Source of the DNA: Escherichia phage vB_EcoM_Lh1B
DNA: 64,000 bases
Direction: 5' to 3' (one strand)
Sequence record: OK428535.1
Shown here: one piece after another, positions 1 through 64,000 of the stretch
How the letters are laid out: every line of letters starts with the position of its first letter
How positions within the stretch are numbered: the first letter of the stretch is position 1
Position numbers and translations under genes: made by a program
Notes under the pieces: generated by a model
What the model was told of the DNA's origin: nothing
Databases searched by the model: none
Seen by the model: only the letters and a program-made list of their open reading frames with translations

Positions 1-984
1 TATTAAGATCTTAAAACGCGTGCAGGCGCGCGCGTGATCCTTATTAAGAGATCGTGATCGGACGGAAGTCCTAGTTTGGGTACCCTGTGTATTTTTTACG
101 TGGTTTCCCTATCGTGTGTTCAGACCACCACTCGATGTCCAAAAACCCATAGCTTCGGTGGTCGCCTCCCTGGTCGGTAGACTCTGACAAGTCGACCCAC
201 AACACCAACCCGTCCGGGGACGGATTTTTATTCCAACGACAAGCTCCACGAAAATCCCCGCAGAGGGACTCACTGCTGTGTGACTCACCGGCTCCTGGAC
301 GCCTACGCCTCGAGCCGGTAATTTTTTGATTACGTGAGTTTGTTGTTATATGCGAATAGCGATTGACCGCGCCAATGGTCCAATCACTTTTAAACCCTGT
401 ACGCTAGGGCTCCAAGTCCTGGGATTGTTACCCAGGACGCTTTTTCGAAAATACCTACCGTGGTGTCTTCGACAAAGCGCAATCTAACACTGCGTGATTT
501 ATTATGTTCTGGAAAACTTTCGCCGTGGAACAGAACCGGTGAGCGTCGGCGGGGATTCCGACAATCACCACCCATTCAGGTACTCGGTAAATAACCGACC
601 TGCCGACGGTGCTACGTCGGGCGTAGTTCGGTTTGCGAGAGTGTCGAGAAAGTCGACTGCGCACCCATGACAAAATCCGAGTTGACCGTGGCAGCGCCAG
701 AGGACTGGGCAGCGGAGAGACGTCGTTGAACTTACCTCCGATAGTTATCGCTGATTCCGCTCTGGCGTCGGGCCAAAACTGATTCGAATTCGGCGTTGCG
801 TCGAAAAGGGGTCTGCGTGTAGAACCGCAGACTTGGGGGATGACTCCAGACGGAGGTGGTCATATCTTGCCGGCTCGGAACAGACGAGAGGGGTGGGTAC
901 TCCCGTTGAGAAACGACGGTACCTGGCTGATTAAAATTTACAGATTCTGCGTGAGGTATGATAAACCAAACGGAGAATTAAATC

Positions 985-1560
985 ATGAACTTGTATCGCA
1001 TCGGGTTTTACCGGAACGAGGTACCAGAATCGGTTTTGGTTGTCTTAGCCGAAAACGAGGAGCAGGCCAAATCCTTCTGGCCGGTTAGCGCAGAGCGTAC
1101 AGCGGTTGCGTGCTGCTACGACGGTCCAGTTGCCGCAACGGATGTCGCTGCAGGCGTAGTCCTGAAGATGGGCCGATGGGAAGATTACTCCCATCCCGGT
1201 TTGGAGTTTGTTTCCGAACCTGCCAGACATTCCTGGGAATTTCCCTCAGGCAACACCGAGACGTATTTCGGATTTCAGGTTAAACAACCTTCGACGCTCA
1301 AACTGTACCTGGTGTACAGCGACGCCGCTACCGAAGACTACGTCGATTCCGGAATCATCGTCGGGGCAACAACCCCTGCTGCGGCATTCGCACATTGGGA
1401 CGGTGATAAACCCGGAATCGTTTCGGTCTGTGAGCTACCACTTGAAGCCGGTTTGGTTACGAACATCAAGTGTGAGCAAGGCCAGGAGCTGACTTGGATC
1501 CGCCAGGATTACCTGACGGAAACGACATTCGAGTACACACCGAGGAAGGTGACCCAATGA
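985..1560 (+). CDS. hypothetical protein
   Basis: 191-aa ORF, ATG 8 nt after GGAGA; N-terminal ~40 aa resemble the N-terminus of ORF 2283..2525 (MNLY..., ...VAAPTEQA...). Confidence 0.5.
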   Translation: MNLYRIGFYRNEVPESVLVVLAENEEQAKSFWPVSAERTAVACCYDGPVAATDVAAGVVLKMGRWEDYSHPGLEFVSEPARHSWEFPSGNTETYFGFQVKQPSTLKLYLVYSDAATEDYVDSGIIVGATTPAAAFAHWDGDKPGIVSVCELPLEAGLVTNIKCEQGQELTWIRQDYLTETTFEYTPRKVTQ

Positions 1561-2048
1561 CCACGATAGCGTTCGATGGAAAAGTCTTAGCTGCTGACGG
1601 CCAGTTAACCCGTGGGTCGAATATCTGCAACCTGAATACCCAGAAGTTATTCGTCTGTCCTCCTGACGAGGAGTGGTGGATTACCGGTGAACGAATTGTG
1701 GTGTTCGGGGTAAGCGGCGACATCACAGGACAATTGGCCCTGCTGGAAACGGTCCGCTTGAGACCCGGCTACAAGGGGTTAACACAAAGCTCGCAGTTAC
1801 CTGCGAAGATGGATTTTACTTTCCTGATGCTTTTGGCCTCAGGAAAAGCGATAGTCGGTGGGAAGCGTGAAGACGACGTGTCGTTGTGGTGGAGTGAAGC
1901 CACACCACCTCTGGCAACCGGAAGCGGTTACGAGTATGCGTTGGGTGCGATGAAGATGGGCGCGAATGCGGTTCGTGCTGTTGAGATTGCGTCCGAATGC
2001 GATATCTACACCGGTGGTGAGATTAGCACTTACGAACTACGGAGGTGA
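1557..2048 (+). CDS. hypothetical protein
   Basis: ATG overlaps upstream stop (ATGA), GAGGAAGG upstream; 164 aa (MTTIAFDG...). Confidence 0.45.
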   Translation: MTTIAFDGKVLAADGQLTRGSNICNLNTQKLFVCPPDEEWWITGERIVVFGVSGDITGQLALLETVRLRPGYKGLTQSSQLPAKMDFTFLMLLASGKAIVGGKREDDVSLWWSEATPPLATGSGYEYALGAMKMGANAVRAVEIASECDIYTGGEISTYELRR

Positions 2049-2140
2049 ATCATGCGGGAGTCAGAAGCACGCAAGCTTGACCCCATCAATCGCCTGCGAT
2101 AACGGGGTAGCGCATCCGTATAAACACGTTAAAGAATTCT

Positions 2141-2216
2141 AGGAAAGTGACGCAATTGGTAGCGTACCGGTCTCCAAAACCGGCTGTTTAGAGTTCGAGT
2201 CTCTACTTTCCTGCCA
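2141..2216 (+). tRNA. tRNA-Trp (anticodon CCA), 3' CCA encoded
   Basis: Hand-folded cloverleaf: 7-bp acceptor AGGAAAG/CTTTCCT, D-stem ACGC/GCGT, anticodon stem CCGGT/ACCGG with loop CTCCAAA, T-arm TAGAG-TTCGAGT-CTCTA, discriminator G then CCA. Confidence 0.85.
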
Positions 2217-2282
2217 CATTTAGCCAACAAGGCCATGATTCAAAGCAGAATGACACCGAATGTCTAACTGCGGAGAATAATC

Positions 2283-2525
2283 ATGAACTTGTATTTGCTA
2301 GAACGAACTGACGATATCGGGTATGATGAATTTGATTCCATAATCGTGGCGGCTCCTACGGAGCAAGCTGCGTGTGCAATTCCTCCCGACTGTGGTCATT
2401 GGATGGACTGCCGCTGGTTACCGAAAGAGCGCTGGGATGAAGGGCTTACCCTGACCGTTACTCTTATCGGTACTACGCACTATCCTGCTGGGACCGTCGT
2501 TCATGAATCGTTCAATGCTGGCTAA
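2283..2525 (+). CDS. hypothetical protein
   Basis: 80-aa ORF, ATG 8 nt after GGAGA; N-terminus resembles ORF 985..1560. Confidence 0.45.
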   Translation: MNLYLLERTDDIGYDEFDSIIVAAPTEQAACAIPPDCGHWMDCRWLPKERWDEGLTLTVTLIGTTHYPAGTVVHESFNAG

Positions 2526-3300
2526 ACAGTGGGCTTCGGCCCACTAACCCTATTCGAGCCGTGATACTTACTCAGATTGTGCGGGTTGATGTCCCGCATG
2601 AGCCGGTAGCAGCTCAGACCTACGGTAGACCAATAAATCCGTAGCAGCCAGGTACACAAAGCACCAGGTCGCTTGTACAGGATGCTGGGTATCTGACCGG
2701 TCATAACCTCATTCGATACGAGACACGTTTATGCATGAAATACTCCAGTACATCAGGATGTTGATTTCCAACGTCCGGTTCTGGGTATTCAATCATGTTT
2801 GGTTTACAGGCGATGGGTTTTCCCGCAAGGGCCCCACTTACAGACTGGCGTCTCCACGACAACCGTCCCTAGGGGACAGGCAAGCACCGGCCCATTAAGC
2901 CGCCACGCTACGCCTGTAAATCCACAATCTGATAACCGAATGGGATTGAGTTCCCAGTGTTAGGGTGACTATGTGTCACCGTAGGCGCGGTACCTCATAC
3001 GGCCGGTACGCCACGAATGTACGTGATAGCGGGTGGTGCTTGGAGACGCTAAGACCTGACCTTGCGGCCAGGCTCAGAAGAAGAAGTCCATCACCCGCAT
3101 TCAGAAATGAATTTAGGTTAATTATTGGAAGTGATGAAATCGTTTACGTGATAACTTAGTAGTATGCAACGAACAATACCAGAGTGACTTTACGAGGTTA
3201 CTGTGGTATATGTCGGTGCTCCGGGCAACGTGTTGCCGTAGATAAGCCCGAGGGAGCTGAGTGCACTAACACACACCGGGATGCACCGGCACCTTACAAT

Positions 3301-3370
3301 GGCTTTGTAGCTCAGGTAGGTAGAGCAACCTCTTCGAGGAAGGTCGCCGGTTCGAGTCCGGTCAAAGCAA
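3301..3370 (+). tRNA. tRNA-like element, non-canonical (possible pseudo-tRNA)
   Basis: Canonical D-arm GCTC-AGGTAGGTA-GAGC and T-arm GCCGG-TTCGAGT-CCGGT, 6-bp acceptor; the segment between them is too short for a standard anticodon arm plus variable loop. Confidence 0.4.
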
Positions 3371-3371
3371 G

Positions 3372-3447
3372 AGCAGCGAAGTTAGAGGAATTAACACCCG
3401 ACTCATAATCGGATATTTCGACGGTTCGAATCCGTGCCGTTTGCTCG
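3372..3447 (+). tRNA. tRNA-like fragment with Met-type anticodon loop (CTCATAA)
   Basis: Stem-loop CCGA-CTCATAA-TCGG and T-arm ACGG-TTCGAAT-CCGT are visible, but I could not close an acceptor stem. Confidence 0.25.
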
Positions 3448-3828
3448 CCCCATTTGTGTTATCCTTATCCCGAAGGCATTCGAAATAAGACGCGTATCCA
3501 CACACGGGTCAAGGGTAACACGAACCACTTCCGCGGTCACCGTGTCCATTGCCGCCTACCTGCATGGGCTGTCCTCCGACACGGTGACTTCGGGCCAACT
3601 TACAGGCCAGGGCCGTTTGGGTTTTTCTTACGCATCCATCCAGAGCCACCTCGCGCCCTAGTCTGTTACCCCTTTTCTGTTCCTGGTTTGCCAACTAAAT
3701 CAATTAAGCCTGGTGCGTTGCCCTGGGAACAGAAAAACTTATTCGGTTACACACCGAACCCACCCACGAGGGATATGTCGTGGACTACCAATAGAAGCAG
3801 CAATAGTAGAAGTAAGAAGGAAAGCAAC

Positions 3829-4650
3829 ATGTTTACAGTTAAACGTGTAATTGATGGTGACCGCATTATTACCGAACATGAAAAAGTTCGTATCGGTGAC
3901 CGTAAGTCTCGTGTATTCCGCGAGGCGTTAAAGATGCTCGAGAACGAGCGCTTCGACATCGTTGTCGATGATGAAAAGTTAGCCCTTAATCCGGGGTTAA
4001 AACGCGTTGCCCCTGATGTGGCTGATCCGAACACCATGCATTTGTCTGACTACTGCAGCTGGTCGCACAGATTATATAAAAGTCAGGTTTATGCACACAC
4101 GTATTTGCGGCAGCTTTTCCCCAACCTTATTATCCCCGATTTGGAAACGGTCGAGGTGTTTAACTGCAACGCACGCGAGTTTATTAGCTACGTGCTAGAT
4201 AATAAGGGCAATGCTATCTTGGTATTGGACACAAATTCCCGCATACCTGATGCTGTGGCTAGCATACGTGGTGAAATCATCGGTTACGGTACTCCCCCAG
4301 AGAAATTAGGCTGGTACAAACCATCTCCTGATAGCGACATGGCGATCATTGTCTACACTCAGGAAGAACTGCAACAAGTCGAATTAGAGCCTGGTCCATC
4401 TATCGAGTTCACTGATGTCCAGGAGCAGTCGCAGTGGATTAACGGTGAGTCTGTTGTTACTGTTTTAAAAGGCGCTCGCCCTGGCGACCGGTCAGTCGAT
4501 GAACTGATTGGCGCAATGTGCATCGAAGAAGAATCTGGATACGATCCTGATAACCAGATCAGTACCGGTGCGTTGTACGAACTGTTTTATAAAGGCGACG
4601 AAGTCTACGTGGTTAACTCTCACGGTAAGACTACCGACGTCCTTCGCTGA
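3829..4650 (+). CDS. hypothetical protein
   Basis: ATG at 3829 with AAGGAA 8 nt upstream; the track ORF 3454..4650 extends 5' over the tRNA-like region and is probably not translated there. Confidence 0.5.
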   Translation: MFTVKRVIDGDRIITEHEKVRIGDRKSRVFREALKMLENERFDIVVDDEKLALNPGLKRVAPDVADPNTMHLSDYCSWSHRLYKSQVYAHTYLRQLFPNLIIPDLETVEVFNCNAREFISYVLDNKGNAILVLDTNSRIPDAVASIRGEIIGYGTPPEKLGWYKPSPDSDMAIIVYTQEELQQVELEPGPSIEFTDVQEQSQWINGESVVTVLKGARPGDRSVDELIGAMCIEEESGYDPDNQISTGALYELFYKGDEVYVVNSHGKTTDVLR

Positions 4651-4740
4651 ATTAGCTAACGCCCAGTAGCTATGTTCCTGACGATTAGCCCTCGTCTGAC
4701 CTTGTAAGACCTTGTAGATTTACATGCCAACACCAGGGAA

Positions 4741-4784
4741 GTCCTCACTCTTCGGAGTGAGGACAACTCTTTTATTTTTTTTTG
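4741..4784 (+). terminator. rho-independent terminator
   Basis: Hairpin GTCCTCACT-CTTCGG-AGTGAGGAC followed by T-rich run. Confidence 0.7.
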
Positions 4785-4800
4785 TATCCCAAATATTCAC

Positions 4801-4827
4801 AGATAGATATTACCTAAGTGAGATGAG
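4801..4827 (+). promoter_or_regulatory. promoter-like motif AGATAGATATTACCTAAGTGAGATGAG
   Basis: Member of a recurrent motif family (see findings); sits between a terminator and the ATG at 4875. Confidence 0.5.
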
Positions 4828-4874
4828 AAAGCCTCATCTGAATTTCCCCAACTCGACTATAAAAGGTAAGCATC

Positions 4875-5825
4875 ATGTACAGACCAAGTAATCCTAGTGC
4901 TATTGAAGGATTAAACCAGGATGGCTTCAGCCTCGCAGAAGCAACCCGCATTCGACCTTTCTTACCTCGCAGATTCTTCCCTTTCGGTTCGTTATACAGA
5001 ACGAATTTCGACGCTTGGGAAGCGATACGTGCTGTAAAAGATGCACTACAGTACAAGAACTTCGAATTCCGATTTGTTTTCAAATGGGGCAACGGCGAAT
5101 TGCTCCACCACTTCGGATTCCAACAGAACGAGTTCATTGAGTATACCTCACCTACGTACCACACCAGGTTCTTAAGTATCGAATTCGTTCGCCATTTCGG
5201 CGATGCACTCTTTACGGAACGGGCTACAGATGAAAACCACGGACGTAGGCTGATGTTAACGAACGGCGCACTGCGCATCAAGATGAATCGTTTACGGGAA
5301 GCGTATAACCAGCTTATCAATCCTGAACCGGTAATGTTTCCAACTGTAGCTGATTTGAACATTACACCGCTCCAGTTGCCTGTGGATGTGGATAGACCGA
5401 TTCTGGCAATCCACGCTCTCCAGGCAGGCTATGCAAACTGGTATAAAGAGCACAGTCTCCCGAACACCAGATTGAACATCGCACCGTTTGAGTTGTGCCT
5501 GTTCTTAACGTTACGCAAACAGCTCGAGCCAGAAAACTTAGACTTACGTTATCTGGCTAAAACAGATAGCGGTAATTACTACCCAACGACCTGGATGCTG
5601 GCGGCTGTACTACCCGGCGGTGAAATTATCGGTAACCCAGTCACCGATGTTCAACAGTTACCATCACCGTTAGCACCACCGAAAGATTCAATCTATCCGT
5701 ACGCTTCGTGGTACGCGAGCAGTATTGGCGTGAGATGGTTAATGTTACACGTTCCTGAAGAGGTCTATAATTTATTCCCGCATGAGCAATGGCTCCGTGC
5801 GTATGAAAATCGGTTTGGTTACTAG
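4875..5825 (+). CDS. hypothetical protein
   Basis: 316-aa ORF downstream of promoter-like motif. Confidence 0.55.
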   Translation: MYRPSNPSAIEGLNQDGFSLAEATRIRPFLPRRFFPFGSLYRTNFDAWEAIRAVKDALQYKNFEFRFVFKWGNGELLHHFGFQQNEFIEYTSPTYHTRFLSIEFVRHFGDALFTERATDENHGRRLMLTNGALRIKMNRLREAYNQLINPEPVMFPTVADLNITPLQLPVDVDRPILAIHALQAGYANWYKEHSLPNTRLNIAPFELCLFLTLRKQLEPENLDLRYLAKTDSGNYYPTTWMLAAVLPGGEIIGNPVTDVQQLPSPLAPPKDSIYPYASWYASSIGVRWLMLHVPEEVYNLFPHEQWLRAYENRFGY

Positions 5826-5835
5826 TCGATGCTTT

Positions 5836-5871
5836 TGGGGGAACTTCGGTTCCCTCTTTTTTTTCTTTTTT
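5836..5871 (+). terminator. rho-independent terminator
   Basis: Hairpin GGGAAC-TTCG-GTTCCC then TTTTTTTTCTTTTTT. Confidence 0.7.
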
Positions 5872-5907
5872 CACGACTGCCTCAGAATCTTAATGGAGGA
5901 AGTTACC

Positions 5908-6324
5908 ATGATTACGCAGTGCTCATACCAGACGCAAGATTTATTTAAAGCATTGGAAGAAAATAAGCTACCCACGACTTTAAGACCGCAGTGCAGTTAT
6001 TCAAGAATGCTTGCAAGTGAGGTCTTTCCGGTGCTAATGCAGTTGCCTCAATTCCAACCGTGGCTCGACTCGCTAGATGTGGTAGATGTTGTGGCTATCT
6101 ACACTGGGTCAGACACACCAACAATAAATACAAGCGAGTGTTTATCCCGTAGCGAATCGTCGGCGATAAATGAAATGCCGCAGCTAATGCCTTCTTTATT
6201 CGATTCGATGTGCGCTGCAGTTATGCAGAAACGACTACCTTATGAGGAAGTATTCGCCATTGTGTTAGACAGCATCCACGCAATGAATTATAAACACTAT
6301 AAAACCCTCGGAACCTTACACTGA
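5908..6324 (+). CDS. hypothetical protein
   Basis: ATG at 5908 preceded by GGAGGA 7 nt upstream; the longer track ORF start at 5782 lies inside the terminator. Confidence 0.45.
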   Translation: MITQCSYQTQDLFKALEENKLPTTLRPQCSYSRMLASEVFPVLMQLPQFQPWLDSLDVVDVVAIYTGSDTPTINTSECLSRSESSAINEMPQLMPSLFDSMCAAVMQKRLPYEEVFAIVLDSIHAMNYKHYKTLGTLH

Positions 6325-6391
6325 CTTTTTTACGGCAGGCACCTATCTTGTAGGGAGTCTGTGCTGTAATAGATTCCAAAGGAGATGCTCG

Positions 6392-6781
6392 ATGAAAAAC
6401 AAACTGCGTCCGCTGGACGTGATTATGGCGCATCCGGATACCCTCAAGAAAATTAAAGTGGTCAATGAACTTGACCGTGGTCTCCTGGATACTATTCAAT
6501 GGGGTTTTACTTTCCACCCCGATGAAGAGAACAACACGCGTCAATTAGATGTCTGCGACGGCGTAGAAATTGATTGGTCTTCTAACGAAGGCTTCAACGA
6601 TGTCGTCGATTATGTCAAACAAGCCACCGTTCCACCTGTGTTTCCCGTAGCTGGTTTAGCGGAACACACAATTTCTCTCCGCCGACTGGTTAACGCTCAA
6701 CCAGAAATCGTGCGTGAAGGCGAGGCGTGGACGTCAGGCATTACCCATCATCTTAAGGATGTGCTGGGTGTTGCCGGTTAA
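6392..6781 (+). CDS. hypothetical protein
   Basis: 129-aa ORF, AGGAG upstream. Confidence 0.5.
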   Translation: MKNKLRPLDVIMAHPDTLKKIKVVNELDRGLLDTIQWGFTFHPDEENNTRQLDVCDGVEIDWSSNEGFNDVVDYVKQATVPPVFPVAGLAEHTISLRRLVNAQPEIVREGEAWTSGITHHLKDVLGVAG

Positions 6782-6783
6782 AA

Positions 6784-6832
6784 AAGAAGAAGTACCTCTA
6801 CTCACGTAGAGGTACGGAATCTTTCTTTTTTT
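6784..6832. terminator. bidirectional terminator between convergent genes
   Basis: Hairpin GTACCTCTAC-TCAC-GTAGAGGTAC flanked by an A-run upstream and a T-run downstream. Confidence 0.65.
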
Positions 6833-6833
6833 G

Positions 6834-7646
6834 TTACGACTTGAAGCGTCCACCGTTCATGTAGTTCCAACGGTTTCCGATGTTGTCGTTGTGGACCAGA
6901 CAACGTTGCATTTTCGGCAAGGTGTCTTCGAACATTTGACCCGCGTCCGAGTAACCTTCAATAACGTTTCTGAAGGCACCGAACTCCATACCATTTTCCA
7001 GTTTACCGGAGTCCATGTCGAAGATCATGGTGTTGTAAATATATTGCTTAACAGCCATGACTGCCAGCTCACCTACAACCGGATAGAATGCTGGTTTGAT
7101 TTCGTTCATCTCCTGGGATAGTTCGTACTTCACCACGAGTTTGGTAGAGTAAACGAACATGCCTGGGTCTTTGATACGGATGGTATTCGGGCCGAGTACC
7201 TCGACCTCTGGTGAGGCGATACGTGGCATCGCCGACTGACTATCAACCACTTGTTGGGTGGATGCTAATACGCCAGAGGTGGCACCGTCCAGATATGAAC
7301 CTGCGGGAGGCATGGTGTACGCCTGTCCGGCAACGGGTGTTACAGAAATGTGGGCATCCAGAATAGGACGACCGCCTGTTTTGATGTCGTCGAGATAATA
7401 CACGCGACTGAAATAATCTTGCGTGTCGTTATCCCAAGGGACACCTTGCAAATCTACTTCTTGATACTGCCCCATTCTGGAGATTTCAGGGACCAGAATC
7501 TCACGAATAACACGTTGTTGGATTTCGTTATCTACAGAGCTTGCAATTCCCAGTAACTTGAGGTTTTCTGGAACAAAAGCCGCCTGTAGAATCGGGGCAG
7601 GAATATGCTGTCTGATTTTACGCAGACAGTAGTCGATAACATTCAT
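6834..7646 (-). CDS. hypothetical protein
   Basis: Minus-strand ORF; start chosen at the ATG (MNVIDY...) with AGGAG 7 nt upstream; track ORF extends to 7898. Confidence 0.5.
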   Translation of the reverse strand: MNVIDYCLRKIRQHIPAPILQAAFVPENLKLLGIASSVDNEIQQRVIREILVPEISRMGQYQEVDLQGVPWDNDTQDYFSRVYYLDDIKTGGRPILDAHISVTPVAGQAYTMPPAGSYLDGATSGVLASTQQVVDSQSAMPRIASPEVEVLGPNTIRIKDPGMFVYSTKLVVKYELSQEMNEIKPAFYPVVGELAVMAVKQYIYNTMIFDMDSGKLENGMEFGAFRNVIEGYSDAGQMFEDTLPKMQRCLVHNDNIGNRWNYMNGGRFKS

Positions 7647-7765
7647 TCTAAGGCTCCTATGAAGCTCGTAGGACAACTCATACCATCGGGTAATGCTATC
7701 CCATTGCCTGACATTAAAATACGTTTTACGACCTTTATGTGCGCACCATACTCGAAGAAATTTTG

Positions 7766-7784
7766 CATAGATATTATCTTCGTG
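7766..7784 (+). promoter_or_regulatory. promoter-like motif CATAGATATTATCTTCGTG
   Basis: Motif family copy 26 nt upstream of the ATG at 7810. Confidence 0.45.
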
Positions 7785-7809
7785 AATTATCCTTAAGGAG
7801 CATTTCTCG

Positions 7810-8130
7810 ATGACGCGCATGTTCTTTAATTTCTCTCCAGGGACAAATGAACAGATTGTGCCTGCGGACATGTTACTGTGCGCGATACAAGAAGTCATTT
7901 ATCCCGGCACGCATGAGTTTCCACGCGAGTGGACACGCATTGCCGAAAGTTATTTTGGCACGGAAGCGTGGTTTGTTATTTCGGCGTTGGGCCGAAACCA
8001 TAGCTATCCCTTTCATTACAAAAATGGAGTTGTGCAAACGTGGTCAGAATATACCTCGAACCAGCTGCGGTTCATTCTAGCTTCTGGGGGCCTGTCGATG
8101 CTTCCCAGTACGCTACCGCTCTGCGGATGA
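7810..8130 (+). CDS. hypothetical protein
   Basis: 106-aa ORF with strong TAAGGAG site. Confidence 0.45.
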   Translation: MTRMFFNFSPGTNEQIVPADMLLCAIQEVIYPGTHEFPREWTRIAESYFGTEAWFVISALGRNHSYPFHYKNGVVQTWSEYTSNQLRFILASGGLSMLPSTLPLCG

Positions 8131-8690
8131 GCCAAAAAGAACGCGAGATGTTAACTGTACAACTGTTACACACTGCGCTCGAAGATATCTTTTACTCCGT
8201 TCCGGAAATGCCTAATGCACGTATGGAACCTTTGCTGGAACCTTATACTGACGCTTTTAATCTCACGATGATGTTGGTGGCTGACCAGATCATACTTCCA
8301 CCGAAAACAGTTCCTGTGGAACGTACACACGTTTCCAGTGGCGGTTTGGGTACTCCGGTTAATAAGACGAAAGAGACCGTAGCGATTTTACGTTCTACCG
8401 AATATCTTATCGGATTAGCATTCGAAGACTGTTACAACAGTTTCCTGGACAGTATCCATGCGCTTGTGGAGAATGCTGTGAAAGCCGCCAAACACCCGTT
8501 TAATCGTTATGCGACGATTAAACTGGAACCACACATAACCCGTCGTGGGCAGGTGCAATCTCTGGAGTTACAAAATGGAGAAGACATCAGATTCATCCAC
8601 TACCGCCAATGCTTCCCAAACAAACGATATCGTCCGTCTGGTACTGATCGATCACATTGCCTCGACGGCATACGTCAGGATATTGAATGA
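8126..8690 (+). CDS. hypothetical protein
   Basis: ATGA overlap with upstream stop (MSQKEREML...); 3' end overlaps next ORF by >100 nt, so one frame may be wrong. Confidence 0.4.
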
Positions 8691-9012
8691 CCCCAGCGAC
8701 ATCATGTTCAGCATGTATGATGTTAACACGGGGTTGAAGCATATCATTCTCTGTATGCTCGAATACATGATTCCGACATTTACAGAACACGGTGCGTGGG
8801 ACACAGAAACAGTCTCACTGATTGTTAGGTGTTATCGTCCCAGAAGTCATTCGCGGGAAATCCACACCATCGCGTCACACGTTCATCGTGCTATCTGTGA
8901 GGAAATGGGCATTCCTCCGAAAGGGTATCGGTATCATTATAATCAAGCAGACAGAATTCTCCGTTTCATTCCACGTAAGGTAACAGATGTCTATGATGAC
9001 GGTTTATACTGA
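8575..9012 (+). CDS. hypothetical protein
   Basis: ATG at 8575 after GGAG; long overlap with preceding ORF. Confidence 0.35.
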   Translation: MEKTSDSSTTANASQTNDIVRLVLIDHIASTAYVRILNDPSDIMFSMYDVNTGLKHIILCMLEYMIPTFTEHGAWDTETVSLIVRCYRPRSHSREIHTIASHVHRAICEEMGIPPKGYRYHYNQADRILRFIPRKVTDVYDDGLY

Positions 9013-9394
9013 GTTCGTGCGATTGACTTGCCGACTCACCGCACTCGTCAAAGAGAATCTCGGCATCGATTACCAGGATGCTGCGGTAGAGCTTGACGAC
9101 TATATCGAGCAAATTGTTCGGTTGCATGTTCTGCGGAAAAAATATGGCGTTATCGATAGCATGATACGCCAGTTCTTTATGGAGTATGTTCACGATAACC
9201 CAATCATTACTCCAACCACGTCGGCAAAATACTGGGCTCTTTGTCGATTTGAGTTGTTGATACGGGACACCGATTGCATCTGGCAAGCAATCGACGAGGA
9301 CATGACTTATTTACCACAATCCGACTTCCTCCTTTGGCATGTAGGAGATGGTGTCTGGAAAATGTTAACTACAGGGGTTACTTACAATGATTGA
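8987..9394 (+). CDS. hypothetical protein
   Basis: 135-aa ORF, AAGGT upstream. Confidence 0.45.
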   Translation: MSMMTVYTEFVRLTCRLTALVKENLGIDYQDAAVELDDYIEQIVRLHVLRKKYGVIDSMIRQFFMEYVHDNPIITPTTSAKYWALCRFELLIRDTDCIWQAIDEDMTYLPQSDFLLWHVGDGVWKMLTTGVTYND

Positions 9395-9896
9395 GCGATC
9401 TCATTTTTATATCCCCGGCTATCAGTTATTGGCTGGGCCGTTAACGGAGTTTTCGCCAAACGATGTGCTCCGCGAAGTGAATGACGATTTGAACTCGATA
9501 ATCAATACCGCCATGAGCTTCGTGGAACGTGGAACCATTGGTAGTGAGTTAAAGTTTATGATGAACAATACCTTTGGGTTTGTTTCTCGTACACTGAATG
9601 CGCACGGCGTTGTGTTGGAAAATGTGCAAGTAATCACTTACGGCACCGCAATTCAAAACATCGGTCGTGCGTATATGACCGCCGTATCGCAGTCTCCTTA
9701 TTGGTTTACTCACTACGGTCGTTGGGTCGGTGCACAATACACAACGCGCAATCCGGCGGATGTCGAATTCTTATTAGACTATAACGGTGGTGATAAATTC
9801 CCACAGTTTGCCAGCCAAGAAGCGTACGAGCGAATCACCCCACAACTTCTGCCTGTTATCGATTTGCTTATCGGTAATCTCGGAGGTCGTGTATGA
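9387..9896 (+). CDS. hypothetical protein
   Basis: 169-aa ORF in a coupled gene series. Confidence 0.5.
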   Translation: MIERSHFYIPGYQLLAGPLTEFSPNDVLREVNDDLNSIINTAMSFVERGTIGSELKFMMNNTFGFVSRTLNAHGVVLENVQVITYGTAIQNIGRAYMTAVSQSPYWFTHYGRWVGAQYTTRNPADVEFLLDYNGGDKFPQFASQEAYERITPQLLPVIDLLIGNLGGRV

Positions 9897-10381
9897 GTGT
9901 TCTGTTTGATGTGGCGGATATTGCGAACCAATATAGCGCGACTCGGTTTTACGAGCATGTTCGTGAAGCGGCATTGCGTGTACTGGAAGCCAGTAACCTG
10001 GAGATTGATGAAACACAGATACGTGATTTTTATCAACGTTTTGCGTTTGCGTATATCATCGGTGTGAAAACTCGTGACCCTTCGACGATGGTTGATTTGT
10101 TACAGGAAGACACGCTTGAACCTCTGGGCAATTGGGAGTTGGTGTCCGATGGTCTGTCCGTTGACCAGTTCGCTAAGGAAACGTCTGTCGATACGACGTT
10201 TCTGGCAGCACAAGGTTCGCCCGAACAACATCAAGCCGCCTTCGGCGCTGCGGTAAGTTTGCTGGCCGAAGAGTTAACAAACTTAACTGGTTTTGCTGGA
10301 CTGATAGAGTCGCTGTATCCGGGGCGATATCAAACGTATGTAGGTGATAGTTTTAACGATGTGGTGTTAATCTGCGAATGA
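9893..10381 (+). CDS. hypothetical protein
   Basis: ATGA overlap, GGAGG upstream. Confidence 0.5.
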   Translation: MSVLFDVADIANQYSATRFYEHVREAALRVLEASNLEIDETQIRDFYQRFAFAYIIGVKTRDPSTMVDLLQEDTLEPLGNWELVSDGLSVDQFAKETSVDTTFLAAQGSPEQHQAAFGAAVSLLAEELTNLTGFAGLIESLYPGRYQTYVGDSFNDVVLICE

Positions 10382-10809
10382 AACTGTACATGACCATAGG
10401 CGAAGTCTTCAAATATGAGTCGTTGTTGGCACGGGCCGAGATTGCTGATACTAGCGAGATCGAGCCCGCTGTCGCTTATTTGTTTCTGGCCAGTTACGCC
10501 GAATTAACGGTACGTTCTATTGTTAATGGGCTAGGTAAGGGTAAGAACTTTCTTACTTTTATTCCCCCGGACCCTGCGTTGATACTGGAACAGTTGCGCG
10601 GGCTGTGGGGTACTGAAAAGGTGCTGCCTCTAAACTGCTACAGCATGAGCAGTGGGATTAAGGATGATGTTCGGTTCTATGAAATCCTTTCCGTGATAGA
10701 ACGTGTGTGGGGCATGGCTGGCTTGACTCCAGAAGACGGAGCAAAAAAGACAAAGGTTTCACTCCTTATGAATGAAATTGGCAACGCACTCATCTGTGTT
10801 GAATGTTAA
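10378..10809 (+). CDS. hypothetical protein
   Basis: ATGA overlap with upstream stop. Confidence 0.5.
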   Translation: MKLYMTIGEVFKYESLLARAEIADTSEIEPAVAYLFLASYAELTVRSIVNGLGKGKNFLTFIPPDPALILEQLRGLWGTEKVLPLNCYSMSSGIKDDVRFYEILSVIERVWGMAGLTPEDGAKKTKVSLLMNEIGNALICVEC

Positions 10810-10818
10810 GGAGTACGA

Positions 10819-11418
10819 ATGATCTACAAGGTGATCGCCAACCACTTGATTAATGTGGACTTGGGGGTCGTGGGGTATCTTCCGGACGGTATGCGGTTTT
10901 TGGATTTGGTGGTTGACACCGTGGTCCGCCTACCGCGTATCACCGTGGAGATACCCGTAAAAGAATTGGACCAGGACGAGATACACGAACTTATACGTGA
11001 AACGCTGACTAGCTATACGTACGAGTTTCGCTGCATGTTGCCTCGCACCGACCTTACGTTCTTGCACGACTTCTTTACGTTACTGACTGACGAGTACCGT
11101 CGGTGGAAGTTTAATGTTGCAATGGAAGCCAGCACTGAGTCACATTTTAACGGGCTGACACCATTGTTAGATTTAGCGTTGGTGTACAAAGAGCAAGACA
11201 GTTCACACTGGGCTACGCTCAAGCACTACACGTTGGATCTAATGGCGACCGCCGTAACGGAGGCAGTTATGGCGCATTATGTTGAGCCGGTGAAGATGTT
11301 CTTAGAGGCGCATAATGGCGCTATCCGTACGTTGGTTCTCAAGGTGGACTTCCCGAAAACACCAGTGACCAATGCTTTGGATATGAGGCTGCTTATTGAT
11401 GTTCCTGAGGAGGAATAA
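10819..11418 (+). CDS. hypothetical protein
   Basis: 199-aa ORF behind conserved TTAAGGAGTA site. Confidence 0.55.
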   Translation: MIYKVIANHLINVDLGVVGYLPDGMRFLDLVVDTVVRLPRITVEIPVKELDQDEIHELIRETLTSYTYEFRCMLPRTDLTFLHDFFTLLTDEYRRWKFNVAMEASTESHFNGLTPLLDLALVYKEQDSSHWATLKHYTLDLMATAVTEAVMAHYVEPVKMFLEAHNGAIRTLVLKVDFPKTPVTNALDMRLLIDVPEEE

Positions 11419-11828
11419 TGTTCGATTTACGCACACTGGTCGCTGGGCAAAAAGTTAACATTGTTTACGACACCCCTTTGAAAGGGCAAGAGACGCGTGT
11501 AATTATTCTGGCAACCGGCGTTGGCTACGAGATGGCCAAAAGTTATATGGATGTGATGGCGGAGCAGAAGAATATCTACTCGTCCATCGTTTCCCAGCCA
11601 GAAGATAATGTGAACAAATACACGTATCTGATTTTCAAAGGTGTTGACGGCAAACCAAAAGTCGCTGCCGATGCCTGGATTCGTGATGTTCAGATTATCG
11701 AAAACACGAAGGTGCGCTTCACCGTCACCCTGGATAACAAACAGGAGATTGACGACCTTAAACGCGCCCTGGCTGCCAATGGTTTCAATGACGTCGATTT
11801 TGAAATCGTTGAGAGTATTGCCGGTTAA
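11418..11828 (+). CDS. hypothetical protein
   Basis: TAATG overlap, GAGGAGG upstream. Confidence 0.55.
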   Translation: MFDLRTLVAGQKVNIVYDTPLKGQETRVIILATGVGYEMAKSYMDVMAEQKNIYSSIVSQPEDNVNKYTYLIFKGVDGKPKVAADAWIRDVQIIENTKVRFTVTLDNKQEIDDLKRALAANGFNDVDFEIVESIAG

Positions 11829-11834
11829 AGTAAG

Positions 11835-11871
11835 CCCACACTTCGGAGTGGGTTATTTTTTTTTCTTTTTT
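11835..11871 (+). terminator. rho-independent terminator
   Basis: Hairpin CCCACAC-TTCGG-AGTGGG then TTTTTTTTTCTTTTTT. Confidence 0.7.
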
Positions 11872-11919
11872 CACGTATCCCGCAAGTCTTATAGCTGAGT
11901 AAAAACCAAGGGGCCAGAC

Positions 11920-14211
11920 ATGGACTACAATTCACCATTTCGTCTTAGTCAAGACGAGTATCATCGCGACATTGACGTTATCGATGCGTACTACGAACAA
12001 CTGGCGCTCTACATTCATACCGTCACCAACGGGAAATATTCTTTGGAGTTCTGTCGACAGCAGGTCGAAGAAATGTTCCAACCTGGTGGTGAGTTAGTAC
12101 ACGAATTCCCCGTGTGTAAGATGTGGGTGCGCAATCAAAAGACCGGCGATCGCGAAGAAAAATACACCACGGTAGATAAACTGTTCCGTACAGTGATTGA
12201 TAAGCAGATTATCTCTGCACCGTCGCTGACCTTTTATCTGCCTGAGCACGTCAAGCGCTCTAAGCTTGCTGAATTTACCGCAGAGAACGTGCGTAAGCGT
12301 GCGGTTGTTAAGAAAGAGATGTACGCAGCAGGTGCTGCGGGTAATGAAGTTCTGCGTATTAACAAAAAGAACGAACAGAACGCTGTTAAGACGTTGAACA
12401 ACGGGATGTCGGGTGCATTCTCATCACCGTACACGGTAATCTTTAACCAGTCTTCGCACTCTGTATTGACGTCAACCTGCCGTACGGCTACATCGTTCGG
12501 TAACGCGGGCAACGAACGTCTACTGGGCGGTAATCGTCACTACGACACGCCGTCCCGTGTTATCGACCACTTACTGTCTATTGGTACACTGACTAACTTT
12601 GCGGAGTTCAAGAAGTGTATGGAACTCTATAACCTCCACTACCCAACAGTGGACGAGGTTATGGAAGTGGTTATGTACTCTGCAGAGTTTTACTTCCGTA
12701 ACGACGAAGGGCTGGAGTTCATTCGTCACTACGTCGGTAATTGTAGCCCGCTGGTACGTGCAGCGTTTGTCTACATGGGTGACTTCTACCACCTGGCGAA
12801 ATACAACGATGAATTCATGCGCGGATTTATCGGTGCGCTGATTGCCGAGGAGATGGAAGACGAGATCACCGATTGGGATGCTGCTGAGCGCTCTATCGAC
12901 GGTGACATGCAGATCATTATCTCGCAGTTCCGTACTGATATCGTGCCGTTAGGTAAGTCGTTCTCTGACGTTAAACTCAAAGACGAAAACACGAACAAAG
13001 CGGAACCGTGGGATAAGCAGGAAAAATACAAAGAGCTGATTCGCTCAGCTGTGTATCTGCAGAAAACCATCGGTAAGTACGCGTGCTTGATTCGTAATAT
13101 CCTGACTACCAAAAACCTGCCGATTAACATTGCCAGGATGCCTGACGTGGTTCGTCGTGTCGGTGTGGTATCTGATACCGACTCCACGATGATGACTGCA
13201 CAGTGGTGGGCACAGTGGTATACCGGTCAACATTACGGTCGTGAAGCTACGCGCGTATCGGATGCGATGATTTATATTGCAACCCAGCACTTACGTCATC
13301 TGATGGCGAGCATGTCGGCGAACATTGGCGTGGCGAAAGAGCGTCTGTTTTTGTACGCAATGAAGAACGAATTTAAGTTCGACTCCTTTGCGTTAACCAC
13401 AAAAGCAAAACACTACTTCTCCATCATCACTGGCCAGGAAGGACAATTGAAGTCCGACCCTGAGTTAGAAGTTAAAGGTGTGTCTTTACGTACGTCGAAC
13501 ATACCGCCTGTGGTCATGAAAGAGTTCAAACGCACGATTAAAGAACTCTGTGAGATTGTAGCGCGCGGCGATAAGATTAAGATTCTGCCTCTGCTGGAAA
13601 AGGTTGCTGCAATTGAGCACGTTGTGGTGGACTCTATTCGTGCTGGTAAAGCAGGCTACCTGAAAACAACCAACGTCAAAGACCGTAGTGCGTACTCTGA
13701 AGATGATGAAAAGAGCTACCACTACCACCGCATGTACAACGCCATCTTTGGACCGAAGTACGGCTACCTGGACGAACCGCCTTATGACGCCGTGAAACTT
13801 CCGGTAAACCTGGAGAACAAAACAGCCGTTAAAGAGTGGCTGGAAAACATTAAAGACCCGATGATTAAGACCACTGCAACACGGTGGTTCGAAGAGAACA
13901 ACTATCGCACCTATCGTACTCTGATACTGCCAGAGTTCTTGGTGGAAAACTTCGGTATTCCTCCGGAGCTGATTGATGCTGCAGACACACGTCGAAGCGC
14001 ATTCTCCACAGTAGAACCTTACTATCACATCCTGGAATGTCTGGGTGTGTTCATGATGGACAAGAATAGAACTCGTCTGCTTTCGGATTACTACGGCGAG
14101 TCCGTAGACTCCGTCAAGGAAGAATTAGGTAGCGGCGAGTACGTTAAGAAATCTGAACGTGATGGAGAGGAAGAAGATGGGGAAGAAGATGGGGAAGAAG
14201 CGGAGGAGTAA
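11920..14211 (+). CDS. large protein; candidate polymerase-domain half of a split family-B DNA polymerase (tentative)
   Basis: 763-aa ORF; SDTDS (nt 13171..13185, motif C-like), motif B-like helix ~45 aa upstream (KELIRSAVYLQKTIG), KAKHY (KKRY-like) ~75 aa downstream; acidic C-terminal tail. Confidence 0.55.
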   Translation: MDYNSPFRLSQDEYHRDIDVIDAYYEQLALYIHTVTNGKYSLEFCRQQVEEMFQPGGELVHEFPVCKMWVRNQKTGDREEKYTTVDKLFRTVIDKQIISAPSLTFYLPEHVKRSKLAEFTAENVRKRAVVKKEMYAAGAAGNEVLRINKKNEQNAVKTLNNGMSGAFSSPYTVIFNQSSHSVLTSTCRTATSFGNAGNERLLGGNRHYDTPSRVIDHLLSIGTLTNFAEFKKCMELYNLHYPTVDEVMEVVMYSAEFYFRNDEGLEFIRHYVGNCSPLVRAAFVYMGDFYHLAKYNDEFMRGFIGALIAEEMEDEITDWDAAERSIDGDMQIIISQFRTDIVPLGKSFSDVKLKDENTNKAEPWDKQEKYKELIRSAVYLQKTIGKYACLIRNILTTKNLPINIARMPDVVRRVGVVSDTDSTMMTAQWWAQWYTGQHYGREATRVSDAMIYIATQHLRHLMASMSANIGVAKERLFLYAMKNEFKFDSFALTTKAKHYFSIITGQEGQLKSDPELEVKGVSLRTSNIPPVVMKEFKRTIKELCEIVARGDKIKILPLLEKVAAIEHVVVDSIRAGKAGYLKTTNVKDRSAYSEDDEKSYHYHRMYNAIFGPKYGYLDEPPYDAVKLPVNLENKTAVKEWLENIKDPMIKTTATRWFEENNYRTYRTLILPEFLVENFGIPPELIDAADTRRSAFSTVEPYYHILECLGVFMMDKNRTRLLSDYYGESVDSVKEELGSGEYVKKSERDGEEEDGEEDGEEAEE

Positions 14212-14315
14212 GAATAAGTCACGATCGTGTGTACCACAAACAATAACCGTTACGGGGGTGGACCCAGCACCGGTACCGACGGCGTTACTCAATCTTTGGT
14301 TATCTTATCTAAAGG

Positions 14316-14597
14316 ATGAACATTATGTCGAAACGAAACAGTAAAGCAAATAACTGGGGCTGGCGACAGCTCTATTTGCACAGCCAGCCTAACCTGGTAC
14401 GGCAGCATGTGTTGTCTTTGCCAACGCAGTTTCAAACACTGGCATCGTGTGAAGGTTCAGTGTCGCCACGCGACGATCGTTGGAAAACCATGAAACCGGT
14501 TGTGTCTATTGACAAGCAATTTGACAATCCTCTCGACGGTTGGTTTGCAGCAATAGGCGGTTTAAACGTGCTGGTGGAAGGGTATGTATCGAAATAG
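14316..14597 (+). CDS. hypothetical small protein
   Basis: 93-aa ORF; start ambiguous (14316 or 14325). Confidence 0.3.
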   Translation: MNIMSKRNSKANNWGWRQLYLHSQPNLVRQHVLSLPTQFQTLASCEGSVSPRDDRWKTMKPVVSIDKQFDNPLDGWFAAIGGLNVLVEGYVSK

Positions 14598-14781
14598 CGG
14601 GAAGTCCACAGAGATGATAACCGCAATCCGTCGCGACCTCGAAGAACGGGGTTGCGTGGATATTGAGTTACATCAGGCAGGCGAAACGGTGCATATCACG
14701 GCATTGGATGCCAAACGGAAACGTAGTATCACTGTGTGGGGTAAACCGTACGCAAGTGATTTCATGGAGACGATAAAATGA
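14584..14781 (+). CDS. hypothetical small protein
   Basis: 65-aa ORF with GGAAGG upstream. Confidence 0.3.
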   Translation: MYRNSGKSTEMITAIRRDLEERGCVDIELHQAGETVHITALDAKRKRSITVWGKPYASDFMETIK

Positions 14782-15449
14782 GTGATGAACAAGATTTGAA
14801 GTTACCAATGTCAATACCCGAATTGACTTATCTCACCGTCAACCGAGACGATCTCATTAATCAAGTAAGCAAACGCGTAGAGAAAGCCTTTGCTCAGAGT
14901 GGTTATAGTGAAGCGATTCGTAATTTCCGTACACCACTGGCACAATCAGTTACACAACCGCATGGTAAAGGCACTCAGTTATTAGTCGCTGTTCACCCGA
15001 CCTCACCTCTGGCAAAACAGCTGCTTACTGAAATGAACTGGCACTATAAGTGTGTTGAAGAAGTTCAGTCAGCTAATATCGAATGGGCTATGTCGCACAA
15101 GTCTCGCGAAGTGGCGTTAGTCGAATACCTGCGAAAACTACCTTGGGTTGGTGATTCTGCTGTTCTCCGCGATGGCGTAGGTGGGCCGGAAGTCTGGTCA
15201 CCTAATGCGGTGATTGATGTCGATTTCGTGGTTATCGATCCGGGTAGCAATACGCATGTCGTTCGTTTTACGGATGCGAATGTCGCTTCTGTGTGTAAAC
15301 AGTTGGGTATTGCCTACTATCAATGCGGGAAGAAAAAGAAGTCGTCGAGTGTTGAAATTGAGGTGGCGTTTACTGCGGTACAAACCCTAGATCCCGCTGC
15401 GGTTGAACATGCTTTAAACTTCCTCAAGAACCACCCAGACAGCAAATAA
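14778..15449 (+). CDS. hypothetical protein
   Basis: 223-aa ORF, ATGA overlap, GGAGA upstream. Confidence 0.5.
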   Translation: MSDEQDLKLPMSIPELTYLTVNRDDLINQVSKRVEKAFAQSGYSEAIRNFRTPLAQSVTQPHGKGTQLLVAVHPTSPLAKQLLTEMNWHYKCVEEVQSANIEWAMSHKSREVALVEYLRKLPWVGDSAVLRDGVGGPEVWSPNAVIDVDFVVIDPGSNTHVVRFTDANVASVCKQLGIAYYQCGKKKKSSSVEIEVAFTAVQTLDPAAVEHALNFLKNHPDSK

Positions 15450-15451
15450 AA

Positions 15452-15484
15452 AAAGAACTACACACCGAAGTGTGTAGTTTTTGT
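15452..15484. terminator. bidirectional terminator between convergent genes
   Basis: Hairpin AACTACACAC-CGAA-GTGTGTAGTT with A-run before and T-run after. Confidence 0.65.
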
Positions 15485-15531
15485 ATATAGTATGAATACT
15501 CGAAAGAGTGTTCGCGAGGAGAGAGTAAGTC

Positions 15532-16599
15532 TTATTTTTCTTCTAGCTCTGTCGTCAACGGGATAATCAAATCCCGTTGGATAAAGTTATAGAAGGATTT
15601 AGTCAGACGTGTGAGGACTTTAGAGTCCACATAACGCGCCAAATCAACCAACATCGTACGTTTATGCTTTTCCATATTCCCCTGGTTGTATTGAAGACAA
15701 AACAGTGCCCAGTACCAGTTCACCATGTTCTGGTGCCAGGTGTTCTGCAGTGTTTGACCTGGTTCTCGAAAGACAATCAGTTCCAGTGCTGTGTGGCCTT
15801 CTTCATCAGGGTGTTGGAAGAACAATGGGATGTTGTTTAAGACTTGTCCCGGTAACGGGTTGGCAGCCAGTAGTTTACTACGGATGCCTTTTGCGTGCTT
15901 CACAGCTAAAGCTTGAAGCGGCGGAACAGGAATGACACGTAATGTTTCATCCGGTTCAATCTCTTTCCCGAAGGCTATCGCACGATGTATATTTACAAAG
16001 GCGATATCCATGTAGCTCGGCAACATGCGAGAGATCACATGTCGTTGGAGATACACAGGTGTGGCAATAGGTTCGGTACCGCGACTGTAGTGCTGCTGAC
16101 CTTTGACATATTGCCAAAGCAAAGCAACCAGGTTGATTTCGATCACCGTAACACCTCGGGGCCGTCCGTCACCGAACTTCCAATTGAGGTTGGTATACTC
16201 ATGGTAGAGGTAACGTGCGGGGGTGTAGTCGCGGAACGAAAGGTCTGGATTTACTGGGCGGGCTACGAGAGAGATTACCTCATCTTGGCCCTGGATAAAC
16301 TTGCTATTAAAGATTTGACCGTACTCACCAACAGACGTCAAGCGTAAGGCGTTACCGATCTGAACAAGTTTGCGACGGCAAGCCCATTCGATGTCTTCGT
16401 ACTCTGGTTCACCGGCATAGCCGATGGCAGACAACACCTCTTGCAACAAATGGCCATTACCAGCACTGCGATTAAGCTGTTCGTAGTAGTTGCGTATACG
16501 CTGGCTGTTGTTTTTTACGTGAGCCGCTAATGTTATAGCGGAGGGGTCCGTGCTGTGACCCTTTATGGCCACTTGGTTTAACTCGGCTTGGCTGAACAT
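15532..16599 (-). CDS. hypothetical protein
   Basis: Minus-strand ORF; start at ATG (MFSQAEL...) with AAGGAG 7 nt upstream. Confidence 0.5.
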   Translation of the reverse strand: MFSQAELNQVAIKGHSTDPSAITLAAHVKNNSQRIRNYYEQLNRSAGNGHLLQEVLSAIGYAGEPEYEDIEWACRRKLVQIGNALRLTSVGEYGQIFNSKFIQGQDEVISLVARPVNPDLSFRDYTPARYLYHEYTNLNWKFGDGRPRGVTVIEINLVALLWQYVKGQQHYSRGTEPIATPVYLQRHVISRMLPSYMDIAFVNIHRAIAFGKEIEPDETLRVIPVPPLQALAVKHAKGIRSKLLAANPLPGQVLNNIPLFFQHPDEEGHTALELIVFREPGQTLQNTWHQNMVNWYWALFCLQYNQGNMEKHKRTMLVDLARYVDSKVLTRLTKSFYNFIQRDLIIPLTTELEEK

Positions 16600-16651
16600 G
16601 GCAGACTCCTTAGATTCCACATAGGAAGTCAGTCACAGTCAAAAATATCTC

Positions 16652-16673
16652 AGATTGATATTATCTATGTGAC
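16652..16673 (+). promoter_or_regulatory. promoter-like motif AGATTGATATTATCTATGTGAC
   Basis: Motif family copy ~140 nt upstream of the ATG at 16806 (distal of two). Confidence 0.45.
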
Positions 16674-16747
16674 AGTTCCTGAGAAATGTCTGGACTATGT
16701 GCCTTGTAAGTAAGCGACGGCGTACTTGCATTCCATGAAATTACAGG

Positions 16748-16764
16748 CAGATATTATCTCTGCG
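16748..16764 (+). promoter_or_regulatory. promoter-like motif CAGATATTATCTCTGCG
   Basis: Motif family copy 44 nt upstream of the ATG at 16806 (proximal of two). Confidence 0.45.
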
Positions 16765-16805
16765 AACCGAACTATGATTGCAATCACTATTAAGGAATAT
16801 TTAAA

Positions 16806-18659
16806 ATGGTAAAAATCGTTGACTCTAACAACAACGCTCAGCAGAACAACACTCAGACTCAAGACACCGCACCACTGGGCGGTCTGGGCAACGAGACTGT
16901 AAAAGTGCAAACTGCTGTGCCGGGTACTTCTACTGTCAGCCAATTCGATAACGCATTTGGCATCCGCAACATCAGCACCTATGCAATGCACTTCGTCAAC
17001 CTCCTGGACGAGCTGAAGAAAAGCAACGAATACCTCAACGCTTTCCGCTGGGGCACCATCGCCGGCGTGGGTAACGAAATGGGTTCCGCGGCGTATGTCG
17101 CAGGCCAATGGCAGGGCCACTGGCTGTATGGTATCATCTTCTTTGAACGCGGTCAGTCTCTGCGTCTGAAAGAAACTACCAACAACGGCCAGGAAGACTA
17201 CTACACCATCACTGAACTGTTCAACAAAGACGTGCTGGCAGTAGTACAGAAAAACATCATGGAAGCGCATGGTCTGACCAATGCGAACTTCATGATCATC
17301 AACTCCGTACCAGACCTGGGTAAAGTTCTGGATGCTGAGTGGGCACGTACTCTGATGGGTCAGATGATGATGGGCATCTTCGGTCGTATCGCAGGCTACC
17401 TGGGTACGCTGAACCTGCGTAAGCATGACCGTTATCAGGCTGCAGTAATGCCGCTGGAAGATGGTGCGGTTGTGGATGCTAACGGCCACGCACAACGTGC
17501 TGATTTCGCAATCACCGTTGAGCACAGCCCAAGCAACGTATCCGACGCCACTCCGACTCTGCTGGACACCAATCAGGTACAGGTGTATCCGCGTGTATCC
17601 GGTACTGGTTTCGTCAACATGCGTTTCACCGGTCAGAAGCCTGTCGTTAACGGCGTCTACGACCTGAAACAGCTGCAGGCTGAAATCGTAGTAAGTCTGG
17701 TCGATTCTCAAACTGAAGGTGCAATGGCACCGTATGAACGTCAACTGCTGCTGCTGGCTGCATTTGCAGAAATCGCGGCAATCGGTGGCTGGCGTGACCT
17801 GTTTGTGAAACGTCTGAACAAACAAGATCGCAAGTTCTCCCGTGTGGCAGAATACCTGTCCTGGGGTGCTGACGCTCGTCCTGATGTATCCAAAATCGAC
17901 GGTAGCCGTGAAGCTATCGAAGGTTGCCTGGATATGTTCGCACCGCGTGAAGCAGCACTGGTAGTTAGCCATCGTGCCGGTAACGGTCTGGGTGGTCTGT
18001 CTACTATGCTGTCTGAAATTGCGGTCGGTTACGACAACTCTCTGAAACAGCTGCTCGCTATTCTGAATTCCATGTCCCCGCGTGATCAGAACGGCGAAGT
18101 TGTTGCAGCGACCAGCTTCACTGCAGTATTTGCTTCTGCACTGAAAGCACAGCTGGGCGATGCCTTCAATGGTACCATCCATTGCAGCCACATCGTGAAA
18201 GCAGCCGTACCGACTGTTTCCGGTGTTTACACCGGTACTGCACAGAAACGTAGCTTCCAGGATATGGACCTGATTTCCGTTGTTACCAAACTGGGTGATA
18301 ACGCGAACGACGTCTATAGCTACCTGAACGCACAGTCCTACAGCCACCGTGAACTGAACGAGCGTCAACAGCGTATCTACATGCTGAAACTGGCCGCTTC
18401 TCTGTTCGCATCCAAAGCACCGCAAGCTACCGGTGAATCTCTGGATATGGCTATCAACCCGATCTTCGGTAAATGCCTGCTGGACTTCGTCCGTAACAAC
18501 TGCACCTGGTCTATGACTGGTGTAAATGCCTACAACACGATGGCGACCTCTCTGTTCTTCAACAACGGTGGGGAAGACTTCACGCTGTCTGGCAACGGCC
18601 TGTCTGCAAGCGGTTCCGATTTCGGTCTGGGCGTGTCTCTGAGCAACTTCAAACTGTAA
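16806..18659 (+). CDS. abundant early protein; candidate phage-nucleus shell (chimallin-like) or major structural protein
   Basis: 617-aa ORF with strongly E. coli-optimal codons (CTG, CGT, GGT, AAC, ATC, TTC), unlike neighbours; TAAGGAA site; two upstream promoter-like motifs; next to RNAP beta-prime-like gene. Confidence 0.7.
   Translation: MVKIVDSNNNAQQNNTQTQDTAPLGGLGNETVKVQTAVPGTSTVSQFDNAFGIRNISTYAMHFVNLLDELKKSNEYLNAFRWGTIAGVGNEMGSAAYVAGQWQGHWLYGIIFFERGQSLRLKETTNNGQEDYYTITELFNKDVLAVVQKNIMEAHGLTNANFMIINSVPDLGKVLDAEWARTLMGQMMMGIFGRIAGYLGTLNLRKHDRYQAAVMPLEDGAVVDANGHAQRADFAITVEHSPSNVSDATPTLLDTNQVQVYPRVSGTGFVNMRFTGQKPVVNGVYDLKQLQAEIVVSLVDSQTEGAMAPYERQLLLLAAFAEIAAIGGWRDLFVKRLNKQDRKFSRVAEYLSWGADARPDVSKIDGSREAIEGCLDMFAPREAALVVSHRAGNGLGGLSTMLSEIAVGYDNSLKQLLAILNSMSPRDQNGEVVAATSFTAVFASALKAQLGDAFNGTIHCSHIVKAAVPTVSGVYTGTAQKRSFQDMDLISVVTKLGDNANDVYSYLNAQSYSHRELNERQQRIYMLKLAASLFASKAPQATGESLDMAINPIFGKCLLDFVRNNCTWSMTGVNAYNTMATSLFFNNGGEDFTLSGNGLSASGSDFGLGVSLSNFKL
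17676..17733 (+). repeat. copy A of ~58-bp direct repeat (inside CDS 16806..18659)
   Basis: caggctgaaatcgtagtaagtctggtcgattctcaaactgaaggtgcaatggcaccg; about 90 percent identical to 18677..18732. Confidence 0.8.
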
Positions 18660-18676
18660 TCGAATCGGTTACTGAG

Positions 18677-18732
18677 CAGGCTGAAATCGTAGTAAGTCTA
18701 TCGATTCCAAACTTGAAGGTGCAATGGCACCG
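18677..18732 (+). repeat. copy B of ~58-bp direct repeat (intergenic, includes ATG of next gene)
   Basis: caggctgaaatcgtagtaagtctatcgattccaaacttgaaggtgcaatggcaccg; ends in the first three codons of ORF 18724. Confidence 0.8.
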
Positions 18733-20250
18733 ATTGACAGAATGAGAAAGGTACCAAAATTCTACGGAATATCCGGCCGGTTGGTTAGTCAGGATAACTA
18801 TTTGTCCGATTTGCAAATAGAAGCTGCTGCCAAAGGTATTAAACCACCCACTATTATTAACGATGTCGCCGTTAACGGGGATGCGATCGAGGTTGCTGAA
18901 CTTATCGATCGCATGGTACAGAACAGAATCGTTGACGAAGAACTGAACTCTGCACCGATTTGTAGTTTGGATTGTCCGGCACCGATCGCGCATCGTTACA
19001 ATCTCGGTTGTAAGTGTCCGACGTGTGGCTATGTTGTAACTGAACATCGAATTGAATCCGATGTCTGGTTACGTGCACCTGATGAAATGGGTAACTTCGT
19101 CAACCCACGATTCTGGGCAATGTTCAATGCTTTCTTTAATAGCAAGTTGAAGAAGTTTGAACGTAACAAGGTCACTATCGAACGCGGTAATGACTTGATG
19201 ATGTGGATGATTGACCCGTATTACCGTATAGAAGAACCAGACGGTAAACGCGCACATGCTGTGAAACGTGTATTGGAAGAACATGGTTTCGTTCGTGGCT
19301 TGCGCAATCTGGTTGATAACCACGTTAGTATCTTTAACATCCTTACCACGCCAGAAGCCTGGAAGGAAATCTTCGCACCTAATCGGCATAACGCCGCTGA
19401 AGGTGAACGCTTACGTTTACAATGGAAGGAGCTATTCGAAACGCAACGTCACGCATTCTTTCCAAGACATTTACCGCTAATCTCCTCTAAACTTATCGTT
19501 ACTGAGGAAGGTCGTCGTGGTGTCATGGTAGACCCAGTGTTCACGGGTGCTATTGACGCGGTGAAAAATATCGCGTTGCTCTATACGCGGCGTAAAGCGA
19601 TCGAACCACGTTTTCTGATTAGTCGTGCTTTGAAGGCGAACCGTCAGCTAACGTACTTCCACATGGACTTCCGTCGTGAGTCTATGGAAGGTAAACCGGG
19701 TGACTATCGTGCGAAATTGGGTTCTACCCATATCCCGTTCGGTGGTCGTGCAACCATCTCACCTATCTCAGAACCACACGATGCCTGGAAGTTAAAAGCA
19801 CCGTGGCGTTGGATGGTTGGGTTGATGTCGACCCACATCGAGAACAAACTGCTACGACGGGGTTATTCGTCGCGGCAATGTGAGCGTATCGTTGCAAAAG
19901 CGGCAATGCAGTATGACCCGCTTGTAGACGAAATCTTTAAAGAACTGATTCGTGAATCCCCAGGCGGTCTTGGGATCATGGTCATACCGTTACGTAACCC
20001 AACGCTGGTACAGTTGTCTATTCAAACGCTGTACATCGATGAAGTTGTTACCGATGTTAACCAGTGTTCGCTGCGTATCTCTGACCGTGTGATCAAGATG
20101 GCTAACGGTTCGAAAAGAGCCCCATCGGACGGGAAACCTCTGATGCGTATTCTCCTGAAATGCTGGGAAACCCTAAAGCGTATCTACCAGAAATGGGGAC
20201 GAAAGTCTGAAACAACAGATACGATGGCCTACGCTAAACAATACTGCTAA
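18724..20250 (+). CDS. multisubunit RNA polymerase beta-prime-like subunit, N-terminal fragment
   Basis: Zinc-ribbon CSLDC...CKCPTCGYVVT (cf. beta-prime CxC...CxxCGVEVT); ELIRESP and RNPTLVQLSIQT match beta-prime EVIREHP / RAPTLHRLGIQA. Confidence 0.65.
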   Translation: MAPIDRMRKVPKFYGISGRLVSQDNYLSDLQIEAAAKGIKPPTIINDVAVNGDAIEVAELIDRMVQNRIVDEELNSAPICSLDCPAPIAHRYNLGCKCPTCGYVVTEHRIESDVWLRAPDEMGNFVNPRFWAMFNAFFNSKLKKFERNKVTIERGNDLMMWMIDPYYRIEEPDGKRAHAVKRVLEEHGFVRGLRNLVDNHVSIFNILTTPEAWKEIFAPNRHNAAEGERLRLQWKELFETQRHAFFPRHLPLISSKLIVTEEGRRGVMVDPVFTGAIDAVKNIALLYTRRKAIEPRFLISRALKANRQLTYFHMDFRRESMEGKPGDYRAKLGSTHIPFGGRATISPISEPHDAWKLKAPWRWMVGLMSTHIENKLLRRGYSSRQCERIVAKAAMQYDPLVDEIFKELIRESPGGLGIMVIPLRNPTLVQLSIQTLYIDEVVTDVNQCSLRISDRVIKMANGSKRAPSDGKPLMRILLKCWETLKRIYQKWGRKSETTDTMAYAKQYC

Positions 20251-20453
20251 CGGTTGTGATAATGGGTAATCAGCAGCGAAGCCTCGTGAGAGGAACGTTC
20301 AACGACTATCGCTGAAATGCGAGTAGGGGTCCCAGTGGACTTCGAAGTGGGAGAACACCTAAGGCGATAGCTATGGTGAAGATATAGTCTGTGCCTTATC
20401 GAGAGATAAGGAGGGTGTCTTAGCACACCTGCTGTATACGGAAACGGTATACG

Positions 20454-20693
20454 ATGGACAAACAGGATTTCGATGGTGACCAGTTCCAGGTACGTTTGCC
20501 AGTCGATGAAACTGAGATGAAGTTGGCGCTCCAATTCCGTCCAGATAACGGCTTTATGTCTTCTACTGATGTGGACCGCGTAGAACACGGCATGGTTTTA
20601 CATAACGAGCTAATCAGTATGCAGAACCAGTTCCTTATTGAAGCAGATGAGGATGATGAAGAAGGCATTCCGTTGGAAGCGGTGATGGGCTAA
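20454..20693 (+). CDS. hypothetical small acidic protein
   Basis: 79-aa ORF, weak ribosome-binding site. Confidence 0.3.
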   Translation: MDKQDFDGDQFQVRLPVDETEMKLALQFRPDNGFMSSTDVDRVEHGMVLHNELISMQNQFLIEADEDDEEGIPLEAVMG

Positions 20694-20706
20694 TAGGAGT
20701 ATTGTA

Positions 20707-21288
20707 ATGTGGCTACAAGGTAGCACGGTGTGGACGAAACAGACCGAAGGTAGCGGGGCACTCAGCGTATTCAAAGAATCGTTTTCGCTGTCTAGCCTGG
20801 CACCCGATCTCGTTGACCGTGTAAAAGAACATTGTCAGGACTTAATCTCACTGGAGCGTTTCCGTGAAACATTCAGTACCGCACGTAAATTACGTTATAG
20901 CGATGCGGTAGAGATGGTAAGACAGATCGAAGAGTTGGGTGAATTCCAGTTCGCCAATGCTGCTTTACAGCCATTCCTCGTTGCCATGCCGGAATATCGT
21001 AAGTTGTATAATGACGGTATGGCGACTGGTTATGAGAACGGCTTTTCGCGGTTGGATGTGTTCAAAGGCAATGCGTATATGCGTACCGATGACCACTTCC
21101 GCGAAGCAACATCGGGCATTTCGACGAAGTACGACGAAGATAAGATTTGGCAATGGGCTACCAATGAAGATCGTGCAGTACGACTGAGTCGAATCGATAA
21201 AGTGGATATTCAACTTAACTGGGCACGCATGTCAGCTTTCGACTGGGAAGATGATGATCCCTGTTCGGAACTTGGCGCTACGTGTTAA
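20707..21288 (+). CDS. hypothetical protein
   Basis: 193-aa ORF, AGGAG upstream. Confidence 0.5.
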   Translation: MWLQGSTVWTKQTEGSGALSVFKESFSLSSLAPDLVDRVKEHCQDLISLERFRETFSTARKLRYSDAVEMVRQIEELGEFQFANAALQPFLVAMPEYRKLYNDGMATGYENGFSRLDVFKGNAYMRTDDHFREATSGISTKYDEDKIWQWATNEDRAVRLSRIDKVDIQLNWARMSAFDWEDDDPCSELGATC

Positions 21289-21293
21289 AAAAG

Positions 21294-21320
21294 ATGGGGA
21301 TTCGGCCCCCCTTTTTTTCT
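21294..21320 (+). terminator. rho-independent terminator
   Basis: Hairpin GGGGA-TTCG-GCCCC then CCTTTTTTT. Confidence 0.6.
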
Positions 21321-21370
21321 TCACTGGGGGCTGTATGCAGCATCCTACCTTGAATTTGACAGGAGCTAAC

Positions 21371-21757
21371 ATGATTGCGGTAGGAACCTTATCCACACGT
21401 GGCTGGGCACGTACACCCCAGGAAAAGGCGCGTGAGTTGATGAACCATTACACCGAGTCTGGCTATAGCCAATCGGTGGTATATCGTGGGAACATTAAAT
21501 CACTTGCGTATACGCAAGCTGTGTTTGCACAAGATCCCGACGGGATGGTTGCCCAGATTAAAATGGATTTGGAGAACCTCTACGGGAACGTATTTCCTGC
21601 TGGCGTTGAAGTTGAAACCAGCTGGGAGTTTTTAAAAGATTCAGATGTGCGTTACCGCATCTTCATTAGTGTCCGTGTGCAAGAAGTTGTAGACGGTGAA
21701 TGGTACGATGTTGAGCGGTACGTGGATACCGAGTCGAGTGCGATTGAGGATATGTAA
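21371..21757 (+). CDS. hypothetical protein
   Basis: ATG at 21371 with AGGAG 6 nt upstream; track ORF start 21251 lies in the terminator. Confidence 0.45.
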   Translation: MIAVGTLSTRGWARTPQEKARELMNHYTESGYSQSVVYRGNIKSLAYTQAVFAQDPDGMVAQIKMDLENLYGNVFPAGVEVETSWEFLKDSDVRYRIFISVRVQEVVDGEWYDVERYVDTESSAIEDM

Positions 21758-22431
21758 TGAGCCAGGAACCTACATTTAACGGTGTACCGTTAAGTCAGAT
21801 GAATGAGCAGATGCGCTTTGAGTATAACAAACTCAAAGAGATTGAAAACGATTTGGCGGAAAGCCAGAACGTCTGTAGTGTCTTCACCGAAGCACAGTTC
21901 CGTCGACAGGGCTTACCACTGCTGTCCGGGATGCTTGATGGTACTTTTAACGAAGAGACCTGGACGGCTTACGTAGGAAGTCCATTTGTACCCCTACAGA
22001 TTGTGGACGATGCTGATAACAGCAAACTGCTATTTACCATCCCTGCTCTGCTGAACACCGGCCGCTCGTTAATCACCGTTGACGGCGAACCCTCCCTCTC
22101 CGATGAGACTGAGTACATCCGTCGTCAGGTTGATGTGATTGCAACCGTCGGTGAAACCCAGATGTACAAGATGATCGATTACACCTTAACCGGGATCGAA
22201 AATATGTCTCTGGCTGAAAATTCAGTTCGTGCGAAGTACATTATTGACTTGCTGAACTGGATTTTCCGACGCTACGGTGTGGGTGGTCAATTGCCATATC
22301 CGGAAGGGTTGGTTGAATACGTCGATAAAATTACCGGCGGTAAAAACACGGCGACAGCTGCAGAGACTTCGGTGCAAGCCCCAGCTCAAACGCAGCCAAT
22401 CGTAGGGATCGGTGATGGAGAAGATTACTAA
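21757..22431 (+). CDS. hypothetical protein
   Basis: TAATG overlap, GAGGA upstream. Confidence 0.5.
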   Translation: MSQEPTFNGVPLSQMNEQMRFEYNKLKEIENDLAESQNVCSVFTEAQFRRQGLPLLSGMLDGTFNEETWTAYVGSPFVPLQIVDDADNSKLLFTIPALLNTGRSLITVDGEPSLSDETEYIRRQVDVIATVGETQMYKMIDYTLTGIENMSLAENSVRAKYIIDLLNWIFRRYGVGGQLPYPEGLVEYVDKITGGKNTATAAETSVQAPAQTQPIVGIGDGEDY

Positions 22432-23563
22432 ACCTCCTAAGAAACCAGAAGGCGTTAAGCGCCTTTTGAACACTAACGATATCCATTTGTTGCATAAGCG
22501 TGTGCCTACTTGGCACATCGTGGATGTGATACGTGAGGTACTCATTAGCTGCGAAAATACGCTTGACGCCTTTTATATAGCAGGGGATTTATTTGATGAT
22601 TCCCGACATCTTCGCCAGGAAGATTCTCAAGAAGCTGTGGGCTTCTTGACGTGGTTGCTCCAGTGGTCTAAGGCCACTAATACCGCAGTTCGCATCGTTG
22701 AGGGAACACCATCCCATGACCATGGCCAGTCCAAAATAGTTGAGTCGCTGAACATCAGTATAGGCGCAGACTGTTTGTATTTGGCAGGGATCGGGATATT
22801 TTACGATCCGGCTCTCGATGCGATGGTAGGTTGGGTGCAGGACGAATATAAAGCTGCTGGCGTCGATGAAATTAATGCTGCTGCCACTGAGGCAGAAATG
22901 GCAGAACTGATGGCGACACGAGGCTTGGAGAAGTTAGACTTTATCTTCATGCACGGCTGCTTCCAGTTTCAACTCCCTGTCGAGTCCCCTCGTTCTTTCC
23001 ACGAGGAGTTCTGGTTGCCGAGAGTCAAGCACCTGATATTTATCGGGCATGACCATCGACCCAAGGAATTAGACAAGATAAGAGTTGTAGGTAGTCCTGA
23101 GCGACTATCTCAAGGTGAAGAGGAGGACAAAGGCGTAGCTCTTGTCGATTTCACCGATACGGTTGCCAGGGATTATTTCCTGGTTAACCCACGCGCGTGC
23201 CCGCAGAAAAAGATTCGGGCACAGGAAGACTTTGATGCGCAGTTAGCAGCTTGTCTTTCTGCATTAGAATACATCGACAATCATCCCTCGTCCGCTATTG
23301 GGCGATTTGAGGTCGAGTATTACGCAGGCTCACCGATGGCCGAATACGTCAGTCGGTGGAAAAAAGAATACACGTTCCACATTTCTGGAGAGCGTGTGCG
23401 CTCCTCTGAAGAGGAGGAGTTGTTAGTGAAGAGTTTTTCGAACGAAGCCCCAGTGTACGAAAAACCTACTCCTGAGAACTTCGAACGGTTGGTTCTCGAA
23501 GAGCTAACATCAGTGAAGTACGACCCTGATGTTGTTACTGCAATCATTAGGAAAATAGAATGA
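22415..23563 (+). CDS. calcineurin-like metallophosphoesterase, SbcD/Mre11-type nuclease candidate
   Basis: Ordered motifs NDIHL (DxH), AGDLFDD (GDxxD), GTPSHDH, FMHGCF, GHDH. Confidence 0.6.
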   Translation: MEKITKPPKKPEGVKRLLNTNDIHLLHKRVPTWHIVDVIREVLISCENTLDAFYIAGDLFDDSRHLRQEDSQEAVGFLTWLLQWSKATNTAVRIVEGTPSHDHGQSKIVESLNISIGADCLYLAGIGIFYDPALDAMVGWVQDEYKAAGVDEINAAATEAEMAELMATRGLEKLDFIFMHGCFQFQLPVESPRSFHEEFWLPRVKHLIFIGHDHRPKELDKIRVVGSPERLSQGEEEDKGVALVDFTDTVARDYFLVNPRACPQKKIRAQEDFDAQLAACLSALEYIDNHPSSAIGRFEVEYYAGSPMAEYVSRWKKEYTFHISGERVRSSEEEELLVKSFSNEAPVYEKPTPENFERLVLEELTSVKYDPDVVTAIIRKIE

Positions 23564-24396
23564 ATCCAATCAGTGTTGATCGCACTTTCGGGTTCTATTC
23601 AGTGTCAATCGCCAGTTCGCTGGCGTTTGAAGGTCTGCTGCATACCGGCGAATACGCCGACTGGAAAGGCGAATTGCCTATCCATTCCTATCAGGAAATA
23701 TACCTGAATCTCCGGACATTGTTCCGTAACGCCTTCTATGCGTTTGAAGAGAATAGAGAACGGTTAACACCCGACGTGATGCTAACATCGATTGAAGAAG
23801 ATATTAATAATCTTACGGCTACCGCGAGAGCGGTAGCCCCTTCGGTGTTATGCGTTCCGTACCTTTGTAGCTATCGTAGCGCTAACAAAGTGTTTCCCGA
23901 AGCCTCGTTCAAAAACATTGCAGGCGGTCAGGATAAGATGACGCCAAACCAGCTGCACTATAATGCACTGGAACACGACACCTTAAAAATGTACGGTGAG
24001 AAACACGAAAATGACTTCCGTCAATTCGATGTTTTCCCAGAGGGTAGCCGCGACACACTGTTACTGACCCACATGCCAGCTGATCTCCTGGCACGTAAAG
24101 ATTTCCCTAAACTGGGTTTGTTGGAATCGCACACCGGTAAAGTGAAAACACAACTGGAGTGGTACACCAAACTTAACGGGAAACCCCAACATATTCCGTT
24201 TAACAAAGCGTTCCTGACGTTGTTTGGCGACGGGATAATGTTTTCACCCCTCGATCGCAAAACGCGTGGGGTGGTGTTAAAAACCGCAGAGAAGTACAGC
24301 TGGAAACAGGATACCACAATGGACCGTATTTATAACTGTCTAAAACTGGTGAATGAGCCATTTGTAATTGAACTGCTCCGCAGGCTTATGAAGTAA
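23560..24396 (+). CDS. hypothetical protein
   Basis: 278-aa ORF, ATGA overlap with phosphoesterase gene. Confidence 0.5.
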   Translation: MNPISVDRTFGFYSVSIASSLAFEGLLHTGEYADWKGELPIHSYQEIYLNLRTLFRNAFYAFEENRERLTPDVMLTSIEEDINNLTATARAVAPSVLCVPYLCSYRSANKVFPEASFKNIAGGQDKMTPNQLHYNALEHDTLKMYGEKHENDFRQFDVFPEGSRDTLLLTHMPADLLARKDFPKLGLLESHTGKVKTQLEWYTKLNGKPQHIPFNKAFLTLFGDGIMFSPLDRKTRGVVLKTAEKYSWKQDTTMDRIYNCLKLVNEPFVIELLRRLMK

Positions 24397-24461
24397 GTTA
24401 AAATTTACGTTAGTGGGAAATCATGTGTGAACCACTAGACTGCTTTTCCGAAAAGGATGAA

Positions 24462-25115
24462 ATGATGATTAACCAAGAAATTTTCAAAGACAAATGGCTT
24501 TACCCGCAGACCGAACCGGATCAGCAAAACCGTACGCGTAAACTCAACATCGAACCGAATGATTTCAACGGCGATGTTGAAACTATGAAGTTTAGCTACT
24601 CCTTTGGTAAGGGCGAAGGTCTCTATTTCTCTGCGCCAATTACGGTTTGTCGTACCATTATCGAAGCTCTGCAGGATTGTCTGCGTAAGAGCGAAAAGAG
24701 TATGCTGAAGTTTACTAACGAAAACGGCAACAAACCGCCCGTTAGTCTGATTGTTGGCCGTGAAGACAACCTGGTACCGTTCATCGCTATTGCCGGTGAA
24801 ATCCAGGGCGTTGGTGCCCGCCAGAAGAAGTTCTACTTCTCCTACCCGAAAGGCTTCCGTATTTTCCGCGACGGTCAGCAGGTTTCTGATTTAGAACTTG
24901 CCGAGCGCTGCGCACGTGCGTTTATCACTAACTTCGAGAAGTTCTTACAGAACCTGGAAGAGAAATATAAGCCGCGTGAATTCCAGCAAGGGGGTGGTAG
25001 CTTCGGTCGTGGCGGATACGGCGGTGGCCAGGGTGGCGGTCAGCGTAGCGGCGGTTATCAACAGCAACAATCTGCACCTCCAGCAACCACTGATTCTTAC
25101 GACGAATTCCTCTAA
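24462..25115 (+). CDS. nucleic-acid-binding-like protein with Gly/Arg-rich tail (SSB-like, tentative)
   Basis: C-terminus QQGGGSFGRGGYGGGQGGGQRSGGYQQQQSAPP...DSYDEFL (Gly-rich linker, acidic/hydrophobic tip); optimal codon usage; start may instead be 24423. Confidence 0.5.
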   Translation: MMINQEIFKDKWLYPQTEPDQQNRTRKLNIEPNDFNGDVETMKFSYSFGKGEGLYFSAPITVCRTIIEALQDCLRKSEKSMLKFTNENGNKPPVSLIVGREDNLVPFIAIAGEIQGVGARQKKFYFSYPKGFRIFRDGQQVSDLELAERCARAFITNFEKFLQNLEEKYKPREFQQGGGSFGRGGYGGGQGGGQRSGGYQQQQSAPPATTDSYDEFL

Positions 25116-25200
25116 GAAACAAAATAAAAAATACGCCCAAGGGAAACCTTGGGCTATTAACGCTTATGCGTGGTCCTGCAACACACACTGTAAGAAGATT

Positions 25201-25221
25201 TAGATAGATATTATCTCAGTG
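25201..25221 (+). promoter_or_regulatory. promoter-like motif TAGATAGATATTATCTCAGTG
   Basis: Motif family copy 30 nt upstream of the ATG at 25251. Confidence 0.5.
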
Positions 25222-25250
25222 CAATCGACTATTCGCGGAGTTCAACTATA

Positions 25251-26885
25251 ATGAAAATTATGAAGATTAAAGACCGGATGACAATCGAGCATCATGGTCA
25301 AGAGGTCACATTTATTGGCTTACGTTATCGGAAGGATAACAACGCACCCGACTACATCACTGTTAAAGGTAAACAGATTGCACGCGACAACATTCTCTTC
25401 ATGGAATTACAACGCGTGTGGGATTATTTAACGCCAGACGAACAAGATGAACTGTTCATGGCGTATCTGATGCTGGACGAGCTGGCAAACGAATCGACGG
25501 AAACGCAGCGTAAGCACATGCCGAAGATTGTGCAGACGATTGCGAAGTTCCACAAGGCCGAAGTGTATCGTAAGCTGTATCCCATCGATAAGCTGTGGAT
25601 TCCGCAGAACATGGAAGATACGCACGATGAAATGAACAGTAATTATCCGGAAGCGATGACGTACATTCGTCCGGACTATTACGAGTTGTTGATACTGGTC
25701 CTGATGATTAAACCGTATATTCCGGTGTTCCTCACCATGGGGACGTTCCCGATAGGTAAGAACTTGCCAATCGAAACACATCGGAAAATGGTGTACAATC
25801 TGACATACTGTCTGGAGATGCTTCAAGACACAGAAGTCATGTCTTTACCTGCTATTCCGAAACTGCGTGGGTTCCTACAGACAGTGATGGAAAAGGTAGA
25901 AAAAGAACTGGCAAACAAAGGTACGAACAGCACCAGTTTGTCGGTACTAGCTACGGTGCGGGGCTATGGCACGGATATGATGGAAGATTATATCCTGGCG
26001 TATGCTATTATTAAATTGTTGGCTGTCCGTGAAGTCGGTGGTGAATTACCGGTTGAAATCATGGTTAACAACAATATCGTCACCGGCATGTATTTTCTGG
26101 TTAAACAAGAGATTGAAACAGGTTTTGCAAACAAAATCTCTAACCAGCCGGTGCTGTTAAAAGCGCATCCGGAAAGTGTGGTATTCAATGGCGAAAAGGG
26201 TAAGATAAACGCCATGGATTTGGTGCAGGCACGTTCTCCTGCACAGATGAAAGAATACGTCCGTACCGAGTACGTATTTAAAGAATACCGCTCTTTCTTG
26301 AAAACAATGCGTCTGGATAATGCCGCTCCAGCAGATGTTAAGTTATTGATTGATTCGCAACTGGCAACACATGACGGTCCTGTCTATACGTTGCACGAAT
26401 GGTTAGTCGCATTAGCACTCCATCGTAGCGTGCATTATAAGACGTATACTGAATGTGGACCAGAAGCGTTTCGCTACGGTATGGCGTTGGCACAGGCAAC
26501 TTATCTCAATTATGGAATGTATGACGTTGCGCAACTGTTAAGTTGCAATATGGTGCGTTCTGAGATGTCTGCCGGTTATGCAGCCGACCCAATTCGATCT
26601 GAACTCAAAGCAGATTTAGATAGATATTATCTTCAGGAGTATCGCAACCCGCGTAATCTCGAACCGCAATCTACACCACGGGAATCACTGACCTTGTTAC
26701 ACAAGGATCACATCAACCCGTATCTGTTCCATCTCAGGGCTACACCAGAAGCAGCTGCGCTGCTGAAGTGTGAGACGGATCAGCCAAACTATATACCTCA
26801 CTTGTCACTGCACAATAGCCTGGCGGAGTTTATGGTGTTGAATGCACGTCGCAAGTTAGAAGAAGTTGAATGGTTTAATTCTTAA
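25251..26885 (+). CDS. hypothetical protein
   Basis: 544-aa ORF; contains an intragenic promoter-like motif near its 3' end. Confidence 0.6.
   Translation: MKIMKIKDRMTIEHHGQEVTFIGLRYRKDNNAPDYITVKGKQIARDNILFMELQRVWDYLTPDEQDELFMAYLMLDELANESTETQRKHMPKIVQTIAKFHKAEVYRKLYPIDKLWIPQNMEDTHDEMNSNYPEAMTYIRPDYYELLILVLMIKPYIPVFLTMGTFPIGKNLPIETHRKMVYNLTYCLEMLQDTEVMSLPAIPKLRGFLQTVMEKVEKELANKGTNSTSLSVLATVRGYGTDMMEDYILAYAIIKLLAVREVGGELPVEIMVNNNIVTGMYFLVKQEIETGFANKISNQPVLLKAHPESVVFNGEKGKINAMDLVQARSPAQMKEYVRTEYVFKEYRSFLKTMRLDNAAPADVKLLIDSQLATHDGPVYTLHEWLVALALHRSVHYKTYTECGPEAFRYGMALAQATYLNYGMYDVAQLLSCNMVRSEMSAGYAADPIRSELKADLDRYYLQEYRNPRNLEPQSTPRESLTLLHKDHINPYLFHLRATPEAAALLKCETDQPNYIPHLSLHNSLAEFMVLNARRKLEEVEWFNS
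26617..26637 (+). promoter_or_regulatory. intragenic promoter-like motif TAGATAGATATTATCTTCAGG
   Basis: Motif family copy inside CDS 25251..26885, ~265 nt upstream of the next ATG. Confidence 0.4.
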
Positions 26886-26897
26886 GGAGTATTTAAA

Positions 26898-28598
26898 ATG
26901 CAGCTTGTAAATCTACTGATGTATCCGGTCTACGATGTTCCAGAGCAAGTTCGTCGCCGCATCGGCTTTAACGCATCGACGGGTGCACTGGATGACTTAG
27001 CAGCAGCGGTTGAACTGGGCGGGGAAAAAGCTGTGGGAACACAGCAGTATCAAGAAGCATTATCTGCCATCGTGGGCTTCGATGGCACCCAGAATGGTTT
27101 TGAGCGTCCATTCATCAACGTGTCCGATGATGACAATCGTCCTGTACAGTTCCAATGGGAATCACGTGATACCGGTATCTTTAACTTCGTGGCGGTGTTT
27201 ATTGCTAAACCTCTGAATGCAACACGCACTCAGGAAACGCAATACATCGTATCCGGTTATACCAGTCAGGCAGAAACCAGCCTGGGTAGCTTGCTGCCGG
27301 ACGATATGGTGTTGTACATTAACGACATCTACGGCTTACAGGCAACGTATACACACGATGCCCTGGGCGGCAAAACATTGAACCCAGACTCATTCCGTCT
27401 ACTGGATAACTACGTTTTATCGAAAGCGCTGTCTGTTGAAGGTCAAACAGAAAGTACGGTAGATATCATTTCGATCGCGAAAGCGGCGGATATGGTAAAA
27501 CGTATTGAAATGAATAGCGGTGAGAAGTTCGTCCCAACGAGCGACTCTGTGCTATCCGCAACCAGTAGCTCTGCACCACAGTTGATGGTATCCCAACTCC
27601 AGCGTCCAGAAAACTACGTATCTGCCATCAGTAATGCGTATCTGGCAAGCTCTGGGGTAGATACCGAACTCGGTAGCGTGGAAAGCTTCTTTGCAGGTAA
27701 TAACTCCATCGGCGTTGAATCTGAATTGAAGCAACGTGGTGTTATCCGTAACTACAGCAACCACGAACTGATTGCTGCGATGCGTCAAGCACTCCAGAAC
27801 GGGATGTCTGATGTATCTGGCGGCTGGAAAGCAACCAGTAAGGCGACGTTCCGTTTGGCTGATTTGCGTAATGCGATTGTCAACCCAATGCGGTTGGATG
27901 AATGTATCCGTGAATCGCTGGCGCTGGCAAGTCGCCGTGGGTTGGGTGCAGGGCTGGTTAACCAAACCGACCACTGGATTGGACGTAATGGCTTCTCCAC
28001 GCAGGGTAGTCTAGTTGCGTATGATCTGGCTATGTCTATCGGGCCGATTATGTCACGTAACCTGATTGGTGAAGTGAGCTTTGTCTTTGATAACCGCAAC
28101 ACAGATATCATGATAGAGCCTACGCTGGAAGTTATTCCTAACTCAGTCAGCAGCATCACGCACCATCAGTTACCTGCTGCATTAGGTCGTCGTTTCTTGC
28201 AGAACATGAAAGAAGCGATGGTTCAGGTTACTAAACATAACCATATTCGCTGCCACATGCTGGTCACCGCATTGTTGGGGACCGTTACTCGTATTGAAAT
28301 CCGTGTCGACGACGAACCGCTGGAATATTACACCTACGCGTCGTTTATGCAATTCCGTCTCCATACCGGCAACACCACCGATCTCAAATACGTTGGTGAG
28401 CTGGCACAGAACACCGCAACGCTGTTGAAAGCCGTGGAAGAAGGTTATACAGAATTCGAGAAAGGCCAAGGCCGGGGTCGAATGCTATCTAACATTCCAA
28501 CTAACACAGGTGGCTTAGATCCTCTTGGAGGTCTTGACCTGGGTGGTGGCTTAGCCGGTTTAGGCGGAAACGGACTCGGCAACGGTCTCATTGATTAA
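26898..28598 (+). CDS. hypothetical protein with Gly/Leu-rich C-terminal tail
   Basis: 566-aa ORF behind CTTAAGGAGTATTTAAAATG; tail GGLDPLGGLDLGGGLAGLGGNGLGNGLID. Confidence 0.6.
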   Translation: MQLVNLLMYPVYDVPEQVRRRIGFNASTGALDDLAAAVELGGEKAVGTQQYQEALSAIVGFDGTQNGFERPFINVSDDDNRPVQFQWESRDTGIFNFVAVFIAKPLNATRTQETQYIVSGYTSQAETSLGSLLPDDMVLYINDIYGLQATYTHDALGGKTLNPDSFRLLDNYVLSKALSVEGQTESTVDIISIAKAADMVKRIEMNSGEKFVPTSDSVLSATSSSAPQLMVSQLQRPENYVSAISNAYLASSGVDTELGSVESFFAGNNSIGVESELKQRGVIRNYSNHELIAAMRQALQNGMSDVSGGWKATSKATFRLADLRNAIVNPMRLDECIRESLALASRRGLGAGLVNQTDHWIGRNGFSTQGSLVAYDLAMSIGPIMSRNLIGEVSFVFDNRNTDIMIEPTLEVIPNSVSSITHHQLPAALGRRFLQNMKEAMVQVTKHNHIRCHMLVTALLGTVTRIEIRVDDEPLEYYTYASFMQFRLHTGNTTDLKYVGELAQNTATLLKAVEEGYTEFEKGQGRGRMLSNIPTNTGGLDPLGGLDLGGGLAGLGGNGLGNGLID

Positions 28599-28610
28599 GG
28601 ATTATTAACC

Positions 28611-29978
28611 ATGAAATTGATTGAATTCTACCGTTCGTTTCTGACCTCGCTCGGATACGGATTCGAAGGTGACATGCTGACTATCGATGATGGTCATCCG
28701 GCAATGTTCACCTACAACAAAGTGAAGCGCCGCTTGGTGCTTCCAACTGCAGCGATGATTAAGCGTGGGTTGGAAGATGACGAAGGTAGTGAATGTCATG
28801 CGTTCCACCCGCTGTGTGAATCGGTGCTGGCTGGCGAATCTGGAACGATTCGTTTCCTGAAGAAAGCCATCAACGCGAACCTCTTCCTGAAAAGCTTCGA
28901 GTTAATCGATGCGATTTTGGAAACAGCAGCCGAAGGAAAAAATATCCGTCTGGCAGCGTACAAGAAGTTTTTAAGCGATGTGGTTTGTGCTGACCTGAAA
29001 GATCCAACGATGGATAAGAAACTGGTTCAGAGCTGGCACGCAGTGAAGAACTACGTTTACGGGTTGCTGGAAGAAGATAAAAAGACAAAGATCACCAGTA
29101 TCTTCATCTCCAGCGATATGACCATTGAAGGTATCAAATATATCCGTGTGGCGAACTACAAACACATGTTTGAAGAAGAGTCACTGGATGGTACGGCAAC
29201 ATTCTTCGGTGCCAAGCTCCAGCGTAAGCAGGATAAGGTCATTATCTTTAACCTGCTAACTGCAGTGTTTGGTTGGTATCCTTCGGTTACTGGTTCTAAC
29301 GATCCGCGTCCGTACTTCGGTTCTTTGGCACGCGGTTGGGCACAATACGTGACCAACTACAATCAAGTGGTTCGTGGTCTGCGTGACCACACTCCACTGC
29401 GTCCGTTAGAAGAAGAATGGATTGGCCAACTGGATAACATGAGCGTTTATGATAACGTTATCCAAACTCTGCCGTATAATACCGGCCCACGCACCGATCA
29501 GGCAACAGACACCACCGCAACGGATTTCCGTATCGGGCGTACACCTGCCGGCACAAAGCCGGTCGTTGCTTTAGCTTCTCAACAAGCTCCGCAGGAAAAT
29601 CTTGATCTCAACGATCCGGTAAACTATTTCCGTGCGAAGAAAGCGCAACAGGCGTCTTCAGCTAATAGCTTCAATGCGTTAGCACCGAAGATTCAGGAAG
29701 CGCTGCGTGAGAACAACGGCCATTTACCGAAAGGGACAATTAAAGAACTGTCTCTCGGTGAAGCGCTGCGTGGTAATGCGGTGACGAAAGAAAGTGGTCT
29801 GGGTTCTGGTTTGCTGGTAAGTAGTAATAATCTCTTGGGGGGTAGCACGCAGTTGGGCGGCGGTAGCACCAACCTCTTAGGAGGGAGTAGTGACGTGTTA
29901 GGTGGTCTGGGTGGTTTAGGTGGCGGAAGTAGCAGCAGTTTAGGCAACCTACCATTCTCATCAGCTAATTTACGTTAA
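28611..29978 (+). CDS. hypothetical protein with Gly/Ser-rich C-terminal tail
   Basis: 455-aa ORF; tail LGGSTQLGGGSTNLLGGSSDVLGGLGGLGGGSSSSLGNL. Confidence 0.6.
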   Translation: MKLIEFYRSFLTSLGYGFEGDMLTIDDGHPAMFTYNKVKRRLVLPTAAMIKRGLEDDEGSECHAFHPLCESVLAGESGTIRFLKKAINANLFLKSFELIDAILETAAEGKNIRLAAYKKFLSDVVCADLKDPTMDKKLVQSWHAVKNYVYGLLEEDKKTKITSIFISSDMTIEGIKYIRVANYKHMFEEESLDGTATFFGAKLQRKQDKVIIFNLLTAVFGWYPSVTGSNDPRPYFGSLARGWAQYVTNYNQVVRGLRDHTPLRPLEEEWIGQLDNMSVYDNVIQTLPYNTGPRTDQATDTTATDFRIGRTPAGTKPVVALASQQAPQENLDLNDPVNYFRAKKAQQASSANSFNALAPKIQEALRENNGHLPKGTIKELSLGEALRGNAVTKESGLGSGLLVSSNNLLGGSTQLGGGSTNLLGGSSDVLGGLGGLGGGSSSSLGNLPFSSANLR

Positions 29979-29985
29979 GCGTTAG

Positions 29986-30015
29986 AAAGAAGGGACTGGG
30001 CGTCCCTTCTTTTTT
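29986..30015. terminator. bidirectional terminator
   Basis: Hairpin GAAGGGAC-TGGG-CGTCCCTTC with A-run before and T-run after. Confidence 0.65.
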
Positions 30016-30339
30016 TCAAGATTCTACGATAGTCGATAAGATGTTACTTACCACACCGACACTAGGAACCAATAAGGTCCTTATCTCTGGCGTGAAATCA
30101 AACGGAGTAGAAATTCCGTTCATTAACATCATCGGATAAATAATACTATTATCGTACTGTTTGAGACGACAGTACGCGTAGAAACTGTGTACCTCTGGGT
30201 AGGCATATTTTGGGTCAACAACTTCTTCTGTAGTATCTGGGTGTTTGCGAAGGAAGTCTGTATAGTCATGCAACACCTTATACTTGGTCGAATCAGGCGA
30301 AGGTATCATTTCGGATAAGGTAGCAAATTTATCTAGCAT
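30016..30339 (-). CDS. hypothetical protein
   Basis: 107-aa minus-strand ORF, AAGGAGAG upstream. Confidence 0.5.
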   Translation of the reverse strand: MLDKFATLSEMIPSPDSTKYKVLHDYTDFLRKHPDTTEEVVDPKYAYPEVHSFYAYCRLKQYDNSIIYPMMLMNGISTPFDFTPEIRTLLVPSVGVVSNILSTIVES

Positions 30340-30360
30340 CGTCTCTCCTTAAAATAAAAC

Positions 30361-30375
30361 AGATAGATATTATCT
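30361..30375 (+). promoter_or_regulatory. promoter-like motif AGATAGATATTATCT
   Basis: Motif family copy 30 nt upstream of the RNAP beta-like gene. Confidence 0.5.
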
Positions 30376-30405
30376 TACCGAGGTAACCAAAAGGAGCATT
30401 TACGA

Positions 30406-32643
30406 ATGAAAACACCAGTCGAACTCATGTCAAGCGTTGCTGACCGTGAGGTGAATATCACTGGCGTATCTGGGGCACGTGCCTCAATGGTGGGTGGACA
30501 TATGAAGTCGGCGGTACCACTGGACAATCCAGATCCGACTATCCATTTTACCGGCGCTGATGTGAACTACCACGATTATTGTTTTAACGATATCGTGGAA
30601 GACAGTGGTACCGTGTGCAGTTACACAACCAAAGAAGGTGTTACTCGTGCAGCTGTTTTTGCACGCTATGGTCGTGAAGGGGATCACGATCCGCTCCAAC
30701 ATGTTATCTTCTTCACGCGCGCAGATTTAACCAACCAGCGCAAAGTGATGATTGATGTAATCGATATCAAGTATTACACCAACCACGATAACATTTTCTC
30801 GTCTAAGAAAGAGGCTACTGGGAAACTTCAGGCGTTGCTGCGCGGGCAGACTCAGCACCTGGAAAAAGATGAAATGCTTACCGTGCTGCCGGCACAGAAA
30901 GACGGTGAGTTTGTCGATGGGGTCAACCTGCACACCGTGACAATGTCGCACCCGGACATTATCGAGGACTCGTACACCATCTCCGAAACTGCAGCGAAGG
31001 CGATGCACGCTTATGGTTTGCGTGCAATTGACTTTACCCTCCGTGACGACGAGTACCTGCTTGACACGTATGGGACAACGGGTATTGATGGCGTTCGTCG
31101 ACCACAGTACCTACCCAATAAAGGACAGGCAATTCGTGATGATGGGTTGGTTATTGCCGCGCGCCGTTTCGATAAGCTATGGGCAGCCATTGACTCGCAC
31201 GTAGGTGAAACACAACATATCTCTCCGCACTTCGACCGTTGTGAGTATGTTGATGCTGACCCTGAGCATTACAAAGCGCGTCAGGCTGGCGACTTTGAAA
31301 AGATGGAACGTACTGGTTCTCGTGTCGTTGATATTCAGGTATGGCGGGACGAAACCAAATGCGATCGTGGTGTTAACAATATCGCATGTACCGAAGAGAA
31401 CAAACGCGAGTTAGATCACTACGCGAACGCTTTGAAACGTTTTTACAATGATATCGTGCGGTTCTATTTTGCGATGTCCAAGGACAAGAATATTGTCTGG
31501 TCACCGAAAGCGTTTGAGATTCTTGACAAGGCGTTCTGTTCTGAGACGTATGAAGTCTATAACGACTTCCGTGAAGAGATTGGTCGTGAATACGATGAAG
31601 CCATGCGTAAAGGTGAGTATAACCGTTCTGCTGATAAGAACGTGTTGAACAAACTGGCGCAGCCGGTTCAGCGTGGTCTCTGGGACCCAATTGGTAGCTA
31701 CACGATACGCATCGTGGTACGTTATCCAATCCCAGTTACCGTCTCATCGAAAATCACCGACCGTTCAGGTACAAAAGGTATCGTGGGCGCAGTGCGGCCT
31801 GATGAAGAAATGCCGATTAACGAGTTCGGAGAACGTGTGCATGTCATTCGTTCCATGAACGCCGTAATTCGTCGTTCGACTTATGCTGCGCTGTTCCACA
31901 TGTATTGGTCTGCTGCATCCGAGCAGTTGAAGATGCGGTTGAAACCATTACTTGCTGCCAACCAGGTTGATGAAGCCTGGGAAATCCTGATGGACTATAT
32001 CGATCGCTATAACCCACGCTGGACATTCTATCTCAATGCCAGTCACCCAGATACTGAGTCACGTCTGGAACTCTTTAAAGAGATTTACGACTTCACGATT
32101 CGTATCTGGCTTCCCCACGAATTGAATGCCACCCAGGTAGAAATCTGCCGTGCTCTAGGCGAGTATGCACCACGCAAGTCTAAGCTACTGATTACTAACT
32201 ATCAGGGTGAGAAAGAGTGGACGAAGAACCAGTTCTACGTCGGCATGGTAGAGACTCTGCGCCTGGATAAAACCGGTCGTGAGTTCTCCAGTATCTCATC
32301 GATGTACACGAACTATTTGGGTTGTATTGATGCATCCAACCAAGGACGTGGTTCATATCCGATTAACCTGAAAGGGTTGAAGTGGGGTGGTCCTTCCGAG
32401 CAGCGTCTTACCGACGGCTTTGGTCCGGGCAACTTCCCCGAAACTCATGACCGCGCTAATAACCCTGCGGTACACCGTGCGATCGTAACGGGGTTGTATA
32501 ACTCGCCAACACCAACCAATCCGGGGGTGCTGGTCGATCGTAAGAAACTGCCAATGGGAGATTCGCAGATTGACAGGATGATACGTAACATCCATCGCTG
32601 TGAAGGTTTTGAATTAGTGCGTCCAATTCGGGAGGATAAATAA
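30406..32643 (+). CDS. multisubunit RNA polymerase beta-like subunit (C-terminal portion)
   Basis: KITDRSGTKGIVGAVRPDEEMPINEFGERVHVI...SMNAV parallels beta [33 protein letters not shown]...SRMNIG. Confidence 0.7.
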   Translation: MKTPVELMSSVADREVNITGVSGARASMVGGHMKSAVPLDNPDPTIHFTGADVNYHDYCFNDIVEDSGTVCSYTTKEGVTRAAVFARYGREGDHDPLQHVIFFTRADLTNQRKVMIDVIDIKYYTNHDNIFSSKKEATGKLQALLRGQTQHLEKDEMLTVLPAQKDGEFVDGVNLHTVTMSHPDIIEDSYTISETAAKAMHAYGLRAIDFTLRDDEYLLDTYGTTGIDGVRRPQYLPNKGQAIRDDGLVIAARRFDKLWAAIDSHVGETQHISPHFDRCEYVDADPEHYKARQAGDFEKMERTGSRVVDIQVWRDETKCDRGVNNIACTEENKRELDHYANALKRFYNDIVRFYFAMSKDKNIVWSPKAFEILDKAFCSETYEVYNDFREEIGREYDEAMRKGEYNRSADKNVLNKLAQPVQRGLWDPIGSYTIRIVVRYPIPVTVSSKITDRSGTKGIVGAVRPDEEMPINEFGERVHVIRSMNAVIRRSTYAALFHMYWSAASEQLKMRLKPLLAANQVDEAWEILMDYIDRYNPRWTFYLNASHPDTESRLELFKEIYDFTIRIWLPHELNATQVEICRALGEYAPRKSKLLITNYQGEKEWTKNQFYVGMVETLRLDKTGREFSSISSMYTNYLGCIDASNQGRGSYPINLKGLKWGGPSEQRLTDGFGPGNFPETHDRANNPAVHRAIVTGLYNSPTPTNPGVLVDRKKLPMGDSQIDRMIRNIHRCEGFELVRPIREDK

Positions 32644-34748
32644 TGGCGGGTCGTTCTGTACACGTGCGTGATTTGCGTATGCTTAACTCTGATCAGGTGT
32701 GGAAACTACGCGGGCGTTATTACGTGACATTCGACGATGGTAAGTCGTTGGAAATGTCTAGTCGCCACATCAAACTCAGCTGGCCGTATTGGGGTGTGTC
32801 GCGTCTGTATCCGCAGGTGCCCACTCCATCGACCATGGCGTATCGTCCAGGTCAGGTAGCAACAGATGACCTGCATCTGGACTTTATGTCGGAAGCAGCG
32901 GTACTGGCCCGTAAAGCAGGTGTCGACCTTGCTGAAACGCGTTATATCCTGAGTCAACATGTCTACGCCGATGCGTTCAACATGACAGTGAAGAACTTGC
33001 TGTCGTATTGTACGACAATCGACTTTGACACGATGATGGAGATCTACGACCACCCGAACTTCGAACTCATCCGTCAGTGGGAAGTGCAATACCCTACTGG
33101 CTACGATGAAGATGGTCAGGATATGGTTGAAGAAGCGTACAAGCTTATCGAGAAAATCTTCAAAGACCCTGCGCTACGGTATAACCCGGTCGTGATGTCG
33201 GTACTGGACGGTACTGTGAAGATGAACCAGGTACTGCAAGCCTTCGTGCGTGGTAAAACGTCAGAAATTGACTCACGTGTATACACCAATCAGGTGTGGG
33301 AAGGCTTCTTTACCGGAATGCACTCGGTTATTTCGCGTTTGAAAGAATCCGGTGCAACATCACGTTCCCACTTGTACAACACTGACAAGATTGCCGAAGC
33401 AGAATACGCCTCACGTAAACTGCAGCTGGCAGCAAACGTACTGATGTATTTCACGTACGACGACTGCGGTACAACTCACGCACACCGCTACACGTTTAAG
33501 GATACGCAGCTGGATGAGCGTGCCTATAAAGCGATGGTGGGGATGCGTTATCGTTTAGAAGGCGATAATGGTCCGTGGTTGAGATTTGAGAAAGGTGGAT
33601 ACGCAGACCTGGTTGGTAAACCGCTGGTCTTCCGTAGTGCAATGACCTGTAAAGAGATGGCGAATCAGTCCATCTGTGCGACCTGCATGGGGGATTTGAT
33701 TTATAACCTCTCTGAAGGCACGTCACCGGGTCACCTGGCATCCACTTCCATCTCAGAAAAGGGTACACAGGGAATTCTCTCCACCAAGCACCTTGACTTC
33801 TTGCGTTATCTGCTCAACCTGGTACTCACGCCGAGAATGCGTGAGTACATGACCGAATACAAACATAACTCTCTGAAAGGGTTGTGCTTGCTACCAAAAC
33901 CACAGCGTGGTAATTGGTCAGAATACGAGTTGGTCGTTACCGACAAAGTTTATTCGGAGCTGAGCCAGATTGCGTATCATGAAGATCTCGATGCAATCGA
34001 TGAAACAGCATTGCCGGAAATCACCGACTTGACATTCCAGCGTCGTTTAGAAGATGGGCAAATCATCGCTGCAGATTCTATCGATGTGCGAATGGGTGTT
34101 TGTGGGAACTTCTCTAAACCGTTCTTGCATTACTTCTTGAAACAACGTGCGAACATTCGTATCGAGAAGAAGACGGTTCAGATTCCTTTGAAAGGATGGA
34201 ACCCGAAACACCCGGTACTGGTCTACACCAACCGTTCTGAATCGATGGCAGAATTCGTGGCAGGGTTAGAAACCAAGCTACGTTCAATCGCAGCCGATAA
34301 GAACGAAGACATTGTGGAAATCATCAACACAGCCTCGACTGTGAAGTTGAACAAGAAACAAGGTCGTGTGAAACCGGTAACGTTGGTTGAAATGGGTGGT
34401 GCTACAGAGAAACAGTGTACTTATGCGTTGATGGATACGTTTAAGTACATCCAGCGTAAGCTGAGCGGTATACCGATGACGCACATTGCGATTATGTTGG
34501 CGATATCTCGTGTAGAGTCACCAACCAATCCGTTCCCGGCAGTAGGATTTGACAGTGAGGATTCTACTAATGCCACCGGGAAACGGTTTGTCGATCACAA
34601 CACGCTCATTAGTTTGCGCTCGGCAATTCCGATGTTGTTGTTTGAAGGACAGCAGGGGAATATCGATCGCGTTGGTTTTTATACCGAGTACAAAATCCCG
34701 GCATCGTTGTACGATGACCTAGGAGCCGCTGTGGTAATTGAGTTGTAA
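32643..34748 (+). CDS. multisubunit RNA polymerase beta-prime-like subunit (C-terminal portion)
   Basis: CATCMGDL (cf. CAHCYGRDL) and trigger-loop-like TSISEKGTQGILSTKH (cf. QSIGEPGTQLTMRTFH); TAATG coupling to beta-like gene. Confidence 0.65.
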   Translation: MAGRSVHVRDLRMLNSDQVWKLRGRYYVTFDDGKSLEMSSRHIKLSWPYWGVSRLYPQVPTPSTMAYRPGQVATDDLHLDFMSEAAVLARKAGVDLAETRYILSQHVYADAFNMTVKNLLSYCTTIDFDTMMEIYDHPNFELIRQWEVQYPTGYDEDGQDMVEEAYKLIEKIFKDPALRYNPVVMSVLDGTVKMNQVLQAFVRGKTSEIDSRVYTNQVWEGFFTGMHSVISRLKESGATSRSHLYNTDKIAEAEYASRKLQLAANVLMYFTYDDCGTTHAHRYTFKDTQLDERAYKAMVGMRYRLEGDNGPWLRFEKGGYADLVGKPLVFRSAMTCKEMANQSICATCMGDLIYNLSEGTSPGHLASTSISEKGTQGILSTKHLDFLRYLLNLVLTPRMREYMTEYKHNSLKGLCLLPKPQRGNWSEYELVVTDKVYSELSQIAYHEDLDAIDETALPEITDLTFQRRLEDGQIIAADSIDVRMGVCGNFSKPFLHYFLKQRANIRIEKKTVQIPLKGWNPKHPVLVYTNRSESMAEFVAGLETKLRSIAADKNEDIVEIINTASTVKLNKKQGRVKPVTLVEMGGATEKQCTYALMDTFKYIQRKLSGIPMTHIAIMLAISRVESPTNPFPAVGFDSEDSTNATGKRFVDHNTLISLRSAIPMLLFEGQQGNIDRVGFYTEYKIPASLYDDLGAAVVIEL

Positions 34749-34751
34749 ACC

Positions 34752-34778
34752 GAGGGGCCTTGCGCCCCTCTTTTTTTG
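34752..34778 (+). terminator. rho-independent terminator
   Basis: Hairpin GAGGGGC-CTTG-CGCCCCTC then TTTTTTT. Confidence 0.7.
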
Positions 34779-34794
34779 GGCGAAGAGGGGCAGC

Positions 34795-37539
34795 ATGGTA
34801 GAAATTCAAATGACTTACACGAGTATGGGGGTACGGGTTGAAGTCCCCATCCGCCAGGCTGAAAGGGCCATACTCGCGTGGGCCGAAGAGAATATGCACG
34901 CCCCAAAGATGGGCAAGCAACATGGACGAATAACCACGGAACGCGGCGATGCGTACTACGCCCACATTCCGTCTTTAAGGACATTCATTTTCCATAAAGT
35001 GTTCGCTGAGAAGATTAAACATATCCTCCAACGGGCAGCAATTGAATACGCTTTTCAGTACAAGCTTACAGAGCACCATCCTGAACGAGGAACACCTTAC
35101 AGCTGTACATTTGATAACTACGGTTTCTCGATGGTAGAAAGCGATCCGGAGTCGCGGTTCTATTATCAGAACGAGGTTGTGGATGCAGCATCCGATCCAA
35201 ACCGACCACAGACAATCTTTGCCATTCAGACAGGGAGAGGAAAATGCTGTGCTCATGGTACGCGTGTGCGTGTACCGGGTGGTTGGAAGAACATTGAGGA
35301 TATACAGCTAGGTGATTACGTTACGGGGCGTGACGGAAAACCAGCAATGGTCTCTGGAGTGTTCCCACAGGGTGTGGTTGACCTGTATCAGGTGACGTTT
35401 TGGGATGGTAGGAGTGTTGACGTATGTGGCGAGCACTTGTGGCAAAGCTACTACGTTAATACCACCGAGAATCGTCGCTGGGGTGTACGTGATACCCTAG
35501 AGATGAAACGTTTAATTTCGATGCCTAATCCACGGGTATACATCCCATTACCAGAACCAGAGGAAATGCCAGCTAAGGATTTTGTCATTCATCCGTATTT
35601 ACTCGGTATCCTCTTGGGTGATGGCTCCCTATCGATGCCTGGTGTTTTATACACCAAAGGCGATGTGGAGATTCGTGACCGTGTTGCTGAGGTCATGCCC
35701 GCTGGACATGCAATCCATGATTCATCGTACAGCGATGGGATAACGAAGTGCATCTCTTGTCCCGGCGGTGTTAACCTTGTCCGCAGAGAGCTTGAGCGGT
35801 TAGGGTTAATTGGCTGCAGGTCTTGGGAAAAGTTCATACCTGGAGATTACTTCGAAACGTCCATCGAACAACGGTGGGAGTTGTTGCGTGGCTTGATGGA
35901 TACTGACGGTACTGTGGATAAGGATGGTGGTACGCCTTCTTTCTGTTCCACCAGTAAAGAATTGGCTTTAGGTGTTCAGGAACTTGTGCGGTCTTTAGGA
36001 GGGATTGCAACACTACGCGAGAAACGTCCGTTCTTCACACACAACGGCGAACGTCGTGAAGGTCGTTTGGCTTATAACGTCTCCATCCGCCACAAAACAC
36101 CATCGAAACTGTTCCACCTTCCAAGGAAGAAAGAACTGTGTCGTGATAACGGACAATACACCGATATACTGAAACTCCGTGTTAAGTCTATCGAACCCAT
36201 TGGTCGTGATCTTGCCACGTGTATTCGTGTCGAGAACGACGATGCGTTGTTTGTGGTGGACAAGTGGATCGTTACGCACAACACCAAGACCTGTATGAAG
36301 TCGATGGTTAAACGGGGAACCCGTACCGCATTGATTCACCGTCCGTCATACGTTCCCAAATGGCTGTTTGACGTCTGTGATGATGAAACAGGACTTCGTA
36401 TACTTCGTGACGAGGTGTTAGTTTGTACAGGCGTACAGGCGATTTACGACGCACTGGAGATGGGTAAGTCGGGAGAGCTAGATAGACGCGGTATTAAGGT
36501 AATAATCCTCCCCACGGTCTCTCTACAGCGTTTCCTGAAGGAGTACATTAACACTGCTGCGACTAACCCTGTGGACCTGGATACGTTTTATGATGTTCTG
36601 GGTGTGGGTCTGGTGGCGATGGATGAGGTGCACGAGCATTTTCACCTCGTTTACATGGCTGGTATAATGTTGAACCCGCCGGCATCGATAGAGATGTCTG
36701 CAACTCTTAAACCGGGTAGCAGTAAAGCCTTTATCGCGGAGCGGTATTTAGAACGTTTCCCAATGGAGTACCGAATCAGTATTCCAATCATTCCGGTGGT
36801 TGACGTGAAAGCGTTGTACTATCGACTGGATGATAAGAAGTTCGCGTGGTGGGCGTCGAAGATGACGCCGTATAACCACAAACTCTTCGAAGGGAAGCTG
36901 ATTAAAGAGAACTTGCATTTAGAATACGCGAACATGATCTGGGATGTGGTTGAGAAATCGTTCCTTAAACGGTATCAACCCGGCCAGAAGTGTTTGCTGC
37001 TATTTGCCACGGTTGCAATGTGTGAGTTCTTTACCGAGTATGTGAAAGATAAGTTATCGCGTGACCCTGTATTCCATCCACTGATGGTGGCGAAATATAA
37101 TGCAGGCGATTCGTATGACGACTTTATCCAAGCAGACTTCTCTATCTCCACACCGGGGAAAGCGGGGACTGCGGTCGATAAACCTGGGTTGGTGCACATG
37201 TACATTTCAACCCCGGTAGAAGACCAGCAACTGAACGAACAGATGGCCGGTCGTCCACGTAAGATTCTCCACAACGAGTGGGGTGAAATAGACCCAACGG
37301 TGTGGTTATTCCATGCGTATAACGTACCGAAGCATTGCAATTACTTGAATGCCCGCCAGAAATCACTCAAGGATGTCGTATTGTCGTTCCGTATCGCGAC
37401 ATCCCCCTACGTTGTAAGGAAATCACATGCTCACTCCGCCGCGTCCAGCAGAGCCACTGCCGCCCTACATCGGAATGACTTTAGCAAGTTTTCTCGAAAA
37501 CATTCTAAAGGCGTATCCCGGCGTAGAAGACGTCGCTAA
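34795..37539 (+). CDS. DExH-box SF2 helicase interrupted by an intein
   Basis: Extein motifs: I AIQTGRGK|T (split by intein), II VAMDEVHEH, III SAT, VI QMAGRPRK; start at ATG 34795 after GAGGGG; 3' end uncertain (overlaps ORF 37427). Confidence 0.75.
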   Translation: MVEIQMTYTSMGVRVEVPIRQAERAILAWAEENMHAPKMGKQHGRITTERGDAYYAHIPSLRTFIFHKVFAEKIKHILQRAAIEYAFQYKLTEHHPERGTPYSCTFDNYGFSMVESDPESRFYYQNEVVDAASDPNRPQTIFAIQTGRGKCCAHGTRVRVPGGWKNIEDIQLGDYVTGRDGKPAMVSGVFPQGVVDLYQVTFWDGRSVDVCGEHLWQSYYVNTTENRRWGVRDTLEMKRLISMPNPRVYIPLPEPEEMPAKDFVIHPYLLGILLGDGSLSMPGVLYTKGDVEIRDRVAEVMPAGHAIHDSSYSDGITKCISCPGGVNLVRRELERLGLIGCRSWEKFIPGDYFETSIEQRWELLRGLMDTDGTVDKDGGTPSFCSTSKELALGVQELVRSLGGIATLREKRPFFTHNGERREGRLAYNVSIRHKTPSKLFHLPRKKELCRDNGQYTDILKLRVKSIEPIGRDLATCIRVENDDALFVVDKWIVTHNTKTCMKSMVKRGTRTALIHRPSYVPKWLFDVCDDETGLRILRDEVLVCTGVQAIYDALEMGKSGELDRRGIKVIILPTVSLQRFLKEYINTAATNPVDLDTFYDVLGVGLVAMDEVHEHFHLVYMAGIMLNPPASIEMSATLKPGSSKAFIAERYLERFPMEYRISIPIIPVVDVKALYYRLDDKKFAWWASKMTPYNHKLFEGKLIKENLHLEYANMIWDVVEKSFLKRYQPGQKCLLLFATVAMCEFFTEYVKDKLSRDPVFHPLMVAKYNAGDSYDDFIQADFSISTPGKAGTAVDKPGLVHMYISTPVEDQQLNEQMAGRPRKILHNEWGEIDPTVWLFHAYNVPKHCNYLNARQKSLKDVVLSFRIATSPYVVRKSHAHSAASSRATAALHRNDFSKFSRKHSKGVSRRRRRR
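35245..36282 (+). mobile_element. intein with LAGLIDADG homing-endonuclease domain, inserted in helicase P-loop
   Basis: Starts with Cys directly after the Walker-A lysine (CCAHGTRVRV...), ends ...VVDKWIVTHN followed by Thr; two LAGLIDADG motifs (YLLGILLGDGS, ELLRGLMDTDGTV); 346 aa. Confidence 0.75.
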
Positions 37540-37810
37540 GAAACTCTGCACCGACGCCACTATCAACCAGGCGTTTCATTACTACATGGTCACTGAACAT
37601 TACAGCGGCCTGTTCCTTAACCAACGCGGGTTGACGTATTACGTCACCCGCACGTCAAGTATCCGTAACACTTCGTCGTACGAGTTATATACGTACGTGT
37701 TGTGGAATGAGAACCCGGCCGGTAGTGTCGATCAGAATCCAAAGATGGCTTATCGTCTTTACTCTGAAAAATGGCACGATTGGGTGACTGTTCCACACGA
37801 TGCAAGTTAA
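37427..37810 (+). CDS. hypothetical protein
   Basis: 127-aa ORF, AAGGAAA upstream; overlaps end of helicase ORF by ~110 nt. Confidence 0.4.
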   Translation: MLTPPRPAEPLPPYIGMTLASFLENILKAYPGVEDVAKKLCTDATINQAFHYYMVTEHYSGLFLNQRGLTYYVTRTSSIRNTSSYELYTYVLWNENPAGSVDQNPKMAYRLYSEKWHDWVTVPHDAS

Positions 37811-37870
37811 TCACGTTTTGGGTGTATATTGTTTATACCCCCAACCCCTAATTGCAAAAGGATTATTACG

Positions 37871-38491
37871 ATGAGTCGTCGCAAAAAGAAACCCGCTTAT
37901 AACCCACGTAAAGACGCACGCGATTTCGTCAAGGCGATGATGCAGTCTGTGTTGAAAAAACAAGCTGTGTTTATCGAAAGTACCGAATTCCTGTCAGGCA
38001 AAATTGATCGGGAGCGTGAAGTAACTGAAGCCATTGCGCACGAAGAGCTGAAAGCTTTCACGTTGAAAGCGCTGGATGAAGCACAAGCGGCATTCCTCGG
38101 CATGTGCCAACAAGGCAAAGAGCTGTTCGGTAAACTGATTGTTGAGGCAGATGCTAAGGCTGTGCCGGTGTTTGACATGCTGAACGATAACAGCAAAACC
38201 TGGAAAGAGGTTAAAGACCAGTTCCACGTCGACCACACCGAGCTGTCTTTGATTGACCAGCGGGCGAATATGCTCGCGATGGATATCCAGGGCACCAGTA
38301 TCGAAATCTTCTCTACGTATAACGCGAAAGTGAAGTTCGTGAAGCAGGCGCTGAATAACGGGCATACCGTGGAACAAGCCGAAGTTCTGTTGGCCGAAGC
38401 TCTGGCTAATAATTCGAAAGAACTCCCTAAAAACGCCATCGTCGATCACAACGACGTTGTAGTAGAAACCGAGGAAGCGGCACATGTCTGA
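37871..38491 (+). CDS. hypothetical protein
   Basis: ATG at 37871 with AAAGGA upstream (MSRRKKKPAY...). Confidence 0.5.
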   Translation: MSRRKKKPAYNPRKDARDFVKAMMQSVLKKQAVFIESTEFLSGKIDREREVTEAIAHEELKAFTLKALDEAQAAFLGMCQQGKELFGKLIVEADAKAVPVFDMLNDNSKTWKEVKDQFHVDHTELSLIDQRANMLAMDIQGTSIEIFSTYNAKVKFVKQALNNGHTVEQAEVLLAEALANNSKELPKNAIVDHNDVVVETEEAAHV

Positions 38492-40454
38492 GATCCAAGA
38501 TCAGCGTCCGGGTAATGCCCGTCNCCCTAATCCCGATCAGCCAGCCCCTGTGGCGGCTGCTACCCAACAAGAGATGATTCTTCCGACCGTGCCTGATGAC
38601 GCGAATCCGGATGCAATCATCATGNCTATTAAACANNNNNACCCCNATTTTNNTTTTGCCCGTGCAGAAGAAGTTTATCACCAACATTATCATCAGCCGG
38701 AGCCTAAGCTCGAGCGTCCGACGTTTGTAGAAGAAGCTTTGCCCGAACCTGCTGCACCGGTACAGCCTGTATCCCAGACCTTCTCTGAACAGGTGCATGA
38801 GCATATTCATCACACCCCAGAACCGGNGGNAGAGAAANCGCCNGNGGNANAACCNNCNCCCCNNCNAAAAACNCCGGNNGGGGGNGNCCCNNNNAACCCG
38901 GGGNNAAAAAAAAAGNAAAACNCNNCNCCNAAGGTTCCGGAANAANAACAGGNCCNNGNGANTNACTTNGGTAANACCCATTTAGCTGAAACCGCCGAAA
39001 TGGGTGAAGATGAAGCTGATCGTATCCTGACACAGTCGAAGATGTTGATTGGTCTGAAACAAGACCCTAACATCATTGCAGACTCTCTGCAAAAGTTCCT
39101 CGGTAACATTAAACGTTCACCGAAAGACGGTCGGCTGCTGTTCGAAAGCCCTGAACAACAACAGGTTTACGACGACATCTATCGTGCTTTGAACATGACA
39201 CCGCCACGTCTACAGGACGGCGTACCGGCATTCGCTGGTGCACTGGACCGTGGTGACACCGCTTGGGAACAGCGTGTGATGTTGCCGGACGGTAAGGCAT
39301 CTGGTGCTATTGCACCGCGTGACAATATGCACACTGGCGCGCTGGCTGCTTTGCGTCGTGTACGTAAGTCGGGTATTCCGAACATGGTTTGGCTGCCGGC
39401 CACAGGTATCTACGTGNGCTTCCNCGCACCACATGAACGCGACCTTTGTGACTTCGACATGCGTCTAACACTGGAAACTGCGACCATCGGTATGCAGACC
39501 TACGGATTGATGCTGTCGTCGTCTTCTGGCGTGTACATGCGTCACATGGTTGAATTCGCACTTCAGTTTGTTACCGAAGCAACCATCGATTGTGCAGGTA
39601 ACGATCTGCGTACGGTGCTGTTGGATACCATTGATCTGGCTGACTACTGGCTGGTTATTCTGGGTCCGTTGCAGGCGAAGTGGCCGTCTGGTATTCCATG
39701 GACGCTGATGTGTGGCGAAGACGGTTGCACTCAGCAGGAAGATGTGAAGCTGAATATCGCACGTTGTATCCGTTTTGGTTCCGGTCTGTTTAGCGACCTG
39801 CAGAAANAACNGTGGGNACGTCAGCGCGGTACTGAGCGTCCAGTGATTTCTATTGCTGAACAGCGCGAATATATCGCGGCGCATCAGGTTGACCCATCCT
39901 CGGTATTTGAATACCACGACGTGCGTGTTGAATTTGGCCGTTCTACCCTGGGTAGCTTCTTTGACTCCACCGAGAAGTGGATTGAAGACGTTAACGCGTC
40001 AACTACGGCAGCGCTGTCTGAATTTGCTACCGAGCGTGAACGTGAATCCCATATGCGTTTAACTGCGGAAGCCCGTCGCTTAACGCGCTACGCTCACATG
40101 GTGAAATCTATCACTGTTAATGAGCAACGTGAAGTAAACGGTGAAATGCAGGTTATCCCACAAACTGAAACCGACACAGCGAAAATCGTTGAGATGCTGG
40201 AAGAGCTGTCTTCCGACCGTATCTACGTTGGTCAGTTTGAAAACGCGATTGCTGAATACAACGAACGTACACGTTTAGCGGTATTCGGTTACATGGGTAA
40301 ACGCTGCCCGGCGTGCGGTAAAACACACGGCGAGAAAGACGGTCTGTATCGCGGTATTGTTACCATCTCACCGGACAGGGTTTTTTTCGTGCTCTCTCGA
40401 GTGGTGTCCGAGATTCAGAAATTCTTGCTGGATCAATACGCCGATATTGGCTAG
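38484..40454 (+). CDS. hypothetical protein; Pro/Glu/Lys-rich low-complexity N-region, C-terminal CPACG zinc-ribbon-like motif
   Basis: 656-aa ORF; frame through 38521..38990 is provisional because of many N calls. Confidence 0.45.
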   Translation: MSEIQDQRPGNARXPNPDQPAPVAAATQQEMILPTVPDDANPDAIIMXIKXXXPXFXFARAEEVYHQHYHQPEPKLERPTFVEEALPEPAAPVQPVSQTFSEQVHEHIHHTPEPXXEKXXXXXXXPXXKXPXGXXXXNPGXKKKXNXXXKVPEXXQXXXXXXGXTHLAETAEMGEDEADRILTQSKMLIGLKQDPNIIADSLQKFLGNIKRSPKDGRLLFESPEQQQVYDDIYRALNMTPPRLQDGVPAFAGALDRGDTAWEQRVMLPDGKASGAIAPRDNMHTGALAALRRVRKSGIPNMVWLPATGIYVXFXAPHERDLCDFDMRLTLETATIGMQTYGLMLSSSSGVYMRHMVEFALQFVTEATIDCAGNDLRTVLLDTIDLADYWLVILGPLQAKWPSGIPWTLMCGEDGCTQQEDVKLNIARCIRFGSGLFSDLQKXXWXRQRGTERPVISIAEQREYIAAHQVDPSSVFEYHDVRVEFGRSTLGSFFDSTEKWIEDVNASTTAALSEFATERERESHMRLTAEARRLTRYAHMVKSITVNEQREVNGEMQVIPQTETDTAKIVEMLEELSSDRIYVGQFENAIAEYNERTRLAVFGYMGKRCPACGKTHGEKDGLYRGIVTISPDRVFFVLSRVVSEIQKFLLDQYADIG

Positions 40455-40498
40455 ACCAGGAAGACGTTCCGTCCGAGCAAATCATTACAACGCTCAAG

Positions 40499-40870
40499 AT
40501 GGATACCACCTCTCTCTTCAAGCAGCGTAGCACACGTCCTATTACGTATCAGGAAGCCCATAACGAGCTTCTGGAAGCGTATGACCGTACACTGGCTCTT
40601 AATACCGGCGACCATCAGGTAGGGTTGTCAGATTTTGAAAACCCGGTATACGGTAGTCTTTACGATATCTGGTACGCCACTTACTTACGTGAAGAGGTCG
40701 GTGAAAACTACCGGATGTCGATAGACGAGTTCCTCGACCGTCCCCNCTGGCAGATACTNCTNATGCNCGACAATGCCCGTCGCCCCAATGNGTTTTTCCC
40801 CAAANCCGGGGAATACGCGGCGGGTAAACGCGGGCAAAAGGAGCCGGATAAATATATGACGGGATATTAA
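40499..40870 (+). CDS. hypothetical protein
   Basis: 123-aa ORF, weak ribosome-binding site, contains N calls. Confidence 0.3.
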   Translation: MDTTSLFKQRSTRPITYQEAHNELLEAYDRTLALNTGDHQVGLSDFENPVYGSLYDIWYATYLREEVGENYRMSIDEFLDRPXWQIXXMXDNARRPNXFFPKXGEYAAGKRGQKEPDKYMTGY

Positions 40871-40879
40871 AANAAATTN

Positions 40880-40908
40880 GGGGNTTCGGCCCCGTTTTCT
40901 TTTTTTTA
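40880..40908 (+). terminator. rho-independent terminator
   Basis: Hairpin GGGGnTTCGGCCCC then T-run (contains N). Confidence 0.55.
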
Positions 40909-40950
40909 TTCGCCTTGGTATGAATGCCCTTTTCACTATGGAACAGAGCC

Positions 40951-41808
40951 ATGATTGATATTTATACCGACTATGCGGCTGTATTGACAGTCAACCGTCA
41001 CGAAGGTCGTGCAGCACCGATGCTAGATTTAGTGACGCTCGGTATGGATTACGGTTACGATGTGGCGTTATCCGATGTTTATAGCAACCCGTTGTCTGAC
41101 CCTGCGGACGAAACTGTTCGTCTGGAATCCATTATCGTGAAGGTAGCGGTTGGGTTAGGCAACCGCCTCGGTATCGGACTTAATCCACAAATCGTCTTCC
41201 AGAAACCGAAAGAAACCGTACGTATCCTTCACGGTGTGTTGGAAGCCTTCGAAGAGTTCGAAGACAGTGATGCCCTTTACGGGATTGTCTCCTCTGGTGA
41301 GACACCAGAGTATATCCTGGAGAACATGTGTCGTTATGTTTACGGTGACGAAAACCTGCACTTCGAAGACCTGATTACTGTTGTCAGCCCACGCGTGCTT
41401 ACCGTGATGGAAAACTTCTTAGCGGCAGAGTCGTTGGAAAGCCAGAAAAGAAATGGCGATGATGAGCGCCAAGAGCGTATCGTCACTTACTTGCGGTTGT
41501 TCCCTGAGAACCCGTCAGCGTTTGTCTTTATGAATCTGCCTGCTGAACCAGACTTAACAGTGGTGCAACAATCGTTAGAATTTCGCGTAGAAGACATTAG
41601 CGAAATTGATTTGCTGACGATGTATGCGGTAGGTTTATCGATTATTCCTCATGCGGAGTTTGACGGGGCTTACGGTGACTTAGAAAAGAACCTTGCCTTG
41701 TTGAACGTCGACAACGTCCCGCCTGGAGAAATCTTGCGGAAAGGATTGGAAGCGTTGAAAGTCATATACGCTAGTGGGGTCGCGGAGGTAGATGATGAAC
41801 AAGATTGA
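40951..41808 (+). CDS. hypothetical acidic protein
   Basis: ORF; start ambiguous between 40924 and 40951. Confidence 0.45.
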   Translation: MIDIYTDYAAVLTVNRHEGRAAPMLDLVTLGMDYGYDVALSDVYSNPLSDPADETVRLESIIVKVAVGLGNRLGIGLNPQIVFQKPKETVRILHGVLEAFEEFEDSDALYGIVSSGETPEYILENMCRYVYGDENLHFEDLITVVSPRVLTVMENFLAAESLESQKRNGDDERQERIVTYLRLFPENPSAFVFMNLPAEPDLTVVQQSLEFRVEDISEIDLLTMYAVGLSIIPHAEFDGAYGDLEKNLALLNVDNVPPGEILRKGLEALKVIYASGVAEVDDEQD

Positions 41809-43090
41809 TTATCTGGTTGCTGCGTGTAAAGCAGAAGCTTGGCGTAGACTGGTGTGGCGTATTGCGGTTTTCAACGTGGCCATCTTTAATGAAAAAGGTG
41901 AGCCACCTGAGCAATACGACCTGAACTACATTGACGGCTTACCCCACTACTGGGAAAACGAAGAAACCAAGTGGGTGCCGATTGAAGGGTGCAAAAAAGA
42001 TGAAGAGCTGTTCGTGCCGGAAGAGCAGTTTGAATTGCGTCCTGAGATGTACCCAGGTTTAGCTGGTCCCATTCCAACTACTGTGGGTCGCTATGTCTTT
42101 AACTGGATTGCTATCTACTATGCTTTCGGTACCCGTCTCCCGTATCTGGCAGAGTCTCGTGACCCGCTAGCCTACCGTAAAGAGATGTATGAGCGTTGTG
42201 TGGAATATGATGACACCGATCCAGACAACGAAGACGCGATTCGACCGTACATGATAGGACGCTTTGTAGGGGGTCTGCACGAGCTTGCTCCGTTGTGTCG
42301 TGGGATTGCCCCAACAGGAACTATTAGAAGCCTTACAACGCATCCTGACGCGTATAAGGTACGAGATGCGTTGCTGTTGAAGCACAAAGACGAACTGGAT
42401 AACCCTGCGGTTATCGTTATGATTGAAAAAGCTCTCGACGAACTTGATAAAGAGTGGTTGAGTGGCGACCAGTCCGTTGAGTTCTACAGCTCTCCTAAAG
42501 CGCGTATGCGTCGCCGTAAGCTGATGCTGATGTACGGTATTCAGACCGCTTTTAAAGAAGGTGCAGATTTTACCTTAATCCCAACGAGCCTGATGGAAGT
42601 TGATCAGACCGGGATGAAGTATCTGGTAGAGAAATTCAATGATACGCGAGAAGGTTCCTTCATGCGTGGTGCAGAAACTGCCAAGGGCGGGGAGCAAGTA
42701 CGTATCATCCAGATGATTTTCCAGAACCACAAAATCGTGCCTGGGGATTGCGGGACAAAACTGACACATGCACTTGTAATTAACCAGTATAACTACAAGC
42801 GTTATGTTGGCATGAACGCGATGATTAACGGTAAAGTTACCCAACTTACTGAAGAGTATTTGAAAACGCAATTTGGTAAAGTTGTTCGACTCCGCCGACC
42901 CATCTTATGTCAGCAAGGTCACGTAGACTGTTGNGCGGCGTGCGCCTCTGCACACAAAGCAGAAGAGCCACGGGCAATCGCTGCGGATATCTCTTCCGGC
43001 TTCTCGAACGTTATGACCACTGCAATGGGTGCGATGCACGGTCGCGAAACCGTGGTTAAAGAGTACATCCCTAAATTCCACATCACCTAA
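41792..43090 (+). CDS. hypothetical protein
   Basis: 432-aa ORF, GGAGG upstream. Confidence 0.5.
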   Translation: MMNKIDYLVAACKAEAWRRLVWRIAVFNVAIFNEKGEPPEQYDLNYIDGLPHYWENEETKWVPIEGCKKDEELFVPEEQFELRPEMYPGLAGPIPTTVGRYVFNWIAIYYAFGTRLPYLAESRDPLAYRKEMYERCVEYDDTDPDNEDAIRPYMIGRFVGGLHELAPLCRGIAPTGTIRSLTTHPDAYKVRDALLLKHKDELDNPAVIVMIEKALDELDKEWLSGDQSVEFYSSPKARMRRRKLMLMYGIQTAFKEGADFTLIPTSLMEVDQTGMKYLVEKFNDTREGSFMRGAETAKGGEQVRIIQMIFQNHKIVPGDCGTKLTHALVINQYNYKRYVGMNAMINGKVTQLTEEYLKTQFGKVVRLRRPILCQQGHVDCXAACASAHKAEEPRAIAADISSGFSNVMTTAMGAMHGRETVVKEYIPKFHIT

Positions 43091-43103
43091 GGATTGTTTC
43101 CTC

Positions 43104-43604
43104 ATGACTAAGAAAGACACTACTACCCTTGACCCGCGTACAGAAGGCGTGGTCCGTGATAGCGCTTCTTACAGCAACGACGACCAATATCATGTTAAAC
43201 TGATCACCACAATGCTTGATGAAGCAGGTAACAATGCCGGCCCACGTAAAGCATCTGGTACCCAGGCTGAGAAAGATGCGTATAATAAGCTGCATCACTC
43301 TTTCCGTGAGCTGTTTAAACTGCGCGGTCAGGCCTTCCTGGACGGTTTCTACGCCTTTGTAGAAGCGGCTAATAAGCACCGTAACGGTATTTTCTACGCA
43401 CCGGCTGCTAATAACCGTATCAGTGAGAACTTCCCGAATCGTGACGAGCGTGAAGTCTTCGTTATCTTTATTAACATGCTGATTCGTTACGCACGTTGCG
43501 CCGATAAAGGCCGTTTCCGTGATACCAACGATGTTGACCGTCTGGCTCGTCGCCTGAACGACCCGGACCTGCGTTCGCTGGTTATGCACGCCTTTGGCGG
43601 TTAA
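43104..43604 (+). CDS. hypothetical protein, probably highly expressed
   Basis: ATG at 43104 after TAAGGA; CGT/CTG-rich optimal codons; followed by strong terminator. Confidence 0.55.
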   Translation: MTKKDTTTLDPRTEGVVRDSASYSNDDQYHVKLITTMLDEAGNNAGPRKASGTQAEKDAYNKLHHSFRELFKLRGQAFLDGFYAFVEAANKHRNGIFYAPAANNRISENFPNRDEREVFVIFINMLIRYARCADKGRFRDTNDVDRLARRLNDPDLRSLVMHAFGG

Positions 43605-43607
43605 ATA

Positions 43608-43652
43608 AAAGTACCTCTCTACCCTAGGGTAGAGAGGCCTTTCTTTTTTTGT
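43608..43652. terminator. bidirectional terminator between convergent genes
   Basis: Hairpin CCTCTCTACCC-TA-GGGTAGAGAGG with A-run before and T-run after. Confidence 0.7.
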
Positions 43653-43653
43653 T

Positions 43654-45438
43654 TTAGAACCCGCAGATGTACTCCATAGGCTCTGTCACTACTTCCCCTT
43701 GCTTACGTAAGAACGTAGACAGGACAGTGTCTTTGTCCGGTAAGCAGAAGAAGTCTGTCGCTATTTCCATGGCATTAACTCGCCCAGCAGTTAAGTTGAC
43801 GCCCGTGCGACGTCGAATCTCTTCACTAACCCCATTGATGGACAGTAGTTCGATGAGTGTGGTCTCACGAGATTGGTTCATCATGTTTGTGGCCGAAGGG
43901 TAGGCCTGGGTTAAGTCCGCATCCGCAGTTTGTCCACGGAACGCAGAGTAATATTCGTCAATCTCCTCCAGAATGTTATTCAGACCGTTCTCAGCATTCA
44001 TACATGCTGTCAGGGTAACAATCCAACCGTCTGTACCGATAACCTCTTCATCGTAATCGTTACGCATTGCAGACCCTACGGAACCGATGACGTATCCTTT
44101 GTCATACAGATAATAGGTAAAGGCCACGCAGATACGTTTTGGTAGCGACGGGAAGATATCGTACATCGAGAAACCTGCCAGAATGGATATTGCCGAAGAC
44201 AAGTCGTTCGTTTTCTTATCCAACAACACGATTAACAAGTTATCCATCATGTTGTATACGGCATATTCGGCAGGGTAGTCCCGTTGTGCTTTTATGTGCC
44301 ATTGCAGGTTATCTTCATACGGCAGTCCAGGAATGTCGAGTTTGTGTAAACCGAGTTCGGTGTACAGTATGGCAGATAACTTGTACGAAGGACGTTGCCC
44401 TTCGTGGACACGCAACGAACGGAATAACACCATGGCATCCACACAGTAGAAAGACGCAGTACAGTAGAGTACGTGCCACTGTTGTGACGGTGCTTTGGTG
44501 AGTGACTTGGATTCCGTCTTTTTGTTCGCCTGGTCTTCTTTAAACCACAGACGACGGTATTTCTCCGGCACATCCGGATGGTTAAAGACGCCCAGTGGAT
44601 CGATACCTTCTTTCTGCAAGGTTTCCAACATGCGTGAAATATCGAACTGGTGGTTCCATGCGACCAGCAAATCAGGAAGACGCGGATGAATCTCTTCGAA
44701 CATCCTGACGATGCACTGCCCTGCCGTAGCGCAGGTATAGGTGAAGATTTTATAACCNCTGATAATGTCTTTGGTCTTTGTCNCCTTTTCGCCGGTCTTT
44801 TTGTCTTTNTCNTCGNATTCGNTTTTGNTTAAGAGTTCCTGCGCTTTTTTGANAATGACTTCTTCCGCGTTTTTACCGATGCGGTCCATGTAGTTCTTAG
44901 CACCAAAGAAATGGATTTCGTCGTCTAAGATAAATGACACGATCCACGGTTCCTTCGTGCCGTCCATTTCGTTGGTCTCCACGTCGTATACGCAAAGACG
45001 GTTAGGGCTGATGTTGTTCGGCCAGCGCTTTAAATATTTCTGTTTAATCCAGCTGGTAATCGGTAAGTCGGCCCAATAAACGTACGGGCTAGTACAGACA
45101 CGACGCAGGTTCTTTTTCGGGTCAGGGAAACGTGCACCTAAACCCATCTGCAACGTCTTCGCCATCTGCGCATCAGTAGTCCAGAGTTCTTGACATTTTC
45201 CTTTTTCTTCGAACTCTTTTTTCTCCTGGTGGTTACGATATTCTTCACGGGTAACGTACACCGGACGCTTTAAATTCTCACGCATTACCAAGCGCGGGAT
45301 AAGCCTGCCATCCTTAGTATGGATGACCTCTTTGATGAGGACAAAGTCATTTTCTTTTTCTTCGTCCGTCGCATAAGCGACGTGTTTGCACTCTTTAGCG
45401 ATGACATCCTCGGGTGCGTAATAGGTATTGATTTCCAT
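43654..45438 (-). CDS. family-B DNA polymerase, N-terminal fragment (3'-5' exonuclease domain plus motif A)
   Basis: Exo I YDVETN, Exo II WNHQFD, Exo III YNMMD with typical spacing; motif A DLTQAYPS (cf. T4/RB69 DLTSLYPS); ORF ends ~85 aa after motif A; some N calls. Confidence 0.65.
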   Translation of the reverse strand: MEINTYYAPEDVIAKECKHVAYATDEEKENDFVLIKEVIHTKDGRLIPRLVMRENLKRPVYVTREEYRNHQEKKEFEEKGKCQELWTTDAQMAKTLQMGLGARFPDPKKNLRRVCTSPYVYWADLPITSWIKQKYLKRWPNNISPNRLCVYDVETNEMDGTKEPWIVSFILDDEIHFFGAKNYMDRIGKNAEEVIXKKAQELLXKXEXXXKDKKTGEKXTKTKDIIXGYKIFTYTCATAGQCIVRMFEEIHPRLPDLLVAWNHQFDISRMLETLQKEGIDPLGVFNHPDVPEKYRRLWFKEDQANKKTESKSLTKAPSQQWHVLYCTASFYCVDAMVLFRSLRVHEGQRPSYKLSAILYTELGLHKLDIPGLPYEDNLQWHIKAQRDYPAEYAVYNMMDNLLIVLLDKKTNDLSSAISILAGFSMYDIFPSLPKRICVAFTYYLYDKGYVIGSVGSAMRNDYDEEVIGTDGWIVTLTACMNAENGLNNILEEIDEYYSAFRGQTADADLTQAYPSATNMMNQSRETTLIELLSINGVSEEIRRRTGVNLTAGRVNAMEIATDFFCLPDKDTVLSTFLRKQGEVVTEPMEYICGF

Positions 45439-45508
45439 GGTCTACTCTCAAATATGGTGTCTGCTATACTGATTTGTGGGTAACGTATTTTCTAAAAGGA
45501 ACGTCTAA

Positions 45509-46861
45509 ATGGGACACNGGNAAAANNANANAANCCCNTTGGCNNNCGNNAAANCCGNGGCCNCNGAANCCNNNGNNTTCNAAAAAAAAAAAAAANNCCC
45601 CTNTTTGGNGGNAGNGGNANGNANGTTNCGTGNTGCGGGNGACTTCTCGCCAGNGGGTTATCAGAGTTCTGGTATTGCTGCCTGGGTCTTTGACAACAAC
45701 GGTATTACAGTCCTGCCTCGTAACGGGTCCGACTTAGGTGTGGCGGACGTTGTGTTTGCGGGTGTGGAGCCGCCGAAGCTCGATGCGAACAACCCAATCA
45801 TCGCCGACCTGCAACGCAAGATGGTGCAGGGTAACACCGACCTGGATGTCTACAGTAAGTTCTTAAAAGAGAACGAACTGAACGGCGAGTTCGACGATAA
45901 AAATGCGAAGCTTTCAGGCGAACTCAGCAAGGTGCCGTCCCCACTTTGGCTGACCCCGAAACTACTGACCAGTATCGACTTAACGGATTTAGAAGTCGCG
46001 GCGATTATTCTACATGAAGTCGGCCACGTCTATTACTATTTCCGTACCTTGATGCGTACGGTGGTAACGAACCTGATTGCGGATGCTGCAGCGAACCGCA
46101 TGATGCAAACCGAAGACCCGACAGTGCGTTTGAAAGTCGTAAAAGACGTTGAACGTATGCTGAACACCAAAGTGAATCAGCCGGAAACTATCTGCAAAGA
46201 GATGTCTAAAGAGAACATCTACATGCATCTGGTGACGGACATTCTGCTTGAGCGTCCATTTGTTACCGGTTCGGAAGGGTTCGCTAACCGTACCTGGGAA
46301 CGTGCTGCAGATGACTTCGCAGCTCGCTTTGGTGCAGCCCCGTACCTGGCGTCAGCCCTGTACAAAATCGAAACGTCCCAATTCTATCTCTGCCGGAACG
46401 CGTCGTACATGAACTACGGTGTGCATCTGATGCTGGAAATGCTTAACGTTTCGCTGCTGATTGTGGCTTCGACTAATCCAGTTGGCCTGTTCTTCACGAC
46501 TATCTCGGTGGCGTTCGGTCTGATTGTGAACGACCCACGCAACACCATCTACGATCCGCCGCAGGAACGTTTTGAGACGATGCGTCGTAACTTAGTGGAA
46601 GAGCTGAACACCTTAAAAGGTAGCACCACGAAAGAAGCGAACGAACATCGTAAACGTATTCTGCAGGGCATTGCGTCTATCGACGAATTACTGAAAACCG
46701 TGAAAGACAAAGACAACGTCTTTAGCTTCATCATGAAAACGCTGACCCCTGGCGGTCGCCGTGAGCGCGCTGGTGTGGATTATCAGCGTACGATGGAGCG
46801 NTATCTTTCTAATGACCTGCGTGTGGCTTCATCAAAGCTAAGCCGGGCTACCGTTTCTTAA
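45509..46861 (+). CDS. M48-like (HtpX/Ste24-type) zinc metalloprotease candidate with C-terminal hydrophobic segments
   Basis: HEVGH ~95 aa before ERAADDFAA (ExxADxxA third-ligand motif); hydrophobic stretch LLIVASTNPVGLFFTTISVAFGLIV; true start uncertain because N calls fill 45518..45653. Confidence 0.5.
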   Translation: MGHXXXXXXXLXXXKXXAXEXXXFXKKKKXPXLXXXXXXXRXAXDFSPXGYQSSGIAAWVFDNNGITVLPRNGSDLGVADVVFAGVEPPKLDANNPIIADLQRKMVQGNTDLDVYSKFLKENELNGEFDDKNAKLSGELSKVPSPLWLTPKLLTSIDLTDLEVAAIILHEVGHVYYYFRTLMRTVVTNLIADAAANRMMQTEDPTVRLKVVKDVERMLNTKVNQPETICKEMSKENIYMHLVTDILLERPFVTGSEGFANRTWERAADDFAARFGAAPYLASALYKIETSQFYLCRNASYMNYGVHLMLEMLNVSLLIVASTNPVGLFFTTISVAFGLIVNDPRNTIYDPPQERFETMRRNLVEELNTLKGSTTKEANEHRKRILQGIASIDELLKTVKDKDNVFSFIMKTLTPGGRRERAGVDYQRTMEXYLSNDLRVASSKLSRATVS

Positions 46862-46876
46862 GTAAGGGTACTTAAC

Positions 46877-47320
46877 ATGACGCATAAAGTTTCTTTAAAT
46901 AACCTGGTACTGGATTTCAAACGTACCAACGAAGGGAAAGGTGTACACGCCCAGCGTGCTTTGACCGGTCTGGTTGCTTTCTCACTGGCGTATAACGCGG
47001 TATTGGCTGACAATGGCCAATATGGCGCTGCAGAGGCCGCTGGGACGTTTTTACGTCCGGTAATGCGTAATATCGTCTCTGACGTTAACGAGCTGTACTG
47101 TGTTGATTTAGGCGTGATTGAGGACATGACCGTGGGTCTGTACTGCAATCGTTACTGCAACGTGTATGGCGGCGCTAAAGCTCTGGAAAGTTTCTCAGTT
47201 CGTGAGATTTTCAACCAGGCACTCGGGGAAGATATCTGGGAAACCGTCGGTCTGTGGATTAGCCGCTTTATGGAAGTGGTTGGTTTCTACATGGCAGAAC
47301 TGAAAGGGCAGATTTCATGA
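46877..47320 (+). CDS. hypothetical protein
   Basis: 147-aa ORF, AAGGG upstream. Confidence 0.5.
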   Translation: MTHKVSLNNLVLDFKRTNEGKGVHAQRALTGLVAFSLAYNAVLADNGQYGAAEAAGTFLRPVMRNIVSDVNELYCVDLGVIEDMTVGLYCNRYCNVYGGAKALESFSVREIFNQALGEDIWETVGLWISRFMEVVGFYMAELKGQIS

Positions 47321-49050
47321 GCATGGAAATGACAGGTAACGCCACCCACCCCAAATGGCGTTTGGGGGAGATCGGTGAAGTCCTGCGTTCACGTATGGCC
47401 GAGCGTATTGATTCTGNCANCCANCTCAATCTGTACATGCAACGCAACGAAGCCGACTTAATCTACGGCTCTCGACTGATTCTGCAAATAGACGCGATTC
47501 TTGATGAGGTGCGACGCGCTGGCCTATCGAAAGATGTCGCTGTCGCTGTTGAATCTTCCCGCCCAGGCACAATTCCCGAAGCTGTCCGCAAAATCCTGAC
47601 CTCTAACTATACCCGCACGCACCAGAAAGAGACTATTGTTGCGCTCGAGTCCTGGGCAAATGCAGGTAAAGTGGGATTGGTTGTGTTAATCATGACCGCG
47701 ATTATCAAAATCATCGGTTGGATTATCAGCAACGGTAACGGGTTTGCTGGTAATGGCGAATTCGACGGCGAAGGTTACGCTGAGAAAGTCGGCGAAAAAG
47801 CAGAGAGTTTCTCCCAGACCGAAAACACTATCATCGGTCAGCTGAAAATCAGCGCAGTGAAAGATGCATACATCGAAGCCTCTAAGGGTCTGAAAGGTCG
47901 TGACCTGGAAAACCTGAACTTGGCTATCGCGATGGCCGACGAAGTGTTTACGAACATGAACGCGGAAGAGTATCTGAACGACTTGAGCAGCGCGCTGGGC
48001 CGTTCGCCGTTCACTGAATTGTTCAAAGGTTACACTAAGAAACGCCAATCGAGCCAGCAGGTTATTCACGACCTGTTAGATACCCTGTTACAACACAACG
48101 TAACTTACGGTATCTATCCGATTGAGGTGGGTAAGAAAGCCTGGCAGGCATTGCCGAAGTCTGCACGTGAAGCCGGTGTACGTATTCCGAACCTGTTGAA
48201 CTTCCAACAGATGTCGAATGTTGCCAGCGAACTTATCGGCTACTTTGGCTCCCTCCAAAGTGCCTTTAAAGCAATGATCGACCCAAGCGTTGCCGAGGGT
48301 TTTAAGAATCAGCAAGGTTCAACCACTACCCATAACGGTAAGCAGGTCAATAAAGCAGCACACGACACCGCGCTTATCTTCGGCCAGGCGTTAGCGCAGC
48401 TGAACACCACGATGAACTTCATCATCAGCGACGTTTCCCGCAAAGGATTCGAATACGCTACTGCACCTTTGGTCGTTATCCCAGAAAACAAAGTTCGCGG
48501 TTTAGTGGGTCATGACGATGGTGTGGACTTCGTGCCTGGTAAGGTATTGGTTAATGCACAAGCATCGGCGTTCTTGGGACGTGAATGCTTAGAGCAAATG
48601 CGCCAAGCGGGCACGTTATCGGTTGGCGACGAACGTGAGCTGCTGGCCGTGGTAGTAACGCTAGGTAAACAAGGTTTTACTAACGACACCGCCGCGACTA
48701 ACCTGAACCGTTACAGTGCACTGGATAAGGCGGTTAATAACACGATTAAAGTGTTGGAGCAGTTCCAGAAAGCAACCAAGGATAACGCTGAATACGTTAA
48801 CCTGATTAGCGAAGTCATTATGAACGAGCTTAATCAACCTTCTGGTCTGCGCACCGACGGTCGTGAACTCTCGATGGTGTTATTCTCCCCAGACGGTGAT
48901 GAAGACCTCTTCGTCGGCTTGCGTCGTAACCTGTCGTTGGTGCGTCGTTGTTGCGGTGCTGCCGCTACACTGCAGACGATACTGAACCTGGCCAAACGTA
49001 ACCCGTTGGTGAAAGGCAATAATCGCAAAAACATGCTTGACGGCGAATAA
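47317..49050 (+). CDS. hypothetical protein with one predicted transmembrane helix
   Basis: 577-aa ORF, ATGA overlap; hydrophobic segment KVGLVVLIMTAIIKIIGWIIS. Confidence 0.55.
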   Translation: MSMEMTGNATHPKWRLGEIGEVLRSRMAERIDSXXXLNLYMQRNEADLIYGSRLILQIDAILDEVRRAGLSKDVAVAVESSRPGTIPEAVRKILTSNYTRTHQKETIVALESWANAGKVGLVVLIMTAIIKIIGWIISNGNGFAGNGEFDGEGYAEKVGEKAESFSQTENTIIGQLKISAVKDAYIEASKGLKGRDLENLNLAIAMADEVFTNMNAEEYLNDLSSALGRSPFTELFKGYTKKRQSSQQVIHDLLDTLLQHNVTYGIYPIEVGKKAWQALPKSAREAGVRIPNLLNFQQMSNVASELIGYFGSLQSAFKAMIDPSVAEGFKNQQGSTTTHNGKQVNKAAHDTALIFGQALAQLNTTMNFIISDVSRKGFEYATAPLVVIPENKVRGLVGHDDGVDFVPGKVLVNAQASAFLGRECLEQMRQAGTLSVGDERELLAVVVTLGKQGFTNDTAATNLNRYSALDKAVNNTIKVLEQFQKATKDNAEYVNLISEVIMNELNQPSGLRTDGRELSMVLFSPDGDEDLFVGLRRNLSLVRRCCGAAATLQTILNLAKRNPLVKGNNRKNMLDGE

Positions 49051-49052
49051 AA

Positions 49053-49098
49053 TAAAAGGCTACCCTCTCCTTCGGGAGAGGGTAGTGCTTTTTTTATT
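49053..49098. terminator. bidirectional terminator between convergent operons
   Basis: Hairpin CTACCCTCTCC-TTCG-GGAGAGGGTAG with A-run before and T-run after. Confidence 0.7.
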
Positions 49099-52054
49099 CT
49101 TTTTCGGTATCGTGACGGTTGTACGACAGTACGATGTCATCTTTCAAACCGATGTCGCCGTTGGCTTCAATATCGAGTTTCTTACCAATTGTAGCTCGCG
49201 CTGCTTCGGTAATGACAGTGAACAGTCGCAGGTCTTTATCTGGCCCCATGTCGTCGAGTTCAACACCGATAATGGCATCGTTAAGCGTATTGCGTAACGC
49301 ATTACCGATCTCGGTTGCTGAAACGGTCAGATGTGTTGACAGATAGTCGTTAATGACTTGCGAAGTCCGTTTCCGGATTTGTGCCAGAAGCTCGCTGTTT
49401 GCTCGGTTCGCTGCCGTGAGGTAATATTTGACAGTGAACTGGTTTTCAGCAGGCAACGGTGACACAACTCCGTCTTCGGTACGTACATCGATATAACCCA
49501 TCGTGGTAATAGGAACAAAGAAGCCTTCAGTTTGCTCCAACAGCAGCGGTTTCAGATTCGGTAGTACCACCGTAACGTAGTTGATGATATTGTCAATCAC
49601 GCTATCAAGGTACGCTTTAACCGCTTTCGAGGTTGCGAACTTATAACGGGCATCGAAGACAGCCATTTCACTACGGAACTTAATACTGCGCGGCTTCGCA
49701 ATAATAGGCTGACCGTTCCCGTCGAAGATTTGTTCCCCAACGTGGTGTGCGATTTCTTGCTCACCGGTGGCCGGGTCTATTTTCGGATCGCCTTTGCGAT
49801 GCAGGTACGTGATTTGCAACGGTGGAACAGCATCAGGGTCGTACGTGTACTCAGGTGTTACGCCATCGTCTTTGGTTTTAATAACATCCTTTTCCCAATA
49901 CGCCAGAACGTCCTCCTGGTAGTATTCGTAGTTGATGCTGTCCGTTACTGCACGTGCTTTTCGCCNGTAATAGGACATGGCTTTACCCAGCTCGATTTTG
50001 AAAATCTCATGAGTAATCCCAATACCATCACGCGCAGGTGGTACAATCATTGTATCCATTTCAGCACGTTCGTAATTACCGGGGTAGTAACCCGTACAGC
50101 CGTAGAACACGTTATACTCGGTTAACAACGGTGCAGGTGTGTCCACATCCACTTCGGTGGTGATTCGGGTGTTGTTGATAATCAGCTCATCGTTACGGTC
50201 AACGTCGAGATTGGTTTTCAACAAGAATTCCCATACACGCTCCGAACCTTGACGACCCACTAAGGTGCCGTTGATGTACNCCAACTTACCGTNNGNGTTA
50301 CGCGGCGAGAAGGAAATCTGCGCAAAGACTTGGTCATCACTTAACGCCTGGTATGGCGGTTCTGATTTAGTCACAGTGCGCAGGATATAACCTTCGGCCG
50401 TTTTCTCAATCTGATAATCTGCAGTGACAACACTCAGCTCCGTTGTCACGTTGGTGCTAACGAAACGTTTTGAGTTCAACTGCGGTTTATCGAGTTGGTA
50501 AATACGAACATCGCAAGATTTGTTGTTAATGTCCACCACGTAATGGAACGGCGTGAACAGGTAACGGTTAGTGTTACCCGCGTTAACCAAATCTTCTTTA
50601 CGCATGGTCTTCGCAAGGATGGTCATCTCCGCATCGATTTGTAGACTGGTATCCGTAAAGCGATACAGCGTATCTGGCTCAATTGTCAAACGGTTGCCGT
50701 TAATACGGACCGTCGGCAGTTTCACCAGTTCATCCCAGCTAAAGTACAGCGGGGCGGTGATGGTCCCGATAGGGGAACTCACTTTAGATAACGTGGATTC
50801 CGGCATCGGCGCGGTCAGGAAGTAAGTACGCCCAGTTACGTAATCGTTCGGCTTAGACAAGGTCAGGCCGTAATCCGATACCGTGGCTTCTAACTGTTTC
50901 TCTGTTACTGGCAGTTTGCGAATCCCCACTGCATTGTTTACCANACGGTCACGCAACTCATCAAACGAAAGTTGTGTACGGCCCCCGGTGGCGTAACTGC
51001 CTTCTTCCGCAACCAGCATTTTGATGGAGAATGATTTCAACGGGTTGATGTATCCCGCATCGTATTCACCGTTCAAGTCTCGCAATGAGAAGGTGTACTC
51101 GTCCGCCGGGAATGCAGAAACGTCGAGGTCGAGTGGCCCGATGGTCGTATATACGTCCATGCGGATTTCACCACTTACCAGGTTCTTCGCCATGTAGATA
51201 GACGGTATCGTACAACGAATGGACTGGTTAACGACTTGAATCAGCGCCGTAGGCGTGTTTGGATCGTAAACGTCACGACTGTGCGTGTGGTGGATTTCTG
51301 TCCAGGTGTTTGAATTGGACGGTTTATTCCACACCCGTGCGTAGAAGAACTTGTTGGTGAACGTGCGCGTCATCACAAACGTGTTCTGCCCCAACAACGT
51401 ATCGTTCTCGTCCTTTACACTGTACTGCATCACCGGAATACGGATAGCCAGTATCTGCGACGGTGTGCTAGGAACACTTGTCAACTCCCAGTCCAACGCG
51501 TTAGTGGTTACGGGCGATATCGGTGACTGAGTTTCGGTAATCCACAAGACCTGGAAGGCTGGATTATCAACGGTACCATACGGCAGCACTCGAATTTCGA
51601 TAGGATACTGGATGGCAAAGTTGTAACCTGAAACAGTAAAGACGGTATCCCGTGGAATCACGACTTTACGAATACCTGCCACGTTTAACGGCATCGCCTT
51701 CGCTAATAGAGAGTCGACATCTAGAAGCAGCAGTAAGGTCGCTTGTGATGGCTGGGCAAAAACATCGACATAATCCACGTCAGACATGTGGCGGAACAGA
51801 TCGTCGTGAGTTTGTGCCATAGAGGGGAACATTTTCGGAATGGTGTCCCGATCGCCCTGGATAATAGTGTGGCCCATCGTAATTCCGACCTCGGTCATGT
51901 AGACCACCGGGTCGGTCGGGTCACGTAGCAGAATTTGCCCGTCGGCGTCCTGCACGTCTTGGAGCTGGTTCAGCATTAATGACTGCATTGCCGATGGGTT
52001 ATGTGCCATCAGCAGCAAGTCTTTCGATAATGCGTCGTACGTTTTCGTAGTCAT
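49094..52054 (-). CDS. large hypothetical protein (possibly structural)
   Basis: 986-aa minus-strand ORF, 1-nt TAATG coupling with upstream ORF. Confidence 0.6.
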   Translation of the reverse strand: MTTKTYDALSKDLLLMAHNPSAMQSLMLNQLQDVQDADGQILLRDPTDPVVYMTEVGITMGHTIIQGDRDTIPKMFPSMAQTHDDLFRHMSDVDYVDVFAQPSQATLLLLLDVDSLLAKAMPLNVAGIRKVVIPRDTVFTVSGYNFAIQYPIEIRVLPYGTVDNPAFQVLWITETQSPISPVTTNALDWELTSVPSTPSQILAIRIPVMQYSVKDENDTLLGQNTFVMTRTFTNKFFYARVWNKPSNSNTWTEIHHTHSRDVYDPNTPTALIQVVNQSIRCTIPSIYMAKNLVSGEIRMDVYTTIGPLDLDVSAFPADEYTFSLRDLNGEYDAGYINPLKSFSIKMLVAEEGSYATGGRTQLSFDELRDRXVNNAVGIRKLPVTEKQLEATVSDYGLTLSKPNDYVTGRTYFLTAPMPESTLSKVSSPIGTITAPLYFSWDELVKLPTVRINGNRLTIEPDTLYRFTDTSLQIDAEMTILAKTMRKEDLVNAGNTNRYLFTPFHYVVDINNKSCDVRIYQLDKPQLNSKRFVSTNVTTELSVVTADYQIEKTAEGYILRTVTKSEPPYQALSDDQVFAQISFSPRNXXGKLXYINGTLVGRQGSERVWEFLLKTNLDVDRNDELIINNTRITTEVDVDTPAPLLTEYNVFYGCTGYYPGNYERAEMDTMIVPPARDGIGITHEIFKIELGKAMSYYXRKARAVTDSINYEYYQEDVLAYWEKDVIKTKDDGVTPEYTYDPDAVPPLQITYLHRKGDPKIDPATGEQEIAHHVGEQIFDGNGQPIIAKPRSIKFRSEMAVFDARYKFATSKAVKAYLDSVIDNIINYVTVVLPNLKPLLLEQTEGFFVPITTMGYIDVRTEDGVVSPLPAENQFTVKYYLTAANRANSELLAQIRKRTSQVINDYLSTHLTVSATEIGNALRNTLNDAIIGVELDDMGPDKDLRLFTVITEAARATIGKKLDIEANGDIGLKDDIVLSYNRHDTEKE

Positions 52055-53316
52055 TACAGTAAGCCCGCTCGTTTAAGGATGAATTGGTAATCTGCCTGAT
52101 AAACATACCAGGTCAGTTTACGACGCAGGGAGTCGATGTGCGGATAGCCGTAGTAGTTGAACAGCGGTAGTAGCTGTGGTGCAATCGGCACAAGCTGGTC
52201 TTCAGCAATCGGGATAAAGTTGCCCGCTGCAACACTCCCTGGTTGCGGCATCATATCCGGGTTAAACATAGACACCGTCAAGTTGAACATCTCCATGTAC
52301 AATGGGTCATCGAAGCGCGCCCCGATACATTGCCAGTTGAGGTTAATTGTGGTGTCGTCATTTAATTGAGGCTTGGTGTTATCGACATTCGCCATTTGAC
52401 CGGCGTTATCGTTCATCGGCCAACAAACACACGCTGTCCAGAAACGAGTGATGTTTCCGAGCGCGTCGTATTTAAACCCGTACATCCTCGACTGGTAGTC
52501 AATGCGGCGTTGGATGGAGTTACGCATCTTCGGTTTGAACTTACCCATCTTAATGCCGGACATATACTCCAGCCACACGCCCATCATTCGCATGATAGGG
52601 TTGCCGTATGGGTTGTTCAGCGACATCGACATACTGTACTGGTTATTGATTTCATGTGTGGAGTCAACCATACCCCACTGTTCGCGCATTAAACCTTCTT
52701 CAGACATCCAGTTATCGACAGACTGGTCAGGCATCCCCGAGAGGCTCAGCATCTGCGTACTCAGCAATGGTATGAATGCCTGAAGATTGTCAAACATAAT
52801 GTCCTTCATGAATGGCGTGCCCAAACGGTTCTTTCTTCGCCCATCTTCCATCGGTGAATCAGAGAACCCCAATTCAAAATCTGGGTCTAACGCTGCCAGA
52901 ATGGAATAGTCGAGTGACGATTTCGGCTGAGAAGCCATGTTCGACATCTTGCGCGAGTTGGCAATGTTGTCAAAGCACAAGTTGAAGTCAGGGCGGGTAA
53001 TGAAGGTTAGGCCACCGTACTCACGGTTAACAGGCGTCGGGTTCGACGCCATCATATGGTTGAACCCCATGTAGGGGTTGGTCACACGCTGCGCAGCCAG
53101 ACCCAAACCTAACGTAAGACGGATACGGTCATTCCAACCCGATAACTCATCATTAACGTTGTACGCCGTGGTGGGTTTCGCATCGGACAGTCGACGGTCA
53201 AAGTAGTCGGCGACCGATGGTACTGCATCGATATTATTCGGGTTTTGATACGAATTGTCGTAGTCGGTATTCGGGTCATACCCCGGATCGTTCTTATCGG
53301 TCTCGTTACTCATCAT
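52054..53316 (-). CDS. hypothetical protein
   Basis: 420-aa minus-strand ORF, GGAG upstream. Confidence 0.6.
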   Translation of the reverse strand: MMSNETDKNDPGYDPNTDYDNSYQNPNNIDAVPSVADYFDRRLSDAKPTTAYNVNDELSGWNDRIRLTLGLGLAAQRVTNPYMGFNHMMASNPTPVNREYGGLTFITRPDFNLCFDNIANSRKMSNMASQPKSSLDYSILAALDPDFELGFSDSPMEDGRRKNRLGTPFMKDIMFDNLQAFIPLLSTQMLSLSGMPDQSVDNWMSEEGLMREQWGMVDSTHEINNQYSMSMSLNNPYGNPIMRMMGVWLEYMSGIKMGKFKPKMRNSIQRRIDYQSRMYGFKYDALGNITRFWTACVCWPMNDNAGQMANVDNTKPQLNDDTTINLNWQCIGARFDDPLYMEMFNLTVSMFNPDMMPQPGSVAAGNFIPIAEDQLVPIAPQLLPLFNYYGYPHIDSLRRKLTWYVYQADYQFILKRAGLL

Positions 53317-53338
53317 TAACTCCGGAGTTTAGTTAAAA

Positions 53339-54457
53339 ATGGCAGAAAAAACATTTGAGACATCGCTCGTCTCCTTTCTTTCTAAGTTTCCCATGCTGCT
53401 TCGCCAGCGGGCGGAATCGACGGAAGAATTCAACTCTGTGCTGTACAACGAGCACACCACGNTGGTTGAANAAAGTCTGTTGGGCTTAGATTACCTGCCA
53501 GGTATTCTGGAGAAAATCCAAATCCTGCTCGCGGGCAACCAACTTACCGCCATCTCAATTCTGGTAGGTGTTCCTGAGGTTGATATCCTTGGTACGCTTG
53601 ACCAGGTTAGCACCCGTCGTAATGCCCTCGATGCGGCTGCACGTTCGGGTTCTCGCTTAGCGTCTTTCGCAATCGGCGAGTCCTCCCGTCACGCGCTGCC
53701 GTCATACGATAAAATCGGGCTTGCGGTCGGTGAATCCCGTCGCCAGAAATCCGATAACAAAGTAGCGACTGAATCGTCCGCAGGTTCTGTGCTGCCGAAC
53801 AACACGCTGAAGCTCCTGCATGATCAAGAAGGTCTGTCCAACGGTAAACTGTTCTCTGTTACCTTCGAACGTGACGGTAATAAAGTCGAGCTGCCAATGC
53901 GTCTACGTCTTGATGTGAAGTCTCTGCCGACCGANGAAATGAAAACGNTCATTGCGTTCAGCGATCAAACCAAAACCTTCTGGGAACGTGTGCTGCGTGC
54001 GAAGGTCGGTTCTCTCAGCTACGCGAAAGATATCGCGCTGTGTAATGACCTCATTGAAGAATACCGTAAGAACCGCTTCCGTGATAAGTCCGGTTATTAC
54101 CGTAAGATGATGGAAAAGAAAAACGCCAACTGGCTGTCTGGCCTGCTGACGCTGAGCCCATCCATCAACAACGCGTCTTCGGTTATGGTGGTTTCTCAAG
54201 AAACTATCGACGATCTGACTGCTCAGCTGGGCGGTGACTTCGATGATTACAATATCCGCCAGCGTGTGTTCAAAGACACCCTGACTGTTTACTACGTGGT
54301 TGTCGACCAGACCTGGAACCGTGTAACCATTTATACGCGTGGCCAGACCGGGTCTCAAGAACTCGACAAATCAGACTTTAGCAAGGCGAAGTCCGGTAGC
54401 GGCGATGTAAACAAAATCATCGATGCCTATCGCGTCGGCGCGAATCCGGTACTGTAA
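53339..54457 (+). CDS. hypothetical protein, probably abundant
   Basis: 372-aa ORF with optimal codon usage; diverges from minus operon across a 22-bp palindromic spacer. Confidence 0.6.
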   Translation: MAEKTFETSLVSFLSKFPMLLRQRAESTEEFNSVLYNEHTTXVEXSLLGLDYLPGILEKIQILLAGNQLTAISILVGVPEVDILGTLDQVSTRRNALDAAARSGSRLASFAIGESSRHALPSYDKIGLAVGESRRQKSDNKVATESSAGSVLPNNTLKLLHDQEGLSNGKLFSVTFERDGNKVELPMRLRLDVKSLPTXEMKTXIAFSDQTKTFWERVLRAKVGSLSYAKDIALCNDLIEEYRKNRFRDKSGYYRKMMEKKNANWLSGLLTLSPSINNASSVMVVSQETIDDLTAQLGGDFDDYNIRQRVFKDTLTVYYVVVDQTWNRVTIYTRGQTGSQELDKSDFSKAKSGSGDVNKIIDAYRVGANPVL

Positions 54458-54467
54458 GGGGAAAAGA

Positions 54468-55400
54468 ATGCCGATTCCGAATATGTTGGCGATGTTGCTG
54501 CCGAGCTTCGAAGCCACGAACTTAAAAAACCAACTGTCATCTAACTGCGACTCGATTGCTGCGTTAGAGCCACAGTTCCAGAACCTCCAGGAACTGGTGG
54601 GAAGTGTCCAGGGTAAGCCATTTAAAGCGAAGCCTGTTGCAGACCTTTCTACTGAAATCGTTAAGTACCTGCATAGCTCCGGTTTGGAAGTTAAAGGGTT
54701 ACGTAACGCAAGTATGCTGGAGTACGTCATCGCGTCTATGCAGAACGTACAGGCGCTGCGACCTTTCCTGGAGCAGTGTATCGACCGCGACATCGGGAAG
54801 ACGTTGGTGACATCATCTCTAACGTTCAACAAACAAACCGTGTTGCAGTTGCTGGATATGATCGAATTCTTCGTCGGTTACGCTAGCACCCTGATTAACT
54901 ACATCACGGCCGAAGAGATTGCCGCTGTACAAGACTCGAACATTGCAGTGAAGGGAATCGGTCCGAAAGACCTTCAGTATCTGCAAACCCGTAAGACGTC
55001 TTTCTGTATTGCGGTGCGCGTCCTGGCAACCCCCATTACCAAACTGAAAGCAGACTACGCTGAGATACCTGAAGCGGTGTTTGACGAAGAGACATATAGC
55101 CAATTGGTTCAGCAGTTCGGTTCGAACACCACTGATCCACTGGGTATGTCCTCCGTTCCGTTCCCGCTGTCAATTGTCTACCGCGTGCGTCTGAATATTG
55201 CAGAATGGCAAATGGATCGTTATGACGAGTGCGTGGAAGCCGCGAAAGCGACTGAGCTGCGTATTCTGTTGTACAAGAAACAACAGGCTGCCGGTGAAGG
55301 GGACGTGCACATTGAGAAACTCATCGAAGCACACGAAAAGCGCTTGATGGAACTCAAGTACAAACGTGAACGTCTGGAGAAAAAATACGGTCTGGTTTAA
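54468..55400 (+). CDS. hypothetical protein
   Basis: ATG at 54468 after AAGGGGAAAAG (MPIPNML...). Confidence 0.5.
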   Translation: MPIPNMLAMLLPSFEATNLKNQLSSNCDSIAALEPQFQNLQELVGSVQGKPFKAKPVADLSTEIVKYLHSSGLEVKGLRNASMLEYVIASMQNVQALRPFLEQCIDRDIGKTLVTSSLTFNKQTVLQLLDMIEFFVGYASTLINYITAEEIAAVQDSNIAVKGIGPKDLQYLQTRKTSFCIAVRVLATPITKLKADYAEIPEAVFDEETYSQLVQQFGSNTTDPLGMSSVPFPLSIVYRVRLNIAEWQMDRYDECVEAAKATELRILLYKKQQAAGEGDVHIEKLIEAHEKRLMELKYKRERLEKKYGLV

Positions 55401-55423
55401 GGCCGTATTATCAGGAGAGTCTC

Positions 55424-55981
55424 ATGTTTGACAATGACCAGAATTTTAACCTCGCCGAGAAGTTGATTAAAAACTACATGGCGAAACTGACCCAAAACCC
55501 CGTGCTGGTTCATGACGACGAACTGATACATGAAACCCTGGAAGCTGCAGCCGTTGTGCTGCCGTATTTCCGCATGATGGGCGCTGACTCTGTCCAACAA
55601 GTATTATATGACGAATATCCGCAGGTCGGTTTTACGTTTAATACGTTTTATAACGAATCTGCATCGTTCATACTTGACGGTAAACGCCGTACAGTGTCAA
55701 CAGGACAGTGGTCCGTTCTTCTGGTATCGTACATGAACGATATCCACTCTACTAAGCAAGTAGAGCGAACCGGTTCCCTGGGCTCACGACTTCTTGCTGC
55801 GGCTTACGGTCGTAGTGGGCAAGTTCGCCATATGGGAACTGCGCATCAGACGTACACGCCTGACCGGCGTCTATTATCTTATGCAGACCACGAACTGCTG
55901 GCACGTTGGTTGACACGTCCGAACGGGTTATCCGATATGATCTCGTCGTTAGCAGTGTTTTTAAAAATCGCACGTCCCTAA
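55424..55981 (+). CDS. hypothetical protein
   Basis: 185-aa ORF, AGGAGAG upstream. Confidence 0.5.
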   Translation: MFDNDQNFNLAEKLIKNYMAKLTQNPVLVHDDELIHETLEAAAVVLPYFRMMGADSVQQVLYDEYPQVGFTFNTFYNESASFILDGKRRTVSTGQWSVLLVSYMNDIHSTKQVERTGSLGSRLLAAAYGRSGQVRHMGTAHQTYTPDRRLLSYADHELLARWLTRPNGLSDMISSLAVFLKIARP

Positions 55982-56037
55982 GGGGGCCCCTTATCTAGGG
56001 GCGTGTAATTGGGTTATAACCAAAGGAACCGAAACAA

Positions 56038-57315
56038 ATGGCAAACTTTGTAAAAAGTAAACTCGCCCGCGAGTCCGTTGAAGCTACCGGCGACGTAATC
56101 GACGGTCTGAGCAACGTTGAACCGGCAGAAGAGAACATCGACGTTCAGCTGGCAGAAGTTGCGTCTATCGACGGTCAGCTGGAACAGCTCGATGGTGACC
56201 AGGAAACCCTGGCTGCTGATACCGAGTGTACCGAAGCTGCTATCGACGCTGCTGACGAAAAAATCGAAAACGGTGAAGAGATGCCTGAAGAAGCCATCGC
56301 TCACACCGAAGTGGCGCAGGAATCTATCCGTAAACGTTGGGCTATCGATCGTACCAAACTGGCACGCGAATCTTATCGCCGTGGCCGTGGCATGACCAAA
56401 GCAGCTCAGGAAGGCTGGAAAGAAACCCTGAAAGATCTGTTCAAGCGCTTCGTTGAACTGTGTAAAGCAGTTATCGCGAAAGCGAAAGAGCTGAAACTGA
56501 AATACATCAACGTTGGTAAGTCTGCACAGAAACGTGCGAAAGCTTACCAAGAGATGCTGCGTAAGCTCGGTAAGCAGAAGAAAGAAAACATCTCTGGCGG
56601 CTTTATTAGCAAACTGTCTATCGAAGGCGACTTCGATGTGGCCAACTCCATCGCTATCGCGAAAGAGCTGACCGGCGGTAAAGCGAAAGACGCTATCAAC
56701 AAGCTGTCCTCTCAGGCGTCCGAATCTGCTGTAGCGATCACCAAAACCGCAGAAGGTACTGCAACGGCTGCTAAAGGCGCTGTTGATGTTGCCCTGTTCG
56801 GTACCGCTGCTAAGAAACTGCGCACCCTGCCGCAGTTCGAAGATGGCGAAGGCGGTCAGAAAGTTCTGGCACTGCCAGGCAACGCCTATGTGCAGATCGG
56901 TAGCAAAACTCTGGCCGGCGGCCAGGACTTCACTGCGGTGGCGTTCCTGTCAACTGGCGACTCTACCGACACGAAAGAGATTGCTACCCCGGCAATTACC
57001 GCACTGGCGTCTGCAGCAACCGCTCTTGATGCGATCGGTAAAGGCTTCGAGAAAGTGCTGCAGGACTTCCGCTCCTATGACGCCGATGTTGAGAAACTGG
57101 AGCAGGCTGCTAGCAAAGCTGCTGCTGCCCTGGATAAATCCAACGACGAAGGCGAGTGGGAAGCACTGCGTAATGCACGTACTGCAGCCGACCAGGCTGT
57201 GCGTAACTACCAGACTCTGAACCGTGCCGTGGCGCATGTTGGTAACACTGTTATCAGCGGCCTGAACGGTTACATCGGTGCTGGTATCGGCGCGTACGAA
57301 AAGTCTAAAGCTTAA
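56038..57315 (+). CDS. acidic alpha-helical protein, paralog A (probably abundant)
   Basis: 425 aa; starts MANFVKSKLARESVE, contains AQESIRKRWA and LGKQKKE..SGGFI, ends GAGIGAYEKSKA; optimal codons. Confidence 0.65.
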   Translation: MANFVKSKLARESVEATGDVIDGLSNVEPAEENIDVQLAEVASIDGQLEQLDGDQETLAADTECTEAAIDAADEKIENGEEMPEEAIAHTEVAQESIRKRWAIDRTKLARESYRRGRGMTKAAQEGWKETLKDLFKRFVELCKAVIAKAKELKLKYINVGKSAQKRAKAYQEMLRKLGKQKKENISGGFISKLSIEGDFDVANSIAIAKELTGGKAKDAINKLSSQASESAVAITKTAEGTATAAKGAVDVALFGTAAKKLRTLPQFEDGEGGQKVLALPGNAYVQIGSKTLAGGQDFTAVAFLSTGDSTDTKEIATPAITALASAATALDAIGKGFEKVLQDFRSYDADVEKLEQAASKAAAALDKSNDEGEWEALRNARTAADQAVRNYQTLNRAVAHVGNTVISGLNGYIGAGIGAYEKSKA

Positions 57316-57392
57316 TCCGCTTTACGTACCAAACGTCGGTTGACATATCATTACAAACGGCACGCGTCTTATCGCCTAGCGGACCGAAAAAG

Positions 57393-58652
57393 ATGGCTAA
57401 CTTTGTAAAAAGTAAACTCGCGCGTGAATCTGTCGAAGGCACAGGTACTGTCGTTCCGGACGGTATCGAGCTGCCGGCTGAGTCCGTAGAAGGTACTCTG
57501 GCTGACATCGAGCACGACACTAAACCGATCGACCAGCTGGATGCTGAAGCAGATGTGCTGGCAGAAGACGGCGACGAAACCGACGCGCAGCTGGATGCAG
57601 TTGATGCTGCTGAAGCTGCTGCTGACGGTGAAGGTGAAGATGGCGAAGAGCCAATGGAAGTGGAAGAAGATATGCCTGACGAAGCTGCTGAGCAGCTGGA
57701 CGTTGCGCAGGAATCTATCCGTAAACGTTGGGCATTCGACCACCGCGTAAGCGTTGCGCAGGAATCTTACGGTGCACGTAAGCGCCGCCAGGTTGCTCGT
57801 GAAAGCCTGTGGGACGACATCAAAGCGTTCCTGCAGCGCATCTACGACTGGCTGAAAGAACAAGGCCGTAAGGTTAAAGACCGTTGGCTGAAGTTCAGCA
57901 ACCAGGGTAAATCCATTCAGGCGCGTGCTAAGAAATATGACGCTGCTCTGCGTGGCCTGGGCAAGCAGAAGAAAGACACCGTTAGCGGTGGGTTCATTAA
58001 GAACCTGACCACCGGTGGTAAGTTCGTCGGTGACGACATCAACGTCCTGAAAGAGCTTCTGTCTTCTATCGGCAGCATCTACGGTGAGCAGGATGCAGTT
58101 GTTGCAGCCGCTACCACTATGGTTGGCGCAGTTGAGGCTGGCAAACGGGTTGGCGGTTTCGCAGCAGCGGTTAACAAAGCAACTGCAGGTAAAGCGGGCG
58201 AAGTTCAGCTGCTGGGCAACCAGATCGGTAAAGCCGAAGTGAAAGTGAACGGGGATGACCTGGAAGCTTCCTTCAATGTTATCGACGCCGAAGGTAGCGT
58301 AGAGCAGTCTGTTTCTACTCCGTCTCTCACGACTCTGTCTTCCCTGGTTGCGTTCTTCAACCAGCTGGGTAAAGCAGTCGAAGAGAACGTGAAAGCATAC
58401 CACAAAAATAACCAGGCTCAAGAGCGTTACGAGCAGGCTATTGAGAAACTGCTGAAACGTATCGACGGCGTGAAGATCGACGACAACGCAGAACTGACTT
58501 CCAACGTCCGTGTTGCACGTCGTGCAATCACCGTTGCGAACCAGTACATCTCCTGGACCGAACGTTGCGTTGCANCCGGCCANAAAAACCTGATCGCCGG
58601 CGTTAACGGCTACATCNGCGAGGGTATCGGTGCGTACGAAAAGTATAAGTAA
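57393..58652 (+). CDS. acidic alpha-helical protein, paralog B (probably abundant)
   Basis: 419 aa; same N-terminus, internal blocks and C-terminal GIGAYEKYK as paralog A. Confidence 0.65.
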   Translation: MANFVKSKLARESVEGTGTVVPDGIELPAESVEGTLADIEHDTKPIDQLDAEADVLAEDGDETDAQLDAVDAAEAAADGEGEDGEEPMEVEEDMPDEAAEQLDVAQESIRKRWAFDHRVSVAQESYGARKRRQVARESLWDDIKAFLQRIYDWLKEQGRKVKDRWLKFSNQGKSIQARAKKYDAALRGLGKQKKDTVSGGFIKNLTTGGKFVGDDINVLKELLSSIGSIYGEQDAVVAAATTMVGAVEAGKRVGGFAAAVNKATAGKAGEVQLLGNQIGKAEVKVNGDDLEASFNVIDAEGSVEQSVSTPSLTTLSSLVAFFNQLGKAVEENVKAYHKNNQAQERYEQAIEKLLKRIDGVKIDDNAELTSNVRVARRAITVANQYISWTERCVAXGXKNLIAGVNGYIXEGIGAYEKYK

Positions 58653-58663
58653 TTAGACTGGCG

Positions 58664-58703
58664 AATCCCCCACTTCGGTGGGGGATTTACCTTTTCTTTT
58701 TTT
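58664..58703 (+). terminator. rho-independent terminator
   Basis: Hairpin AATCCCCCAC-TTCG-GTGGGGGATT then T-run. Confidence 0.7.
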
Positions 58704-58725
58704 GTCTCCGATTACAANAATTTTC

Positions 58726-58750
58726 AGATATATATTACCTAGGTGAGATT
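58726..58750 (+). promoter_or_regulatory. promoter-like motif AGATATATATTACCTAGGTGAGATT
   Basis: Near-identical to the copy at 4801; 40 nt upstream of ATG 58789. Confidence 0.5.
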
Positions 58751-58788
58751 GCATTGGTAATCTTTTAACCGACTATCACTTAAGGAAT

Positions 58789-59550
58789 ATGAAAATGAAA
58801 ACTATCAATCTGCTTACTCTGGCTAATGGCTCTATCGAACGTAGCGAAGATGACGGTGCTATCCTGCAAGCAACCAACGGCTTTAAAATTATACTGTCCC
58901 CAATTCAATTCACCGGCTTACAAGTCTGGCTGCGCGAAATCAACAAACGCAAACTACCGCGCCGTATGGCGGTTGGCGACCTGCTCTTTACACTGGATAA
59001 CGTTGACGGTGTTAAACCGGAACTGTACGAAGTTCAGTACAAAGCCGCAGTCGATACACTGCGCCTGAAGAAAGGGGAAGAAATCAAATTCATTCCGGTG
59101 ACCTATAATGGTAACAATTACCTGCAGATGGAAGACACTCCGTTCGCTGCGCACGTCACTGACACTGCTGTTGAATTGGTCATTGCCTTTGGTCTGGTTG
59201 CGACTCCGGCGGTACTGGAAATCAGCGAAGACCCACTGCAAGATTTCGGTACGCTGTTCGATACCATGCTGGGTGGCATGAAGCTCGGGAATATCACCAA
59301 GGTCATCCGCCGTATTCCGATTCTGAATGCGCAGCCGAAAGTGATGACCCTGGCAGAAAGCATGATGGAACACCCGGAGCTGACTGCTGAAGAAATTCAG
59401 GCGCAAGAAGACGCAATTGAAGAAGAACGTCAGAACGCCCAGCGTGAAGCCATGAAGCCGTTCCGTGGTTTCCTGGATGCTATCTTCGACTGTGCGAACT
59501 CGCTGATGAAACCAGTTGAAGTGAAAACCGCTGAAGAACCAGCAGCGTGA
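58789..59550 (+). CDS. hypothetical protein
   Basis: 253-aa ORF behind TTAAGGAATA site. Confidence 0.5.
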   Translation: MKMKTINLLTLANGSIERSEDDGAILQATNGFKIILSPIQFTGLQVWLREINKRKLPRRMAVGDLLFTLDNVDGVKPELYEVQYKAAVDTLRLKKGEEIKFIPVTYNGNNYLQMEDTPFAAHVTDTAVELVIAFGLVATPAVLEISEDPLQDFGTLFDTMLGGMKLGNITKVIRRIPILNAQPKVMTLAESMMEHPELTAEEIQAQEDAIEEERQNAQREAMKPFRGFLDAIFDCANSLMKPVEVKTAEEPAA

Positions 59551-59608
59551 ATATCACGTTACCCTCAAACCCTATGCAATCGACCATTAATCTTAAGGAG
59601 TATTTATA

Positions 59609-60154
59609 ATGAAACGTGTCAATCTTAAAGATATTATTAGCGTAAGTAACGATAAATCATCGCCCCTTTGGGATGAGGTTACTACGCTGCAATTTAGTAC
59701 CAGTGTCATGGCAATCCCACGTCCAGTTATGATTGGTCTGGGCGTATTCATTTTAGAATGCGACCGTCGTTCAGCAGGCACGCACATTCTAACGTACGGT
59801 GGGTACGAGTTTGTCGTCGAAAGCGAACTTAACAAACATTGCTCAGAGGGCATCATCGGTCTTTGGAAATACTTAATCGATGCGGGATTGTCCGACATGT
59901 CTAAAGTCTGTAGTCACGATTACGGTAAGTTGGAACATTTTGTTCGTCGTAACGGTGAGCGTGTTCCGGTGACGATTGATGGTTACCAGACCAAAATGGT
60001 CACCGCGCCTTACAGCGCTGAGGGGATACGTGCAACGCTTTACATTCGCCAGACGCTCGTACGTGATGACCTGTTAGACGAAGCAGAGCAAACTCTACAT
60101 GGTCGTGTTGTGAACCTCGCACCGTCTTACGACGCGCAGCGTATGGTTCAATGA
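59609..60154 (+). CDS. hypothetical protein
   Basis: 181-aa ORF behind CTTAAGGAGTATTTATAATG. Confidence 0.55.
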   Translation: MKRVNLKDIISVSNDKSSPLWDEVTTLQFSTSVMAIPRPVMIGLGVFILECDRRSAGTHILTYGGYEFVVESELNKHCSEGIIGLWKYLIDAGLSDMSKVCSHDYGKLEHFVRRNGERVPVTIDGYQTKMVTAPYSAEGIRATLYIRQTLVRDDLLDEAEQTLHGRVVNLAPSYDAQRMVQ

Positions 60155-60160
60155 TTTAAT

Positions 60161-60190
60161 AAGGTGGCCTAACAAGCCACCTTCTTTTTT
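60161..60190 (+). terminator. rho-independent terminator
   Basis: Hairpin AAGGTGGC-CTAACAA-GCCACCTT then TTTTTT. Confidence 0.7.
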
Positions 60191-60198
60191 GGGATTGT

Positions 60199-60573
60199 GT
60201 GATGACTGATAAATTTAAATTTGAGATGACGCCAGAAACCGCAAACGTAGAACCGCAGATTCGCCTCCGTGTACGAGATGACGAATACTGTCTAGCGATA
60301 GTTGAAGAAGACCTGGCAGAGGCCTTGTTGCTGCTCGGCGACAGAGAATGGCTTGGCACGCTAACTATTAGGCTTAAGAGGCCGTTGGTTGGTAGTGGGA
60401 TGTTTGCAGGTTGCTGTACGAACAGTCTGTTGGTCGAAGTGGATGCCAGAACGGTATCACTGTCGGTGATTCTGGACTATCCGGTGACATTCTCGTATAG
60501 CCGTCTTGAATTTAGTCGTTATTTACGTCGCGCAATGAAAGAATTATCTAAAGCACGTAGGAGCAAACCATGA
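60199..60573 (+). CDS. hypothetical protein
   Basis: 124-aa ORF, coupled (ATGA) to the DHFR gene. Confidence 0.45.
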   Translation: MMTDKFKFEMTPETANVEPQIRLRVRDDEYCLAIVEEDLAEALLLLGDREWLGTLTIRLKRPLVGSGMFAGCCTNSLLVEVDARTVSLSVILDYPVTFSYSRLEFSRYLRRAMKELSKARRSKP

Positions 60574-61121
60574 AACTCTCTATTATCGTCGCGATGGACC
60601 GCAACAACGCCATCGGTAAAAACAACGAACTGCCGTGGCGTCTGCCTGCCGACCTGGCTAACTTTAAGGCAATCACCACAGGGAAGAACGTTATCATGGG
60701 CAGTAAGACCTGGGAATCGTTAGGTTGTCGTCCTTTGCCTAACCGCGGCAACTTAATTGTTACTCGTAACCCAGAAGGGTATATCAGTGGCCGGGAAGAA
60801 CACACGGACATGCGTTTGGTGACGTTTCACACGAGTATTGATTTAGCCATCAAAGCTCTGGAACGTATCGAGAAAGATACCGGGAAAGAGCAAGAGGTGA
60901 TGATTATTGGCGGCGCATCAATTTATCAACAAACCCTCGCTCGTGCGGATCGTATTTATCTATCGCGTATTGACATTGCTGTTGAAGGTGCAGATGCTTT
61001 CTTCCCAGAAATTGACAGAGATGTTTTTCAAGTCGATTACACCATGACCCATTTACCCGACGGCCAGAAACACACGCACCGTTGGACGTATCAAATTTTA
61101 AATCGTATCGCTGGAGTTTAA
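60570..61121 (+). CDS. folA: dihydrofolate reductase
   Basis: MKLSIIVAMDRNNAIGKNNELPWRLPADLANFKAITTGKNVIMGSKTWESLG..RPLPNRGNLIVTRN matches the DHFR N-terminal fold signature (cf. E. coli FolA ...[42 protein letters not shown]...). Confidence 0.9.
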   Translation: MKLSIIVAMDRNNAIGKNNELPWRLPADLANFKAITTGKNVIMGSKTWESLGCRPLPNRGNLIVTRNPEGYISGREEHTDMRLVTFHTSIDLAIKALERIEKDTGKEQEVMIIGGASIYQQTLARADRIYLSRIDIAVEGADAFFPEIDRDVFQVDYTMTHLPDGQKHTHRWTYQILNRIAGV

Positions 61122-61122
61122 A

Positions 61123-61452
61123 ATGGAAAAGAAATCTGTTAAAGGTTACGTGATGGAAGTAACCCCAAAAGCGGCTGAACTGGCGAGAGAATATACCGGA
61201 TGTATCGTGCCACTGACCTCAATCGTGGTGTGTGAGGGTTCCTTCTATCTCATCTTCGGCAGTAATGAGCCGGTCTATGCGTACATCGATGACCCTGATC
61301 AAGTTACAGCCCTCTCTATTGCGATGGGTAAAATGGTATCAGACAAGATGATTGAATTCGTTGTCGGGAAAACGATGGACATTATCCGCAATCCGGTTGG
61401 ACACAGCGGAATAAAATGTAAGAAGTGGCAGCTAGCTTGGCTGGCACATTAA
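61123..61452 (+). CDS. hypothetical protein
   Basis: 109-aa ORF, GGAG upstream. Confidence 0.5.
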   Translation: MEKKSVKGYVMEVTPKAAELAREYTGCIVPLTSIVVCEGSFYLIFGSNEPVYAYIDDPDQVTALSIAMGKMVSDKMIEFVVGKTMDIIRNPVGHSGIKCKKWQLAWLAH

Positions 61453-61479
61453 ACGGTTATCTTCTTAAGGAGTATTAAA

Positions 61480-62070
61480 ATGCTTAGTGAACGTGCGCCC
61501 CGTTTAGAAGCGGCGGTATTGAAAATTGAACGTGTGAATATCAAATTGTTATCGAACGATGTTGGTCGGGCATCGTACAGTGACTTATGGAGTATCCCCG
61601 CACCACCGCGTACGTTGGTGGTGAACTGGTTAACGAATCGTTTGGGCTCATGCGATGTTAAAGCCAAGGATGTCGTACTAACGCTACCTGACGGCAAAAC
61701 AACTACCGGCGATGTGTTGATTGCCAGTGGTTCTAAATTGCGTATGGGCGATATTCGCTTGGGTGAGTCCTATCTTCCGGACGGTATGCGACCTATGCCG
61801 ATTGGCGAGGTAGAAAACCGAATTCTGGAAAAAGAAAGAGTGCTGGCGTTCATACGCCGCCCGCCGGATAGCACGGTGTCGTTTAAGCAACGTAAACCGG
61901 CTGCAGACAACACACCCGTTGTCGAGTGGCTCGAAAAGTATTTTGGCGAATATGGCATCAGTCCTGATGAGGTCATTCTCATCAACGGCCACGCCATGAT
62001 GCCGTTTAAGCCCAGCCCGTATTACACGATGGGACAACTGCGCGCTTCCTTCAAAGGGAAAGCACGCTAA
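61480..62070 (+). CDS. hypothetical protein
   Basis: 196-aa ORF behind CTTAAGGAGTATTAAAATG. Confidence 0.55.
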   Translation: MLSERAPRLEAAVLKIERVNIKLLSNDVGRASYSDLWSIPAPPRTLVVNWLTNRLGSCDVKAKDVVLTLPDGKTTTGDVLIASGSKLRMGDIRLGESYLPDGMRPMPIGEVENRILEKERVLAFIRRPPDSTVSFKQRKPAADNTPVVEWLEKYFGEYGISPDEVILINGHAMMPFKPSPYYTMGQLRASFKGKAR

Positions 62071-62074
62071 AGTG

Positions 62075-62103
62075 TGGGGGACTTCGGTCCCCTTTCTTTT
62101 TTT
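62075..62103 (+). terminator. rho-independent terminator
   Basis: Hairpin GGGGGAC-TTCG-GTCCCC then T-run. Confidence 0.7.
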
Positions 62104-62144
62104 GCGTTTTAGGCCAGTGATATGACTACAACGAGGGACAGCTA

Positions 62145-63647
62145 ATGCAACAGTATTTTGAAATTCCATCGTTGGACAAGACCATGCGCAAAGCTGTGGT
62201 CGACGGCGTCGTAGAACGTGTGCTAAACGAATCTGGTATTGAACGTGCCAGTGTTGTTTTCACGGATAGCTTCAACACCGCCCATCAGCCAGGCTCTACG
62301 CTCGGCGATGAGACACCGGTGGACTATTCAGCACCGAACCGTGTCTACGTCGAAGTGGAAGAAGAACGTGATGAACGCGCACGCATTAACCGTCAAGTTG
62401 GGTTAGCGGCAGAGATTCCATTCTTCCATAACCCCGAAGACCAAGTACGCGCCGCTCCTGTCCGCGTAATGTATAACGTGACTATCACGCTACGGCGTGT
62501 CGGCCCATCGCGTGACGAATTGTTACGTTGGGCGAACCGCCTGGATTCACTTATCGACATGGGTCGCTATTCAACCATGACGGAATCCGAAGCGTACTAC
62601 TTGATTCCAAAACCTGCGCTTAAGCTATTGAACGAATGCTATATCGCCGCAGGGACCCGTGTGCCGAAATACGATGACTTTAAAGATTATCTAAAGGCGC
62701 ACTTCACACCCGACGTTTTCACCACAGGTAATGTTGCCGGTGGTCAGAATGTCTTAGCGGTACGCTACGCACCAACCCGTATCGAGACGGTTTACGATGT
62801 TATCTCTCCTACCTGGGATAACGACGAAAACCGTTACGAGACCAGCTTCGTTATACGCTTCTCATATCAGCGACCCGAAGAGGTGGTGATTACCTACCCG
62901 TACATTATCAACCAGACACCGTTGCCTGATGAATGGTGGCCTGAGATAGACCCACCGTTTGTGAGTAATGAAGAGGGCGTGCAACGTCACCAACAGCAAA
63001 AGAACCTTGACGGCACTTGGTGGATTAATGAATCTCGCCAGTTCTTACGCCTACCGTATCTGCTGTCACCGACAGAACAGTTTGAACGTACACACTCGCC
63101 GCTAAAAGCAAAGCTTCTGCATGTGTTCGGCACCGATGTAGCATTCGGTGAAGAAAACATGACCGATCCTGAAGTTTGTAGCATTGACGACCTGCCGTAT
63201 GTTTGGAACGCTGAGGTGGTTCCTTATATCGAACACTGCCGCACGATAGACCCGACAGGTCAGACGGGCATTATCCGTATGGAGTTGTTCGAGAACGGTC
63301 AAATCATTGAACCACGTTTCTACCATTGGGAAAACGGTGTCTTCTCGCTACGTAACCGTGAAGTTCATGTCGAGAAAGCGTACTACTTAACAGAGTCGGC
63401 AATACACGACTGGCGTAATCTGGACTTATGGCCACTGCATCTTTATCCAAAAGCGGCAAAAGTGCTTATTGAGTGGTTATTCCCAGATTGGGATTGCCCG
63501 GATTGGTGGTGGGATAAACCTGTGTTACCACCAAGTGTGATTGATGAAATCACGAAGTTCTATCGCCGTGTCCTGTTGACGCAATTTAATACCACGATTA
63601 TAGCCATCAGAGGAGCCGATAATGCTCAAGGCGAACAAGAGGGGTGA
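62145..63647 (+). CDS. hypothetical protein
   Basis: 500-aa ORF, GAGGGA upstream. Confidence 0.55.
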   Translation: MQQYFEIPSLDKTMRKAVVDGVVERVLNESGIERASVVFTDSFNTAHQPGSTLGDETPVDYSAPNRVYVEVEEERDERARINRQVGLAAEIPFFHNPEDQVRAAPVRVMYNVTITLRRVGPSRDELLRWANRLDSLIDMGRYSTMTESEAYYLIPKPALKLLNECYIAAGTRVPKYDDFKDYLKAHFTPDVFTTGNVAGGQNVLAVRYAPTRIETVYDVISPTWDNDENRYETSFVIRFSYQRPEEVVITYPYIINQTPLPDEWWPEIDPPFVSNEEGVQRHQQQKNLDGTWWINESRQFLRLPYLLSPTEQFERTHSPLKAKLLHVFGTDVAFGEENMTDPEVCSIDDLPYVWNAEVVPYIEHCRTIDPTGQTGIIRMELFENGQIIEPRFYHWENGVFSLRNREVHVEKAYYLTESAIHDWRNLDLWPLHLYPKAAKVLIEWLFPDWDCPDWWWDKPVLPPSVIDEITKFYRRVLLTQFNTTIIAIRGADNAQGEQEG

Positions 63648-64000
63648 TACTAAATTCGTTCCTGTTGAACCNNAAATTCCGATTAACAATAAACCGCAGG
63701 NCGGGGTNAAAGAAGCCAGCAACTTGGTAACGATTCCAACCCGCACCACGGTAACGGACTTCGACAGGATTCCGAAACAGTATCTCCTGCAATACAACGA
63801 AGGTTCTGAATGGCCGGTTGATTTTTATCACGCGTTGTCGGGTCGCAACGATCCGAAGACGATGTTCGATACTCAGAATGACAGCCCTACGCAACAGCTG
63901 CTTAAGATTGTTAATCTGTCATTACGTGTTAACGCACCGCTCGACCGTACGCAGGACGAACAACGTAAGACTTTCGAACTGACCGGGACGTCGACCCTGG
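63621..64000 (+). CDS. hypothetical protein, 3'-truncated by window end
   Basis: ATG at 63621 with GAGGAG 9 nt upstream; frame open to the end of the window (contains N calls); not in the supplied ORF track. Confidence 0.4.

Follow-up and report, generated by a model that had tools for sequence, protein, structure and literature searches.

A conserved single-copy locus with plus-strand RNA structure in SPN3US-like jumbo phages

Large, elaborately folded non-coding RNAs are known from phages and prophages; GOLLD and ROOL, for example, are Rfam families that often lie near tRNA genes. Smaller stable RNAs also occur, such as “species 1 and 2” of phage T4 (rnaC and rnaD), which are encoded within the tRNA cluster and released from the cluster transcript by processing. 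At the DNA level, the pac site of phage P1 has clusters of GATC (Dam) sites on both sides of its cleavage region, and origins of the T4/T7 type combine a promoter with an AT-rich unwinding element. In phiKZ and 201phi2-1, ONT-cappable-seq has revealed working intrinsic terminators, together with premature termination soon after start sites that gives rise to small RNAs (PMC11512511). These are shorter than 250 nt. One neighbors a tRNA gene, and one keeps its position and fold in different genera (PMC11512511). For nucleus-forming jumbo phages other than phiKZ, next to nothing has been described of their non-coding RNAs, replication origins or packaging signals.

Here we analyze a 64,000-nt stretch of Escherichia phage vB_EcoM_Lh1B (OK428535.1; hereafter the window). 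We hold with moderate confidence that its positions 1-984 are the right-hand part of a conserved, single-copy, plus-strand non-coding RNA locus of SPN3US-like nucleus-forming jumbo phages. The setting resembles that of phiKZ and 201phi2-1, which are also nucleus-forming jumbo phages with their own RNA polymerases. However, the RNAs of those phages are short and experimentally mapped, whereas the present ones are predicted; their elements occupy 1.8 kb of gene-free DNA and connect to a multi-helix domain of 250 nt. The size would be comparable to that of GOLLD and ROOL if 330-935 (~0.6 kb) is one transcript; unlike them, the locus has no Rfam match, a narrow range (SPN3US-like phages only) and internal terminator-like signals. 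As with T4 rnaC and rnaD, these would be stable small RNAs of a virulent phage near tRNA genes; here, however, 1.2 kb and two protein genes separate the RNA from tRNA-Trp, which is downstream. In the literature, we found nothing on this region, on SPN3US transcripts or on an SPN3US origin or pac site, and no transcript evidence for SPN3US-like phages.

Extent, conservation and coding status of the gap

The gene-free DNA extends well beyond the window. Position 1 is the arbitrary first base of an SPN3US-like (Seoulvirus) jumbo phage record; this DNA has 98% identity to Escherichia phage vB_EcoM_EC001. The gap is really ~1.76 kb long, and the window holds its final 984 nt. An initial annotation had described a leader of ~1 kb; gene-free it is, but that length was set by the window edge. 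Where the locus is internal to the record, the gap measures 1.3-2.1 kb: 1775 nt in SPLA5c, 1.3-1.7 kb in SPAsTU, pEa_SNUABM_29, phiEaH2, pEa_SNUABM_9 and pEa_SNUABM_11, and 2.1 kb in E. coli 98232. The locus is hidden in databases because many records are cut open inside it.

The locus is syntenic across Seoulvirus, Erskinevirus, Machinavirus and Wellingtonvirus; its position is unchanged in six lineages and also in contigs from metagenomes. Within these related phages, the gap is as conserved as the flanking genes. Its identity to SPAsTU and pEa_SNUABM_29 is 67-75%, compared with just 48-52% for the adjoining HslV-like gene. The Derbicusvirus phages CR5 and Derbicus share the upstream gene; their gap is merely 420-550 nt and has no match to R1, our covariance model of the RNA (see below). 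No E. coli chromosome contains a matching host homologue, and the sole match, a 222-kb “plasmid”, is itself a related phage.

We find that 1-984 holds no annotated or conserved gene. The initial statement that no plus-strand ORF of at least 60 aa with a plausible start precedes 985 is slightly inexact, since a plus-strand ATG ORF of 82 aa spans 840-1088, in a different frame from the gene at 985; in SPLA5c and SPFM4, this ATG reads ATA. The minus strand of the gap has an ORF of 72 aa at 455-673 and another of 61 aa at 390-575. When the gap is aligned with SPAsTU and pEa_SNUABM_29, the mismatch counts of its ORFs of at least 40 aa are flat over the three codon positions, and all of these ORFs are broken in SPAsTU or pEa_SNUABM_29 by in-frame stops and frameshifting indels. 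The flanking genes, which served as a control, have a strong third-position mismatch bias. On the strength of the flat pattern, stops and frameshifts, we reject the small ORFs as protein-coding genes; these comparisons indicate a gap that is non-coding yet constrained. Deposited genomes annotate either nothing at the locus or spurious small ORFs, which the present analysis corrects.

The first downstream gene is not constant. Here it is a 191-aa ORF (985-1560, plus strand, ATG at 985), which is absent from SPN3US and has a different ORF in its place in SPAsTU, pEa_SNUABM_29 and pEa_SNUABM_11. An HslV-like gene and tRNA genes follow the locus in most lineages examined.

RNA structure and signals along the plus strand

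The main structural feature is a ~250-nt domain at 683-931 (plus strand), which the initial annotation had missed. It comprises 10 helices and 60 base pairs. P1 (686-689 with 870-873) is a long-range closing helix, followed by P2 (690-692 with 772-774), P3 (694-701 with 761-768), P3c (712-714 with 749-751) and P3b (722-728 with 736-742), which carries the conserved loop GAACUUACC. Further along are P4 (790-795 with 799-804), P5 (810-820 with 824-833), P6 (844-846 with 853-855), P7 (874-877 with 885-888) and P8 (891-907 with 912-928), the last capped by a GNRA tetraloop. A near-invariant core of 29 nt occupies 865-893 and is likely a binding site for a protein or another RNA. P6 is a peripheral, dispensable hairpin; it tolerates deletion and a 615-nt homing-endonuclease insertion. 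We considered whether the insertion in Kwan is a group I intron; this was rejected, as there is no intron match and the insertion is an HNH cassette with an int-alpA-like motif. Within the core, ACGAGAGG looks like the 23S sarcin-ricin loop; we set this aside as coincidental, the match being 8 nt long and its structural setting different.

Pairing in this domain is maintained in 93.3% of 897 cells, compared with 84.6 ± 0.6% in shuffles and 34-49% with slid partners, and 24 pairs change on both sides, a number reached by none of 500 shuffles; because the sequences are related, the shuffle controls overstate significance, and the slid controls are unaffected. On an alignment made by the covariance model, with Wellingtonvirus added, pairing is 92.6%. 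The signal is also strand-specific: G.U occurs in 125 cells and A.C in 9, and alignment folding over 664-970 scores better on the plus strand than on the minus strand (-7.0 vs -3.8; -4.1 vs -2.2). Moreover, sequences whose middle parts defy alignment yield the same architecture when they are folded independently.

The 3' part of the domain (787-931), modeled as R1, has exactly one site in the 240-kb genome and one per genome in relatives, and R1 matches lineages outside its seed at 76-86 bits. A search of Rfam 15 at gathering thresholds, with families including GOLLD, ROOL, group I/II introns, riboswitches, tmRNA, RNase P and 6S, assigned nothing in 1-984 to any family, and at E values up to 10 there was nothing credible over the full SPLA5c gap. 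Taken together, the domain appears to be a new multi-helix structured RNA that is present in single copy in SPN3US-like phages.

Three plus-strand hairpins followed by T-runs had been reported further upstream. All three exist, and two of them fold better than shuffled sequence. Hairpin 1 (CCGTC CGGG GACGG ATTTTTATT; 209-232) is weak, at -7.2 kcal/mol (z +0.3), with 112 of 200 shuffles as good; its position is kept with altered bases in SPAsTU, and it is degenerate in pEa_SNUABM_29. By contrast, no shuffle out of 200 was as good as hairpin 2 (CCGGCTC...GAGCCGG TAATTTTTTG; 288-327; -19.6 kcal/mol, z -4.7) or hairpin 3 (GTCCTGGG...CCCAGGAC, then GCTTTTTCGA; 416-447; -15.2 kcal/mol, z -3.7). The stem base of hairpin 2 is conserved in SPAsTU and pEa_SNUABM_29, where its inner part is remodelled, and phiEaH2, pEa_SNUABM_9 and Caitlin have a strong hairpin and T-run 60-140 nt upstream of their hairpin 3. 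Hairpin 3 itself recurs in all six lineages; its stem sequences are unrelated, its tail is conserved as (C/G/T)TTTTTTC(G/A)A(G/A), and it lies 317-433 nt from the 3' domain in every sequence without an HNH insertion. A consensus scan of 1-3500 found seven terminator-like sites against 3.6 ± 2.2 expected, so that the count alone is not significant; it is the conservation that marks the hairpins as real.

Hairpins 2 and 3 resemble intrinsic terminators, being stable GC-rich stem-loops on the transcribed strand, each with an immediate U-run, whose position is kept while the stem drifts. Hairpin 1 also has the U-run directly after its stem; it lacks the stable stem-loop. However, the U-run of hairpin 3 is just 5 U long, and in read-through RNA it would pair with a conserved A-rich strand downstream, forming a second hairpin (GCUUUUUCGAA...UUCGACAAAGC; 439-478, plus strand) that is followed by a near-invariant CTAACAC at 484-490. 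For ~18 sequences from 6 lineages, minimum-energy folding gives this same pair of hairpins. The inner stems show compensating changes, and the outer helix UUUUUCGAG/CUCGAAAAA becomes UUUUUC/GGAAAA. This sharing of the U-run with a conserved second hairpin makes hairpin 3 more than a simple terminator, and the pairing with a conserved downstream strand implies that some transcripts must read through it, at least in part. The one alternative pairing noticed involves sequence downstream of the U-run; a non-systematic inspection showed no upstream antiterminator.

Additional conserved hairpins lie between and around these elements, all on the plus strand. The stem of the hairpin GACCACC...GGTGGTC (123-163) is invariant, as is the single-stranded block ACTCTGACAAGTCGACC at 181-197; such unvarying stems supply no covariation over 123-197, and windowed folding of the alignment over 74-250 does not outscore shuffled alignments. 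A small hairpin, CCCTG-TACGC-TAGGG (395-409), is kept by G-U / G-C exchanges in SPAsTU and pEa_SNUABM_29 and appears in the minimum-energy fold of 350-448 (z -3.5). Conservation and folding identify two more, GTTCTG...CAGAAC (506-536) and GGTGA(GCGTCGG...CCGAC)TCACC (538-569), the latter followed by a conserved TTCAGGTACTCGG at 575-587. In windowed alignment folding, z ranges from -2 to -5 over 438-586 and from -3 to -7 over 216-547 and 664-970.

Promoter-like elements precede several of these structures. At 89-114 (plus strand), a T-run is followed by TTTACG, 10 nt and TATC (TATTTTTTACGTGGTTTCCCTATC), and this putative promoter is conserved as TTTTTTAC(G/A) in Seoulvirus, Erskinevirus and Wellingtonvirus. 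The pattern TTTACR-N9-15-TATS has nine matches in the window, all on the plus strand and six of them non-coding, which is modestly above chance (4.0 ± 2.1 expected). A conserved promoter-like block, TTTTTTGATTACGTGAGTTTGTTGTTATATGCGAATAGCGATTGACCGCGCCA, occupies 322-375 (plus strand; T-run, TTAC, 13 nt, TATATG); it is near-invariant in three Seoulvirus lineages and has 88% identity over 33 nt in phiEaH2. Its TATG may lie at the transcript start, a reading drawn from phiKZ late promoters (PMC7598289). Downstream of the domain, 935-960 (plus strand) carries AAAATTTACAG, 14 nt and GGTATG, and the leader and Shine-Dalgarno sequence (GGAG) of the first gene, also within 931-984 on the plus strand, precede the ATG at 985. 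In most lineages, a similar arrangement, TTTTTTAC(A/G)G and then (G/T)TATG, recurs 3' of the RNA. pEa_SNUABM_9, uvL020 and mgL050 lack it; there the gene begins directly after the RNA, so that the RNA would be in the 5' UTR of the gene. An A-rich and ACTTA motif was dropped as a general promoter because the window has no second copy.

The AT-rich tract at the left edge

Positions 1-62 (no strand assigned) belong to a separate, DNA-level element, probably a replication origin or packaging (pac) site. They form the conserved, GATC-containing right flank of a unique AT-rich palindromic element, most of which lies upstream of the window (window -96 to +12; 5905-6012 in L001). The tract is 108 nt long with 93% A+T, as might be expected of a unique AT-rich unwinding region, and contains the lowest-GC 100-nt interval in the 240-kb genome (6% vs 26% for the next lowest). 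Around it lies the genome's densest GATC cluster, with 7-8 sites in 240 nt (Poisson P ~8e-7) that flank the tract as 3 + 4; those in the window flank are at 7, 36, 50 and 56. This flank also contains an alternating CG run, ACGCGTGCAGGCGCGCGCGTG, at ~16-36 and a sequence, CGTGATCCTTATTAAGAGATC, that is kept across genera. The tract is conserved in Seoulvirus, Erskinevirus, Machinavirus and Wellingtonvirus and reaches 195 nt in E. coli 98232. At its center is a conserved palindrome whose sequence varies with lineage (ATACCTTTAGGTAT, TATCCCGTAGGGATA or ATATCTTTAGATAT). The phage has a gene for a DNA adenine methylase, and the terminase large-subunit gene lies 4 kb upstream. Several deposited records begin at, or within ~200 nt of, the tract; these starts may be assembly breaks in a pure-AT hairpin or a copied reference orientation.

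The tract recalls the P1 pac site and T4/T7-type origins: it is a unique site, GATC clusters to the left and right of its AT-rich core, promoter-like T-rich elements flank it, and the phage has a Dam-type methylase of its own. Unlike those systems, it shows no identified IHF site or iterons, and the GATC clustering is lost in Machinavirus, where the whole pEa_SNUABM_9 gap holds just 3 GATC. A search for iterons and direct-repeat families gave just weak two-copy matches. Cumulative GC skew, computed on the whole genome assembled from the window and four further pieces, has no switch at the tract; it follows gene orientation alone and is hence uninformative for an origin. The “origin-like region” of the initial annotation fits 1-62 and does not fit the remainder of 1-984. 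Two-copy repeats spaced ~320-345 nt apart hint at tandem module duplication, although they are too short to trust.

Readings of the locus

Conserved plus-strand structure, compensatory changes, G-U wobbles and the turnover of stems at fixed positions give good comparative support to the short non-coding transcripts that the hairpins had originally suggested. In the model that we favor, rightward plus-strand transcription probably starts at the T-run/TTAC...TAT(G/C) elements near 89-114 and 322-352. The hairpin and U-run signals at 288-327 and 416-447 would halt part of the polymerases, yielding RNAs of ~100-200 nt. Other polymerases would pass the two-hairpin module (416-478) and the further hairpins, and then transcribe the 683-931 domain, predicted to be compact and closed by its long-range helix. 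The element at 935-960 would serve the first protein gene. Most probably, the RNA (or RNAs) would be stable and structured and act in trans; a role as the leader of one particular gene is unlikely.

Three other explanations account for parts of these data. We consider it unlikely that the locus is a cis-acting leader, a single 5' UTR from ~100 to the first gene in which tandem terminators restrain a downstream block of HslV-like peptidase and tRNA genes, to be released by an antitermination factor of the phage, with the structured domain as a loading or processing site. Every element does point toward that block, which is present in most lineages examined, and the direct succession of RNA and gene in pEa_SNUABM_9, uvL020 and mgL050, the implied read-through of hairpin 3, and the premature termination and antitermination hints reported for 201phi2-1 (PMC11512511) are all consistent with it. 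Yet the immediate downstream gene differs between lineages, which weakens the attenuators proposed in the initial annotation, and in most lineages a promoter-like element of its own separates gene from RNA. No upstream antiterminator pairing was noticed for the hairpins, and the alternative pairing of hairpin 3 cannot prevent termination because the partner of its U-run lies downstream. An attenuator would also need far less than a domain of 250 nt, 10 helices and a near-invariant core of 29 nt.

Still less probable is that the whole gap is a DNA-level cis element, an origin or packaging site whose hairpins are DNA structures or protein-binding sites. The genome-unique AT tract and GATC cluster, the conserved palindrome, the methylase, the nearby terminase gene, the record starts and the 3 + 4 GATC arrangement, which recalls the P1 pac site, all favor such an element. 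Over 62-984, however, the pairing is strand-specific, and this disfavors DNA structures, as cruciforms would show neither the excess of G.U over A.C nor the better folding of the plus strand; complete stem turnover with pairing kept also argues against it. Nor were iterons or direct-repeat families found; GC skew tracks gene orientation alone, the GATC cluster is not kept in Machinavirus, and the record starts may be artifactual. Finally, it is highly improbable that the region is a decayed coding sequence, or a spacer under little constraint whose hairpins arose by chance. This reading would explain why hairpin 1 and 74-250 do no better than shuffled sequence and why the terminator-like site count is not significant alone, but not conservation at least equal to that of neighboring genes without a codon signal, strong covariation, or a position kept in six lineages and metagenomic contigs. 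For 288-931, it is already refuted by conservation without a codon signal, covariation and the fold at hairpin 3.

A possible, if doubtful, extension of the favored plus-strand RNA model is that ~330-935 (possibly ~110-935) is one large folded RNA of 0.6-0.8 kb. It would represent a new giant class with the 29-nt core as its active or binding center. Lying beside the candidate origin or pac site, it may help to replicate or package the genome or serve RNA traffic of the phage nucleus. If so, nucleus-forming SPN3US-like jumbo phages would have a specific large-RNA class on the scale of GOLLD and ROOL.

The locus offers three testable objects: a new structured RNA family whose covariation is unusually clear and whose core is near-invariant, a conserved hairpin pair resembling a leaky terminator, and the AT- and GATC-densest site of the genome. 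SPN3US in Salmonella provides a genetically tractable model for them. Relatives also occur in environmental data. A 19-nt pattern scan of metagenomes and genomes returned 57 matches, most of them due to chance; none of the 10 genome loci is a true homologue, and the true homologues comprise 11 metagenome loci, several of which are identical in sequence.

A constrained gene-free gap

The first 3 kb of the window is 98% identical to the start of the Escherichia phage vB_EcoM_EC001 record and shares 93-97% identity with Salmonella phage SPN3US and other members of Seoulvirus, which are jumbo phages of 240 kb. Window position 1 is merely the first base of an SPN3US-like record; the locus is internal where records open elsewhere. 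In SPLA5c, the gene-free gap spans 1775 nt, base 789 of which corresponds to window position 1, and in EC001, 773 nt separate the end of the last gene from the record end. Therefore, the ~1-kb leader (1-984) proposed in the initial annotation is gene-free, with no annotated gene in most records, but comprises only the right-hand 56% of a 1.76-kb gap.

All relatives examined have a gap of 1.3-2.1 kb at the equivalent position: SPAsTU and Erwinia phage pEa_SNUABM_29 (Seoulvirus), phiEaH2 (Erskinevirus), pEa_SNUABM_9 and Caitlin (Machinavirus), pEa_SNUABM_11 (Wellingtonvirus), and a circular “plasmid” of 222 kb from a clinical E. coli, evidently a phage related to these. A conserved ~1.1-kb gene lies upstream of the gap in each, and an HslV-like peptidase gene and tRNA genes lie downstream in most lineages.

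EC001, JN03, SPLA5c, and the SPFM phages share the first gene after the gap (985-1560; hypothetical protein of 191 aa), whereas SPN3US, SEGD1, and SPLA3 lack it and proceed from the gap straight to the HslV-like gene. This is an indel of one whole gene. Salmonella phages SPFM1, 5-10, 12, 14, 15, and 20 are the LR5359xx records, several of which align to the window solely in 13-40 short pieces (96-99% identity), suggesting that these assemblies are noisy or rich in errors here.

The gap is noncoding but constrained. An 82-aa ATG ORF lies on the plus strand at 840-1088 (with ORFs of 72 and 61 aa on the minus strand), and the earlier assertion that no plus-strand ORF of 60 aa precedes 985 is therefore not literally true. 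In alignments with SPAsTU and pEa_SNUABM_29, however, no ORF in the gap is kept: mismatches fall evenly on all three codon positions, and the reading frames are interrupted by stops and frameshifting indels. In flanking control genes, mismatches are concentrated at third codon positions (e.g., 19/5/51). Identity to these two phages is 67-75% in the gap versus 48-52% in the neighboring HslV-like gene.

A predicted structured RNA and a two-hairpin module

Two islands of the gap are recognizable by plain BLAST in all four genera. The second, at 683-931, encodes a predicted structured RNA of ~250 nt that had been overlooked in the initial annotation. Aligning 15 distinct sequences gives support for 10 helices, with 60 base pairs in total. 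Standard pairs occupy 93.3% of cells, compared with 84.6 ± 0.6% in the shuffle control and 34-49% in the slid-partner control, and 24 pairs have changed on both sides (shuffles, 17.2 ± 1.8, with 0/500 as high; slid-partner, 4-8). Independent folds of Wellingtonvirus sequences, which are unalignable in the middle, give the same architecture: the long-range helix P1 closes a multi-branch domain, followed by two 3' hairpins, the last capped by a GNRA tetraloop. Pair cells include 125 G·U versus 9 A·C; accordingly, 93% of cells pair when the plus strand is read, compared with 80% for the minus strand. Windowed alignment folding likewise favors the plus strand.

We built a covariance model, R1, from the 3' domain (787-931). 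It has a single hit in the reconstructed genome of 240 kb and also recovers Wellingtonvirus and the E. coli 98232 phage, both outside model building, at 76-86 bits. A 29-nt core (865-893) is near-invariant in all lineages. Helix P6 (844-846 with 853-855) is dispensable, as the E. coli 98232 phage has lost it and a cassette interrupts it in Kwan and Wellington. The Rfam covariance-model search that had been proposed as a check returned no known family, with no match in Rfam 15 even at E = 10, and the literature searched held no description of the locus. The RNA was not found in Derbicusvirus phages, the next relatives out, where the gap is only 420-550 nt. We conclude that it adds a new family to an established category, the structured noncoding RNAs encoded by phages.

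The three hairpin-plus-T-run elements noted earlier all lie where they were reported. Hairpins 2 (288-327) and 3 (416-447) are predicted to be far more stable than shuffled sequence (z of -4.7 and -3.7), whereas hairpin 1 (209-232) is not (z of +0.3). A simple terminator scan of the relatives' gaps shows a strong hairpin with a T-run at the hairpin 3 position in every lineage. The stems are sequence-unrelated among lineages (GTCCTGGG.., CACCCTGG.., CGCCTCG.., GCCCCG.., CCCCCTGG..), and the tail, CTTTTTCGAG, is near-invariant. The tail is conserved because the U-run, GCUUUUUCGAG, pairs with a downstream strand, CUCGACAAAGC, in the minimum-energy fold of all ~18 sequences (GGAAAAC in Wellingtonvirus; GGGAAAAAC in the E. 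coli 98232 phage). This pairing forms the outer helix that closes a second hairpin, the inner stem of which shows compensating changes. Thus, hairpin 3 is half of a conserved two-hairpin module (416-478), located 317-433 nt upstream of the 3'-domain core in every sequence without an HNH insertion. Hairpin 3 may still stop RNA polymerase; the predicted fold implies that functional RNA must reach past it at least sometimes.

Erwinia phage Kwan carries a 615-nt cassette (2870-3485 of L010) inserted exactly in hairpin P6. The same cassette occurs in Wellington (L014, L022) and is missing from their close relatives uvL023 and pEa_SNUABM_11. It contains an HNH endonuclease ORF (Pfam HNH_3, 24.6 bits). 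At its start is a motif similar to the int-alpA RNA of Rfam, although its 31 bits fall short of the 35.8 threshold, and a T-run follows. The E. coli strain 98232 replicon p98232-contig_4 (NZ_CP173450.1; 221,873 bp, circular), annotated as a plasmid from a clinical urine isolate, evidently represents the genome of a divergent jumbo phage of the SPN3US-like group. At its locus (within 147800-155875), the gap measures 2.1 kb and the AT tract 195 nt; the two-hairpin module is present, the structured RNA scores 86 bits, and a tRNA gene lies downstream.

Promoter-like elements and possible mode of action

Windowed alignment folding gives z of -3 to -6 over 216-547 and no signal over 74-250 or 548-660. 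Directly 3' of hairpin 2, a 54-nt block (322-375), near-invariant in Seoulvirus and recognizable in phiEaH2, contains a T-run, TTAC, 13 nt, and TATATG. A similar arrangement, T-run/TTTAC(R) ... TAT(G/C), occurs at 89-114 and 935-960. This pattern occurs nine times in the whole window, always on the plus strand; six matches lie in noncoding DNA, two of them upstream of a tRNA-like gene. Since TATG at the start site is what defines the late promoters of phiKZ (PMC7598289), we infer by analogy that these arrangements are candidate phage promoters.

A second tRNA-like gene, at 3301-3370 (and 3143-3212), scores 40.9 bits in Rfam, is not found by ARAGORN, is annotated as “tRNA-OTHER” in SPN3US, and is preceded by two copies of TTTACG...TATG. 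Separately, a 12-nt AT-rich motif, (A)TAGATATTATCT, occurs at 4804, 7770, 16657, 16750, 25207, 26623, and 30366, all on the plus strand and mostly 30-50 nt upstream of gene starts, with no copy in 1-984. This motif probably represents the early promoters that the virion RNA polymerase of such phages would be expected to use.

In the mechanism we consider most likely, the locus would be transcribed rightward, and the hairpin/U-run signals would release part of the polymerases, yielding short RNAs. The remaining polymerases would pass the two-hairpin module into the 250-nt domain, and the next promoter-like element would serve the first gene. Mapped transcripts of related phages include working intrinsic terminators, short premature-termination RNAs, and hints of antitermination (PMC11512511); therefore, small-RNA and attenuator readings are both biologically plausible. 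The main rival is an attenuator or leader acting on one gene. We regard that rival as unlikely and favor a trans-acting structured RNA, because the directly downstream gene differs between lineages and most lineages have a separate promoter-like element before the first gene. A more far-reaching reading, in which ~0.6-0.8 kb would fold into a single giant structured RNA unique to this group of nucleus-forming phages, is rather doubtful.

The AT-rich tract

A largely palindromic AT tract of 108 nt (93% A+T), flanked by alternating CG runs and GATC sites, is located immediately left of the window; window 1-62 is its right flank. In the rebuilt genome, the tract has the lowest GC of any 100-nt stretch in 240 kb (6% versus 26% for the next), and nowhere else is GATC so densely clustered (8 in 240 nt). 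GATC is depleted genome-wide, with 498 sites in 240 kb (window plus pieces L081-L084), about half of that expected from composition, although a DNA adenine methylase (ACEC001_1080) is among the proteins the phage encodes. Conservation across genera extends to the tract itself, which reaches 195 nt in the E. coli 98232 phage, to the short palindrome at its center, and to its flanks. The GATC cluster is not kept in Machinavirus. The earlier suggestion of an origin-like region fits only 1-62 with the tract, which looks from its composition and conservation like a unique cis-acting DNA site, a candidate origin or pac site. No iterons were found, and GC skew tracks gene orientation only. The many records that begin at the tract may reflect assembly breaks or copied conventions.

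The gap half upstream of the window (L001 5213-6000, 790 nt) has a strong conserved-structure signal on both strands, with z in alignment folding reaching -8 (window -309 to -193), and contains a conserved T-rich/AACC motif and the hairpin GTAACCGACA...TGTCGGTTAC. Further RNA elements may lie left of the AT tract. Elsewhere in the window, a group I intron (20090-20411; Rfam RF00028, 69 bits) is located at the end of, or just after, ORF 18724-20250.

What the first reader, a model, noticed from the sequence alone, without database searches (positions are those of the whole stretch)
2049..3828. tRNA / structured-RNA island with one canonical tRNA-Trp and two non-canonical tRNA-like elements
tRNA-Trp (2141..2216) folds canonically with encoded CCA. 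Two adjacent elements at 3301..3447 have good D- or T-arms but a compressed anticodon region or no acceptor stem, so they are degenerate tRNAs, tRNA-like regulatory RNAs or carry assembly indels. The surrounding ~1.2 kb has no convincing ORF but has a perfect 11-bp inverted repeat (3536..3546 with 3578..3588) and a second 7-9-bp one (3677..3686 with 3722..3732).
Basis: seen in the sequence. Interest (0 to 1): 0.5.

Follow-up and report, generated by a model that had tools for sequence, protein, structure and literature searches.

The report
Reduced phage tRNA island with tRNA mimic
This stretch of an SPN3US-like giant Salmonella phage holds one working tRNA, a conserved tRNA-shaped RNA that has no usable anticodon, a decaying tRNA, and several conserved folded RNA elements that genome annotations miss or mislabel.

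Summary
The window comes from an SPN3US-like (Seoulvirus) jumbo phage. tRNA-Trp(CCA) at 2141-2216 is canonical.

Element 1 (3301-3370) passes the Rfam tRNA threshold but has a 3-nt "anticodon" loop. It belongs to a conserved family that sits directly 5' of tRNA(CAU) in three phage genera. In that family every acceptor pair (2-7:66-71) and three T-stem pairs show compensatory changes. Position 1:72 is a G×A mismatch in 11 of 11 sequences, and the "anticodon arm" is a hairpin of variable length. I read it as a maintained, non-decoding tRNA mimic.

Element 2 (3372-3446) is the local ortholog of tRNA(CAU). It has a bulged acceptor stem and a 1-nt insertion (G3436) found in none of 31 related records, so it is decaying.

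Both inverted repeats are conserved hairpins with co-varying stems.
- a real 80-codon gene;
- a conserved 55-codon ORF (2731-2898) embedded in a ~530-nt RNA with strong covariation and no Rfam match.

Sister phages carry 7-10 tRNAs at this site, so this is a reduced tRNA island. Functions are inferred. Interest is moderate: a new variant of a known kind.

The parts
2141..2216 (+). Canonical tRNA-Trp (anticodon CCA) with encoded 3' CCA
   Evidence: ARAGORN. Rfam RF00005 63.6 bits. Annotated as tRNA-Trp in relatives.
2283..2525 (+). 80-codon protein gene of unknown function
   Evidence: phrog_5444 at E 1.1e-36 over the full length. Annotated CDS in relatives. About 90% amino-acid identity to the pEa29 copy.
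2529..2544 (+). UUCG-capped hairpin (GUGGGC-UUCG-GCCCAC) just after the stop codon. Possibly a 3'-end or terminator hairpin.
   Evidence: Read from the sequence. Identical in SPAsTU and pEa29. No U tract follows, and the terminator scan did not call it.
2577..2702 (+). 5' structured domain of the ORF55 RNA: a hairpin followed by a multi-helix junction, with conserved unpaired ACACAAAGCAC and ACC..UAA.U
   Evidence: RNAalifold on 9 lineages gives 34 pairs, 93.5% canonical cells, and 21 pairs with changes on both sides. No Rfam match.
2731..2898 (+). Conserved 55-codon ORF (MHEILQYIRMLISNVRFWVFNHVWFTGDGFSRKG...QAPAH), not annotated in most Seoulvirus records
   Evidence: phrog_26199 (E 1e-4; the pSal04 homolog scores E 3e-45). 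Intact at 54-69 aa and ending at the same stop in 12 of 12 lineages. Substitutions in the N-terminal half fall 135/77/143 by codon position, and indels there are in frame. Only 6 protein clusters match in 5.8 billion sequences.
2799..3102 (+). 3' structured domain of the ORF55 RNA. It overlaps the ORF's 3' half and contains the invariant GGUGCUUGGAGRCGCUAAGACC and GGCUCAGAAGAAGAAGUCCAUC.
   Evidence: RNAalifold on alignment A4 gives 63 pairs, 21 with changes on both sides. The motif occurs only in SPN3US-like phage contigs. No Rfam match.
3105..3170 (+). AT-rich spacer. Inferred promoter region for the tRNA-like unit.
   Evidence: GC falls to about 0.45. Conserved within Seoulvirus. No sigma-70 match, so this is inference only.
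3175..3295 (+). Leader conserved within Seoulvirus, upstream of the tRNA-like elements
   Evidence: Aligns with SPAsTU and pEa29. In pEa29 it directly precedes tRNA-Tyr.
3296..3302 (+). ACAATGG junction. Most relatives carry about 257 extra bases here, flanked by this 7-nt direct repeat.
   Evidence: BLAST mapping with a 7-nt overlap. Sequence of the extra segment.
3301..3370 (+). Element 1: anticodon-less tRNA-like RNA. G1×A72 mismatch, 6-bp acceptor stem, D arm, CCUC-UUC-GAGG arm, AGGUC variable loop, T arm, A73. No encoded CCA.
   Evidence: Rfam tRNA 40.9 bits, with the alignment showing the 3-nt loop. The minimum-energy fold is a cloverleaf. Family covariation on A3: 9 of 12 pairs changed on both sides, reached by 0 of 500 shuffles.
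3372..3446 (+). Element 2: degenerate ortholog of tRNA(CAU) (Met/Ile2). Loop CUCAUAA, a bulged U in the 3' acceptor strand, and a private extra G at 3436 in the T stem.
   Evidence: Rfam 21.5 bits, below the gathering score of 29. Orthologs score 30.6-45.6 bits. Alignments. The G is absent from 31 records. The fold is disrupted compared with SPN3US.
3453..3524 (+). Hairpin A: a long stem (UUUGUGUUAUCCUU/AAGGGUAACACGAA) enclosing the conserved CCCGAAGRCAUUC
   Evidence: z = -3.9. The stem co-varies (GUGUUA/UAACAC against GCAUUG/CAGUGC), and the same fold appears in 6 orthologs.
3530..3594 (+).
   Evidence: z = -5.1. Stem sequences differ entirely in SPAsTU, ChrisDB and pSal04 but remain paired. 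Single copy in the window.
3673..3736 (+). Conserved loop GCCAACU...GCCUGGUGYGUUG.
   Evidence: z = -3.6. The stem reads UUUUCUGUUCC in the window, UUUUCCGGGAUGG in pEa29 and UUUCUGGGGCAG in SPAsTU.
3742..3783 (+). Hairpins D (3742-3758) and E (3764-3783, loop GGGAWAWG), just upstream of the ribosome-binding site of the next gene
   Evidence: Stems co-vary: CCACGA/UCGUGG against CCGCGA/UCGCGG against CCGUGU/ACACGG.
3829..4650 (+). 273-codon gene that bounds the island in all relatives
   Evidence: phrog_17697 at E 2e-107. Syntenic. The open frame upstream (3454-3828) is not coding, because close relatives differ there by 1-nt indels.

Best explanation
Window 2049-3828 is the reduced tRNA island of an SPN3US-like (Seoulvirus) jumbo phage.

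What the data show:
1. tRNA-Trp(CCA) is a normal tRNA.
2. Element 1 is a member of a conserved family of tRNA-shaped RNAs that cannot decode. Acceptor stem, T arm, an invariant G1×A72 mismatch and A73 are maintained, while the 'anticodon arm' is simply a hairpin. It has a 3-nt loop here, 4-6-nt loops in other lineages, and a 39-nt extended arm in SPAsTU. The element always lies 1-3 nt upstream of tRNA(CAU).
3. Element 2 is that tRNA(CAU), decaying in the SPN3US lineage.

What I infer:
- The island is transcribed as tRNA-operon-like precursors.
- Host RNase P and 3'-end trimming, followed by CCA addition, cut at each tRNA-shaped module.
- tRNA-Trp then decodes normally.
- Element 1 is released as a stable RNA of about 70 nt. 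It presents the acceptor/T 'top half' to tRNA-binding factors, either as a processing or punctuation module or as a tRNA mimic or decoy, without taking part in decoding.
For: Identity and context:
- The region is 93-98% identical to more than 30 Seoulvirus genomes.
- The syntenic site in SPAsTU, Machinavirus and Erskinevirus holds 7-10 tRNAs that end with tRNA(CAU)-tRNA-Asn, upstream of the same 273-aa gene.

Element 1:
- Rfam tRNA 40.9 bits with a 3-nt loop, and a cloverleaf minimum-energy fold.
- There are 11 distinct orthologs whose acceptor sequences differ (GGCUUUG, GGCUCCG, GGCCUCU, GGUCUUU, GGCUACU, GGUUUCU, GACCUCU).
- All of pairs 2-7:66-71 are 100% paired and each shows changes on both sides. 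Three of five T-stem pairs do the same. Position 1:72 is unpaired in 11 of 11.
- The covariation score is 0.70, against 0.30 in shuffles (0 of 500 reach it) and at most 0.14 when partners are slid.
- Within the SPN3US group its variants are all structure-neutral: loop bases, a G·U pair, a T-loop base.

Element 2:
- It aligns to tRNA-Met/Ile2(CAU) of sister genera, which score 41-46 bits.
- Some lineages show compensatory changes: C6-G67 to U6-A67, and T stem ACGG to CGGG or CAGG.
- EC001, phage 1252 and this window carry disruptive alleles.

Strand and RNA level:
- G·U pairs are frequent on the + strand only.

Flanking structures:
- Covariation is documented.
- In the Erskinevirus phage phiEaH2 and the uncultivated viral contig L017, the ORF55 RNA ends within about 15 nt of a tRNA 5' end. 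This fits co-transcription and an RNase P-defined end.

Precedents:
- Plant mitochondrial t-elements are tRNA-like processing signals (PMC1920247).
- The T4 RNAs RNAC and RNAD are 'of yet unknown functions' (PMC9697503).
Against: - No expression, processing or aminoacylation data exist for any Seoulvirus; literature searches found none. Every functional step is therefore inferred.
- No promoter or terminator was detected by consensus scans, although these phages use their own RNA polymerases.
- ARAGORN calls the pSal-SNUABM-04 ortholog tRNA-Pro(CGG), using a 7-nt loop CCCGGCG. A decoding role in that one lineage cannot be fully excluded.
- Thermodynamic z-scores of elements 1 and 2 alone are unremarkable (-1.05 and -1.32).
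- The covariation shuffle test does not correct for phylogeny, and the sample is 11 sequences from about 5 lineages.
- A processing-signal role and a decoy role cannot be told apart with sequence data.
Confidence: 0.6

Rival explanations
1. Both elements are dead tRNA pseudogenes left over from the shrinking of a larger tRNA array. They have no function of their own, and conservation reflects only recent common ancestry.
For: - Sister phages have full arrays at this site.
- Element 2 carries disruptive alleles in the window, EC001 and phage 1252.
- HNH homing endonuclease genes and indels show that the island turns over rapidly.
- ARAGORN rejects both elements.
Against: - Element 1 is anticodon-less in all three genera.
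- Its acceptor stem has been completely rewritten while staying 100% paired: 6 of 6 pairs changed on both sides, with 0 of 500 shuffles reaching the observed score. Neutral decay would break pairs.
- The G1×A72 mismatch and A73 are invariant.
- Within the SPN3US group, element 1 variants are all structure-neutral, while element 2 accumulates damage.
Confidence: 0.2
2. The two elements are standard tRNAs spoiled by sequencing or assembly indels in this window.
For: G3436 is present in none of 31 related records. It lowers the Rfam score of element 2 from about 30.6 to 21.5 bits.
Against: - The 3-nt loop of element 1 and the acceptor bulge of element 2 are present in every independently sequenced relative.
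- Without the extra G, element 2 is still only marginal (30.6 bits against a gathering score of 29), and ARAGORN does not call it.
Confidence: 0.03
3. Element 1 is a decoding tRNA with an unusual anticodon arm. Annotators have read it as Asp in Proteus phage 7, ARAGORN reads it as Pro(CGG) in pSal-SNUABM-04, and a 5+7+5 reading here gives anticodon CGA.
For: - Annotated as tRNA-Asp in MT679221.
- ARAGORN calls tRNA-Pro(cgg) in L007.
- In the window, a 17-nt reading ACCUC-UUCGAGG-AAGGU has U33 and G37.
Against: - The 17-nt reading leaves a 1-nt variable loop and destroys the standard AGGUC variable loop.
- The loop varies (UUC, UUU, AUC) within the SPN3US group.
- Orthologs have GUAA tetraloops, 6-nt loops or a 39-nt insertion with a GAAA cap.
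- The L007 loop lacks U33 and a purine at position 37.
- The inferred 'identity' changes with each tool and each genome.
Confidence: 0.05
4. The region is protein-coding: either the minus-strand CDS annotated over the tRNA-like elements (SPN3US_0003 / VOG9117), or an N-terminal extension of the 273-aa gene through the open frame 3454-3828.
For: - A 78-aa CDS is annotated on the - strand in several records.
- The window has an uninterrupted frame 3454-4650.
- The phrog_17697 profile is 71 residues longer at its N terminus.
Against: - The minus-strand frame is broken in this window by G3436, giving ORFs 3362-3505 and 3403-3549, and by the tRNA-Asn insertion in MET_P1.
- It overlaps sequence that scores as tRNA.
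- The 3454-3828 frame is broken by 1-nt indels among close relatives, and the substitution pattern there is compensatory in stems.
Confidence: 0.02
5. The inverted repeats and other hairpins act at the DNA level, for example as protein-binding palindromes or as origin or packaging signals, rather than as RNA structures.
For: - The island lies near the conventional start of the genome records.
- No transcription data exist.
- Perfect 11-bp inverted repeats could be binding sites.
Against: - Stems keep pairing through G·U pairs that would be A·C mismatches on the other strand.
- Stem sequences are free to change, while loop sequences are conserved. A palindromic protein site would show the opposite pattern.
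- The elements are contiguous with tRNAs on the same strand.
Confidence: 0.1

Closest known systems
tRNA arrays of sister jumbo phages (Machinavirus pSal-SNUABM-04, pEa_SNUABM_10 and ChrisDB; Erskinevirus phiEaH2; Seoulvirus SPAsTU)
   Same: Same genomic site, upstream of the same 273-aa gene. Same terminal unit of element 1, tRNA(CAU) and, in those phages, tRNA-Asn. Same downstream hairpins A and B.
   Different: The window has lost Tyr, Gln, Asp, Ile, His, Glu, Ser and Asn. Its tRNA(CAU) is degenerate. Only tRNA-Trp remains canonical.
Phage T4 stable RNAs RNAC and RNAD
   Same: Small non-coding RNAs encoded beside a phage tRNA cluster (the location is from my own knowledge) and still 'of yet unknown functions' (PMC9697503).
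   Different: No sequence relationship was tested. Element 1 is a near-complete cloverleaf that passes the Rfam tRNA threshold. The T4 RNAs are longer and only partly tRNA-like (own knowledge).
tRNA-like processing modules: plant mitochondrial t-elements (PMC1920247); also mascRNA of MALAT1 and the vtRNAs of murine gammaherpesvirus 68 (own knowledge)
   Same: Non-canonical cloverleaves with a conserved T arm (GGTTCRANYCC) that RNase P or RNase Z recognises to define neighbouring RNA ends. They are released as small stable RNAs, sometimes with non-encoded C or CCA added.
   Different: Those are eukaryotic or organellar. No processing data exist here. Element 1 has an invariant G1×A72 mismatch that is not described for them.
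tRNA-like domains that lack an anticodon: the tmRNA tRNA-like domain and bacterial Y-RNA-like YrlA
   Same: Acceptor and T-arm mimicry without decoding.
   Different: ARAGORN finds no tmRNA. YrlA matches reach only 23-26 bits against a gathering score of 69, and they fall on ordinary tRNAs. There is no G3·U70 alanine identity pair; position 3:70 is C-G or U-A.
Large structured phage RNAs found near tRNA genes (GOLLD, ROOL; own knowledge), as a comparison for the ORF55 RNA
   Same: Hundreds of nucleotides long, heavily co-varying, phage-borne and next to tRNA genes.
   Different: No Rfam match even at E up to 10. It contains a conserved small ORF. It is restricted to one phage clade.

Membership tests
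Canonical tRNA (Rfam RF00005): tRNA-Trp 2141-2216 | Cloverleaf with a 7-nt anticodon loop, detected by both ARAGORN and Rfam above threshold | tested here: met
   ARAGORN calls Trp(cca). Rfam 63.6 bits against a gathering score of 29.
Canonical tRNA: element 1 (3301-3370) | Rfam covariance-model score at or above the gathering threshold | tested here: met
   40.9 bits against 29.
Canonical tRNA: element 1 | Seven-nucleotide anticodon loop with U33 and a purine at 37, on a 5-bp stem | tested here: not met
   The stem CCUC/GAGG closes a 3-nt loop. Orthologs have loops of 3-6 nt or a 39-nt insertion. ARAGORN makes no call.
Canonical tRNA: element 1 | Seven fully paired acceptor base pairs | tested here: not met
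   Position 1:72 is G×A in 11 of 11 orthologs. Pairs 2-7 are always paired.
Canonical tRNA: element 1 | T arm with 5 bp and a GTTCRANYC-type loop; D arm | tested here: met
   GCCGG-UUCGAGU-CCGGU, and a D arm GCUC/GAGC. The T stem is 100% paired across the family. Machinavirus and Erskinevirus copies lose the D arm.
Canonical tRNA: element 2 (3372-3446) | Rfam score at or above the gathering threshold | tested here: not met
   21.5 bits, below 29. Relatives without G3436 score 30.6-31.9 bits, and sister genera score 41-46 bits.
Canonical tRNA: element 2 | Anticodon loop and stem | tested here: met
   CCGA-CUCAUAA-UCGG with anticodon CAU.
Canonical tRNA: element 2 | Uninterrupted acceptor and T stems | tested here: not met
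   A bulged U in the 3' acceptor strand in all of the SPN3US group, and an extra G3436 in the T stem of this window only.
tmRNA | tRNA-like ends plus a tag reading frame, detectable by ARAGORN | tested here: not met
   ARAGORN reports no tmRNA in the 64-kb window.
Group I intron (considered for the ORF-containing structured RNA 2577-3102) | Match to RF00028, and flanking exons that form one gene | tested here: not met
   No RF00028 hit in 1900-4000 even at E up to 10, whereas a real group I intron at 20090-20411 scores 69.4 bits. The flanks differ between genera: a gene, a ParB-like gene or a tRNA.
GOLLD, ROOL and other curated large RNAs and riboswitches (for 2577-3102) | Match to any of the 4227 Rfam models | tested here: not met
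   The best unrelated hit is an L17 leader at 22.2 bits against a gathering score of 34.9, E 3.3.
RNase P substrate or t-element-like processing module (elements 1 and 2) | Cleavage by RNase P at position +1, and post-transcriptional CCA addition | not testable with these tools
   This needs an in vitro cleavage assay or RNA end mapping. Only the structural prerequisites (acceptor and T-arm coaxial stack) were shown.

The most novel reading that the evidence does not exclude
SPN3US-like nucleus-forming jumbo phages encode a set of RNA genes that has not been described, clustered in the tRNA island:
- an anticodon-less tRNA mimic with an invariant G1×A72 end. It could act on host tRNA-binding machinery or on tRNA-targeting defences rather than in decoding;
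- a ~530-nt, highly co-varying RNA that carries a 55-codon ORF. This could be a new large structured RNA, a ribonucleoprotein, or a riboswitch-like regulator.

Neither has a counterpart in Rfam.
Probability: 0.3. Interest if true: 0.7.

Novelty: new variant of a known kind. Interest (0 to 1): 0.55.

Why it matters
Annotation. Pipelines label these elements inconsistently: tRNA-Asp, tRNA-Ile, tRNA-OTHER, tRNA-Pro, a minus-strand 'hypothetical protein', or nothing at all. As a result, tRNA counts and codon-usage arguments for this phage group are unreliable.

Biology. A tRNA-shaped RNA that cannot decode, yet has been kept by compensatory evolution across three genera, points to a non-translational use of tRNA mimicry in phages. 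It could be a processing signal, a decoy for tRNA-binding or tRNA-cleaving host factors, or something else. It can be tested directly in SPN3US, which is a genetically tractable model.

New RNA candidates. The ORF55 RNA and hairpins A-E are solid candidates for new RNA families, found in phages whose transcription takes place inside a proteinaceous nucleus.

Tried and rejected
- Rfam at a permissive E-value over 1900-4000 found nothing beyond the three tRNA hits.
- Group I intron for 2577-3102. Some R/S-like sequence resemblance (GGAGACGCUAAGA, AAGAAGAAGUCC) was noted by eye against the true intron at 20090. There is no covariance-model hit, and the flanks are not conserved exons.
- RNase P RNA, tmRNA and 6S RNA for the same region. 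The conserved blocks do not match their signature sequences (my own comparison from memory), and ARAGORN and Rfam are negative.
- N-terminal extension of the 273-aa gene through the open frame 3454-3828. Rejected because of 1-nt indels in close relatives.
- The minus-strand CDS SPN3US_0003. Rejected because its frame is broken in this window and in MET_P1.
- Sigma-70 promoters and intrinsic terminators. Nothing above the shuffle expectation on the + strand.
- Long-range pairing between 2657-2669 and the hairpin C loop 3708-3720 (12 of 13 complementary). It was found only through a 2-mismatch search that gave 4 hits against 2.55 expected, and it has no covariation support in Erskinevirus. Treated as chance.
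- Dispersed copies of the hairpin loop motifs or of ACAATGG in the 64-kb window. None beyond chance.
- Wider distribution of the ORF55 RNA. Metagenome, genome and viral scans returned only SPN3US-like contigs plus random hits. A protein profile search returned 6 clusters, all from the same clade.
- Literature. No paper was found that describes these elements or a Seoulvirus transcriptome.
Full report
**What the window is**

Positions 1500-4500 are 93-98% identical to more than 30 Seoulvirus (SPN3US-like) jumbo phage genomes from Salmonella, Escherichia and Proteus. Window coordinates match those of Escherichia phage EC001. The finding lies between an HslV-like peptidase gene (phrog_1040) and a conserved 273-codon gene at 3829-4650 (phrog_17697).

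**Checking the observation**

- ARAGORN finds one tRNA in the whole window, tRNA-Trp(CCA) at 2141-2216 with encoded CCA. Rfam gives it 63.6 bits.
- Rfam also scores 3301-3370 (element 1) at 40.9 bits, above the tRNA gathering score of 29. At a permissive threshold it scores 3373-3445 (element 2) at 21.5 bits, below it.
- The covariance-model alignment and the minimum-energy fold agree on element 1. It has a 6-bp acceptor stem with a G1×A72 mismatch, a normal D arm, a 4-bp stem CCUC/GAGG closing a 3-nt loop, the common AGGUC variable loop and a normal T arm.
- Element 2 has an intact CUCAUAA loop (anticodon CAU).
- Inverted repeat 3531-3546/3578-3593 is confirmed, with a perfect 11-bp core at 3536-3546/3578-3588.
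- Their folds are far more stable than shuffles, with z = -5.1 and -3.6.

**Context in relatives**

The same site in SPAsTU (a divergent Seoulvirus), in Machinavirus (pSal-SNUABM-04, pEa_SNUABM_10, pEa_SNUABM_43, ChrisDB) and in Erskinevirus (phiEaH2) carries 7-10 tRNA genes. The set is drawn from Tyr, Gln, Asp, Ile, His, Glu, Ser and Gly, and always ends with tRNA(CAU)-tRNA-Asn in front of the same 273-aa gene. The window is therefore a reduced tRNA island.

The island is mosaic:
- Most SPN3US-group genomes carry an extra ~257 bp exactly at 3296-3302, flanked by a 7-nt direct repeat ACAATGG.
- MET_P1_082_240 keeps a tRNA-Asn.
- Phage 1252 and pEa29 carry HNH endonuclease genes inside the island (Pfam HNH_3).

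**Element 1**

A counterpart lies directly 5' of tRNA(CAU), 1-3 nt away, in every lineage examined. The acceptor sequences are all different: GGCUUUG, GGCUCCG, GGCUCCA, GGCCUCU, GACCUCU, GGUCUUU, GGCUACU and GGUUUCU.

On an alignment of 11 distinct sequences (A3):
- pairs 2-7:66-71 are paired in every cell, and all six show changes on both sides;
- three of five T-stem pairs also show changes on both sides;
- position 1:72 is G×A in 11 of 11, and A73 is invariant;
- the covariation score is 0.70, against 0.30 for shuffles (0 of 500 reach it) and at most 0.14 for slid registers.

The 'anticodon arm' is not conserved in length or sequence. It has a 3-nt loop that varies (UUC, UUU, AUC) within the SPN3US group, a GUAA tetraloop in phiEaH2, 5-6-nt loops elsewhere, and a 39-nt extension capped by GAAA in SPAsTU. 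The D arm is replaced by other hairpins in several lineages.

Selection has therefore maintained the acceptor/T 'top half' and the odd 1:72 end, but not a decoding loop. This argues against neutral decay and against an assembly artefact. ARAGORN does call the pSal-SNUABM-04 copy tRNA-Pro(CGG). That loop lacks U33 and a purine at position 37, and no other ortholog supports the reading.

**Element 2**

It aligns to the tRNA-Met/Ile2(CAU) of sister genera, which score 41-46 bits. In the SPN3US group it has a bulged nucleotide in the 3' acceptor strand and scores about 30-32 bits.

Some lineages show compensatory changes: C6-G67 becomes U6-A67, and the T stem ACGG/CCGU becomes CGGG/CCCG or CAGG/CCUG. 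Others carry disruptive alleles, namely EC001, phage 1252 and this window.

The window's extra G at 3436 is absent from all 31 related records and rearranges the T arm in the predicted fold. It may be a private mutation or a sequencing error. I read element 2 as a tRNA in the process of being lost.

**Downstream of the elements (3453-3828)**

Independent folds of six orthologs give the same series of hairpins. The alignment shows stems rewritten while loops are kept.

| Hairpin | Window coordinates | Covariation in stem | Conserved loop |
|---|---|---|---|
| A | 3453-3524 | GUGUUA/UAACAC against GCAUUG/CAGUGC | CCCGAAGRCAUUC |
| B (first inverted repeat) | 3530-3594 | GUCACCGUGUC against GCCACACCCC against CACCACACC | ACCUGCAU |
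| C (second inverted repeat) | 3673-3736 | window, pEa29 and SPAsTU all differ | GCCUGGUGYGUUG |
| D | 3742-3758 | co-varies | none noted |
| E | 3764-3783 | co-varies | GGGAWAWG |

Hairpins D and E lie just upstream of the ribosome-binding site of the next gene.

G·U pairs on the + strand indicate RNA rather than DNA structure. The long open frame 3454-3828 in front of ATG 3829 is not coding, because close relatives differ there by 1-nt indels.

**Upstream (2526-3300)**

In fact 2283-2525 is a real gene (phrog_5444, E 1e-36).

Positions 2574-3102 are conserved across all three genera at 62-76% nucleotide identity. Inside this stretch, a 55-codon ORF at 2731-2898 has these properties:
- it is open in 12 of 12 lineages (54-69 aa) and always ends at the same stop;
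- it has in-frame indels;
- substitutions in its N-terminal half fall 135/77/143 by codon position, which is a coding-like pattern;
- its C-terminal half shows no such periodicity, at 94/93/102;
- it matches phrog_26199 and only six protein clusters among 5.8 billion.

Structured RNA lies around and over the ORF:
- A 5' domain (2577-2702) has 34 predicted pairs, 93.5% canonical, and 21 with changes on both sides.
- A 3' domain (2799-3102) has 63 predicted pairs, 21 with changes on both sides. It includes two segments that are invariant in all lineages.

No Rfam family matches. Pattern scans of viral, metagenomic and bacterial collections recover it only from SPN3US-like phages. In phiEaH2 and in the uncultivated contig L017, its 3' end abuts a tRNA, which suggests co-transcription with the tRNAs. 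Its function is unknown. I considered a group I intron, RNase P RNA, tmRNA and GOLLD/ROOL and rejected each. The grounds for each are given under Tried and rejected.

**How it most likely works**

The structures and their conservation are shown. The mechanism below is inferred.
1. The island is transcribed as tRNA-operon-like precursors.
2. RNase P and 3' trimming with CCA addition act on each tRNA-shaped module.
3. tRNA-Trp decodes UGG.
4. Element 1 is released as a small RNA that cannot decode but exposes a tRNA-like top half.

Element 1 could serve as a processing or punctuation module, like plant mitochondrial t-elements (PMC1920247). It could equally be a mimic or decoy for tRNA-binding factors. 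Sequence data cannot separate these. Precedent for phage small RNAs still described as of unknown function comes from T4 RNAC and RNAD (PMC9697503). No literature on these Seoulvirus elements was found.

**Verdict**

It is a new variant of a known kind: tRNA-like RNAs and structured RNAs in phage tRNA islands. It carries a moderately interesting conserved tRNA mimic and an undescribed large structured RNA with a micro-ORF.

Noticed in passing
window 20090-20411 (+): A group I catalytic intron (Rfam RF00028, 69.4 bits, full-length match with canonical R and S elements), far outside the finding. The interrupted gene was not examined.
   Followed up: partly
window 2574-3102 (+): A ~530-nt RNA conserved across Seoulvirus, Machinavirus and Erskinevirus. 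It shows heavy covariation (34 + 63 predicted pairs, 42 with changes on both sides), carries an embedded 55-codon ORF (2731-2898) that most Seoulvirus records do not annotate, and has no Rfam match. The invariant segment contains a (GAA)n run that is one unit longer in SPFM4 and in L014.
   Followed up: yes
L004 2311-2392; L006 2376-2457; L007 2231-2305. Absent from the window at 3296-3302.: The ~257-bp segment that the window lacks begins with another cloverleaf-shaped element. It has an 8-bp acceptor-like stem, three hairpins with a GGAA tetraloop where the T loop would be, and a 3' single-stranded CCA. It is conserved between genera (z about -2 to -2.6).
   Followed up: partly
L005 2075-2614 (Salmonella phage 1252); L009 2748-3284 (Erwinia phage pEa_SNUABM_29): HNH homing-endonuclease genes (Pfam HNH_3) inserted inside the tRNA island of relatives. 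They are a likely driver of the island's mosaic gain and loss of tRNAs.
   Followed up: partly
window 3312-3549 (-), corresponding to SPN3US_0003 / VOG9117 in relatives: A 78-aa 'hypothetical protein' annotated on the minus strand in several Seoulvirus records lies on top of the two tRNA-like elements. Its frame is broken in this window and in MET_P1_082_240, so it is probably a spurious gene call.
   Followed up: yes
L007 about 1940-2170 (pSal-SNUABM-04); also L009 4060-4180: Further unannotated tRNA-like sequences with T-arm motifs, one of them with a UUCG-capped 'anticodon' arm. They lie between tRNA-Ser and element 1 in Machinavirus. A similar one follows tRNA-Asn in pEa29.
   Followed up: no
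window 2657-2669 and 3708-3720: The conserved unpaired CAAAGCACCAGGU of the ORF55 RNA 5' domain is complementary (12 of 13) to the conserved loop GCCUGGUGCGUUG of hairpin C. It is not statistically significant and is not supported in Erskinevirus, so I treated it as chance.
   Followed up: partly
L010 1351-1426; L017 1288-1372 (-): In phiEaH2 and in an uncultivated relative, the ORF55 RNA ends within about 15 nt of a tRNA 5' end (Gly-CCC and Leu-UAA respectively). RNase P cleavage could therefore define its 3' end.
   Followed up: partly
L011 about 2517-2625 (ChrisDB): The ChrisDB counterpart of element 2 (the tRNA(CAU) position) carries a long insertion in the variable-arm region. Neither ARAGORN nor the record's annotation calls it a tRNA.
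   Followed up: no

Follow-up and report, generated by a model that had tools for sequence, protein, structure and literature searches.

A family of predicted early promoters in SPN3US-like jumbo phages, with a predicted 5′-terminal leader hairpin in a strict subclass

A motif found upstream of two genes in Escherichia phage vB_EcoM_Lh1B (OK428535.1) is probably an early promoter that is read by the virion RNA polymerase of an SPN3US-like jumbo phage. The motif belongs to a family of sites with a biased strand and position, its sequence is conserved between phage genera, and the RNA hairpin that follows it covaries. The identity of the polymerase, the start point and the label "early" rest on analogy. 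The promoter class is already known from phiKZ-related phages, and the extended consensus of the SPN3US clade and its covarying 5′-terminal leader hairpin are details specific to this clade.

The stretch of DNA analysed, referred to as the window, is 64,000 nucleotides long. It shared 94–99.7% identity with jumbo phages of the SPN3US group (Seoulvirus), and its order matched that of the initial 64 kb of Escherichia phage vB_EcoM_EC001 throughout; these comparisons identify it as the leftmost 64 kb of an SPN3US-like jumbo phage (Seoulvirus, phiKZ-related). SPN3US encodes both a virion RNA polymerase (gp42, 218, 240, 241 and 244) and a non-virion RNA polymerase (PMC5105663), and RNA polymerase beta-type genes are present in its annotation. 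The homologue of the virion polymerase subunit gp42 is ORF 41792–43090 in the window.

The two motif loci and their surroundings

Exactly two copies of AGATAKATATTACCTARGTGAGAT were present in the window, at 4801–4824 and 58726–58749, both on the plus strand. By allowing up to three mismatches no further copy was detected in the window, nor any in 100 dinucleotide shuffles. The two repeated loci of the original prediction were thereby recovered, with none expected by chance. The copies had been described as identical in 25 of 27 nucleotides; the identity is indeed strong, and the count is 22 of 24 bases, or 23 of 25 if the C in front of the motif is included. Also borne out at both loci were the strong hairpin and T-run upstream of the motif and the short inverted repeat after it; each of the two upstream hairpins has a UUCG loop. 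The gap between the T-run and the motif is approximately 17 nt in the first copy and 22 nt in the second. The features of the first locus are:

4736–4769 (core 4741–4764), plus strand: predicted intrinsic terminator 1, with a 10-bp stem and UUCG loop, ending the SPN3US gp4 homologue (−21 kcal/mol, z −5.1)
4767–4783, plus strand: T-run of terminator 1, read from the sequence
4789–4800, plus strand: AT-rich element upstream of core 1, from about −31 to −20; matrix site 4789–4828, score 44.7 (highest score in shuffles 9.3)
4801–4819, plus strand: core of promoter 1, AGATAGATATTACCTAAGT (−19 to −1), from motif search, matrix and orthologue alignment
4820, plus strand: predicted transcription start 1, the G six bases past ATATTAC, placed by the G at 23 of 23 sites and by the AR9/phiKZ spacing
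4821–4839, plus strand: leader hairpin 1, AGAUGAG/CUCAUCU, 7 bp (−8.7 kcal/mol, z about −3.2)
4852–4860, plus strand: CTCGACTAT box, 21 nt before the ATG
4875–5825, plus strand: downstream gene, SPN3US gp5 homologue, phrog_9548, of unknown function

Those of the second locus are:

58663–58688, plus strand: predicted intrinsic terminator 2, with an 11-bp stem and UUCG loop, downstream of the internal head protein gene (−19.8 kcal/mol, z −4.0)
58691–58703, plus strand: T-run of terminator 2, read from the sequence
58714–58725, plus strand: AT-rich upstream element of promoter 2, with one N at 58718; matrix site 58714–58753, score 44.9
58726–58744, plus strand: core of promoter 2, AGATATATATTACCTAGGT, from motif search and matrix; invariant in 6 phages of 3 genera
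58745, plus strand: predicted transcription start G of promoter 2
58745–58764, plus strand: leader hairpin 2, 8 bp (−6.7 kcal/mol, z about −3.2); covariance-model match of 63.3 bits
58770–58776, plus strand: CGACTAT box, some 25 nt ahead of the probable start codon
58789–59550, plus strand: downstream gene, SPN3US gp55 homologue, phrog_18643, of unknown function

Locus 1 is located between the homologues of SPN3US gp4 and gp5, and locus 2 between the internal head protein gene (57393–58652, match to PF12699) and the gp55 homologue, which probably begins at its second ATG (58795), where the SPN3US annotation also places the start. Neither gp5 nor gp55 is mentioned in the SPN3US proteomics paper. 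When the two cassettes were aligned, the motif block was alike in both and the remaining sequence, terminators included, was not.

Some other properties of the window were recorded. Two tRNA genes (Rfam tRNA) are situated upstream of locus 1, at 2141–2213 (63.6 bits) and 3301–3370 (40.9 bits). A group I intron (Rfam RF00028, 69 bits) at 20090–20411 lies within the gene of a non-virion RNA polymerase subunit, the homologue of SPN3US gp23; SPN3US lacks the intron and has no counterpart to window 20103–20452. Further insertions or replacements relative to SPN3US, none of which adjoins a promoter cassette, were found at 989–1556, at 14780–15435, which contains ORF 14778–15449, and at 35232–36414. 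The last lies within the helicase-like ORF 34738–37539 and could be an intein or a homing-endonuclease insertion. The window holds 133 N characters, which are clustered, mainly in 38524–45654 and also in 58575–58718 and 63672–63708; a single one, at 58718, falls within the AT-rich upstream element of the second cassette.

The promoter family and the polymerase that may read it

A 40-column matrix was built iteratively from the first matches on the whole SPN3US genome. It detected 23 plus-strand sites with scores of 31–48 and a clear gap to the remaining matches, and the only others at or above 12 were three reverse-strand echoes of the partly palindromic core (scores 13–26). Twenty of the 23 sites are fully intergenic, in a genome of which 6.4% is intergenic overall, and they are positioned 18–253 nt upstream of a plus-strand gene. 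Their core, ATAKATATTAY, sits 6 nt before an invariant G, such that all 23 sites have a G six bases past ATATTAY. The same matrix found eight sites in the window, all on the plus strand, with scores of 33.6–44.9 (shuffled maximum 9.3). A search for additional copies had been proposed along with the original prediction of a two-copy cassette, and its outcome makes that prediction an undercount: the flagged pair are the two strictest of the 8 sites in the window and the 23 in SPN3US. The six other family members in the window are:

7753–7792, plus strand: ATATTATCT subclass, score 39.3, 18 nt before ORF 7810–8130
16640–16679, plus strand: score 44.6, before ORF 16806–18659 and the non-virion RNA polymerase gene 18724–20250
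16733–16772, plus strand: score 33.6, second site of the operon formed by ORF 16806–18659 and 18724–20250
25190–25229, plus strand: score 35.5, before ORF 25251–26885
26606–26645, plus strand: score 34.1, inside ORF 25251–26885, with 253 nt from the end of the site to the next start codon
30349–30388, plus strand: score 34.8, 18 nt before the non-virion beta′ genes 30406–32643 and 32643–34748

The looser ATATTATCT subclass could represent a different temporal class. Weaker matches on the reverse strand, at 16643–16682 (minus) in the window and 191593–191632 (minus) in SPN3US, are located 19–44 nt before divergent minus-strand genes; the core is partly palindromic (AGATA-N5-TAYCT) and bidirectional use is possible.

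The genes behind the sites are of a particular kind. All four non-virion RNA polymerase genes (gp23, gp34/35 and gp77) are found directly behind sites, which in the window are those at 16640/16733 and 30349. None of the virion RNA polymerase genes of SPN3US (gp42, 218, 240, 241 and 244) has a site directly upstream. Among the 21 first-downstream genes, none carries a virion, head or tail annotation, though about a fifth of the SPN3US genes do.

In alignments of orthologues, the core and the G were invariant at both flagged loci across Seoulvirus, Erskinevirus and Machinavirus, while the flanks had diverged. The site before the non-virion beta′ gene (30349) was conserved in four genera, and over the three aligned loci together the invariance of the core spans Seoulvirus, Erskinevirus, Machinavirus and Wellingtonvirus. 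Conservation was unbroken from −34 to +4, CTAGGTGAGA included. Relative to distant Erwinia phages, the cassette was the only DNA in these regions detectable by BLAST, and orthologous cassettes keep orthologous positions across the genera. In Erwinia phage Asesino, an annotated CDS, gp21 (1155–1379 of the compared segment), spans the orthologous terminator/promoter cassette and is probably a spurious gene call.

The closest likeness to a mapped promoter is found in phage AR9, in which the early consensus AAATATATATTAT-(6N)-G, with the G as start, was mapped by dRNA-seq and primer extension and is chloramphenicol-insensitive (PMC5312081). Sites in the SPN3US clade read ATATATTAC/T-(6N)-G with a spacing identical to the AR9 consensus, where the position relative to the true start is a predicted one. 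In the first 50 kb of phiKZ, TATATTAC was the most enriched octamer upstream of genes; its seven sites are all intergenic, all on the plus strand and all followed by N6-G. The core of promoter 2 contains this phiKZ-type octamer at exactly the phiKZ spacing. One of the phiKZ TATATTAC-N6-G sites precedes PHIKZ054, for which a primary start with the early motif has been reported (PMC8244752). According to a review, AT-rich motifs of about 10 nt centred near −10 characterise the early promoters in every jumbo phage that encodes RNA polymerases, and they can be found bioinformatically (PMC7598289). Among the papers covered by our literature search, none described SPN3US promoters or reported transcripts, start sites or expression timing for phages of the SPN3US type.

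The early promoters of phiKZ, AR9 and 201phi2-1 thus resemble the sites of the SPN3US clade in several respects: an AT-rich block near −10 with a T/A-rich block further upstream; a core of TATATTAC or ATATTAT followed by six bases and a start G; tens of copies per genome, before small unknown genes and non-virion polymerase genes; and two polymerases that are both encoded in the genome. They differ in that the SPN3US clade has the flanks AGATA before the core and YTAGGTGAGA after it, and the starts in this clade are predicted whereas those of AR9 were mapped experimentally. Because the TATATTAC-N6-G geometry fits AR9 and phiKZ, and because the non-virion polymerase genes sit behind sites, we favour early promoters of the virion polymerase.

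It is very unlikely that the motif is instead a host sigma-70 promoter, an AT-rich extended −10 with an UP-like element, from which the bacterial RNA polymerase would transcribe phage early genes. The core does hold TATATT, which matches TATAAT in five of six positions and follows an A/T-rich block, and all the phages with the motif have hosts among the Enterobacterales. This candidate was nevertheless rejected, as a promoter scan gave no match at either cassette. There is no −35 hexamer at 16–18 nt, and the unbroken conservation from −34 to +4, including CTAGGTGAGA, is unlike that of sigma-70 promoters. Furthermore, the TATATTAC-N6-G core is shared with phiKZ of Pseudomonas, and a close variant with AR9 of Bacillus, where early promoters are attributed to the virion RNA polymerase. 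Given the lack of sigma-70 features, a plain reporter fusion of the motif should show no activity in cells free of the phage.

The conserved block might also be an operator for a phage DNA-binding regulator or a middle promoter for the non-virion polymerase, which we consider unlikely. The inverted arms of the core (AGATA-N5-TAYCT) would suit a dimeric DNA-binding protein as well, reverse-strand echoes occur in divergent intergenic regions, and the two sequence subclasses, TATATATTACYT and ATAGATATTATCT, could mean two regulatory classes. The flanks are however strongly asymmetric, with TTTC upstream and GTGAGA downstream, and both the orientation to the downstream gene and the distance to the G are fixed. 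The middle and late motifs reported for phiKZ are different (a TACT box near −22; TATG at the start), and the non-virion polymerase genes, which sit behind the motif, need to be transcribed before that enzyme exists.

With an early promoter of the virion polymerase, the events may be depicted as follows: A multisubunit RNA polymerase, carried in the virion and delivered along with the DNA, would read the motif, recognising an AT-rich block at about −34 to −20 (consensus over the 46 strict copies described below, ATTAAAAATnATTTC) and the core AGATAKATATTAYCT at −19 to −5. The first transcribed base would be the invariant G six bases past ATATTAY, at 4820 and 58745. At the two flagged loci the intrinsic terminator with the UUCG loop would end the upstream unit, which at locus 2 is that of a late internal-head-protein gene, and the early unit would thereby begin on a clean template. 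In the strict subclass, the first 18–21 nt of the RNA would form a hairpin from +1, probably shielding the 5′-end from 5′-end-dependent decay, and thereafter the leader of about 51 nt with its Shine-Dalgarno site would lead to the start codon.

SPN3US serves as a genetic model of giant phages, and relatives are used against Salmonella and Erwinia. For phages of this type the sites provide a testable promoter map, with 8 sites in the window and 23 genome-wide, their predicted starts and the genes predicted to be expressed first. In the window the predicted start G falls at 4820, 7784, 16671, 16764, 25221, 26637, 30380 and 58745. The TATATTAC-N6-G core is common to the Pseudomonas and enterobacterial members, with the close variant ATATTAT-N6-G in Bacillus phage AR9, which points to a conserved mode of recognition by the polymerase. 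The current picture of jumbo-phage transcription is left unchanged by this promoter family; the covarying 5′-terminal hairpin is a small new detail that could serve expression design and studies of the fate of early mRNA.

The leader hairpin of the strict subclass

Both flagged copies belong to a strict subclass, defined by the pattern AGATATATATTACYTnnGTGAG, of which SPN3US has 7 copies. In IMG/VR the pattern gave 49 exact matches on approximately 15 jumbo-phage contigs, on one strand per contig, and 46 of these copies were unique. A covariance model of the subclass matched only the two flagged sites in the window. The proteins encoded downstream of the seven SPN3US copies are unrelated (best BLASTP E-value 0.01), and the similarity of the cassettes is therefore not a by-product of gene duplication, which was ruled out as the way they spread.

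The pairing of the hairpin was kept in the orthologues of locus 1, where the stem changes only through G-U pairs, and in those of locus 2 pair 7 runs from G-U to C-G to A-U. In an alignment-free test, and thus without the bias of fitting to a structure, a stem of at least 7 bp starting from +1 to +3 was found in 57% of the 46 unique copies, compared to 3% of shuffles and 4% of windows placed 35 nt further on. The mean energy was −5.8 against −1.6 kcal/mol, and 19 different stem sequences were represented. The first paired base was +1, the predicted start, in 36 of 44 copies. The sense strand folded better than the antisense strand (p = 9e-6) and G-U made up 11% of the pairs, both of which point to a structure of the RNA rather than of the DNA.

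A model-guided alignment of 48 distinct copies gave 92.8% paired cells, relative to 80.6% in shuffles and 36–67% with a slid partner, and 40 cells with compensatory changes on both sides where 17 were expected; these two figures lean towards pairing, since the alignment was fitted to the structure and its seed set was picked for folding. None of 500 shuffles of the 48 copies reached either the share of paired cells or the number of compensatory changes. Plain MAFFT and RNAalifold on 37 leaders produced an ungapped alignment and no consensus structure, because the loops differ in length. Rfam 15 at the gathering score gave no match at the cassettes, and in the window only the two tRNAs and the group I intron.

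The leaders of the strict subclass vary little in length: their median is 51 nt, and the interquartile range spans 49.5–54.5. A hairpin flush with the 5′-end protects E. coli mRNAs from 5′-end-dependent decay. The E. coli ompA leader and the T7 phi10 leader (GGGAGA... hairpin) resemble the predicted transcripts of the strict subclass by having a hairpin that begins no more than 2 nt from the 5′-end, then an unstructured leader with a ribosome-binding site, right after a phage-polymerase promoter; they differ in that the sequences are unrelated and the polymerase here is multisubunit and not T7-like. By analogy, the 5′ hairpin most likely shields the RNA from 5′-end-dependent decay, a role that requires the true start to fall within about 2 nt of the predicted one. 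In the papers examined on phiKZ, AR9 and 201phi2-1 there is no mention of a 5′-terminal RNA hairpin followed by a leader of about 51 nt.

Between the hairpin and the start codon many of these genes carry a second short element. At locus 1, TCGACTAT was invariant in 6 orthologues from two genera, and the box was lost in one orthologue of locus 2 (Asesino). The (T)AATCGACYAT box occurs in the window at 4854, 25226, 58770 and 59581, and in SPN3US it is located 20–28 nt before the start codon of 12 genes, just upstream of the Shine-Dalgarno site. It was found before most genes of the strict subclass and also before genes without a promoter site.

It is conceivable, if rather doubtful, that the strict subclass forms an "immediate-early" regulon in which the 5′ hairpin or the GACTAT box is recognised by a phage or host factor. 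If so, the consequence could be selective stabilisation, control of translation, or a step that lets the first mRNAs leave the early-infection compartment, the site at which the injected genome is transcribed.

Two leaders in SPN3US, at about 165675–165782 and about 167510–167621, contain a promoter site, the 5′ hairpin, a terminator-like hairpin with T-run, a GACTAT-type box and the ATG. These could be short leader RNAs or attenuators and resemble the 5′ UTR-derived sRNAs described in 201phi2-1; under an immediate-early regulon they could be regulated leaders or short RNAs.

Terminators and the composition of the cassette

At both upstream hairpins the stem-loop is GC-rich and a T-run comes immediately after it on the transcribed strand, as expected for intrinsic terminators, and we classify them as predicted terminators from these elements. 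The terminator stems covary between genera at both loci, that of terminator 1 in Asesino and phiEaH2. By pairwise alignment, terminators 1 and 2 have a common design and a different sequence. A terminator-like hairpin with T-run was present within 75 nt upstream in only 23 of the 46 strict copies. Conversely, six terminators with UUCG loop and T-run were found in the window (4741, 5837, 15456 on the minus strand, 49059, 58663 and 62076), of which only two adjoin a promoter site.

These two counts make the cassette a juxtaposition of two independent families, and the C(UUCG)G terminators are a separate family of their own. The modular cassette of the original prediction holds for its anatomy, in that terminator, promoter-like motif and leader hairpin follow each other at both loci; it fails in its restriction to two copies and in counting the terminator as part of a repeated module. 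Such an arrangement would be reasonable at points where a late unit gives way to an early one. The conserved-motif terminators of phiKZ and 201phi2-1 are similar to those of the window in having a GC-rich stem, a conserved loop and a T-rich tail and in forming a genome-wide family, and the window terminators differ from the phiKZ stem motif by their shared C(UUCG)G tetraloop.

Composite cassettes of terminator and early promoter are known from T4-type phages as PeSLs, which mark recombination points (PMC4122927). We find it extremely unlikely that the cassettes described here are PeSL-like mobile modules, serving mainly as recombination points at which genes are shuffled. The likeness is considerable: as in PeSLs (PMC4122927), a short terminator stem-loop is followed by an early promoter and the combination is repeated before unrelated genes, and in some distant relatives the cassette is the only DNA similarity. 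PeSL promoters are however of the sigma-70 type, unlike those of loci 1 and 2, and PeSLs mark the boundaries of indels between close relatives. In the comparison of the window with SPN3US, which is a single genome pair, none of the four indels (989–1556, 14780–15435, 20103–20452 and 35232–36414) adjoins a cassette, and recombination scars of the PeSL type were rejected on this ground. The terminators are moreover not homologous between the copies, only half of the strict copies have one, and orthologous cassettes are at orthologous positions across genera.

A block of approximately 40 nt before terminator 1 (4700–4740, ...TGTAGATTTACATGCCAACACCAGGGAAG) is conserved into Erskinevirus phages, where it has other neighbouring genes and a tRNA array upstream. 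This block may act as an element of the 3′ UTR or as a small RNA.

Follow-up and report, generated by a model that had tools for sequence, protein, structure and literature searches.

The window analysed here, a stretch of 64,000 nucleotides from Escherichia phage vB_EcoM_Lh1B (OK428535.1), contains at 11920..14211 (+) an ATG-initiated 763-aa ORF that an inspection of the letters alone had tentatively taken for the palm and thumb of a family B DNA polymerase (PolB) whose exonuclease part lies some 30 kb distant, on the opposite strand. The question that this locus raises is whether the two genes specify the halves of a single polymerase and, if they do, which gene supplies which part of the active site.

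Identity and gene neighbourhood

The ORF was borne out as drawn, with a Shine-Dalgarno-like AAGGGG 6 nt 5' of its start codon. Its product matches the Pfam family PF20286 (divDNApol) from end to end, aa 11-725 aligning with profile positions 3-705 of 705 at 944.6 bits (E=4.2e-284); we required a full-length match, and since the gathering threshold of the family is 25.7 bits the score is far above chance. The protein also matches PHROG 2927 'DNA polymerase', and its gene is ~99% identical in DNA sequence to those of the SPN3US-group jumbo phages (genus Seoulvirus). It has the same coordinates in Escherichia phage EC001, so that the window corresponds to the opening 64 kb of a genome of this kind. 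The product of 11920..14211, orthologous to SPN3US gp18, is the fingers-palm-thumb half of a family B DNA polymerase that an SPN3US-like jumbo phage encodes in two genes. The partner half, the 594-aa ortholog of SPN3US gp44, is encoded at 43654..45438 (-), 29.4 kb away on the opposite strand, and the proposal of a trans-encoded PolB half is upheld by PF20286, by the PHROG assignment and by the fold.

This split polymerase is already known: publications on it go back to about 2012, and it has a Pfam family, PF20286, of its own. A phiKZ-type divergent family B DNA polymerase was reportedly described by Cornelissen and co-workers in 2012. The finding is not new, since the literature is explicit on the phiKZ-type divergent PolB, SPN3US accession included: Iyer et al. 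2021 (PMC7824862) described the group-1 jumbo-phage polymerase, with that same accession as the example, as a divergent PolB with a DxD hairpin and a long multi-helical insert preceding the second RRM strand, without a fused exonuclease and with a small SH3-fold gene upstream. In their account the exonuclease is an associated but standalone protein, and RRM strand 1 apparently belongs to the polymerase protein. Kazlauskas et al. 2020 included a 'PhiKZ' cluster among the divergent PolBs. We found no biochemical or structural data on the SPN3US-type split polymerase in the searchable literature. By its DNA identity, end-to-end PF20286 match, upstream SH3-fold gene and distant partner, the protein described here is the same as that of the SPN3US (gp18 and gp44) and phiKZ type, and nothing substantive differs beyond one extra DGEE repeat relative to P0001, the representative of its 90%-identity cluster, to which it is otherwise a 100% match.

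Database labels for the gene are inconsistent. RefSeq annotates both SPN3US orthologs, the polymerase half (YP_009153312.1) and the partner (YP_009153338.1), as 'DNA polymerase', and most SPN3US-group records call the polymerase half a 'hypothetical protein'. In EC001 (MN445185) two features are annotated beneath 11921..14211. In SPLA5c (L001 4153..6279) the annotated protein starts at the internal Met52 and is 708 aa long; F7, Y14 and R16, which lie 5' of that start, are invariant across the family.

Directly upstream of the polymerase half, at 11418..11828 (+), lies the gene for a small SH3-fold protein (SH3DP; 136 aa) that matches PF20287, the 'SH3 fold domain associated with phage DNA polymerases' (E=3.2e-35), and the order of SH3DP then polymerase is kept in L010, a relative that is 36% identical. 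It is tempting to speculate that SH3DP is an accessory subunit, possibly a third subunit of the polymerase. The two genes are separated by a terminator-like hairpin, AGCCCACACTTCGGAGTGGGTT, followed by T9 (11833..11854, +), and so they may not be co-transcribed despite their conserved adjacency.

Several further features of the window are recorded here as observations in their own right. Two genes downstream of the polymerase, 16806..18659 (+) is a 617-aa ORF (PHROG 8316, no Pfam match) at the slot where L010 has its chimallin (PF25677, 631 aa); it was rejected as a demonstrable chimallin on a BLASTP E of 0.53 against the L010 protein and the lack of a Pfam match. The 933-aa DNA helicase at 34738..37539 (+; PHROG 16) contains an intein, whose Hint and LAGLIDADG homing-endonuclease domains span aa ~170-453. 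With a length of only 568 aa, the SPN3US ortholog (33403..35109) is apparently intein-free; the intein seems to be a presence/absence polymorphism among phages that are 98% identical.

Motifs and domain layout of the polymerase half

We mapped the motifs on an alignment of 65 homologs with identities down to 34%. Of the three motif calls in the original prediction, motif C and the KxY element stood and motif B did not. VVSDTDS, read as motif C, occupies aa 416-422, 45 aa past KELIRSAVYLQKTIG; within it, S418-D419-T420-D421-S422 (13171..13185, +; 5/5 residues invariant in the 65 homologs) forms the DTD-bearing beta hairpin of a PolB by alignment and AF2 secondary structure (strands 415-418 and 422-425), with D419 and D421 as the predicted catalytic metal-binding aspartates. 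TTKAKHYF, read as a KKRY-like element, occupies aa 493-500, 77 aa past VVSDTDS. Its K497-H498-Y499 (13408..13416, +) is invariant and aligns with RB69 K706-R707-Y708, in a region matched to RB69 706-755 by hmmsearch and, as gp18 465-569, to RB69 670-771 by hhalign, which makes it the putative equivalent of the RB69 primer-terminus contact (KKRY).

Motif B had been placed too far downstream. The segment chosen for it, KELIRSAVYLQK, is an unconserved stretch in a helical insert, and KELIRSAVYLQKTIG (aa 371-385) holds 0 residues conserved among the 65 homologs. The true motif B, K157-T-L-N160-N161-G-M-S164-G165 (aa 157-165; 12388..12414, +), lies on the second finger helix (helix 143-168) in the context QNAVK157TLN160N161GMS164G165AF, where invariant columns and the HMM and hhalign alignments agree: K157, N160, N161, S164 and G165 are invariant in the 65 homologs, hmmsearch relates the segment to the motif B finger helix of Pol zeta/delta (E=0.004), and hhalign pairs K157 with RB69 K560, N161 with N564, S164 with Y567 and G165 with G568. 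The KxxxNSxYG pattern of the PolB finger helix is present, with Ser (S164) where canonical PolBs have Tyr.

The remaining polymerase signature, motif A (DxxSLYPS), is absent from the 763-aa ORF, and upstream of motif B no Asp or Glu is invariant in the 65 homologs. Profile comparison of the polymerase-half family with T4-type gp43 aligned the KKRY region alone at default hhalign settings (probability 24.5%); with relaxed settings the finger and motif B region aligned, the alignment derailing at the insert. Across the two settings the probability was 24-28%. Single-sequence phmmer searches of PDB with either half returned nothing meaningful. Because the profile-profile similarity to T4-type gp43 is weak, the PolB assignment of this half rests on fold, Pfam and motifs together.

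The PolB module is not confined to residues 350-763, as had been supposed, and covers the whole protein. AF2 secondary structure combined with HMMER and hhalign alignments divides it into a pre-finger alpha/beta palm piece (aa 1-95), the fingers with the subsequent palm helix (aa 96-205), a family-specific multi-helical insert (aa about 206-400), the palm core (aa 401-530) and the thumb (aa 530-725), ahead of a C-terminal tail (aa 726-763). The N-terminal ~350 aa, formerly unexplained, are accounted for by the palm piece, the fingers and most of the insert, and H180-E199 is the best-conserved part of the protein. A search for palm-fold similarity found the palm, fingers and thumb of solved PolBs, 365 of about 725 residues superposing on RB69.

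The insert, of ~195 aa (12535..13119, +), follows the post-finger palm helix and precedes the motif C hairpin in the AF2 secondary structure. Searched alone against PDB sequences, it has no relative. It contains the invariant residues R206, H207, Y208, P242, Y285, D288 and N296, and aa 200-310 have the highest model confidence in the protein (pLDDT 94-98); given these two properties, the insert is not a passive spacer.

The acidic run DGEEEDGEEDGEE is at the C-terminus as noted earlier, in a tail (14095..14208, +) that model confidence, conservation and a survey of tails show to be disordered, unconserved in sequence and confined to one clade. The pLDDT is <50 at aa 751-763, conservation is 0.07-0.10, and among 86 homologs acidic tails (24-42 aa, with 10-22 acidic residues) occur only in the Seoulvirus-like clade, many more distant homologs stopping 2-9 aa past the last conserved motif. 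The tail is polymorphic in the length of its DGEE repeat. At 14161..14208 (+) the window copy reads DGEEEDGEEDGEEAEE, one repeat (12 nt) more than the DGEEEDGEEAEE of P0001.

The partner gene and the position of the break

The partner (PHROG 3011 'DNA polymerase') had been described as an exonuclease fragment. It does carry the DEDD 3'-5' exonuclease, with Exo I (D152/E154), Exo II (D266) and Exo III (Y395/D399), behind a PolB N-terminal domain, but it also carries polymerase motif A. Its profile gives one continuous hhalign alignment with T4/RB69-type gp43 (probability 98.8%, E=1.2e-16), in which partner aa 120-532 correspond to RB69 82-435 and which extends into ADADLTQAYPSATNMMNQSRETT, where D508-LTQA-Y513-P514-S is set against RB69 D411-LTSL-Y416-P-S. 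RB69 Y416 is the steric-gate Tyr responsible for dNTP selectivity. The partner motif is D506-A-D508-L-T-Q-A-Y513-P514-S, in which D506, D508, Y513 and P514 never vary among 57 homologs. Scored as a HMMER domain by itself, motif A reaches about 0 bits, and a profile of the C-terminal 140 aa matched no PDB sequence at E<=10; since that profile retrieved nothing by itself, the support for motif A is the full colinear alignment together with the invariance.

With motif A on the partner and no invariant acidic residue before motif B in the polymerase half, the break between the genes falls between motifs A and B. Its predicted position is inside the palm, at RB69 about 435-455. About 150 extra conserved residues flank it, namely partner aa 533-594 and polymerase-half aa 1-95, and a Pfam domain search found no intein match in either half. 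Motif A being supplied in trans, it is therefore the pair, not the 763-aa ORF alone, that satisfies the definition of family B. The accessible papers do not spell out motif A on the 'exonuclease' subunit, so that its placement might add to published knowledge; the position may already be reported, however (Cornelissen 2012; Kazlauskas and Venclovas 2011).

We have high confidence in the reading of the ORF as the C-terminal, polymerase-domain subunit of the replicative PolB of an SPN3US-like (Seoulvirus, chimallin-encoding) jumbo phage, the partner supplying motif A and the exonuclease. Under this arrangement the polymerase half would contribute the dNTP-binding finger helix (K157, N160/N161, S164, G165), the metal-binding hairpin (D419, D421), the primer-contacting KxY, the thumb and the ~195-aa insert that defines the clade. 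The C-terminus of the partner would contribute the motif A strand, with the catalytic Asp D508 and the steric-gate Tyr Y513, in addition to the proofreading exonuclease and the N-terminal domain of a PolB. Both polypeptides probably form one enzyme whose active site is completed across the subunit interface. The analysis establishes the homology, the fold, the motif positions, the strict co-occurrence of the genes and the lack of any other PolB, whereas physical association, a composite active site and a replicative role are what we infer. We also lean, with less assurance, towards a fuller version in which the break lies within the palm, neither polypeptide alone is a polymerase, the ~150 flanking residues serve as a heterodimerisation module, and SH3DP and the 195-aa insert complete a clamp-independent holoenzyme.

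Alternatively, the 763-aa protein may be a self-sufficient polymerase and the 594-aa protein a proofreading exonuclease only loosely associated with the replisome, which is how PMC7824862 can be read. The polymerase half is indeed predicted confidently on its own by AF2. However, none of the Asp and Glu residues that precede motif B in gp18 is invariant, and D508-xxxx-Y513-P514 of the partner matches RB69 D411-LTSL-Y416-P-S within an alignment of E=1.2e-16. The partner, moreover, resembles a PolB N-terminal domain, exonuclease and early palm rather than a free DnaQ-type exonuclease, and its C-terminal 130 aa are conserved yet disordered when modelled alone. We therefore regard a self-sufficient 763-aa polymerase as unlikely.

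The sequence of the partner gene is subject to two observations on data quality. From 38524 to 63708 the window contains 133 isolated N bases in scattered clusters, among them 50 at 38524-38975, 38 at 45518-45654 and 8 inside the exonuclease-half gene (44758-44853). Translated, they become X residues; they resemble sites that were masked, or were polymorphic, in a consensus assembly. The exonuclease-half gene of about ten SPFM phage records (GenBank LR535901-LR535917) matches the window only as 25-28 short pieces, at 84-94% coverage and 99% identity, and the proteins look scrambled, which suggests assembly or sequence-quality problems.

Occurrence of the two halves and relation to known polymerases

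The two halves strictly co-occur, as separate genes. By tblastn the polymerase half is found in 300 phage records and the exonuclease half in 295, with equal counts for the two halves in phages of Pseudomonas (81/81), Erwinia (62/62), Vibrio (23/23), Serratia (21/21), Aeromonas (20/20), Klebsiella (16/16) and Ralstonia (13/13). Where a genome has both positions among the matches listed, the halves are far apart, as in phiKZ (40.6 and 78.0 kb). An exhaustive profile search with the polymerase half matched 1483 representative clusters, and no exonuclease-fused form is present in the best 150 of them: all 150 are ~700-780 aa long and match from about residue 1 onwards, which leaves no fusion to the exonuclease half among them. 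A lone long outlier, the 967-aa metagenomic homolog P0264, has an N-terminal extension that we considered as a fused proofreading domain and rejected, as it is a FEN/T4 RNase H-type 5'-3' exonuclease (PF02739 and PF09293) joined to divDNApol. This Pol I-like arrangement in a PolB would fit a role in lagging-strand processing. Another homolog, P0350, has DUF4326 at its C-terminus.

The complete 240-kb SPN3US genome contains no other PolB by profile and pattern search. Each half-profile matches one ORF, a T4-type PolB profile matches the partner only, and the polymerase-half ORF alone has the DTDS and motif B patterns; no different ORF with canonical motifs B and C, which would have told against the original prediction, came to light. 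One SPN3US CDS annotated 'polymerase' (73754..75532; L012 23754..25529; PHROG 2943) was examined as a possible second DNA polymerase and rejected: it is a homolog of PHIKZ123 (E=3e-20), a chain of the solved phiKZ non-virion RNA polymerase structure 7ogp.

The enzyme might double as a primase-polymerase able to start chains de novo, which would explain the absence of DnaG- and AEP-type primases in phiKZ-like phages. The possibility was raised in Iyer 2021 (PMC7824862), and a large conserved insert with invariant residues of its own (R206 H207 Y208, D288, N296) might house such an activity. Yet Pfam, PHROGs and PDB searches detected no primase-like domain, the partner has an invariant steric-gate Tyr, Y513, which speaks for dNTP selectivity, and the multisubunit RNA polymerase of the phage is given in the same paper as an alternative source of primers; we judge the priming activity quite improbable. 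It is extremely unlikely that the protein, like the C-terminal half of Pol epsilon, is a catalytically dead PolB derivative whose role is structural or regulatory: the sequence is very divergent and Kazlauskas 2020 puts the PhiKZ cluster with divergent clusters that include that inactive half, but D419, D421, K157, N161, K497 and Y499 are all invariant in the 65 homologs and this is the only DNA polymerase in the 240-kb genome.

For the heterodimeric PolB that we favour, the closest solved relative is T4/RB69 gp43. That enzyme is a single chain, whereas the one described here comes from two genes on opposite strands with about 29 kb between them. The ~195-aa helical insert before motif C and the ~150 extra residues at the break are found here only, and the fingers of RB69 gp43 are much longer. 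Relative to RB69, the Tyr of motif B is replaced by Ser and the 'SL' of motif A by 'QA', and the invariant Asp D506 is extra. No clamp-binding peptide was identified at the C-terminus here.

Family B polymerases encoded by two separated genes are also found in archaea (Methanothermobacter PolB1 and the split-intein PolB of Nanoarchaeum); these belong to a different lineage, and the Nanoarchaeum halves are rejoined by trans-splicing. Among phages, gp43A and gp43B of Aeromonas phages 25 and 44RR likewise form a PolB from two polypeptides, and they offer an experimental precedent for reassembly: as summarised in PMC2988022, 43A and 43B of Aeromonas phage 25 co-purify and are active (Petrov et al. 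2010). According to the same summary those genes are adjacent cistrons, with either a homing endonuclease gene or a short spacer that is not translated between them, and the split is recent and sporadic. Here, in contrast, the genes are dispersed and the split is present in every family member examined.

A highly divergent split polymerase, whose annotation in phiKZ took a decade, was recognised here from raw sequence alone. The corrected map (motif B, motif A on the partner, the boundaries of the insert) gives exact residues for mutagenesis and amends the records in which the polymerase half is called hypothetical or begins at an internal Met. Nucleus-forming jumbo phages, of which the enzyme would be the sole DNA replicase, are of interest for phage therapy and for the study of viral replication compartments. 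If our reading is true, D508 and Y513 come from the 'exonuclease' subunit and D419 and D421 from the polymerase half. The presence of motif A on the 'exonuclease' subunit would imply an obligate heterodimer with a composite active site, and this shared active site may be under-appreciated in a literature that treats the partner as a standalone exonuclease.
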